Part shown: one piece after another, positions 1-28,817 of the stretch
How positions within the stretch are numbered: position 1 is the first letter of the stretch
Layout of the letters: every line of letters starts with the position of its first letter
Source of the DNA: Paramicrosporidium saccamoebae KSL3
Taxonomy: Eukaryota; Fungi; Cryptomycota
Assembly (NCBI GenBank): GCA_002794465.1
Contig: MTSL01000201.1
Location: 16,805 to 45,621 of the forward strand
DNA length: 28,817 nucleotides
Reading direction: 5' to 3'
The notes under the pieces: model-generated
Told to the model about the DNA's origin: nothing
What the model saw: only the letters and a program-made list of their open reading frames with translations
Database searches by the model: none
Translations under genes and position numbers: made by a program

Positions 1-10
1 GTCAAAAATG

Positions 11-3000
11 TTAGGTCGACGGATCGGTCCGACGATGGCCATGGATTGAAAATGTGTTCCTTCCTTGGCGACGTGGCGCCAATCCTCGCATCGGCGACTC
101 ATCGGTCTTTTGAGATTCCAGTACCAGTCTCCTCACCCTCTGCTGCTCCTTAATTTCCTTATCCCGTCCCGCTAGTGACGACTGCACAAATGAAACCTTG
201 GTTGGGTCAATGGCAAGCTCTTTGGTCACCGACTTGTTCTTCCTCTTGACGAGCATTTTGATGGCCACCGGTCCTTGGGTGGGAGAGGTAGGATAGAGTA
301 GAGATAGTGGGATGGGAGCATCAAAGACACCCGCACGACGTTCGAGCTTACGTTCCTCAAGACTGCTCGTCATCATTCCTGCCAGAGCCTTTTCAAAATC
401 GTCATCACGCGTTGTATTCGTTTGGGAGTACGCAAATGGCTCTTCCTCGTATTCCTCTGTTAATATCTCCGGCTCTGCATTAGGATCGTCAAGTAAATGG
501 GACAGAGTGCCATTCGATGCCTTTACAAGCCTTAGGATGGCTTCCGAGAGCTGCTTTGCCGGTCTCTTTCGATCGAGTTCCTCATAGGTGTCATACAGCA
601 GATACTCAATGTCCATGGAGACTTTGGTCTTGGTCGCTACATAATACTCGAAAAGGATCATGAACGATTCAAATGGAGCAGCCAACTCTTTCTCAATCAG
701 ATATGAGGCGCAGGTGCTCAGCAGTATGCAGATTAGTCGGATTCGGAAGTGATGATTCGGTGCATCGATAGGAGACGGCTGGACAATACGCGGTACCCCG
801 GGATGGCCAAAAGTGACCAACTGATAAAGTGCTGCAAAAATGACATCGGCCTCGATGACATTGTAGCAAAACAACTCTCCAAGATACTTTACACACGATG
901 TCAACCTCTGATTCAACTTGGACGAGTCCTTTTCCAACGACTGTCGAATCTCCTCCAAGAGACGGTCCACTAGATCAACCGCAAAGGACGGATAGCTGAT
1001 CGAAATGCTGCCCAACATGGCTGCCATCGAGGGAATATTGCTATATTTCACCTTCCAGACTTTCAGAAGCGCGCGCATCAGCTCGGATCGACACTCGCTG
1101 TCAGTCCACGGAAACTTTTTGATTTGGCAAAATACATGCTCTGAATTGGCTGGCTCTAGATCCACCCGTAACAAGTGAAACAGGTATCGCAGTCTAGCAG
1201 GCTTTTCACTCTTTGCAATTGCCACATGCTCTGGGGGATTGGAAATGTAGATTGCATTGCTGAGCATGACCATTTGATAGTGTTCCATCCCCTGATTCTT
1301 CTTCTTTTGAATTACCTCAAAGAGATTCACCAGTCTCTTGTGACTCTCAGGTTGGTGATACAGATATCTGCCGCATGACTCGAGCAAAAAAGTCGTCATT
1401 TCAATGTTATAGCCTGTCAAATCCTCCAAAATGGTCTTTTTCAACATTCCATAAGTTCTAGTTTGAGGCATTACTCGGAATTTTGTCAATTCGCCAATGA
1501 AGCGACAGACACGAGATCTCGTTCCAATGATAGGTTCAGGACGATGAAAGAGGAACACAAACTGGCCGACCAAAGAATCATAGACTGCAGAGGAGATGGT
1601 GGGAAAGTAGGGCTTTAACGTTGCCAAAAGACGACCAATGAATGGGAGCAAGTCAAGTCGCTTGTGGGGGAGATCAATCAGCGTCTCAGCAAGCCGATTT
1701 CTCATAGATTTGCTATTAATAAAGCAAAAATCAATGGCAGCCTGGTCAACAAGAGATCTACTTTGCATACTGCGTAGCTTTTCAAAAAACGCTGCAATAA
1801 TTGTTGCGCTCTTGTGATCCTCTGGAGAGAGTGCATCATTGGATGGCTTTTCAGCGACACTATCTGGATCGACATTGCTCACTCCGCTTAAATCTTCCAG
1901 CGATGCATCGGGAGTACCGAGAGATTCTGTGCTGAGGTTGGGAAGTAGTACTTCTGGAACTCGCTCTCGCAAGTCTATAATATCCTCATAGAACGAGCGC
2001 TCCTCCTCGCTGTCATAGATGGCACTCGGTTTGTCGCCCGACTTTATGGACAGATCGGCAAAAACAATCTTTCCCTCCACGAATTGTGCCACTTCCACCT
2101 CGGCAAGATCTGGCAAGCTAAGATTTAGAGTCTCGGCCAGAGTCTGCAAGTTGGTGCAAAGTTTTCCAAAGGCCTCTGTCGTTTCTTGTAGTTGACGGGC
2201 TTGCACCTGAGACAAATCGCCGCGCGTCTCGTAATGTTTCCTTCCTTTGGATTCCAAAGCGCCAAGCCGACTACAGGTCCTCACCAGCAGGCGACTCATG
2301 GCCTTGAAAAAATTTGTCAGAACGTTGTTAAATCTACTACGCCACTCTGCAGACACGAGTTGCTCATCATGGACAGAATACGTTGCCACAAAATACGCTC
2401 CAACGCCTTTTACAAAACTGGTTGCTAAGGGAACATGCAATGGTCCTTTGTCGTCATCCTCGGGTAGGAGGCGTTGGATGAATTTTAGAACAGCACCAGG
2501 ATCTTCAAGGATACCCACAAGATGAAGCTCGGCAACTAGCCTCAACAGCTGGCGCTGTCTAGTGAGCCAAACAACTCTCTCCTCTGTAGAGGTGGGCTCG
2601 GGCACTCCAAGTTCCTTCCTCAGTCCCTCTACGAAGAATGCATAGAACTCTGAATATCGCTGATAGAACAAGGATACAATCTACAGTTACAGCATGGCCG
2701 CCGGGACAGTTACCTCAACAAAGGCAAAAATGTCGCTGGAATTTTTCAACTTGTTGTCAAAGAGTGCTGCCGTGACCTCTGCAATATATTTGGAAAGTTT
2801 CAGTAATGTAAATTCAGCCGCAATGGACTCTAAATGTTCTGCAGTTATATTCTTTAGTCGCTTGATGTATGCGGTATTCTTCTTCAGGGATGAATCCAAG
2901 TTGACCAAATCGCCTTCATCTACACGATTATCAGGCCAGTTGAGCAGGAAATACTGGGTCTACTCTTTCTGGCGTCTGCATTTGCCTCGCGAAGAAAGAG

Positions 3001-3051
3001 ACGTCTCCCGTGACTAAACCTGGGGCCCGTTGGTGTCGATTGTGAAGACAT
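11..3051 (-). CDS. UPF2: Nonsense-mediated decay factor UPF2/NMD2 (MIF4G domains), 3 exons, ~990 aa
   Basis: Exon 1 starts at ATG 3051 (MSSQSTPTGPRFSHGRRLFLREANADARKSRP). Introns 2920-2954 (35 nt) and 2681-2713 (33 nt) join RPNEGDLVNLDSSLKKNTAYIKRL and FVEIVSLFYQRYSEF, both UPF2-like. YGELF/FIGEL-type MIF4G motifs are present, as is the C-terminal DDFEKALAGMM...IKMLVKRKNK UPF1-binding-type region. Spliced length 2973 nt is divisible by 3. Confidence 0.93.
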
Positions 3052-3202
3052 TTGCATTCACCCCGGATGTACTCATCTTTAATATAGCGGCAGTGTGTGA
3101 TTTGAATAACAGAAATATTTGGATGAGACTTTAATATGCTAATCATTGGGGCTGTGTGAGTTATGTTAAGGACAGGCTTCATTATTCTCCCTGGTCGTAG
3201 TA

Positions 3203-3916
3203 ATGAGTCGTCTCGATGAACAACTAATTCGGGTGGCGGCCTTTCTTCGCAAGTCTCCCACCGTCAAGACTAACGAGTGCATCATGGCCGAGAAGCGCGT
3301 CGACATTTTCAAAGGTACTCTCTCCTTCATTCTGACTGTAGGCACATCTGCCACCAAGGCTCTCCTTTCCCCGGAATATGCTGCGCAACGCCAACTGCCC
3401 TCTATTGGCACTCAAGAAGAGGCCACTGCCATTCTGCAAGAGCTCCTCAACGCTGGCCTTATACTACGCGCCAAGTCTGTTAATAATACTCGCTTCTTCC
3501 AGCCCGACCTCAGTCGCACGTGGTCTGACGATGCACTCTATGCTTGGATATATGAGGGCTCCCAATTCACTACGTTGATGGGGGCGGCAATTTTGCTGAT
3601 TGTCGTGTTGGGAGCCATGTTGTTCCCACTGTGGCCGCATGCTATCCGCTCAAAGGCCAGCTGGGTACTGAACGTTGTCATGTATTTGGCAATTGGATGC
3701 ATTGCTTTCCTCCTTGGGATCTCAGTGGTGCGCATGATATTTTATGTCATCACTTATTTTGCGGCGAAGCCTGGTATCTGGATATTCCCCAATCTGTGGG
3801 AGGATGTCGGTGTAATTGAATCGTTTATTCCCCTTTGGGATTGGGACAAGCCGGCCGCTGTGACAGCCTCATCCGCAAAGACGACTCCAACTACAGAAGA
3901 GCGCAAAAATGATTAA
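3203..3916 (+). CDS. SEC62: ER translocon subunit Sec62, with a probable 27-nt in-frame intron (3315-3341), ~228 aa
   Basis: RVDIFKG..ALLSPEY, two transmembrane segments with LFPLWP, and the WIFPNLWEDVGVIESFIPLW Sec62 signature. The insert GTACTC...CTGACTGTAG interrupts the conserved FKG-(T)SATKAL. Confidence 0.93.
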   Translation: MSRLDEQLIRVAAFLRKSPTVKTNECIMAEKRVDIFKGTLSFILTVGTSATKALLSPEYAAQRQLPSIGTQEEATAILQELLNAGLILRAKSVNNTRFFQPDLSRTWSDDALYAWIYEGSQFTTLMGAAILLIVVLGAMLFPLWPHAIRSKASWVLNVVMYLAIGCIAFLLGISVVRMIFYVITYFAAKPGIWIFPNLWEDVGVIESFIPLWDWDKPAAVTASSAKTTPTTEERKND

Positions 3917-3929
3917 ACATTGCTTTTAA

Positions 3930-4607
3930 ATGCTCCTGAAACCGTCAATATCTGTGCGACAAGCATTGACAGCAGCTCGTGGTGCTTTATCCAGTCACTG
4001 TAAGTTTTAAAATGCCGTCGGCTCATGCATCTAGTGAGGTGTGTTGAGCTATCCCGAATTCCGCAGTCGGCCCTTTTGGAAGACGTTTTGCGTCTATTCC
4101 GCAGTCCAGATTCCTCCGAGACGATTCCAGCACAGAGCGTACTGCGCATGTATCTTGACGACTTTCGTCCCACCGACCGATGGCTTGTGACATTTCGCAC
4201 CACAGAAAACGCCCGTTCTGCCTGCGATCAAGTTTCCGGTGCTGTAATGGCAACCAGCAGAGTAGCTGCCAGTCTTGTATCATTGTGTATCCCAGAGTAA
4301 CCCTTAGGTACCCGCCTCTACCATCGAGGGATACCGGGAACTGAATGGTCTAGTGGATGACCCGGGCCGGTGTTTGCGTTACACGGGATACCCTCCCGGG
4401 TTCGGGCAGTCTGATTTGCGCCAATATTTCAAGGATTACCGACTGGGCACCTTGGAGTCGCCCTTTAGACTAAACCCGAGCGGACGAGTGGCATTGATTG
4501 AATTTGAAAATAGAGCCGAGGCACATAGAGCATATCGCGATCTGACTGGAGTAAGACAAGCAAGTCCAACAGATGAATTTTACGCCCAGATCACTCTGTT
4601 GCAATAA
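3930..4607 (+). CDS. Orphan protein with a mitochondrial presequence-like N-terminus and two degenerate RRM-like domains, 3 exons, ~203 aa
   Basis: ATG 3930 gives MLLKPSISVRQALTAARGALSSH. Introns 4000-4034 and 4277-4307 join ORFs 4025 and 4353 in frame. RRM-like segments: RCVELSRIPQSALLEDVLRLF...WLVTFRTTENARSA and CLRYTGYPPGFGQSDLRQYF...ALIEFENRAEAHRAY. Confidence 0.65.
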
Positions 4608-4660
4608 ACTGTTGGGTATAAACCAGTGGGAGTATAAACTATTGAGTATAGCCGTTGATT

Positions 4661-4918
4661 GAAATGTGCAGAATTCATCACTACTATTCAAACAAGGTTG
4701 AAATGGACGAAATTCATCATTATCATTCAAATCAAGATTCAAATGGACAAACTTCATCACTACCATTCAAACAAGGTTGTAATGGACAGGATTTACCACT
4801 ATCATTCAATCAAGGTTGCAATGGACAGAATCCATCACTACCATTCAAACAAGGTTGAAATGGACAAAATTCATCATTATCATTCAATCAAGGTTGAAAT
4901 GGACAGAATTTATCACTA
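4661..4918. repeat. 39-bp minisatellite, ~6.6 copies, alternating A/B units
   Basis: Consensus GAAATGGACAGAATTCATCACTACCATTCAAACAAGGTT. Units start at 4661, 4700 (40 nt, +1 insertion), 4740, 4779, 4818, 4857 and 4896 (partial). Confidence 0.97.
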
Positions 4919-4923
4919 GTACA

Positions 4924-5640
4924 TTATTCGATCAAGGCCGTCTTTTTCCCCAGTTTCATTCCCTTTCCGGCACGGGTTGTTGTCTGGATTGATGGGCCTT
5001 GGGAAGGTTGCTGTGGTGCCAATGGTGGAGTGTTGAAGCTCATTGTGTCGTTTCGGGGGGAGACTGGCGAATATGCTCCCGGGTAAGCAATGCCCTTTCC
5101 AGCAGAGTTGCGTCGCGCCGTCTCCTTCTTGTCCATCTCAATCTGCTTGATTTTGCGTTTGGCCGCTTCTTTGGCTTCCTGCATTTTATTCTTGGCAATA
5201 ATCTCCTGCACAATCTCCTCCTGACTCTCCATGGCCAGGATGGTGTGCAGTTGTGACATGCTAACATTCTCCCGATAACCTAGGGAGACTACCTCGTCAA
5301 ATGCCAGTAGTATCTCCAAAGAATTATCCTGCAACGACATGGAGTCGTCTGCCGAGCCTCCATACTCGGCAACCACCCGGGTGAGCATGCGCAGAGTGTC
5401 CATATCTTGGAGAATGTTGCTCGCCTTGCTTGTAATAAGCACCAAATAATGTGCCTCCAGCGGCTGATAAATGAACCGGACTTTATCCGTTTCCACAAAT
5501 GTGTGCTGTTGTCCGGCTTGCAGGAGGCGCGGAAATTGTGTAAGGAGCGACTCAATGTGTTGTCTACTTACGCCCAGGAATTGCCGCGAGACTACTATTG
5601 CCCCGCTCCGAGTGCAGAGTGCCGCTGCCAGCAATACCAT
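4924..5640 (-). CDS. RET2: Coatomer delta subunit (delta-COP), longin domain plus helix only, 238 aa, no mu-homology domain
   Basis: MVLLAAALCTRSGAIVVSRQF, QHTFVETDKVRFIYQPLE, LLAFDEVVSLGYRENV, MESQEEIVQEIIAKNK and GKGMKLGKK are delta-COP/ARCN1 hallmarks. A TAA follows five residues after GMKLGKK, with no GT donor available to escape it. Confidence 0.93.
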   Translation of the reverse strand: MVLLAAALCTRSGAIVVSRQFLGVSRQHIESLLTQFPRLLQAGQQHTFVETDKVRFIYQPLEAHYLVLITSKASNILQDMDTLRMLTRVVAEYGGSADDSMSLQDNSLEILLAFDEVVSLGYRENVSMSQLHTILAMESQEEIVQEIIAKNKMQEAKEAAKRKIKQIEMDKKETARRNSAGKGIAYPGAYSPVSPRNDTMSFNTPPLAPQQPSQGPSIQTTTRAGKGMKLGKKTALIE

Positions 5641-5740
5641 TAGACTCTAGAAATTGGGAATGAGGTGCTATAGCGACGACCGAGCTTAGTGCCCCGTTGG
5701 TCGATTCTGGTTGGTCGGTGGTCATTTAGACGGGATTTTG

Positions 5741-6360
5741 ATGGCGCCGCCTGACACTGCTGGCGAACTCGCCCGTCGAGCCGCCGCTCAAGTGCTTCTG
5801 CTGGAGACACCGGTGCACACTGACGACTCTGACGTGCTGTTCCTCCTTGGCGAATTACTGACCCTAGGTACGGGTGTGGGTATGTCTGACGTCTAGTTAT
5901 CTTGAAAACCCTGCGACTCGCGGGTGCGCGTTCCCTGCACTCTAATCGCATGGAACTCAACATTTTTGATGTCATAAACAGTATCCGTAGTGTGCGGATG
6001 AACGCCACGCAATTGTATGCGTTCCTTGGGCCCCGCGTGTCACGACATAAGCTGACGTTGAAGCCTCCCACAGTAGCGCCGCTGGGGCGCAGTCTGTTGC
6101 GTGCATTTGGAGACGACGAGGATGAGGAAGAGAACCACGACCAAGCTCTTCGGCCGCCTAGTCTGCTGGACATTTATCCACCCTTCCCCCGACCCTACAC
6201 ATACCGTCGCACAGAGACGAGAGGTGTCCGGGAGGCAGACAAGGTTCTCATTGCCAAGGCAAAGGCTGAGCAACAGCGCCAAGTCGAGAGCAATTTGTAC
6301 CGATTACTCTCAAAGACAAATTCGCTTCGAGAGGTGGTGAACTTTGATGAGGATTCATAG
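5741..6360 (+). CDS. TAF8: TFIID subunit TAF8 (histone-fold plus TAF8_C), 2 exons, ~196 aa
   Basis: Intron 5868-5896 (GTACGG...CTGACGTCTAG) joins a BTP histone-fold N-terminus to IYPPFPRPYTYRRT...KAEQQRQVESNLYRL (TAF8 C-terminal motif). Confidence 0.82.
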
Positions 6361-6435
6361 TGTACGATAGTTACAATTTGGTAGTCATTTTCGGAATACA
6401 AGTTATAGATACACCAAGGGTGGGTGGTAGAGGGG

Positions 6436-7382
6436 ATGCAGGATGAGGTTACCGACGCCTCTGACTGGCCAAAGGCCGAGTTGAGAGAGTTTGAAAGAAA
6501 GCTGCGCTGTCCAATATGTCAGGATTTCTACAGGGCGGCCATGATGTTGCGCGGGTGCTCACATAATTGTACTGTCCATAAGTTGGATTGTGTAATACGG
6601 TAGTTTGCTCCTTGTGCATTCGTCGTTCCCTGACAAACAGCACAGAATGTCCCGTCTGTCGAAGCGTAGCAATCGCACCATGGCTTTGATTTCTAGGCTT
6701 CGTCCACAACCGACCTCGAAGTCAACAGAATCCTGGATGAGCTGGTTTTGGACTTTGTTGCGGTTCGACCCACACTATTGGCTGCTCTCGTTGCACCAGA
6801 AGCTACCACCTCATTGTCCCAGTCTTCACAAGGCAGCCAGGAACGACGCAAACGTAACCGTAAACAATTGGATGCCAACTTAATCGCGTGTCCGGTTTGC
6901 AGTAAGGAAGTGGCCGCTGACACTATCGAACGCCATGTTGACATGTGCTTGAGCGGGGCACCTGCAAGCCCCTCCACATCCACGATTAGGAGACGGATGA
7001 GCAAGCCGGTCTATAACCTTTTGAAAGATGCAGAAATTAAGCGTCTTCTTACAGAGCTCTCCCTGCCATCCACTGGTGATCGAGATGTGGGCTATTCTTG
7101 GTCATGTTCCTAACTTTTTAGGATTGGATCAAGAGGCATTCCGAGTTTTTGATGCTGCATAATGCAGAATGCGATGCTCTGAAGCCGAAATCAATGCAGC
7201 AGCTCCGAATTGAGCTTCGCAACATGGAGAGGGCATGGAAGAAGAAGCCTACGGTTGTTGACCTAGGCAAAGATGCCGATTTTGAACAAGAGGCCTCTAA
7301 TTATCGCAAACAAAATTCAGAGCACTTTCAATTATTGATCGACTCAGTTAGGAAGAAGACTGGTTCCAATAAACCTACATGA
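6436..7382 (+). CDS. RAD18: E3 ligase RAD18 (RING, UBZ4, SAP), 4 exons, ~281 aa
   Basis: Introns 6569-6603, 6666-6696 and 7087-7121 give RING CPICQDFY...CSHNFCSLCIRR...CPVCRS, UBZ CPVCSKEV..IERHVDMC, and SAP-adjacent WIKRHSEFLMLHNAECD. Frame intact. Confidence 0.92.
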
Positions 7383-7492
7383 TCATTCAGTTGTTAAAGG
7401 TAGCATACTGTGAGAGAGTTTATACTGGTTACATATCAGAGATAGCGGGTTATTATCAATACAGAGTTTGCTTTATTGGTGAAATATGCATT

Positions 7493-8860
7493 TTACTGTT
7501 CTTCGGGAACTTCCGGTACAAAGTCTCCACCGTCAGGAATCGGCGAAACATGATCCATTTCCAGATCCGCTCCCAGGCTCAGGTCTGGGACCGACACTTC
7601 CTGCCCGAAAAAATGGTACAGGGCCGGGTCCTTGACGGCATCCAAGAATGGTTGTACATTAACCACTAACTCTCGACGACTCATCACTCTTTTATGGTAG
7701 AGCGAGACGTATGGAATTTGGCGAATGCTGCCGGCCGAGGGCGTAGGTAAGGATGCGCGAAATGAAAAGTCTTGGTATAGCGGTACAGTGAATCGCCGAT
7801 CTCCATGTTTGCGAATCTCGTTAGGCACAGGTGCCTTTTGTCCTTCTGCAACGCTGTGGATGCCGCGTTCAAAATAGTTGGTGGAAAAGCTGGTTTGTCC
7901 TAAAAAGCTGGGATACATCAGATACCATCCTCGGAACAGCATCAACTCGATCAAAATTCGCTTCCAGGAACTAAACCATTCATTCGAGCGGGAATTGGGC
8001 GTCAGTGGAAAATTGGAAATTTGGGTACGGATGGCATAGTATCGCAAAAATTCCTTCCAGTATTTGGCGTGATAGATGGCACCCCAGCTGCATGGTAGCT
8101 GGAAATAGAGAAGACGATGGCGAGGTCCGATTGCATAAGTTGGATTCCATGTCGGCGGTGACCAGGCGTTTGGGGCAGGTCCAATCTCGTCAACACGGGG
8201 AGTGTAGAGGGAGCAACCCATCATCCCGTGATTCTCCCCCTCCACAAGTCGCTTGTATGTGGTCATTGACAAACAATAGAGGGAATACTCAAAAAATCCC
8301 ACTGCTACCTCCGTGTCGTCTTCCAATAGAATGGCATGCTCTTCGTCATCCTTTGGAGTCCAGCCTGACAAGATTGCAGTCGGCATTCCAAGTTTCTGCT
8401 GCCGGATATTGACAATCTTTGGTCCATGTGGCCACTTAAAGTCTTTTACATAGTTGACAACCAAGTTAAGAGGCTCACCGTCCACGTGAAAGTACAGCGG
8501 GACTTCATGGCCAGAGTATTGTGCTCGAAGCAGTGACTCACATAAACGACGGAGGGACTTTTCACGTCTCCAGGCAAAGACGTGGATGGAAATGCGCCAG
8601 CTCATACCATATGTTGCCTTTCCCCAGCGTTGCAACGTACTACTATTACGATATCCTTCGATCTCAAAGTCTTCATGCCCTCCAGGCGACAGCAATCTCG
8701 TCATCTCCGTATCTGTCAAGGCTGGGTGGTCGAGCATAAGATTTTCAGGGCGAATCCATGTCTTTGCTGTATTCCAGATTATTGGAACCCAGTCGAGGAG
8801 CAGAGTTACCAAGATGACAAACTTGATGCTATCTGGAATCACATTGCTAGACAGCTGCAT
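7493..8860 (-). CDS. Uncharacterised GT-A-fold glycosyltransferase-like membrane protein, 455 aa
   Basis: Hydrophobic N-terminal anchor; ISIHVFAWRREKSLRRLCESL; acidic ILLEDD motif; QLPCSWGA and LYPSF...STN motifs recalled from an uncharacterised plant/basal-fungal GT2-like family. The start codon is uncertain. Confidence 0.72.
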   Translation of the reverse strand: MQLSSNVIPDSIKFVILVTLLLDWVPIIWNTAKTWIRPENLMLDHPALTDTEMTRLLSPGGHEDFEIEGYRNSSTLQRWGKATYGMSWRISIHVFAWRREKSLRRLCESLLRAQYSGHEVPLYFHVDGEPLNLVVNYVKDFKWPHGPKIVNIRQQKLGMPTAILSGWTPKDDEEHAILLEDDTEVAVGFFEYSLYCLSMTTYKRLVEGENHGMMGCSLYTPRVDEIGPAPNAWSPPTWNPTYAIGPRHRLLYFQLPCSWGAIYHAKYWKEFLRYYAIRTQISNFPLTPNSRSNEWFSSWKRILIELMLFRGWYLMYPSFLGQTSFSTNYFERGIHSVAEGQKAPVPNEIRKHGDRRFTVPLYQDFSFRASLPTPSAGSIRQIPYVSLYHKRVMSRRELVVNVQPFLDAVKDPALYHFFGQEVSVPDLSLGADLEMDHVSPIPDGGDFVPEVPEEQ

Positions 8861-9082
8861 CGTCGATCACAAACAATATTATCCAAAAATGGTATCATGA
8901 AATACTCCAAAAGTCTCGGATTAATGCAGTTTTTGAAACCATCAAGTCATATCGCTATTCACTTTTTTCTTTGGTGTCTCATAGAGATTGCATTGACAAA
9001 AATACCTTACTATGCATCATGTCCCTGCCTCTGTGCAAAGAGAGGTCAGTCTGGCCGGGACCCCGGCTGTCCCATAGTCATA

Positions 9083-9375
9083 ATGGTAAGTGTTGTTTCC
9101 TACCTCGTACCCTCGAGAACCCGGTCCATCCATTGTTCTCGCGCTCCCTATGCCATTCTTCTTTGCAGAGTACTAATAATATGTAGGATAAAGTCGAATA
9201 CGCCCGCGTCCTCAAGTGTCTGGGCCGTACCGGCTCCCGTGGTGGTGTCACCCAGGTTCGCGCCGAACTCTTGGATACCCAACGCTCCATCGTCCGCAAC
9301 GTCGTCGGCCCCGTCCGTGAGAACGACATTATTACCCTGCTCGAGTCTGAGCGTGAGGCCCGCCGTCTCCGTTAA
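9083..9375 (+). CDS. RPS28: 40S ribosomal protein eS28, ATG followed by a 101-nt intron (9086-9186), 63 aa
   Basis: Not in the ORF track. Exon 2 reads [27 protein letters not shown]...[26 protein letters not shown]; splice signals ATG|GTAAGT...TACTAAT...TAG; strong C-ending codon bias. Confidence 0.97.
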
Positions 9376-9586
9376 ATGCTCGTTGCCTATCCATTCCATA
9401 TACAAGTGAACGAGTGATGCGAGTCGAATGAATAAATTTATATAATCTGAAGCGTCCTTTGCATCAAAGTTTGTGTCTTTGACATGTAGATTGTCTTGGT
9501 ATTATTATTGTGATTCGAACAATAATGATGTGTGCAGAATGAGGGGCACTCGAGGATTGGCCAACCCTTGTCAGATACTCGTCCAT

Positions 9587-10115
9587 ATGGTAAGTGTCCT
9601 TCCACCCTTTCATTATCCATCCATCCATATTTATCCTCCTTGAACGAGTAACTAACCATGTTTAGACTGATATTGACGCCGCTGAGCTTAAGAAGAAGCG
9701 TACCTTCCGCAAGTTCTCCTTCCGTGGAGTTGAGCTCGACGAGCTCCTTGCCATGCCCACCGAGAAGTTTGTGGAGATGCTCCACGCTCGTGCCCGCCGT
9801 CGCTTCCAGCGCGGAATCAAGGGCCGTTCCAACTCCTTGATCAAGAAGCTGCGCAAGTCCAAGGAGGCTGCCGCCGCTGACGGTGAGGGTAAGCCCGAGG
9901 TCGTCAAGACCCATTTGCGCGACATGATCGTCGTCCCGGAAATGATTGGGTCAGTTATTGGTGTTTACAATGGAAAGGTTTTCAACCAGGTCGAGATTAA
10001 GCCCGAAATGGTTGGCTTCTACCTTGGCGAGTTCTCCATCACTTACAAGCCCACTAAGCACGGAAAGCCCGGTATTGGTGCTACCCATTCTTCTCGCTTC
10101 GTCCCTCTCAAGTAA
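9587..10115 (+). CDS. RPS15: 40S ribosomal protein uS19 (S15), ATG followed by a 76-nt intron (9590-9665), 150 aa
   Basis: [20 protein letters not shown]...[16 protein letters not shown]...[18 protein letters not shown]; splice signals ATG|GTAAGT...AACTAAC...TAG. Confidence 0.98.
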
Positions 10116-10271
10116 GGCGACGACCATTGTTCTTCAATAAATACACTTATATTCGACCATGGCGCAATGATACAAGATTCCATTCACATGCAACAGTGTT
10201 TATTAGGGACGGGATTGGTATCTGGATAACAGTGCTACCAGGGTACCTCGAGACTCATCTTCCATCTCAAG

Positions 10272-10314
10272 GCAAGTGTCCGGCATCCATCCATCCATAC
10301 TAACTCTTCTGTAG
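10272..10314 (+). other. Probable 43-nt GC-AG intron in the RPP2 5' UTR
   Basis: AAG|GCAAGTGT...CATCCATCCATCCA-TACTAAC-TCTTCTGTAG|, ending 11 nt before the RPP2 ATG. It has a perfect branch site and the same donor extension as the two neighbouring RP introns. Confidence 0.75.
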
Positions 10315-10325
10315 ACTTTTGACAA

Positions 10326-10655
10326 ATGAAGTACGTCGCCGCCCTTCTCTTGGCCCAACTCGGAGGTAACGAGACCCCCGCTGCTGCCGACATTAAGAAG
10401 ATTCTCTCTTCCGTTGGTATTGAGTCTGATGAGTCCCGCATCAGCGCCCTCCTCGAAGAGGTCTCTGGAAAGAGCGTCGAGGAGCTGATCAATGCTGGCT
10501 CTAGCAAGCTGGCCTCCATGCCCGCTGGTGGTGCCGCCGCTGCTGCGCCTGCTGCTGGAGGTGCTGCTGCCCCCGCCGCCGCCGCCGCTGCTGCTGCTCC
10601 CGCTAAGAAGGAAGAGTCTGAGGAGGAAGAGATGGGATTCGGTCTGTTTGACTAA
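10326..10655 (+). CDS. RPP2: 60S acidic ribosomal stalk protein P2, 109 aa
   Basis: [15 protein letters not shown]...[10 protein letters not shown], Ala hinge, and C-terminal [14 protein letters not shown]. Confidence 0.98.
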
Positions 10656-10864
10656 ATCGTGTCTAATACCTGCCGCTATAATAAAGATTCTATCATTTAT
10701 TATGTCTGGTTAATCCATGGCCATGGCGAGTGGTGTGCATAAGTTTTGTACTATGGTTCAGTCGGTCTAAATCGCATAAGGTGCGGTCACGATTTGGCCT
10801 GTACAGAAGTTGGTGTTTTGGGAGATTTGATGAAAAGCCAAAAACACGCAACGTATAGGTAAGC

Positions 10865-10928
10865 CAACACACAGAGTGATCAACACACAAATTGACCAAC
10901 ACACAGAGTGATCAACGTACAGATTGAT
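10865..10928. repeat. 16-bp tandem repeat x4 (32-bp dimer x2)
   Basis: CAACACACAGAGTGAT / CAACACACAAATTGAC / CAACACACAGAGTGAT / CAACGTACAGATTGAT. Confidence 0.9.
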
Positions 10929-11090
10929 CTGACCATCACCATGCTGGCAAAGGGCTTACTGCGAGATTCAAGTAGAGATTCTGTGTAATAGCGAAACTAG
11001 GTTTATTACAGTCACCTTTATAGGTCGGCACTCTCCACACAATGGATTATGAGATTGCTATCGCGACTACCAAAAATAAACGGATACTGC

Positions 11091-11108
11091 TCAACAGACC
11101 CTTTATTC
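11091..11108. promoter_or_regulatory. Dispersed intergenic motif A (TCARCAGACCCTTTATT); other copies at 15019-15028, 16523-16539, 24007-24020, 28720-28738
   Basis: Five occurrences of CCCTTTATT/AATAAAGGG, all in intergenic spacers. Function unknown. Confidence 0.55.
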
Positions 11109-11217
11109 CCAGTCCGCATTTATGATATACAATCTCATACATATCAATCAGCAATCAACAAACTCTCTTCCATACCGATTAGAGAGTACGTAACTACACT
11201 TTCGCTACGCAGTACAG

Positions 11218-12243
11218 CTACTTGATATACTTTTCGATTCGACATAGAAAGAAGCCGCCGCCTGTCATTTTTGACGGCTTAATACGCATTGCTTTGAACT
11301 CATTGAAGGTTGTAATATACTCGACGGGGCCAATAGGATCCATGATCCTTGCTTCCAGTCTTTTGGATGACATAAACCTTTCAATAATGTCCTCGTTCTG
11401 TTCTCTGGTCAGACTGCATGTGCTATATACAAGTATCCCTCCAGGTCTCAATTGCCTGAATCCATTTTCCAACAGTGCAAGCTGTAATTGATACAATTCT
11501 CCAAGTCCAGTTGGAGAGTAATGCGATGGATCAAAGTCACGCCAGGCCGTCTCGATAAACTTGCGAACATGCTTGATGGAACCATCGTGGGTACATTGGG
11601 CATCGACGAGAACCTTATCATATAGATGGTCAGCAAATCGTCCTGGATATTTCCGATAGGGTGTTGAGCTGTAGGCAGGACGGGAGGTAGGGTAGAGATC
11701 TTGGAATTTCAACGAGGTGTCATCTGCTCTCGTCATAATATCGTGGACTCTCGTGCAAAAGATTCGTCCATCGGAGCAAAACAGCCTTGCTCTTGGCAAT
11801 TTATAGCGCCTTGCAAGCGTACATGCAGAGGCCAGCCTCTTTTTTGAAATGTCTACCCCAGTTACCGATCCCTTTATATCATTGTCGACTGGACAGACCG
11901 CTTTCGAAATCAGTGCCAGCTTGGTGCCGGGCGCACAACACAGATCCAAGACGTGTTCGCCGGGCTGCAGAAGCAAGTTTTCCACAGCAAGCCATGAGCT
12001 TGGGTCCATCGGCAGGATTTTCCCCGTCTTAAAAGCGCGTGTATGGGCCACAGAGGTGTCACTGGGGAGGATGAAAAAGTTGGTGGCCCAGTCAAGTCTT
12101 TCTGCTTCTGGGAATTCCTGTAATACTCCAGACACGTCATCATCGAGACAACAAAAGTATCTTTGTGGAATGGTGAAGTATATCTCTGGCGATATGTTGT
12201 GTTCTTTGAGGAAACATGTAAATTCTGCAGGCCAAGTGTCCAT
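11218..12243 (-). CDS. RsmB/NOP2/NSUN-family RNA m5C methyltransferase, ~341 aa
   Basis: VLDLCCAPGTK (motif I), DKVLVDAQCTHDG (motif IV) and GILVYSTCSL (motif VI); both catalytic Cys present. ATG at 12243 (MDTWPAEF) is preferred over the TTG at 12267. Confidence 0.9.
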   Translation of the reverse strand: MDTWPAEFTCFLKEHNISPEIYFTIPQRYFCCLDDDVSGVLQEFPEAERLDWATNFFILPSDTSVAHTRAFKTGKILPMDPSSWLAVENLLLQPGEHVLDLCCAPGTKLALISKAVCPVDNDIKGSVTGVDISKKRLASACTLARRYKLPRARLFCSDGRIFCTRVHDIMTRADDTSLKFQDLYPTSRPAYSSTPYRKYPGRFADHLYDKVLVDAQCTHDGSIKHVRKFIETAWRDFDPSHYSPTGLGELYQLQLALLENGFRQLRPGGILVYSTCSLTREQNEDIIERFMSSKRLEARIMDPIGPVEYITTFNEFKAMRIKPSKMTGGGFFLCRIEKYIK

Positions 12244-12282
12244 TGCGACTTGCCCCTGCACCAACAACCACTTTATTTGTAC

Positions 12283-14844
12283 CTAGGGCATATATACATA
12301 TACATCTTGACGAGCATCGTGCTCAATATATTGCTTTTCCATCAACTGCTCTAGCACCACTTCCAATTGCACCTGAGTGGGACGGAACGAGACTGGACCG
12401 GGTTTCATAGACTCTTCATCCACTAATTGGCTTAATCGGACGGGCGACAGCGACTGGTGTGCTTTAAGCAACTTTACAATGACGGCTTGGAGATGATACT
12501 TTTTGTTCTCAGAAAGATCCATAGAGAGGGATTCGGGGGCGTCAATCTCAATTATAGTGTCGACAGGCGATGTGCTTGGCAGCACGGCTCCGGTGCCGAT
12601 GGAGGATCCCAAGGTGTAGTGACAGAGATGAAGACGCGATTTAGAACACTTCCAGTCCATATTGTACTCAATCACAGCATTCGGACACGGCTCTTGACCA
12701 TCATTCATCTCCCATTTAAGTAATCCTGCAGTGATTATTGGCTAAGTGTGAGAGAGGACATTGGGCTATACCTTTACGACACACGAAAAATCACCCCATG
12801 ACAATCCCAACTTTTGCATCAGTTCAGAAGCGGGATATTGATCTCGCCTCTTGAAACATTGCAAGAGAGATGTTTGTGGGATGGTGGCGACAATCTCACA
12901 CAGCTTTCCCCTTCCGTTAGGATGAGCTAGGACCACCCGTGAAAGATGGTTAAGCCAATACAGCTGACGGTTTGGCCAGTTTTTCCTGTAGAATAGTGTA
13001 TACAGCTTTATCAAGCTCTCCATCTCTGGAGAAACTTTGGCTGCTGGATCAGATGGATCCATGGGATGATCAAGGGGCCACACTATATAGGTCGGAACTT
13101 GAACACTGATATCAACTAGACATTAATCAAGATATGGCCGTCTTACATGGAATAGGTGCCGCTCTCCCAGCCACATACTTGCTAAAATGTTTACGGAGCT
13201 GACTGGATACATGCATATCCGAGAACATTTTTCTCATCTTGATCTGTGATTCAAAGCCACATATAGCGCCGAGTCGGTCAATAAGTGTCGCTTCAATGTC
13301 GCCATGATGGGAAAGCCGGTAAAGTAGTCGCTCCGCAAGATGTACGATATAGGCGGCCATGAATTTTTCCTTTTCGTCCAAGTATTCTACCAAGACAATC
13401 ACATCGTCGATGCGAGCAGCCAATGCATCGCTCTTTTCAAACTCACTGTAAGCATCCTTTTCGTGAGCCACCTCGTCCTGCATCAGCATATCAAGGTAGT
13501 CGGCAATCAGGCTTCCTGCATCTCGTGTGGTGCATGGTGGCTGTATCTTCATAAAACGTCGAAAGGCGTCGGCGATTCTCTCCATGAAACGCCCGTCGGC
13601 GCTAAAGTGACTTACCACTTGCATTCTTGTGCTTTGCACCAGACAGGCGAGGGCTCCAACATACTCAGCAGCTACCAGCCGAGGATCGCTTTGATCCGAA
13701 ATCTTGTCTACGGCACGCTTTTCCTGCTGAAAGACGTAATTTTCAAAACAACTTGCAAGCGGCTCGATTCCATCTGGAATACGCTCCAGCAATCGATAAA
13801 CAATTTCTAACTCGACCCGCATATTCTTCTCAAGGAGCTTGTCGAAATCTTTCTGAAGACGATCAGTGTGCAGAGTGACCAGTTGCGATTCCACTGCAGA
13901 AATAATTTTTAGGGAGGAGCCAATTGGGAATAGCGATTTGGCATTTTGCACTTCTTCGCGGAGGCGTCTTTCTGCATAACGAACATAGCCAGTAATATCT
14001 TCACCAGCAATCTTTTCTGCAGACTCTACGCTGTAAAAATCTTTGGTGGCGGCTAGGAATGGCGCTTCCAATTCAAGCTCGTATAATGTCGGGGCGTCAG
14101 CATTTGGACGGTCATCCAGCTCTTTGAAGGGAACGGGGACTGGACCGCAGAACTCGTGCTGATCACAATCGTTGAACGACTTGATGGCACCTTCAAGACC
14201 TTTTATACTAATTTCCATGTTTCCTTTTACGCGAAGTGTTTGGAATGCGGCCAGAATCTCTTGTACCAAGACATTTCCCAACTTTTCTTTGGAAAAATAT
14301 AGCACCGCCTTTTTCCAAATATGGAAACCGAGAGCGCCTACAGGCTTCAGACGTACTTCCATGCGCTCCCCATTGATCATAACTATGGCGGTTTTACTAG
14401 GAAGATGCTCATCCTTCAATTTGTCAATGACTTTGTTGACGTACATGCAGAGAGAGTCGATTTGCTTCACTGCCTTACTATAGACCTGCCAGCAATTTGA
14501 ATAGCTATCCAGCAATGTAATTCCACCTCTCTGGGCATCCGTTATCATGTGCTATATGATAAGAATAAACGTTCTCGTACATCACGCAGTCGTATAGCCT
14601 CCTGGATGAACATTTTCCCAATCTGATGATAAACTTCGAGCAAGTGGTCCCTCGGTGCAGCAACGCACAAGTGGTAAATGGTGCTAAACAATCAGTCAGC
14701 CTGGTAACGCTAGCTGTACTAGTAAAGTTTTGAAGCGCTCACCGGTGTCGACTTGTCCGTCACACTAAAGAGCGACTGCAACGGACCTCTACAATCTGCC
14801 TCCCAGCAGGCCTCAAAATCTACTGACCTCGGCACCAACGACAT
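12283..14844 (-). CDS. CUL2: Cullin, CUL2-type, 5 exons, ~811 aa
   Basis: Introns 14684-14719, 14552-14580, 13116-13146 and 12742-12771 join four partial ORFs. N-terminus MSLVPRSVDFEACW...IYHLCVAAP..WQVYSKA resembles human CUL2 (MSLKPRVVDFDETW...IYALCVAYP..WEEYSKG). C-terminus LQAVIVKLLKAH keeps the neddylation Lys, followed by EKQYIE. Confidence 0.85.
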
Positions 14845-14995
14845 GGCACCTTTGTTATCGCGAGAGTATGTCTACGGACCAGGGCCGTTAAACTAGCAGT
14901 AAACAGTCGTGAACGAACAACCACGAACAAGCGATCGTGAATGCGTTTCCGTTTTGCTCATTAAATAGTAGGGGCTTGGCCCGTATCATCTTTCC

Positions 14996-15008
14996 CACTA
15001 CGCGACAC
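14996..15008. promoter_or_regulatory. Dispersed intergenic motif B (CACTACGCGACAC); other copies at 24279-24291 and 19303-19313 (reverse)
   Basis: Two identical 13-mers and one 11-mer match, all intergenic. Confidence 0.45.
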
Positions 15009-15078
15009 GCAGATCACTAATAAAGGGTATATCGGCGGATCGAAAATTCTCAGATATTACTACAAATCTCATACATTT

Positions 15079-15441
15079 CTACTTATTATCTAAGAGGGCC
15101 TTGGCCTCGTTAACCTTTGTCGCCAAGTAGGGCGATCCTCCACGGTCTGGATGATTGGCAATCATAATTCGACGATGTGCATCCTTAATCTGCTCCGGCC
15201 GGGCAAATTCCCGCACGCCAAGTATCAAGGCCGCCTCACGCTTGGTCATTTTGTTCTCAAAGCCGCCGCGGTAATAGTATATAAAAGGAGAGGCGCCAGT
15301 GAGGCGGGCAGTGCGCTGCATGGCGTGCCAGGTGCGGTAGAACCATCGGGCGGTGAAGAGGGCCCCCAGAGTTCCAGCGCCCGTTAGGACAGCGGCATAC
15401 TATCAACATTATGAATCAATACCGGCTTGTACGAGTCCCAT
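15079..15441 (-). CDS. PAM18: Mitochondrial import motor J-protein Pam18/Tim14, 2 exons, ~109 aa
   Basis: MGL, then intron 15400-15432, then YAAVLTGAGTLGALF (TM)...YYRGGFENKMTKREAALILG...NHPDRGGSPYLATKVNEAK. Confidence 0.95.
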
Positions 15442-15605
15442 TTGTCTGGATGGCTGTAACGTATTTACATAGTGAGACCGCAGCGAGCCTGTCGCTGCAT
15501 TAAGAAAAACTGCCCGAGACAGCATGAATTTTTGCCGTAAACGATGATTGGCTAACGAGGGCGGCGCTTTCTTTTATTTACACTGACTTGCAATTGGCCT
15601 GGAGG

Positions 15606-16244
15606 ATGCCGTCTGTTGAAGACACTTTGCTCATTGAGGTATTCCAAAAGTACTGTAACTTTGGCTCGCGTTCCAGCTTGACGAATGAGGCATCTCCCGG
15701 GCGCAAGTCCCTCATGATGGACGGCAGTAAATTCGCCAAGCTGATTCGTGAAGCTGGTCTGATTGATGACAGTCTAGTGACGTTGACCGAGGTTGACATT
15801 ACGTTTAGCCGGGTGAAGGACAAGGCTGAGCGTCGCATTTCTTTTCCACAATTCCGCACGGCTCTGAAGCAATTGGCTGACAAAAAATATTTGGTCGGCA
15901 CTGATAACGAAGTGTTGAGCTCCAAGGAGGCAGAACAGGCTGTGGTGGAGGTTGTTAGGAAATTAGGAGGACCACAACTCTCCCCTGGTACTACTATGCC
16001 CGAGACCTCTGACATGATCGAACGTCTCATGGAGGGTCCATCTACCTATATCAGCAAAACTCCTCGCGATGATTCGCGCACTTGGAAAAATGATTTAAGG
16101 CGTACGTCCAATACGTCGTCACGTCGATCGTCGGGTATTGATGCATCGCCCGCTTCATCTCGCAAATCATCCATGAATCCGGCCACCATGTCTCCTAATC
16201 AACTACCGCCATCACAACTCAACGATTCACCGCGCCGACCGTGA
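15606..16244 (+). CDS. TPPP/p25alpha-domain protein with a degenerate C-terminus, ~212 aa
   Basis: VFQKYCNFG...MDGSKFAKLIREAGLID..VTLTEVDITFSRVK...RRISFPQFRTALKQLA matches the p25alpha N-terminal part; Ser/Pro-rich tail. Confidence 0.85.
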   Translation: MPSVEDTLLIEVFQKYCNFGSRSSLTNEASPGRKSLMMDGSKFAKLIREAGLIDDSLVTLTEVDITFSRVKDKAERRISFPQFRTALKQLADKKYLVGTDNEVLSSKEAEQAVVEVVRKLGGPQLSPGTTMPETSDMIERLMEGPSTYISKTPRDDSRTWKNDLRRTSNTSSRRSSGIDASPASSRKSSMNPATMSPNQLPPSQLNDSPRRP

Positions 16245-16771
16245 TATTTGGCGTCTTCTGAATAAATGTGTCGGGATCGTTTGTAGCCGTGGAATAGGTG
16301 TTACAGGATGATACGACAATGTGAAGGGCGGATCGAGTGTCACCTTTTCCTTAGTAAATTGTCTAGTTTAAAGATGTAATTATTGGCTAGTGAGTAGTGA
16401 GCAAGTATATCTCTAAAGGCGCCCTTATAGGCTGTCGATCATAAGCGAATGTCTTTAACAGCAATGTTTAGATCTGCCAAAATCCATCTCATCCAGCGCA
16501 TGTTAATGCATGATTTATGAACGAATAAAGGGCTGTTGAATTCGTAATAAACGAGTTCTTTTCCCGGCCTTACAAAGTTTGTGGCAATTTATATATTACA
16601 CGACAGTTGCACAACAGTCACGTAAAAGGGACAATTTTCAAACATTACATTTCATAATTTGTTGGAATCTTCTCTTGATCCCAGTTGATCAAAAGGCTGT
16701 ATTGAACGCAGATTTGTTCACCGCAGAATACAGGGCCAAATTTGCAGACTGTCCAGGGTTGGCGGCTGATT

Positions 16772-17568
16772 ATGGAAACCTTTGCTAAGAAGCTCGCCTC
16801 GTCCGGTAATAGGCCCGCTTTGTCTCATTTTTAGATGGATCTATTCGCGAGAAAGCTTTCAAGACGCTAAGGCGCTGGCTAGAGGAGCGCTGCACCTCCC
16901 TTTCTGACAAGGACTACCTTCGTCTTTGGAAGGCCCTATTTTACAGCATGTGGATGGCCGACAAGCCCTCCTACCAACAGAACCTTGCCAAGAGACTCGG
17001 CGACATTTGGCTTGACATACACAAGGTGTCGTCAGAAGCAGGGCTCTTGTATGTGCGCACTTTCTGGGAGACGATGACAAGAGAGTGGCCGGGAATCGAC
17101 CGTCATCGGTTAGACAAGTATTATTTTATGGTAAGACGGTTCCTGTTGGCAGGCTTCGAGTGTATGAAGCACGAAGACTGGGACTTGGAGTGTATTCGCG
17201 CTTATAATAAGGTGTTGAGTGAGCTGCCACTGAACCCAACCCGCGGAGATGTACCTGATGCCTTGAGAATATACTTTTTGGAGAATTTTTCCAAAGTCTT
17301 TATGCATATGGAAGCGTCAGACTTGTCCGCTGAAGTGTCCCAGGAACTATTACGGCCGTATGTAGAGCTGGCAGCACATTCTGTGACAAAGCCGGTCCTG
17401 TCTATGGCAGAGACGCTATTTAAGAGTTTGCTGGAGGATAATGTATGCGACAGTCTCAATGTCCAGTCGGTCGGCAAGCTGGCGCTGTCTTTGGGCGAAG
17501 TGGAAGACTGCACAACCCTGAACCGAAAGGTCCTGTACGCAGCCAGCCAGTTATTACTCAAAGCATAG
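16772..17568 (+). CDS. RRP1: Pre-rRNA processing protein Rrp1/Nop52, 2 exons, ~255 aa
   Basis: METFAKKLASS, intron 16806-16834, DGSIREKAF...LWKALFYSMWMADKP...REWPGIDRHRLDKYYFMVRR. Confidence 0.93.
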
Positions 17569-17749
17569 TCTAATAGATGTTTACTTTTGCATTATTCAGT
17601 GTGCCTGAGATCTTAAACCAAAGAGTCGTGCATGATGTAACTAATCAGTTATTATTTAATAGTGATATCCCCGTATTGGTGTATTCGCTAAGCGCTGGTA
17701 TATTAACTGGACACTGATGTATTTAGTATATTCTAATCACACCGCCTCA

Positions 17750-19235
17750 CTAGATACGGCTACTTTCAATATTTTCGTCACCTCGTCCGCTAAACACTGG
17801 TGCATTCAGTATTCGCATCACATCGCCCACTAAATAAAGACTTCCGACGACCAGTATTTGTGCGCTTTGAATCGTCCCACAGAATGCGGTAGTGGTGATT
17901 GGGGTGGCGGTCTGGCCTGTCAGTCTCTTCCAATAGTCTACCATTTGCTCATGCAACAACATGTCATTTTGCTGCTCGATTGTATCCATTGGGGAGGTAG
18001 GCTTCACAAAGTAGACTTCATCAAATAGATCACGAACGAGGAGAATAGGCTCAAGAAGTTTGTCAAAGGGCCGATCATGAGACACGTGGAATGCAAGAAT
18101 AGATTTCCGTAGGCGGCTTCGATGTGAGCGGAACCATTTTAGCGAATACTTGATGCTTTCAACGGTATGCGCTCCGTCCAGGTACCACGAGCAGTTACCA
18201 GTGTGGTAGACTTGATGTCTACCAGGCCAAAACGTATTACGCAACGCAGCAGCAATTACGTCCTCTTGTGTGTTGTGCTGGGTACCATTGCCTTCCCACC
18301 ATCTACGGACTATTCGGACTGCCAGTGCAGCATTGATATACTGATGGCTGCCATCTATTCCTATCGACGTCATAAGTAAATAAAAACGCCTCTTACCGAG
18401 ATTTATGTTGAGCGAATTGGGCAATTCCTGGCTGAGCGATTCCACAAATTCCAACTTGGCACCCACTGAGCCTGCCGTTTTAGCAATCACCTCGACCGCT
18501 TCAACTGGTTGTGGGACGCTAATCAAGGGAACATTTTTTTTGGCAATCCCAGCTTTATGAAAGGCGATATCCCCCATGGTTGGGCCCAGAGATTTGACGT
18601 GTTCCATTGCAATAGAGGCAATGGCTGTTACTTGGGGATCCTCAATTACATTGGTGGCATCATAAAGCCCGCCCATACCAACCTCCAGAATTGCAACATC
18701 AAGGACACCCTTCCTGTAAGCACGGATCATTTGATCAAAGGCCATCAGAGTCATGAATCGAAAAAACCCTGGGATCGGGCCGTTCCATTTCTGAAGTCTC
18801 TCAAATGTGTCAATGACCGCTTCACTGAACGAGGTCAGGCTCATGGGACGTCCAGACCACCTGATCCTCTCTCGCGGATGCACCAAATGCGGAGAAGTGT
18901 ACAGTACAGTATTTAGCCCCTGATGTCTCAATATTGACTCTACAAACGCAGCTGTGGATCCTTTACCTTTAGAGCCCGTTATATGAATTATCTTGAGACT
19001 GTTCAAATCACTAGCCTGGATAATAAGACGATGGCTGATGAGATACCTGATGGCCGAGTGTGGAGAGAAGTTGACGCATTTCAGAAAGACTGCTAGAGTG
19101 CTTTAACTTTTGCATCTCTAGGGATGCCAATATCGACGCATTACTCGGGAGTCGGTTCCATAAGATGTCTTCAGCCAACTACACTTTAGTCACGCCAATA
19201 AATTTCCATACTGACACCACATCTGTGCCCAACAT
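17750..19235 (-). CDS. MET7: Folylpolyglutamate synthase (FolC family), 4 exons, ~461 aa
   Basis: Introns 19179-19211, 19016-19046 and in-frame 18361-18396. Motifs: IIHITGSKGKGST, YTSPHLVHPRERI, LEVGMGGLYDATN, WPGRHQ, WYLDGAHTVES, LVVGSLYLVG. RLPSNA and FFRFMTLMAF favour FPGS over DHFS. Confidence 0.9.
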
Positions 19236-19500
19236 GGAAGATACTCCCAGACGGCCCACGCGTAGCTTCAGCAGCTTGCTGTGTGCGAATCGGGCATGGG
19301 TTTGTCGCGTAGTAGATTGGCTGCCGCAGGCTTTCTTGAGTGGGAGGGAACTCATTTATTACCAATATGTAGGTTTAAAAATGTAGTGTTAATTTGTGTC
19401 CCGATCAATCCGCCATTTTACAGAGCGTCGCTGACTCTCTCTGCCATAATTGGCTTATTCTCGAAAAAGAACCAACCAATCACTTTACAGGTTGACGCTC

Positions 19501-20828
19501 ATGTCCGAGGAGAGCGCCCAAGAGTGGGCTGCGAGGCTACCTACTCAGTCTCGTCGCAGTACCCGTAATGCTGCACGACAAGAACACTCTTCTGAAGACT
19601 TGTCCCATGTGCGAGTTGCACACAGGAGCCTTGCTGAAATGGAGGCTGGACATTCAGAGGTGCTGGTGCTGGATGACCAGCTGGTTGAGGAGGGAGAGGA
19701 TGCACTGGTCTCCCTGGAGAGGAGAGACATGGAGGCTGCGGAAAAGAGAATCGCCGCCAAAAGGAAAATGCGACAGTCTAATCCTTACGATGACGAGATT
19801 GACCAGCCCGTAAGGATGGGCCAGGCCAGGTCTCTACTGCGTAAATACGACGAAGAAGATGACGAAAGTGAAAAGGTATGTGCTAGATTCAGGACAGCTA
19901 ATGATTTTAGGGCCTCACCATAGCAGAATTGACGATCGGGTCAAAGCGACAAGCCGCAATCGACAATCCAATCGACGAGTCCATGCCAGTGGAGCTCAAA
20001 AAGAGAAACGTCAGGAGAAAAGTCATTTCCTTCACCGATGAGCCCATTCCCTCATCGTTTTCAGCAAATCCCTTGGCTTTGATGGATAACAAGCCACTCG
20101 CTCTGGATGACGATGACTTGCAGCAATCATTGGCCAAAACTCGACGTTACAATATTAAAGAATTTATTCAACAGGAAGATTTGGCGACTGAGAAGGATCC
20201 TGTAACCATCGAGGGAGTCATCTTTAGTGAATCTACAGATTTCATCAACTCGGTCAAAGTGCAAAATTTGGTTCATTTCGAGCAAGACATGCACGTCGAG
20301 TCACCGCCAGAAATACTGGCTGTCCCAGATAAGCCAATAGATGCTCCCTTTGAGCAGGAGCCATTAGTCAGACGAGGCGTCTGTGCTGCTCTTCAATATC
20401 TTGCCAAGTTAGGGATCCGTCCGCAACTGAGCAATGAAGCAATTGCTCCTCAGCAACGCTCCCGTCTTGCCCGCTTTGCGGATATAAAGATTGAGCACCA
20501 CGACGAGGACGGAAACTTGCTAACTCCCAAAGAAGCCTATAAATTACTCTCGCACAAGTTTCACGGAAAGACACCCGGAAAGGGCAAGTTGGAGAAGATT
20601 CGACGCAAAAAGGAGCAATCAAAAACCATACAGTCCTTCAGCCTTGACGATACGCCACTGAGAACGGCGTCTGCATTGCGAGAGAGGCAGAGGACAACGG
20701 GCAGCACCCACATTGTTCTTTCCAAGGGCAGCCACGCTGTTCCGTCCGAGGAAGCGCCGGCAAAGCCAAAGGCCAAAGTGCCGGCCAAAACTGTAGAAAG
20801 AAAGCCACGTATTTTTGGAATGAAATAG
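19501..20828 (+). CDS. SNU66: U4/U6.U5 tri-snRNP protein Snu66/SART1, shortened, 2 exons, ~430 aa
   Basis: EDLSHVRVAH...VLVLDD, LLRKYDEE, intron 19876-19910, RGVCAALQYL, DIKIEHHDEDGNLLTPKEAYKLLSHKFHGKTPGKGK (SART1 C-terminal signature). The start codon is uncertain. Confidence 0.88.
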
Positions 20829-21283
20829 AGACTTTTTCATGTCATGTATAAAGCTTACATTACGTTGTTGCTAATAGCCCTAAATGACGAGAACAAGTCC
20901 GTCGCTATGAGCTAAGCGGACGCAAAAAGGTAAAGATTAGGATGATCGGCCACCCAGCTTACAATGCATGGCATTGTGAGATGGTAGATCTATGAATTTT
21001 AGCCAATAAATCTGTTAGACAGTAGCCAGTAGCCAGTTATGACTGCTAATATTAATAGCTATCCCACAATCCGTGAGGGCGTGGGTCTATAAAGACGCCT
21101 TTAATAAGTATGCACTCTCGCTCACCAACAGGGTCTCTATTGGCAATGCTGCATAGGCTAAATTGTTTATTCGGTTGTTAGGGGAATCAAAGTGTCCAAG
21201 CAGGCCAAAACTCCCTTATGGGCTTTGGAAATAGCGCTACAGTACAGGTGCAGACAGCTGGCGCCCCAAGCTCTACAGACTGG

Positions 21284-21354
21284 CCAATTATATCGATTTG
21301 CGCCATTGGTCTAATTCCTGACCAATGAAAGCCTCTAGTCCCCCCTCAGCCAAT
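21284..21354. promoter_or_regulatory. Cluster of CCAAT boxes upstream of the secreted-protein gene
   Basis: CCAAT at 21284, 21322 and 21350 (AGCCAATCG), ATTGG at 21305; further copies at 21003 and 21139. Confidence 0.5.
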
Positions 21355-21416
21355 CGCATTGCTGAAATTCGAATTTTTCTTGACAAGCCACCCTATACCG
21401 CCCCGGTTCGTTTTCT

Positions 21417-22076
21417 ATGCAGCTCACTCTGCCTGCCGTCGCCCTTTTTGTCGCCACCGTCGCCGCCTCCAGCTCCAAGTTCGTACCGGTCGACGCCAAC
21501 GAATTTGAGATACTCGCAGCGAGCTTAAATCAAGACCATGGTCATTCCGTGTTCCCCACGCTGGACCGAAAGGACTTTGACTTGCACCCTGACTATGACC
21601 TCTTCCTAGACGTCCAGAAGCGCTTCCCCGACTCGAACCTTCTCCACTTTGGTAACCCTAACGAGACTCTCCGTGACACGCTCCTTAAGGGTGCCTCCAT
21701 GGAGGTGGCCAAGTCCATTGAGCAGAGATATAAAGCTGACCCGGCTTTCATTGCAAAGGAAATGCTAAATTTTCCCAGTGGAACTACAAATGTGATTCCA
21801 AAGATCCGTAATAATGTCAGAAAGGCTGTTTCTGCTGATTTCCTCGGACGTCTTGGACGTCGGTTCCCCCATCTCGCTCGCTACACGCATAAACAGCTTC
21901 AAGTGGAGTTGTTGAAGGGTATTAAAAATCAAAAAGTCATCGACTACATCAACGGCATGTCTAACAACGACGATACTTGGATTGCAAACACGCTGCTATC
22001 ATCTCCAACCACTCATCCAAGACCCATAGAGAATCTTCGCAGGGTTGTTGTGGCTGAAGTTGCTAAAAGTCCGTAG
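21417..22076 (+). CDS. Orphan secreted protein with two ~77-aa internal repeats, 219 aa
   Basis: Signal peptide MQLTLPAVALFVATVAAS; intronless; strong C-ending codon bias in the first half; no family recognised. Confidence 0.8.
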   Translation: MQLTLPAVALFVATVAASSSKFVPVDANEFEILAASLNQDHGHSVFPTLDRKDFDLHPDYDLFLDVQKRFPDSNLLHFGNPNETLRDTLLKGASMEVAKSIEQRYKADPAFIAKEMLNFPSGTTNVIPKIRNNVRKAVSADFLGRLGRRFPHLARYTHKQLQVELLKGIKNQKVIDYINGMSNNDDTWIANTLLSSPTTHPRPIENLRRVVVAEVAKSP

Positions 22077-22195
22077 AAGCAGATGCGCTTACTAACTAAA
22101 TAAATACTAGATGATAGGAAGCCATTGATCCGGTTGAATACATTTGTGATTGTTAGAAACAGGCCGCCGGGGCCTACTGTATTTGGATAGACTCA

Positions 22196-23968
22196 ATGAA
22201 GTCAGAGGGGGAAGCAACGACCAGCGTGTCTCATACGAGATGGGAGGGCTCTTTACCTAGTCATGTAGAAAAGTTACAAAACTTGCTGGCCATGTACTTT
22301 CCGCAATTCGGAGAGGTGCAGTATCAACGAATTGAAGTGGAAGGTTCTGGTCATTTTGCGTCCCGAGCCGGAGCCATGTCACTGGTGCAGTATCGGTGCA
22401 GAGCTTTGCTGTTCGGGATGCCGATAGAGACGCGCACTGTGTATGCAGAATGGGATACTGCAAAAGAGGCCGCTGCACAATCGGCGTTTACAATACTCGC
22501 CGAGTTCCTGAGACTGGTGCACGGGAGGACCGATGATCCAATGTTTGGCAAAATGTTTGCTCCGCTGGTAAAGGAGTTAGAAGCTTATCGCCAGCAGCCC
22601 GTCCCTATGCTGTTGGAAGAGCAGGCGGCCATAGATGCGGGACATCAGCCGGTTATTCGACTTACAGACTATGATAAAGGTACAGAGGCGAAGGAAAGGG
22701 TTCTCGGCCCGCTCTTATCAGCTGTGTATGCCAAGGTTACTAATCCAAACGATAAGGATAAGGTACCAGCCTCTCCAGAGGCTGACCAGCCGAAAGCTAC
22801 GACGGCTATGGATGTGGAGCCAGCTTCTGTTAGCCGGCCTCCGGATCAAAACCCCATGTCTGTACTTTACACGCACTGTCAAAAGAGCAATGGAAAACTT
22901 GCAAAGCCCGAATTTACAGATTTTCGAAAAGATGTATATTTTGGCGCTATTGGGACCTATGCGGGCGAGAAAGTTGCTGTGGCAGCCGTGTACAGGAAAA
23001 AACAAGAAGCCTTCCAGGAGGCAGCAAGGCTGCTCTGTGAACGGATCCTTGGAAACGTCATTCAATTTAAACCGATCCCTGCTGATTGCACAGGCCCGAC
23101 CTTGGTGGATGCACAAAACTTTATTGTTGCCAACAGCATTGATGTTGTTACAAACACAATCAAGGTTCAAAGTGCTGCATCGACTAGTGTTAAAGAACTT
23201 GAAGAGTGGCAAAGAGAACTGCCCTCTGGTCCAGCATCTGTAGAGTACCCACCAGGTGGTCAAAAGTTTGTTTCCCTTGTGAATGAATTTTGTCAGATAA
23301 TGGGGATGCCGGGACCGAACTTTACGACTCGGAATGTGAATGCTTCACTCTCACTCTCGTATTGTTGCATTGTTGACAATTTTTACGACAAAAAATACGT
23401 AAGCTATGCATTTCAAAAGAAACAGGAGGCCAAGGAGGACTGTGCTGCTCGCATATTTCAAGATTTAAAGGATCGCGGGCTGGTCAATGAGCGTGGGAAG
23501 GCCATCAAACAACCCAGAAGTGCCACCAGAGCGCCCATTCCGATGCCCTTTCCTCCTCGGCTCCCCTCGCAACGCTCCTCCAGGCCTACAGACTTGCCTT
23601 TCTCAGTCTTTCCGCCGCCTATTCAACCGGGAATGCCCGATCCCATTGCAATGATGCACTATCACCATCACCGTCAAATGATGGCAGCCATGGGAGCGTC
23701 GTTGGACCAGGATGGAGCACGCTCGCCACAAGGAACACCTCCTTGGATGCCTGTAAACCCGATAATGTCAAGATTGCCCCCTATACCTCGTCGAATCGCT
23801 TCGCCGCGGTCTCGCTCCCAAATACCGCCACTCCATACTCTTCACCCTCAATTTGGGAGATCTGATGGGAGGAACACAAGGAAGCGCTCCACCCATGAAC
23901 GGAGCTCACGTAGCCGTTCACGTGATTCTCGAGTGAACCGTAAAGGAAGGGATCGTTCAGATTCGTAG
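22196..23968 (+). CDS. dsRNA-binding-domain protein (3 dsRBD-like units, Pro-rich region, RS-rich tail), 590 aa
   Basis: Units ending TAKEAAAQSAFTIL, YRKKQEAFQEAARLL and FQKKQEAKEDCAARIF. The second and third open with dsRBD-like helix-1 starts NPMSVLYTHCQK and KFVSLVNEFCQ. No RNase III or deaminase domain seen. Confidence 0.78.
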   Translation: MKSEGEATTSVSHTRWEGSLPSHVEKLQNLLAMYFPQFGEVQYQRIEVEGSGHFASRAGAMSLVQYRCRALLFGMPIETRTVYAEWDTAKEAAAQSAFTILAEFLRLVHGRTDDPMFGKMFAPLVKELEAYRQQPVPMLLEEQAAIDAGHQPVIRLTDYDKGTEAKERVLGPLLSAVYAKVTNPNDKDKVPASPEADQPKATTAMDVEPASVSRPPDQNPMSVLYTHCQKSNGKLAKPEFTDFRKDVYFGAIGTYAGEKVAVAAVYRKKQEAFQEAARLLCERILGNVIQFKPIPADCTGPTLVDAQNFIVANSIDVVTNTIKVQSAASTSVKELEEWQRELPSGPASVEYPPGGQKFVSLVNEFCQIMGMPGPNFTTRNVNASLSLSYCCIVDNFYDKKYVSYAFQKKQEAKEDCAARIFQDLKDRGLVNERGKAIKQPRSATRAPIPMPFPPRLPSQRSSRPTDLPFSVFPPPIQPGMPDPIAMMHYHHHRQMMAAMGASLDQDGARSPQGTPPWMPVNPIMSRLPPIPRRIASPRSRSQIPPLHTLHPQFGRSDGRNTRKRSTHERSSRSRSRDSRVNRKGRDRSDS

Positions 23969-24365
23969 AGACTGGCACCGTATACTGTGTGTGTGGTTTA
24001 CAGTAAAGACCCTTTATTGGCCATCTATTGAGATTTATTAGAAGCTACAATCCATATGTGACGTAGAAGACTGATTAGTATGTCTTTTGGAAATAGTTCT
24101 CTAGTTTGGAGAAGGGATAATCAGAACAATCGATGAAGGATGATGAGATCTATATCTTACCATTTGAGGATTATTACTATGCAACTCGGGAGACTATAAA
24201 ATGACTTACGATTTGATAATAAAAGAGTTCCCTTGCCTCCCAAATAAATAGTAGTGACAAAGTCCGTAGTATTATCCTCACTACGCGACACATAGATATA
24301 ATTCATATATAGAATCATAGATAGCATCTCGGCTCCTCGACCACTCTCTTGGAATATACAATGTT

Positions 24366-24821
24366 TTATGCCTCTATCAATTTTATGGCATCACGGCACT
24401 TTCGAATCAACTCGTCAAATTCTTCAGTTTTCCCTTTGTCTCCACTCAATTTGCGTTGCAACCCTTTCAATCTCGTCACTGCTATTTTCATTGCCGCCTT
24501 TTGAGCACCTCTAATAGTGCCTGCCACTCTTACAACCCTCCAAAGCCCCATCAGCGTGACTGCGGCCCAGACCATTGCTACTCCCTCTCTCGCACACCGC
24601 ACCACTGCCATACCTGTTGTTGCATTCACATACTTGACACTTAAGGACTGAGCAGTCATAGCCGAGCCAAAGTGCCCAAAATTAGTGCCCAAACAGGAAC
24701 GCAGCTGGGTAGCAAGGCTGGTGGTGGAAAGAGTGGTGGTAGGTTGGTAATCTACGAGGCCATGCTTGGGGTCCACTGAGAGCCCCTCAATCAGAAGATA
24801 TCTGTTCTTGAAACGAACCAT
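24366..24821 (-). CDS. POP5: RNase P/MRP subunit Pop5, 151 aa
   Basis: Canonical start MVRFKNRYLL, then NFGHFG, VKYVNATTGMAVVRCARE and VRVAGTIRGAQK. Confidence 0.9.
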   Translation of the reverse strand: MVRFKNRYLLIEGLSVDPKHGLVDYQPTTTLSTTSLATQLRSCLGTNFGHFGSAMTAQSLSVKYVNATTGMAVVRCAREGVAMVWAAVTLMGLWRVVRVAGTIRGAQKAAMKIAVTRLKGLQRKLSGDKGKTEEFDELIRKCRDAIKLIEA

Positions 24822-24991
24822 TTGTAAAGTTTGTAGTCTGTGGGTATACTTTCGAGTGCGAGGCTTATAGTCGGTGGCTAGGCGTTTGAGTGCAAAGTTT
24901 GTAGTCCGTAGATGCACGTCTTTGTAATACCAAGACCCTGGGTCGCAGTCTGTAGCAATAATATACTTTACCATAATCGCCGTGGTCCATC

Positions 24992-25091
24992 ATTCCTGTT
25001 CAATAATAGGTACGCTTTGCCATAAACACCGCGTCCTATTATTCCTGCTCAATCTCCAACTGATCACCTCGTACTTTTATTCCTGCTCAAT
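24992..25091. repeat. Three spaced copies of ATTCCTGYTCAAT
   Basis: Copies at 24992, 25041 and 25079; the last two share 15 bp (TTATTCCTGCTCAAT). Confidence 0.7.
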
Positions 25092-25116
25092 TAATTCCCA
25101 ATAAACAGGAGTTAGT

Positions 25117-26970
25117 CTAGTTTAAGGCCTGTTGAACAAAGAGACCGTGTTTTTCAACAATATTGGTCCATTCACGTTCTCCACGTACTATGGATGCAAT
25201 AGTCGTTGCAACGTCGTCCAACGACAAACGCACCTGTGCTGTTGAATCACGTTCACGCAGCGTGACAGTCCGGTCTTTCACAGTTTGGAAGTCGACAGTG
25301 ACGGCAAATGGAACACCCACTTCATCGCTACGGGCGTAACGTCTTCCAATGGTGGCAGATGAGTCATCCACCTGACAGTTCAGATCCAATTTGCGGAACA
25401 ATGTAACCAGTTCCCGACAGAATGGTGTAAAGTCGTCGTGGTTGCTGAGAGGCGCAACCAAGACCTTTAGAGGTGCAATAGCGGCGGGGAGGGAGAGGAC
25501 GCAACGTTGCTCATCGCCCTCGCGAGTCCAGAACACGTGTTCCAGAAGAGAGTACATAATCCTGCCAATTCCAAACGACGGCTCAATGACATTGGGCGTA
25601 TATTCGTTCACATGGACAGTCTCCACGCTCTCTACAATCTTGGCCATGGCTGGCGTCAATTTTACTAAAGATTCGATTCCATCAACGCTCACCGCAGTAT
25701 TTCCCTCCGAGTCAGTCTTGGCCATCAAGTCTTCGGCTTCGCAGAGAGTAAGACGCTCCAACATGTCAACAATCGCTTTGGCATCCTTTTTGTATGCCAT
25801 TCCAATGTCCTTTTTGCTCACTTCAAGGCGCTTCACCTGCATTATCTTTGGCTCGGGAAGACGTTCACGGACGACCAGCTTTTCCTTTGTCCACTGAGTG
25901 TGCATGGTCAGATCATAGGCAGAACGATCGGCACATCCTACACACTCGACCCAACCGTATGAGGACTGAATCTCGGCATCCCAGCAATCAGAGGCATAAT
26001 GGGACATTTCGTTGGGAAGATGTTGGCGGAAGCGGAGTCGGTCACCATTGACACCAATTTTCCACAGATACATGGCTGTTCGGCCTAAAAAGTAGCCCAG
26101 TGTCTCGTTATCGACAACCTTCTTCTCCACCGCCTCTCCAATAGTCATTTCCAAAGTCTTGCTGATTCCCTCCATCTGTAGGCTTGAAGGCAAGAAGGGG
26201 AGAACAAGATGGGCGACTTCAGAGAAGCGAGGGTGATTCTTCTTTTCCGGATGAACATAATGCTCAATTTCGGCCATGGTAAACTCGCGGACTCTCAGCA
26301 ATCCGGCACGGGGAGAAATTTCATTGCGAAACGATTTTCCAATCTGCGCAGATGCGAATGGCATACGCTCGTAATTGCACTCCAGGAGGCGCTTAAAGTT
26401 GGTAAACTGTCCCTGCGCCGTCTCGGGGCGAAGATAGCCGCGGATTTGTCCCTTGGGACCGATACTGGCACCAAACATCAGATTGAACGGAATCACGGGT
26501 GTCAGTTCATTTCCAAGGTCGGAGCGAACCTGGAAGCGCTCCATAAGGGCCTGAAGCTGCACTTCCTTGTAATCATCAAGTTGAGAAAGGATGCGCTCAA
26601 TTTCCTTCTTTTCCGCCTCAGGAGCCTCCTTCAGGCGCTTCTCAAGACGGTCCTCTAGGATGTGGTCAGCGCGATAAAAGTCGCCCGTCTTGGAGTCGTT
26701 CACCATAAAGTCAGTAAAGCGGTCCACATGTCCAGACGCCTTTAATACATCATGGGGTGTAAGAATGGTAGTGTCCAGTTCTAACATATTCTCCTCCAAC
26801 ACGAAATGGCTTCTCCATAACGCTAGCATGTTGGCCTGCAGAGCACAGCCCGGAGGTCCATAGTCATAAAGTCCTGCAACACCACCGTATATGCTAAAGG
26901 CGGGTGCGTAAAAAAAGCGCTTCTTTAGCAACTCTTCCAGACGGGCACGTGAAAATGGAGCACTACTCAT
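25117..26970 (-). CDS. GRS1: Glycyl-tRNA synthetase (eukaryotic alpha2 type), cytosolic form 617 aa; frame stays open ~90 codons further upstream
   Basis: RFFYAPAFSIYGGVAGLYDYGPPG, LRPETAQG, FRNEISPRAGLLRVREF, EPSFGIGRI, IGRRYARSDEVG. Confidence 0.97.
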   Translation of the reverse strand: MSSAPFSRARLEELLKKRFFYAPAFSIYGGVAGLYDYGPPGCALQANMLALWRSHFVLEENMLELDTTILTPHDVLKASGHVDRFTDFMVNDSKTGDFYRADHILEDRLEKRLKEAPEAEKKEIERILSQLDDYKEVQLQALMERFQVRSDLGNELTPVIPFNLMFGASIGPKGQIRGYLRPETAQGQFTNFKRLLECNYERMPFASAQIGKSFRNEISPRAGLLRVREFTMAEIEHYVHPEKKNHPRFSEVAHLVLPFLPSSLQMEGISKTLEMTIGEAVEKKVVDNETLGYFLGRTAMYLWKIGVNGDRLRFRQHLPNEMSHYASDCWDAEIQSSYGWVECVGCADRSAYDLTMHTQWTKEKLVVRERLPEPKIMQVKRLEVSKKDIGMAYKKDAKAIVDMLERLTLCEAEDLMAKTDSEGNTAVSVDGIESLVKLTPAMAKIVESVETVHVNEYTPNVIEPSFGIGRIMYSLLEHVFWTREGDEQRCVLSLPAAIAPLKVLVAPLSNHDDFTPFCRELVTLFRKLDLNCQVDDSSATIGRRYARSDEVGVPFAVTVDFQTVKDRTVTLRERDSTAQVRLSLDDVATTIASIVRGEREWTNIVEKHGLFVQQALN

Positions 26971-27111
26971 CCTTCCCAACGATAAACGACATCCCCGGCT
27001 TTGCTCTTTAGTATACTCTCCTCTCAGGTCTTGGGCATTTGTTGTGCTAAATAGAGTTCTTCCCAATGTATTAAATGAACTGAGTGAACCATTATGGGCC
27101 CTTGTAGAAAA

Positions 27112-28542
27112 ATGCCGCACTCCACTCCACGCCTTGTGTCGACCCGTGGTTCGTCCCAATGTGAGGACTTTACTTCCCTGAAGGTGCAGGGATTGTGTCC
27201 TGAAAACGGAGGGTTGTATGTACCCTCGCATTTCCCGCACGTAGGCCTGCCGGTCTTGGAATCGTGGCGGGGTTACAGCTTCCCTGTCCTGGCCCAGGCT
27301 GTCCTCTCCCTCTACCTCCCTGAGACAACCATCTCAACTGACGACTTGAAGCGATTGCTTGAAAAGTCGTTTAGTACGTTTGAAGACGAACGTGTCACTC
27401 CAATCGTGACAATTGATGCAAATTTCCATCTGTTAGAGTTGTATCGCGGTCCGACGCTCTCTTTTAAGGACATTGCTCTACAATTCCTTGGCAATTTCTT
27501 GGAGTATCTCGTCCAAAAGCAGACTGTGGATAAGCCTGTGGTTGTTTTGGGAGCCACAAGCGGGGACACTGGAAGCGCAGCAATTGCGGGCTTAGAAGGC
27601 AAAACGGGCATCAAGGTGGTTATATTGTATCCTGAAGGCAGAGTGTCTCTTGTGCAAGAACTGCAAATGATTACTGGAAATTCTGCCAATGTAACATGCC
27701 TAGCCTGTCCTGGCTCGTTTGATGAGTGTCAAACCTTGGTCAAGGAGGCGTTTGCCGATAAAGATGTGCAGGCTCGATTTCAGTTGCTTGGGATTAATTC
27801 GATTAACATTGTGAGGATTCTGGTGCAGACCGTCTACTACTTTTATTCATATCTACGTTTGGCAAAAAAGATTGGCGATTCTATCGATTATTCAGTGCCC
27901 ACTGGTAACTTTGGCGATATTCTGGCGGGCTACTATGCCAAACGTATGGGTCTACCGTTGGGTCAGCTGGTGATTGCTGCAAACTGTAATGACATCCTGC
28001 CCCGTTTCCTGAACACTGGGACGTACTCTCTAAACAATGTGGTGCCCACCATCAGTCCATCTATGGATATTCAAATCTCGAGCAACTTTGAGCGATACTT
28101 GTACGAATTGTCGGGAAGAAATTCGGAACAAGTAGCCACCTGGATGCATCAATTGAATACAGAGGGCAGTTTTTCCGTTTCCTCCACAGAACTCGCGCAA
28201 GCGAGACGCGACTTTTCTGGATACGTGGCCACCAGAGATGGCTGTCTTGAAACTATTGCGCAAATTGCACGACGCTCAGAGGGAACGATGGTGCTTGATC
28301 CACATTCGGCGATTGGTGTGAGTGCAGCCATTCAGGCCAGAAATCATGATATCCCTATAGTTTCACTGGCAACCGCCCATCCGGCAAAATTCCCTGATGC
28401 TGTTTCCAAGGCACTTGATACTGTGGGAATTAAGAATTCCCCATGGCTGTCACATCCGTCTATAACTGCGCTCGTTGGTAGAGAAAAGAATGTTGGCAAG
28501 TTGAGTATGTTTACGTTGGAAGCTCTTTTGAAATATTTGTAA
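27112..28542 (+). CDS. THR4: Threonine synthase (PLP fold type II), ~476 aa
   Basis: VSTRG, GGLYVP, GPTLSFKDIALQ (PLP Lys), GATSGDTGSAA, VPTGNFGDI, SPSMDIQISSNFER, LATAHPAKF. Start is ATG 27112 or 27094. Confidence 0.95.
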   Translation: MPHSTPRLVSTRGSSQCEDFTSLKVQGLCPENGGLYVPSHFPHVGLPVLESWRGYSFPVLAQAVLSLYLPETTISTDDLKRLLEKSFSTFEDERVTPIVTIDANFHLLELYRGPTLSFKDIALQFLGNFLEYLVQKQTVDKPVVVLGATSGDTGSAAIAGLEGKTGIKVVILYPEGRVSLVQELQMITGNSANVTCLACPGSFDECQTLVKEAFADKDVQARFQLLGINSINIVRILVQTVYYFYSYLRLAKKIGDSIDYSVPTGNFGDILAGYYAKRMGLPLGQLVIAANCNDILPRFLNTGTYSLNNVVPTISPSMDIQISSNFERYLYELSGRNSEQVATWMHQLNTEGSFSVSSTELAQARRDFSGYVATRDGCLETIAQIARRSEGTMVLDPHSAIGVSAAIQARNHDIPIVSLATAHPAKFPDAVSKALDTVGIKNSPWLSHPSITALVGREKNVGKLSMFTLEALLKYL

Positions 28543-28817
28543 TAAATGTGACGTGATGTAAAGGTGCCATGTACTTTTGCGAGGTTTGAGTAAAGATCCG
28601 ACAATCAATATCCGCTTGTTATTGGTGAGCCCGACTCGGATAGCGATTCCACAGTTTAGTGTGTCGAGGGTGGAAGTTTATAAAGGAGCCATCTACTTTT
28701 GGAAAAATAGGTTCGCCCTTCAGCAGACCCTTTATTGGTATTCCCGGTCCATAGTTATACCGTCCCACAGACACTATAAAGTAATCTTTTCCGCTCATTA
28801 ATAGGGCCTTTACTACA

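Follow-up and report, generated by a model that had tools for sequence, protein, structure and literature searches.

A conserved sense-strand CCAT repeat in the first introns of ribosomal-protein genes of Paramicrosporidium saccamoebae and its relatives

The stretch of DNA analysed here, referred to below as the window, is the terminal 28,817 nt (3' end) of the 45,621-nt contig MTSL01000201.1 in assembly GCA_002794465.1. Its source, Paramicrosporidium saccamoebae, is placed in Rozellomycota. The record MTSL00000000 is the genome of this species, an intranuclear parasite of amoebae that has been reported as sister to Microsporidia (PMC5701793). Reading of positions 8600-11200 places three ribosomal-protein genes, RPS28, RPS15 and RPLP2, in tandem on the + strand. 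The remaining genes of the window are eukaryotic housekeeping genes, encoding Upf2, Sec62, a cullin, an NSUN-type methyltransferase and a SART-1 family protein; a Mur-ligase-type protein, a class II aminoacyl-tRNA synthetase and threonine synthase (3' end of the window) are also present. The features of the trio, in window coordinates, are as follows.

9083..9375, + strand: RPS28 (eS28) gene; exon 1 is the ATG at 9083-9085, exon 2 is 9187-9375 including the TAA
9086..9186, + strand: RPS28 first intron, 101 nt, GTAAGTGT...TACTAAT(9171-9177)...TAG, after the ATG
9125..9133, + strand: CCAT element 1 (RPS28), TCCATCCAT, 40 nt past the 5' splice site
9587..10115, + strand: RPS15 (uS19) gene; exon 1 is the ATG at 9587-9589, exon 2 is 9666-10115 including the TAA
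9590..9665, + strand: RPS15 first intron, 76 nt, GTAAGTGT...AACTAAC(9650-9656)...TAG, after the ATG
9616..9628, + strand: CCAT element 2 (RPS15), TCCATCCATCCAT, 27 nt past the 5' splice site
10272..10314, + strand: putative RPLP2 5'UTR intron of GC-AG type, 43 nt, GCAAGTGT...TACTAAC(10298-10304)...TAG
10284..10298, + strand: CCAT element 3 (RPLP2), CATCCATCCATCCAT, 15 nt past the 5' splice site, directly adjoining the branch site
10326..10655, + strand: RPLP2 (acidic P2) coding sequence, 109 aa, intronless; P0241 is the window's own protein

Splicing of the two post-ATG introns yields full-length eS28 and uS19, which align with their homologues end to end, and residues 2-63 of spliced RPS28 map to 9187-9372 by tblastn. 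Since a stop codon stands in frame directly 5' of exon 2 in both RPS28 (TAG) and RPS15, these introns are required for the two reading frames. RPS15 is apparently missing from the public protein set; the homologue search returned no match of 100%. For RPLP2, the GC-AG unit before the coding sequence is supported as a real intron by comparison: a GT...branch...AG unit occupies the corresponding site in eight relatives, and L123, the ninth relative at this site, carries a GC-AG form identical in type to that of the window. The three introns, with their lengths, branch sites and tandem CCAT units, had been proposed in a first-pass annotation of this DNA, and our reading agrees with it. The same holds for their placement at the extreme 5' end, two directly after the ATG and the predicted RPLP2 intron in the 5'UTR, the latter with the backing of the relatives. 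That annotation had also put the ordinary introns at 27-36 nt; breaks in homologue alignments confirm this for two of the 19 introns claimed, one of 31 nt in the cullin gene and one of 35 nt.

Within the 5'-most intron of each of the three genes lies a sense-strand (CCAT)2-3. The string CCATCCAT has five overlapping matches in 28.8 kb, all of them on the + strand and all in the three first introns, as compared with a mean of 1.3 in shuffled sequence. Its confinement to three sites means that no other intron of the window carries CCATCCAT, so that the absence of the motif from the remaining introns, asserted at first pass, stands. The RPS15 and RPLP2 introns of P. saccamoebae further have G[TC]AAGTGTCC and ATCCATCCATCCATA in common; beyond the repeat and the splice signals, nothing is common to all three.

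The window was compared with ten relatives (L002, L123, L124, L126, L127, L128, L129, L133, L134 and L135) from environmental and other public data. A search with RPLP2 retrieves a series of relatives graded between 88% and 64% identity, so that protein divergence reaches about 35%, and the GC content of the locus ranges from 34% to 61%, implying that the relatives are distinct sequences and not strains. In most of them RPS28, RPS15 and RPLP2 follow one another, and then come the NSUN gene and the cullin gene on the opposite strand. The closest RPS15 in the protein collection, P0003 with 80% identity, is encoded on L002, a 952-nt JGI contig with RPS28 followed by RPS15. On this contig a poly(A) run is found 20 nt after the RPS15 stop and the RPS28 intron is unspliced; L002 may be a read-through cDNA with a retained RPS28 intron.

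A sense-strand (CCAT)2-5 is kept in 23 of the 24 readable first introns of RPS28, RPS15 and RPLP2. The RPS28 first intron is orthologous in L123, L126, L127, L128 and L129, where it follows the start codon (in L128 it follows ATGCCT), and the core of element 1 is conserved in L002, L123, L126, L127 and L129. The lone exception is the RPS28 first intron of L128, with only degenerate CATCC-like pieces. Element 2 is conserved in the RPS15 introns of L123, L124, L126, L127, L128 and L129, and element 3 in the RPLP2 introns of L123, L124/L125, L126, L127, L128, L129/L130, L133, L134 and L135. In L133, with a GC content of 61% and a different neighbour upstream of RPLP2, the repeat is still present, in five copies. 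RPS15 of L127 and L129 has its first intron within the 5'UTR instead of after the ATG; here too the repeat is retained and intronic. Only two further copies occur in the approximately 66.6 kb of the window and its relatives, both antisense: one in a coding sequence of L126 (8541) and one in the RPLP2 intron of L129.

When the orthologous introns are aligned with MAFFT, the conserved blocks are the 5' GTA, CCATCCAT and the terminal AG, together with scattered single columns. Conservation of the branch site is partial, and the remaining flanks are unalignable. The 5' splice-site consensus past GTA is less conserved than the CCAT motif. The start G[T/C]AAGTGT, earlier regarded as a common property of these introns, is seen in P. 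saccamoebae, its closest relative L123 and the RPS28 intron of L126, and elsewhere gives way to a bare GTA, with GTATTAGT, GTAACCGA, GTACACTT and others at the 5' ends of introns in the more distant relatives.

The association is with first introns in particular. An internal RPS15 intron after ...PTEK measures 33 nt in L124, 36 nt in L126, 45 nt in L128 and 72 nt in L134, and the RPS15 gene of L134 has a second internal intron of 62 nt; no CCAT repeat was found in the internal RPS15 introns of these four relatives. Judging from this distribution, the internal RPS15 introns are lost in P. saccamoebae. The first introns of the relatives span 40-159 nt, as against 33-45 nt for the internal RPS15 introns (62 and 72 nt in L134). 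The earlier statements that the motif is tied to ribosomal-protein first introns and that these exceed ordinary introns in length are borne out. The RPS15 and RPS30 genes of Rozella allomycis also have introns directly after the ATG, and the CCAT repeat is absent from both, suggesting that the element is specific to a Paramicrosporidium-like clade. A metagenome pattern scan with ATGGATGGATGGN{3,33}ACACTTRC gave no ribosomal-protein gene downstream among the matches listed, which are chance hits to bacterial contigs, to microsatellites and to unrelated introns of fungi.

The phylogenetic footprint leaves no room for chance, for a neutral microsatellite or for the recent copying of one intron. 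Comparison of sequences thus shows the CCAT repeat to be a selected, clade-specific first-intron element under purifying selection. The first-pass annotation had held the motif to be functional and undescribed. The former is borne out by the footprint over eleven sequences, with the repeat in 23 of 24 orthologous first introns. As for the latter, literature searches on the motif, on Rozellomycota and on ribosomal-protein introns gave no description of it, and a search with the motif string matched only primers and siRNAs.

Short conserved boxes are also found upstream of the three introns.

9061..9066, + strand: CCCCGG box, 25 nt before the 5' splice site of RPS28; all lineages have it 5' of RPS28
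9563..9573, + strand: AACCCTTGTCA box upstream of RPS15; its ACCCTTG(T/C)CA core is conserved in L123, L126, L128 and L002
10238..10252, + strand: CCAGGGTACCTCGAG box 5' of the RPLP2 5' splice site; its CCAGGGTA core is conserved in L123, L126, L128 and L134

CCCCGG is also present 5' of RPS15 and RPLP2 in some lineages, in either orientation, and is likely to be a core-promoter element. There is no enrichment of CCCCGG across the window (7 matches versus 9.1 expected), and its significance therefore lies in its conserved position only.

The position and the orientation of the repeat are the main guides to the level at which it may act. In every case the repeat is found after the 5' splice site and before the branch site. 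Across all 23 its distance from the 5' splice site is 9-54 nt, while that to the branch site varies from 1 to 95 nt overall and from 39 to 95 nt in RPS28. The constancy is most evident in the five RPS28 sequences in which it can be measured (the window, L123, L126, L127 and L129): the 5' splice site and the motif are 39-43 nt apart, although over the same five the intron length ranges over 101-159 nt and the distance from the CCCCGG box to the motif over 64-81 nt. Flanks, position and copy number have turned over, yet every one of the 23 conserved copies reads on the sense strand, and the sense copy is not replaced by an antisense one in any orthologue. The CCCCGG box, in contrast, flips among orthologues. 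In the minimum free energy folds of the P. saccamoebae introns, the motif is predicted to be unpaired.

We favour an RNA element as the reading of these data because the repeat is sense-only, anchored to the 5' splice site (in RPS28), built of a 4-nt unit and predicted to be unpaired. Our tentative conclusion, to which we give a little less than even weight, is that the selected first-intron cis-element (CCAU)2-5 acts on the nascent pre-mRNA near the 5' splice site. Tetramers of the YCAY or C-rich kind are recognised by KH domains, and CAUC by cold-shock domains and SRSF3-type RRMs. A single-stranded (CCAU)n located 9-54 nt past the 5' splice site could serve as a landing pad for a sequence-specific RNA-binding protein, whose domain would read about 4 nt per unit and could be of the KH (YCAY or C-rich), cold-shock (CAUC) or SR-type RRM (CAUC) kind. 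The bound protein would help or gate the use of the 5' splice site by U1, and hence the removal of introns that are unusually long against a norm of about 30 nt. Several ribosomal-protein genes would then have one post-transcriptional control point in common. We infer the RNA-level action, the class of protein, the effect on splicing and the extension to other ribosomal-protein genes.

Several observations temper the RNA reading. The enrichment of YCAY/CAUC units outside the core is only about 1.5-1.8-fold. The 5' splice sites of P. saccamoebae are already near-consensus, so that a splicing enhancer seems unnecessary in this species. In L129 the motif is inside a perfect 20-bp inverted repeat, which would hide it from a single-strand RNA binder and would double a DNA site. 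The gene set comprises three families, which are neighbours in most lineages. The splicing regulon put forward at first pass is thus upheld in part: the sense strand, the short distance from the 5' splice site and a periodicity of 4 nt are as expected of an RNA element, whereas the regulon extends over only three gene families. In outline, control of such a regulon through splicing by a Nova-like KH protein is plausible; each of its particulars is conjectural. A broader proposition, that in the Paramicrosporidium clade the ribosomal-protein regulon signal has moved into the transcript, such that a dedicated single-strand RNA-binding protein, reading (CCAU)n in the first intron, gates how most ribosomal-protein pre-mRNAs are spliced and ties the output of ribosomes to growth or life stage, is one we consider possible but doubtful.

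A DNA-level explanation ranks below the RNA element, yet it is a serious rival to which we assign a substantial minority of the probability. According to this explanation, CCAT/ATGG is a promoter-proximal transcription-factor site or a signal for intron-mediated enhancement (IME), and the intron is retained as its carrier. The invariably intronic location, which appears to speak for RNA, fits DNA as well: with 5'UTRs of about 25-40 nt and intergenic promoters no longer than about 200 bp, an element at about +45 to +85 from a promoter box must be intronic. The restriction of the repeat to the first intron, with motif-free internal RPS15 introns in L124, L126, L128 and L134, agrees with a promoter-proximal role, as does the bounded distance between the upstream box and the motif (44-86 nt over all genes). 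In the window, a G-rich/box region lies steadily about 75-80 nt 5' of the motif in the three genes, though the 5' splice site shifts by 25 nt. The second, inverted copy in L129 is of a kind often seen in dimeric DNA sites, and precedents exist in YY1 sites with a CCAT core, plant telo-boxes and first-intron IME motifs. These points are met by the strict sense orientation of 23 of 23 copies, set against the flipping of the CCCCGG box, and by the distance to the RPS28 5' splice site, which is far more constant than that to the upstream box. A tandem periodicity of 4 bp would also be unusual for readers of double-stranded DNA, and in the sequences examined no UTR exon contains the motif, nor does it occur 5' of a start site.

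RNA structure offers a different and, in our judgement, very improbable explanation, namely an autoregulatory hairpin in which CCAU pairs with the AUG|G junction or with parts of the intron and masks the start codon or the 5' splice site. CCAU is indeed complementary to AUGG, and pairings of 5-7 bp can be drawn for RPS28 and RPS15; a hairpin around the motif in the RPLP2 intron is significant in the sub-lineage of L127, L129 and L135 (z = -2.6, -6.65 and -3.1, respectively). However, the introns and 5' regions of P. saccamoebae fold no better than shuffled sequences (z from -1.4 to +1.0) and leave the motif unpaired, the introns of most relatives give no significant fold, and no structure is common to them, the motif belonging to a stem in L129 but to a loop in L133. 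In addition, there is no AUG at the RPLP2 5' splice site. Folding gives no support to the pairing of CCAU with the AUG|G junction. An Rfam search of 8800-10800 gave no match, which argues against an intronic snoRNA or other known RNA.

Shared descent without function, whether as copies of one mobile or duplicated (introner-like) intron or as a neutral microsatellite, could draw on the strings common to the RPS15 and RPLP2 introns and on a copy number varying from 2 to 5, but is effectively refuted, and we give it almost no weight, by introns that are orthologous and old (their positions are held down to 64% RPLP2 identity), that are fixed at these sites across distinct lineages, and that have diverged beyond alignment apart from the repeat and the splice signals, which are all that the three window introns share, whereas a neutral repeat of 8-12 nt would not persist in 23 of 24 introns nor on one strand.

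Whichever level it acts at, the CCAT repeat adds, on the sequence evidence, a conserved first-intron signal to those known for ribosomal-protein genes, and does so in a little-studied lineage that is sister to Microsporidia. Yeasts and microsporidia keep 5' introns in ribosomal-protein genes where nearly all others have been lost, and the reason is debated. Our results imply that, in relatives of Microsporidia, selection has long preserved a specific element of 8-20 nt and not the intron as such. One defined motif thereby becomes a handle on what the retained ribosomal-protein introns do. A transcript-borne regulon, if true, would explain why these 5' introns were retained, and remained long, in the genome-reduced lineage leading to Microsporidia. 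The repeat can also be used as an annotation signal for ribosomal-protein genes with one-codon first exons, such as RPS15.

Among described systems, the long introns of Microsporidia are the nearest in lineage. Whelan (2018) describes long microsporidian introns with an internal conserved region, proposes that they are functional, and mentions a 120-nt RPS23 intron in P. saccamoebae (PMC6349667). The introns described here resemble them in exceeding the miniature introns of the genome (101, 76 and 43 nt versus the homology-confirmed 31 and 35 nt), in their strong splice signals, in a conserved block apart from the splice signals, in their unrelated hosts, and in a proposed retention for function within a related lineage. 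In the microsporidian introns, hosted by a poly(A)-binding-protein ORF and RPS23, the conserved block carries CUGA/UGAUGA-like motifs that overlap a stem-loop, and the branch site is hyper-extended (PMC6349667); the introns described here, in RPS28, RPS15 and RPLP2, have instead a CCAT repeat without a common structure. Neither CTGA nor TGATGA was found on reading the three window introns. Microsporidian ribosomal-protein genes also carry signals situated upstream of the ATG and belonging to the DNA level, one AAATTT-like and one CCC/GGG-like (Peyretaillade et al. 2009, PMC2803860). As with the CCAT repeat, these are a shared mark of ribosomal-protein genes within the same wider lineage and its compact genomes. 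The CCAT repeat, however, is intronic, and no AAATTT-like signal was noted 5' of the three genes. The CCCCGG box may be related to the CCC/GGG-like motif.

Counterparts of the DNA-level explanation come from plants and animals. First introns of plants contain IME motifs and telo-boxes. YY1, whose sites have a CCAT core, is reportedly one of the factors with predicted sites on about 90% of the promoters of human ribosomal-protein genes (PMC8047918). All of these share with the present element a short and often repeated motif in the first intron or 5' transcribed region of genes that are highly expressed and serve translation, and the CCAT motif, too, is seen only in first introns, and those of ribosomal-protein genes. 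The IME motifs and YY1 sites differ in motif and organism, and those systems need neither a sense orientation nor anchoring to the 5' splice site.

For the favoured RNA-level mechanism, analogues are found among KH proteins. The Nova proteins are metazoan KH proteins that bind clusters of YCAY and act on alternative exons in a position-dependent manner; to our knowledge, they are known only from animals. CCAU fits YCAY, the tandem 4-nt units would match one KH domain each, and the location is intronic; (CCAU)2-5 is in tandem in 23 of 24 introns, with extra YCAY outside the core at about 1.5-fold. Unlike the Nova targets, the introns considered here are constitutive first introns, after the ATG or in the 5'UTR and with no alternative exon, in a fungus-related parasite. 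The link to Nova or to KH proteins is a formal match of sequence only, and the cold-shock domain of YB-1 or an SRSF3/SR-type RRM (CAUC) would fit the repeat equally.

In the Mer1 regulon of Saccharomyces cerevisiae, a KH protein reads the intronic enhancer AYACCCUY and promotes U1-dependent splicing of meiotic genes. The block conserved in our introns is CCAUCCAU and not AYACCCUY, and the Mer1 targets are meiotic genes with weak 5' splice sites, whereas the P. saccamoebae genes are ribosomal with near-consensus sites. Both systems, nevertheless, have a short, C-rich intronic element soon after the 5' splice site (9-54 nt here) that is common to a few genes. By this analogy, we regard the Mer1 enhancer as the best functional analogue of the favoured mechanism, in which a protein bound to the first-intron repeat would help or gate recognition of the 5' splice site.

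The first intron alone is kept in the RPS15 gene of Paramicrosporidium saccamoebae, the internal introns having been lost. Four contigs from relatives have an internal RPS15 intron of 33-72 nt, located after ...PTEK, and one of them has a second:

Internal RPS15 introns in relatives
L124, ~250-282: one intron, after ...PTEK
L126, ~2624-2659: one intron, after ...PTEK
L128, ~2512-2556: one intron, after ...PTEK
L134, two sites: one intron after ...PTEK, and a second of 62 nt

In two further relatives (L127, 6240-6380; L129, 1346-1494), the first intron of RPS15 is located in the 5'UTR rather than directly after the ATG, and the start codon follows 10-11 nt downstream of its 3' splice site; here the intron itself is conserved and the start codon is shifted relative to it. 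Outside this clade, the Rozella allomycis contig KE561045.1 (L131, 5480-6140) carries RPS15 and RPS30 in divergent orientation; in both genes the start codon is immediately followed by a short intron (~42 and ~26 nt, respectively), and the CCAT repeat is absent from both of these introns.

In the RPLP2 intron of L129 (2201-2247; also in L130), the CCAT repeat is part of an inverted repeat that pairs perfectly over 20 bp around a loop of 7 nt, and the fold score of the L129 intron relative to shuffled sequences is z = -6.65. Weaker hairpins, closed by GGTGTTAG/CTAACACC, are found in the RPLP2 introns of L127 (7113-7212; z = -2.6) and L135 (87-186; z = -3.1). The hairpin of L127, L129 and L135 is a structure or palindrome specific to a sub-lineage.

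Retention of the first intron would have different consequences for the two genes in which it directly follows the ATG. Translation of unspliced RPS15 (9587-9643) would terminate after 18 codons, unlike that of RPS28, whose frame remains open for ~108 codons (ORF 8582-9409). Since unspliced RPS15 would stop early and the window also contains the gene for the nonsense-mediated decay factor Upf2 (11-2671), intron retention could feed into this pathway. On contig L002 (1-952, JGI 3300030621), from a relative, RPS28 still has its intron unspliced, whereas RPS15, across the intergenic spacer, has none; the contig's last 22 nt are a poly(A) run, 20 nt past the stop codon of RPS15. This resembles a polyadenylated transcript, either read-through or multigene, in which the first intron is retained; transcripts of this kind have been described in microsporidia.

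The public annotation of GCA_002794465.1 apparently lacks RPS15 (9587-10115), whose first exon is a single codon: the protein collection has no 100% match to it, although two other proteins encoded on this contig, RPLP2 and threonine synthase, do have such matches. RPS28 (9083-9375) is probably missing as well. For the threonine synthase (27094-28542), the best named relatives come from Paenibacillus and diatoms (46-49% identity) rather than from fungi, and a horizontal origin or an unusual ancestry is possible. A 238-aa ORF on the minus strand (4924-5640), starting MVLLAAALCTRSG, has an N-terminus that may resemble a delta-COP-type longin domain, with the C-terminal mu-homology part seemingly absent; it is possibly a truncated coatomer subunit.

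Short conserved boxes are located 13-38 nt 5' of the ATG or the 5' splice site in all three genes, at the same positions across contigs L123-L135:

Boxes upstream of the three genes
9061-9066, upstream of RPS28: CCCCGG, reading CCGGGG in some orthologues
9563-9573, upstream of RPS15: ACCCTTG(T/C)CA, position kept in relatives
10238-10252, upstream of RPLP2: CCAGGGTA, position kept in relatives

CCCCGG is not enriched across the whole window (7 copies versus 9.1 expected), though one copy lies 11 nt 5' of the ATG at 21417. The upstream boxes, which resemble the microsporidian CCC/GGG-like motif, probably belong to the core promoter or mark the start site.

Follow-up and report, generated by a model that had tools for sequence, protein, structure and literature searches.

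Paramicrosporidium saccamoebae belongs to the Rozellomycota and is a compact, intron-poor relative of the Microsporidia. Among eukaryotes, the genomes of Microsporidia and of their rozellid relatives rank with the most compact; their transcripts overlap, and their transcription signals are poorly understood. The window discussed here is a stretch of 28.8 kb at the 3' end of this organism's contig MTSL01000201.1. Motif counts cover 35.6 kb of this one contig, from position 10007 onward, and 16–17% of the sequence examined is intergenic. The annotation of the same contig misses two genes and contains one false three-gene fusion.

Five spacers of the window carry a common word. Its core is usually ACCCTTTATT and its full form TCARCAGACCCTTTATT; the invariant part, CCCTTTATT, is a 9-mer which is identical in all five copies, and beyond the core the copies have in common at most seven upstream bases (TCARCAG). 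Copy s1, a full form (TCAACAGACCCTTTATT, 11091–11107, plus strand), lies in the convergent spacer between the genes for P2 (+) and an NSUN methyltransferase (−); read on the minus strand it is AATAAAGGGTCTGTTGA, 110 nt past the NSUN stop codon. Copy s2 consists of the core only (ACCCTTTATT, 15019–15028, minus strand) and lies in the tandem spacer between Pam18/Tim14 and cullin, 50 nt past the Pam18/Tim14 stop codon and 175 nt from the cullin ATG (14844). Copy s3 (AGACCCTTTATTGG, 24007–24020, plus strand) occupies the convergent spacer between a dsRBD protein gene (+) and Pop5 (−), 347 nt from the Pop5 stop codon. Copy s4, again a full form (TCAGCAGACCCTTTATTGG, 28720–28738, plus strand), follows the threonine synthase stop codon by 178 nt, and the contig ends 81 nt beyond it. 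Copy s5 (TCAACAG-CCCTTTATTC, 16523–16539, minus strand), which differs from s1 by a 1-nt deletion, lies in the tandem spacer between p25-alpha and Nop52, 279 nt past the p25-alpha stop codon and 232 nt from the Nop52 ATG (16772).

A sixth, variant copy (GGACCCTTTATATAC, minus strand) is found upstream of the window, at about position 5126 of locus L002, in a divergent spacer and 19 nt before the ATG of a Ubl gene. The earlier note on this DNA had reported the five copies on both strands, in spacers and not in coding sequence; a re-scan confirmed each of them at its position and strand, with five exact copies in spacers and none in coding sequence.

Recurrence and surroundings of the motif

Four matches to ACCCTTTATT were observed against 0.02 expected, and all five occurrences of CCCTTTATT in the 35.6 kb fall in spacers. 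The best 9-mer is common to five spacers, a sharing that exceeded four in none of 500 dinucleotide shuffles (corrected for all k-mers), and the best 10-mer is common to four, the maximum in shuffles being three. GGG follows AATAAA in five of 44 hexamers, where about 0.7 would be expected. Three copies are identical over 12–14 bases and two match at 16 of 17. There are nine one-mismatch copies, four of them in spacers, and scores from a position weight matrix drop from at least 21 directly to 14. The motif is real, strict and intergenic, and it occurs on both strands. A companion word, ATGAGAT, near four of the copies was considered and rejected; it is not significant after correction over all 7-mers, being equalled in 91 of 500 shuffles.

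Outside the core the copies have little in common. A MAFFT alignment restricts conservation to the core, and none of 30 pairwise local alignments of the flanks survives correction against shuffles. Copy s1 is at the center of a 92-nt nested palindrome (11048–11139; RNA fold z-scores −3.5 and −3.3) with outer arms TATGAGATTG and CAATCTCATA and inner arms AATAAACGG (11075–11083) and CCCTTTATT, which brings AATAAA onto both strands. Copy s3 directly follows AGTAAA, the two forming an 8-bp hairpin, and s4 has a 7-nt inverted partner, ATAAAGG, at 28680–28686. For s2 and s5 an inverted partner was not found, and when the surroundings of the copies were examined for an RNA fold in common, s1 alone gave a significant one. 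At s1, s3 and s4 a second A-rich hexamer is present on the other strand within 4–45 nt.

The motif was found in no spacer of the syntenic loci of at least eight relatives (L004, L125–L131, L133 and L134), all of them very divergent (cullin 37–53% identity, p25-alpha 50%), with spacers that could not be aligned; nor did these relatives yield a convincing equivalent, species-specific motif. One close relative is represented in a JGI metagenome (3300042203) with 87–88% protein identity, by contigs of 1.3–1.8 kb that are fully coding. The 17-mer was also sought in metagenome contigs. Its single hits, at least 120 in number, were set aside as chance noise; none of those listed resembles the window, and the few inspected are bacterial. 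A literature search on the word itself and on Paramicrosporidium motifs showed that the genome paper of P. saccamoebae does not mention any motifs.

A possible poly(A) signal or promoter box

In 12 of the 25 genes here AATAAA occurs between −15 and +56 nt relative to the stop codon. Five of these 12 hexamers are extended to AATAAAG, the form that is the poly(A) consensus of this genome. All five copies of the motif read AATAAAG on one strand. The earlier note had nevertheless set the motif apart from ordinary poly(A) signals, and at most sites this stands. Neighboring genes have hexamers of their own: P2 at +24 (conserved in a distant relative), p25-alpha at +16 and threonine synthase at −2, while the dsRBD gene has AGTAAA at +33. 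Since most motif-adjacent genes own a hexamer at the 3' end, the motif lies beyond ordinary 3' ends. The copies are 110–436 nt from neighboring stop codons or antisense to these gene ends; away from the typical distance, they lie at +110 (NSUN), +279 and +347, with s2 antisense. It is at NSUN that the claim does not hold, the motif there being the first sense AATAAA.

A back-up or bidirectional poly(A) or termination signal, read on RNA, might account for the motif in another manner. The AATAAAGGGTCTGYTGA strand would then be a strong signal, with a G/U-rich tail coming after the hexamer, which would catch read-through or antisense transcripts and would pair with the opposite-strand hexamer at convergent genes. 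This genome clearly uses AATAAA, often as AATAAAG, for its poly(A) hexamer, and besides its place past NSUN the motif falls within the first hexamer cluster past Pop5 (+326, +347) and constitutes a distal site past p25-alpha (+279). The palindromic s1, with AATAAA on both strands, and s3, which abuts an opposite-strand AGTAAA, are of the type one would expect, and the context CCAATAAAG is common to the motif and the signal of hyp455. Signals of this kind are, however, normally degenerate outside the hexamer, and the ten stop-proximal signals have no common GGGTCTG extension. Most of the neighboring genes already carry a hexamer at the usual distance, and for s2 the annotation shows no transcript running in sense.

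Orientation does not help this explanation either: nothing can be learned from it in convergent spacers, and in tandem ones the copies are divided 1:1. The argument from orientation made in the earlier note is likewise weaker than was implied, since a copy between convergent genes is sense to one of them whichever way it points. Its statements hold relative to the nearest gene end, but the copy at 24007 also lies in sense with Pop5, at a distance of 347 nt. On balance we regard a signal read on RNA as rather unlikely.

We give a similarly low standing to a promoter or start box resembling the CCC-like signal of Microsporidia, that is, an A/T-rich stretch and then ACCCT, read in the ACCCTTTATT direction. 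In that sister lineage (T)ACCC(T) is found after an A/T-rich stretch, just upstream of the starts of mRNAs and ncRNAs (Peyretaillade et al. 2009, PMC2803860; Belkorchia et al. 2017, PMC5499648). Transcription from such a box would yield small or non-coding RNAs absent from the annotation, and would serve a few annotated genes as well. Downstream in the ACCCTTTATT direction there are at least 80–110 nt of gene-free DNA (110, 175, 347, >81 and 279 nt), s2 points at cullin, and the variant copy has its place just before the Ubl gene. The triplet is part of ACCCT in four of five copies and of GCCCT in the fifth; an A/T-rich run lies 5–25 nt upstream of most copies, not adjoining the triplet as it does in Microsporidia. 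ACCCT is also found 23, 27 and 84 nt before the starts of RPS15, hyp219 and Rpb12, respectively. The spacers with a copy are, moreover, of unusual length, and genes that escaped annotation are hidden in other long spacers here.

Against this, ACCCT before annotated genes is no commoner than by chance, and three of the copies would drive transcripts antisense into neighboring 3' ends. Proximity to starts was not observed: the exact copies keep at least 175 nt from every annotated ATG or are directed toward the 3' ends of genes, and the distances to ATG codons are far above the microsporidian value of at most 15 nt. Downstream of the copies, searches detected neither an RNA family nor a C/D-box pattern nor a protein domain. 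Rfam gave nothing at gathering score in the motif-bearing spacers, permissive scans returning chance-level matches only (E values 1–10); the C/D-box scan found none in these spacers, its single candidate being in another one; and Pfam found no domain in any of their open stretches. The suggestion in the earlier note that the motif marks unannotated small RNA genes is weakened by these negative results.

Possible repeat relics or chance recurrence

The copies could also be what remains of a dispersed repeat or foldback (MITE-like) insertion, short and species-specific, that has no function now and of which no more than the best-conserved end can still be recognized. This would agree with the proportion of five exact to nine one-mismatch copies, for which the chance ratio is 1:27, with the position of s1 inside a 92-nt nested palindrome, and with the absence of the motif in all relatives sampled. 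Orthologous spacers are shorter in the relatives: 234 nt here against 40–125 nt there, 527 against about 100–200, 397 against 161 and 562 against 338. Absence of the motif from the relatives says little, however, given how distant they are. One would not expect a neutral relic to hold a perfect 9-mer amid decayed surroundings, the similarity of flanks fails the shuffling tests, no duplicated flanks indicative of target-site duplication were seen, and s2–s5 are without terminal inverted repeats. Flanks that cannot be aligned point to a short site, not to a transposon fragment, and a strict, short signal without flank similarity fits the footprint of a binding site and not a repeat. We think it improbable that the copies originated in this way.

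Chance recurrence, or a by-product of AATAAA-rich spacers, is highly improbable: AATAAA-type words are indeed common in spacers and several unrelated 10-mers likewise reach four occurrences in 35.6 kb, but against it stand the sharing among spacers that 0 of 500 shuffles reached, the excess of GGG after AATAAA and the long identities between copies.

A candidate boundary element

Largely by elimination of these alternatives, we tentatively suggest that the motif is most likely a target for recognition by a sequence-specific DNA-binding factor which marks or insulates intergenic gaps. We infer that a protein reads the motif on DNA, with termination or insulation as the outcome. The element would be a short cis-acting DNA site in the gaps between the transcription units of a compact genome, and the bound factor would act as a boundary or road-block, halting read-through between closely packed genes. 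A transcript crossing in the AATAAAG direction would, in addition, be cleaved and polyadenylated; as AATAAAG is the poly(A) consensus of this genome, such treatment of transcripts crossing that way is to be expected.

Several features favor such a site, among them the significant excess of the motif and the confinement of exact copies to spacers. The copies are outside the zone of poly(A) hexamers (−15 to +56 nt from the stop codon). Their presence on both strands, in tandem and convergent spacers and, as the variant, in a divergent one, reveals no orientation rule relative to the genes. The A-rich hexamers on the opposite strand at s1, s3 and s4 form an arrangement that suits termination from both sides. 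On the other hand, two of the five copies lie in convergent 3'–3' spacers, s5 falls within what is presumed to be the Nop52 promoter instead of marking a clean boundary, and the syntenic relatives are without the motif, albeit all very divergent. Taken further, the motif might represent a lineage-specific, sharply delimited boundary element of about 17 bp, with roughly a thousand copies in 7.3 Mb, which would combine a DNA road-block with the poly(A) consensus to insulate packed genes; we put this forward as a doubtful extension.

Each inference about the motif draws on a sample of five to six copies from a single contig, and it is so far a lead and not a result. If it is a boundary element, it would be a previously undescribed answer to transcriptional crowding in the lineage leading to the Microsporidia. 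As a strict intergenic word away from normal 3' ends, found in a relative that branched early, the motif could reveal how compact genomes keep their gene boundaries, and it could serve as a practical landmark in re-annotation.

Among known factor consensus motifs that could be tested, none was matched. The MADS-box CArG site, CC(W)6GG, was rejected: only s3 and s4 read CCTTTATTGG, while s1, s2 and s5 end in CC, AG and CG, and the conserved bases of the motif are upstream of the would-be CArG box, not within it. The yeast general regulatory factors (Reb1, which recognizes TTACCCG, Rap1, Abf1 and Tbf1) have sites that function as road-block terminators or insulators. By analogy the motif would resemble these sites in being short and sharp, in its use of either orientation, in its location in the gene-free gaps of a compact genome, in a frequency of about one per few genes and in its C-rich core (ACCC). 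Its density, about one per 6–7 kb or one per 4–5 genes, is of the same order as that of Reb1-type sites in yeast. The motif seems to fit none of these consensus motifs, and by inspection the Reb1 consensus is not matched (ACCCTTT here, TTACCCG in yeast). The two copies between convergent genes are a further difference, yeast promoter-type factor sites being uncommon there.

With the canonical AAUAAA signal the motif shares a perfect AATAAAG, and with the bidirectional terminators of convergent genes an A-rich hexamer on each strand (s1 and s3). It differs in lying 110–436 nt from stop codons, or antisense, where ordinary signals lie at −15 to +56, and in possessing a strictly conserved extension of 4–11 nt which ordinary signals lack.

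The CCC-like and GGG-like signals of Microsporidia (PMC2803860, PMC5499648) come from a related lineage and, like the motif, have a core of ACCCT (GGG on the opposite strand), a strictly intergenic position and an A/T-rich or TATA-like stretch nearby. Theirs, in contrast, are situated within about 15 nt of the start, be it of translation or of transcription, in almost all genes, and the conserved word described here is, at 10–17 nt, much longer.

Copies of the motif and their reading

The motif is a short intergenic cis-element. Its exact copies lie precisely where the earlier note had placed them: s1 (11091–11107, +, TCAACAGACCCTTTATT) in the convergent spacer between the P2 and NSUN genes, s2 (15019–15028, −, ACCCTTTATT) and s5 (16523–16539, −, TCAACAG-CCCTTTATTC) in the tandem Pam18/cullin and p25-alpha/Nop52 spacers, s3 (24007–24020, +, AGACCCTTTATTGG) in the convergent dsRBD/Pop5 spacer, and s4 (28720–28738, +, TCAGCAGACCCTTTATTGG) after threonine synthase. 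A variant sixth copy (GGACCCTTTATATAC) is found just outside the window, where it precedes the probable start of a ubiquitin-like gene by 19 nt. All five exact copies are in spacers and none is coding; ACCCTTTATT has four matches where 0.02 would be expected. There are only nine one-mismatch copies, four of them in spacers, and a position matrix derived from the five sites gives these scores of at least 21 and the next best site 14. GGG directly follows AATAAA in 5/44 hexamers (approximately 0.7 expected).

The strict core with its abrupt edge, the occurrence on both strands, in tandem and convergent spacers and, as the variant copy, in a divergent one, the location beyond the 3' signals and the density of about one per 6–7 kb point to a protein-binding DNA site. 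An RNA processing signal would be degenerate and orientation-bound, which argues against that class. We tentatively suggest that the motif is the site of a sequence-specific DNA-binding factor which organises gene-free gaps. Once bound, this putative factor would act as a boundary or road-block in the gap. Since the motif reads AATAAAG, the poly(A) consensus of this genome, on one strand, transcripts crossing it in that direction should also be stopped; those arriving from the other side would meet a second, A-rich hexamer on the opposite strand at s1, s3 and s4, with the same outcome.

Gene map and 3' ends

The sequence read amounts to 35.6 kb (the 28.8-kb window plus 6.8 kb upstream) of contig MTSL01000201.1 (45,621 bp; assembly GCA_002794465.1), the end of which is the downstream edge of the window. 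The accession prefix is that of the P. saccamoebae genome paper (PMC5701793). The region is of a compact eukaryotic type with short introns; 16–17% of the sequence is intergenic and the usual spacer is ~100–150 nt long. Called genes, Pfam and our own reading give the order Upf2 (−), Sec62 (+), several hypothetical genes, TAF8 (+), RPS28 (+, unannotated), RPS15 (+), the acidic ribosomal protein P2 (+, 10326–10655), an NSUN-type methyltransferase (−), cullin (−), Pam18/Tim14 (−), p25-alpha (+), Nop52 (+), FPGS (−), SART1 (+), a dsRBD protein (+), Pop5 (−), GlyRS (−) and threonine synthase (+). The 1209-aa gene of the public annotation (11218–15525, −) is a false fusion of the methyltransferase, cullin (first exon ATG 14844) and Pam18/Tim14, all three of which are called separately in relatives. 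The tRNA-Ala called by ARAGORN within the RPS15 coding exon (9762–9837, −) is probably false because it has no Rfam tRNA match. The 11-mer CAATCTCGTCA occurs four times (8182, 8693, 19791–19801 on the minus strand, and 24468), always within the coding sequence of unrelated genes.

All AATAAA hexamers of the spacers were listed. A sense AATAAA, often AATAAAG, lies −15 to +56 nt from the stop codon in 12 of 25 genes, and for most of the remainder this zone holds a one-base variant. Conservation of the P2 signal and its surrounding 3' UTR (CTGCCGCTATAATAAAGATTC) in a relative with a cullin identity of only 53% supports the stop-proximal hexamers as working poly(A) signals. The motif copies are outliers from this rule. 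P2 (+24), p25-alpha (+16), threonine synthase (−2) and the dsRBD gene (AGTAAA, +33) possess their own hexamer near the stop, while variants overlap the stops of Pam18 and Pop5. The AATAAA strand of the motif, in turn, is at +279 from p25-alpha (s5) and +347 from Pop5 (s3), is antisense to both neighbouring genes at s2, and at s4 faces whatever gene lies past the contig end. At s1 it is at +110 from the stop of NSUN, the sole motif neighbour with no nearer hexamer. Thus, NSUN excepted, the earlier opinion stands: the motif is not what the nearest genes use as their ordinary poly(A) signal. Orientation is weaker evidence for this than it appears, because in a convergent spacer a copy is sense to one of the two genes whichever way it points, and of the two tandem spacers one has each orientation. 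A main rival is a poly(A) element acting at the RNA level, either as a back-up or in both directions; it is in keeping with the NSUN case and the hexamer pairs, but ordinary signals lack the strict extension, and we consider it less likely.

The P2 3' UTR also contains the word CTGCCGCTATAATAAAGAT (10670–10688), conserved in the contig of a distant relative (L004, 5262–5283); a near-identical copy (18/19) is present at 3075–3093, where it precedes the start codon of Upf2 by 20–40 nt. Two copies of a hairpin element of ~45 nt, GTGTCGCGTAGTGRG-loop-CYCACTACTATTTA (14962–15008 and 24245–24291, minus-strand sense), follow the Pam18 and Pop5 stops by ~70 nt.

Content of the long spacers

With lengths of 562, 234, 527, 397 and at least 275 nt, the spacers that carry the motif are long, and they were searched for genes because other long spacers of this contig conceal them. 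RPS28 (9083–9374, +; Pfam S28e, E = 1.6e-27), with ATG at 9083, a short intron, an exon at 9186–9374 and AATAAA at 9431, lies inside a 726-nt stretch annotated as spacer. An unannotated RPABC4/Rpb12 reading frame (+; Zn_ribbon_RPAB4, E = 3.7e-15) is located upstream of the window at −1378 to −1196 (5420–5602 of L002, the stretch extended upstream). Three 79-nt units with ATGATGA boxes in the hyp172/hyp238 spacer (4660–4920, minus strand), including a weak SNORD33 match (4702–4767, E = 0.8), are probably a tandem C/D snoRNA cluster. A single C/D-box snoRNA-like candidate (17632–17717, +; AUGAUGU ... CUGA and a terminal stem) occupies the convergent Nop52/FPGS spacer.

In the motif-bearing spacers nothing was detected by Rfam (with the gathering score or, for single spacers, with permissive thresholds), by a C/D-box pattern scan, or by Pfam on all open stretches of at least 30 codons. 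The proposal that the motif marks small RNA genes loses ground accordingly, but only in part, since in so divergent an organism even the snoRNA-like cluster is barely visible to Rfam. A promoter box for unannotated transcripts, akin to the microsporidian CCC-like signal, would account for the core ACCCT, identical to that of this sister lineage, and for the 80–110 nt or more of free DNA ahead of every copy in the ACCCTTTATT direction; this second main rival is likewise less likely, as no RNA was found in that DNA and ACCCT shows no enrichment ahead of annotated genes. The word ATGAGAT is present in four of the spacers with the motif, which is not significant after correction for all 7-mers. 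A PAC-like word, GATGAGATG (16483–16500, minus strand), is situated ~280 nt upstream of the ribosome-biogenesis gene Nop52.

Local structure, relatives and known systems

The motif is not a repeat but a short site. When the 100 nt around all six copies were aligned together, nothing beyond the core proved conserved, gapped and ungapped pairwise flank alignments against shuffles gave no significant result after correction for 30 comparisons, and BLAST of all spacers against each other returned, besides the motif, only a few short matches unrelated to it; a decayed species-specific repeat is therefore improbable. Only s1 forms part of something larger, a nested palindrome of 92 nt (11048–11139; inner arms AATAAACGG and CCCTTTATT; fold z-scores about −3.4 on either strand). 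s3 pairs with the preceding CAGTAAAG as a small hairpin, and an inverted partner of 7 nt lies 42 nt from s4; s2 and s5 have no partner. Because the word had been chosen after it was seen, an all-words correction was run, comparing the best shared k-mer with that of 500 dinucleotide-preserving shuffles of the spacers. The motif word is the most widely shared 9-mer (five spacers, reached in 0/500 shuffles) and the best 10-mer is in four spacers versus at most three in the shuffles, leaving chance recurrence very remote indeed.

With the cullin and Pam18 proteins as queries, many Paramicrosporidium-like organisms were identified in public run assemblies and metagenomes, and syntenic loci from at least eight were compared. 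Their spacers lack CCCTTTATT, including the orthologous Pam18–cullin, p25-alpha–Nop52, dsRBD–Pop5 and P2–NSUN spacers, all of which are shorter than in P. saccamoebae, and no equivalent extended AATAAA word was found. This absence says little on function because the relatives are deep (cullin 37–53% identical, p25-alpha 50%) and the spacers unalignable. The single close relative (87–88% protein identity) is represented by short, wholly coding contigs. A metagenome scan with the 17-mer gave at least 120 single matches, those inspected being bacterial; none of the matches listed was similar to the window. At its end (9017–9046) the L004 contig has the 8-nt unit TATCGGAT repeated 3.7 times, possibly a satellite or the repeat of a chromosome end. 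Threonine synthase (27094–28542, +) matches one metagenomic relative at 88%, followed by Paenibacillus and diatom enzymes (~49%), and the best 120 matches include no other Paramicrosporidium-like relative, which suggests horizontal acquisition or loss in relatives.

A literature search found neither the motif word nor any other regulatory motif described for Paramicrosporidium. The motif contains the canonical poly(A) hexamer, yet breaks this genome's own rule on signal position. It has its core in common with the microsporidian CCC/GGG-like signals, but these by definition sit next to the start codon, and the motif does not. While its sequence matches none of the yeast Reb1, Rap1 and Tbf1 consensus motifs, the general-regulatory-factor and road-block sites of yeast would be the closest working analogy.
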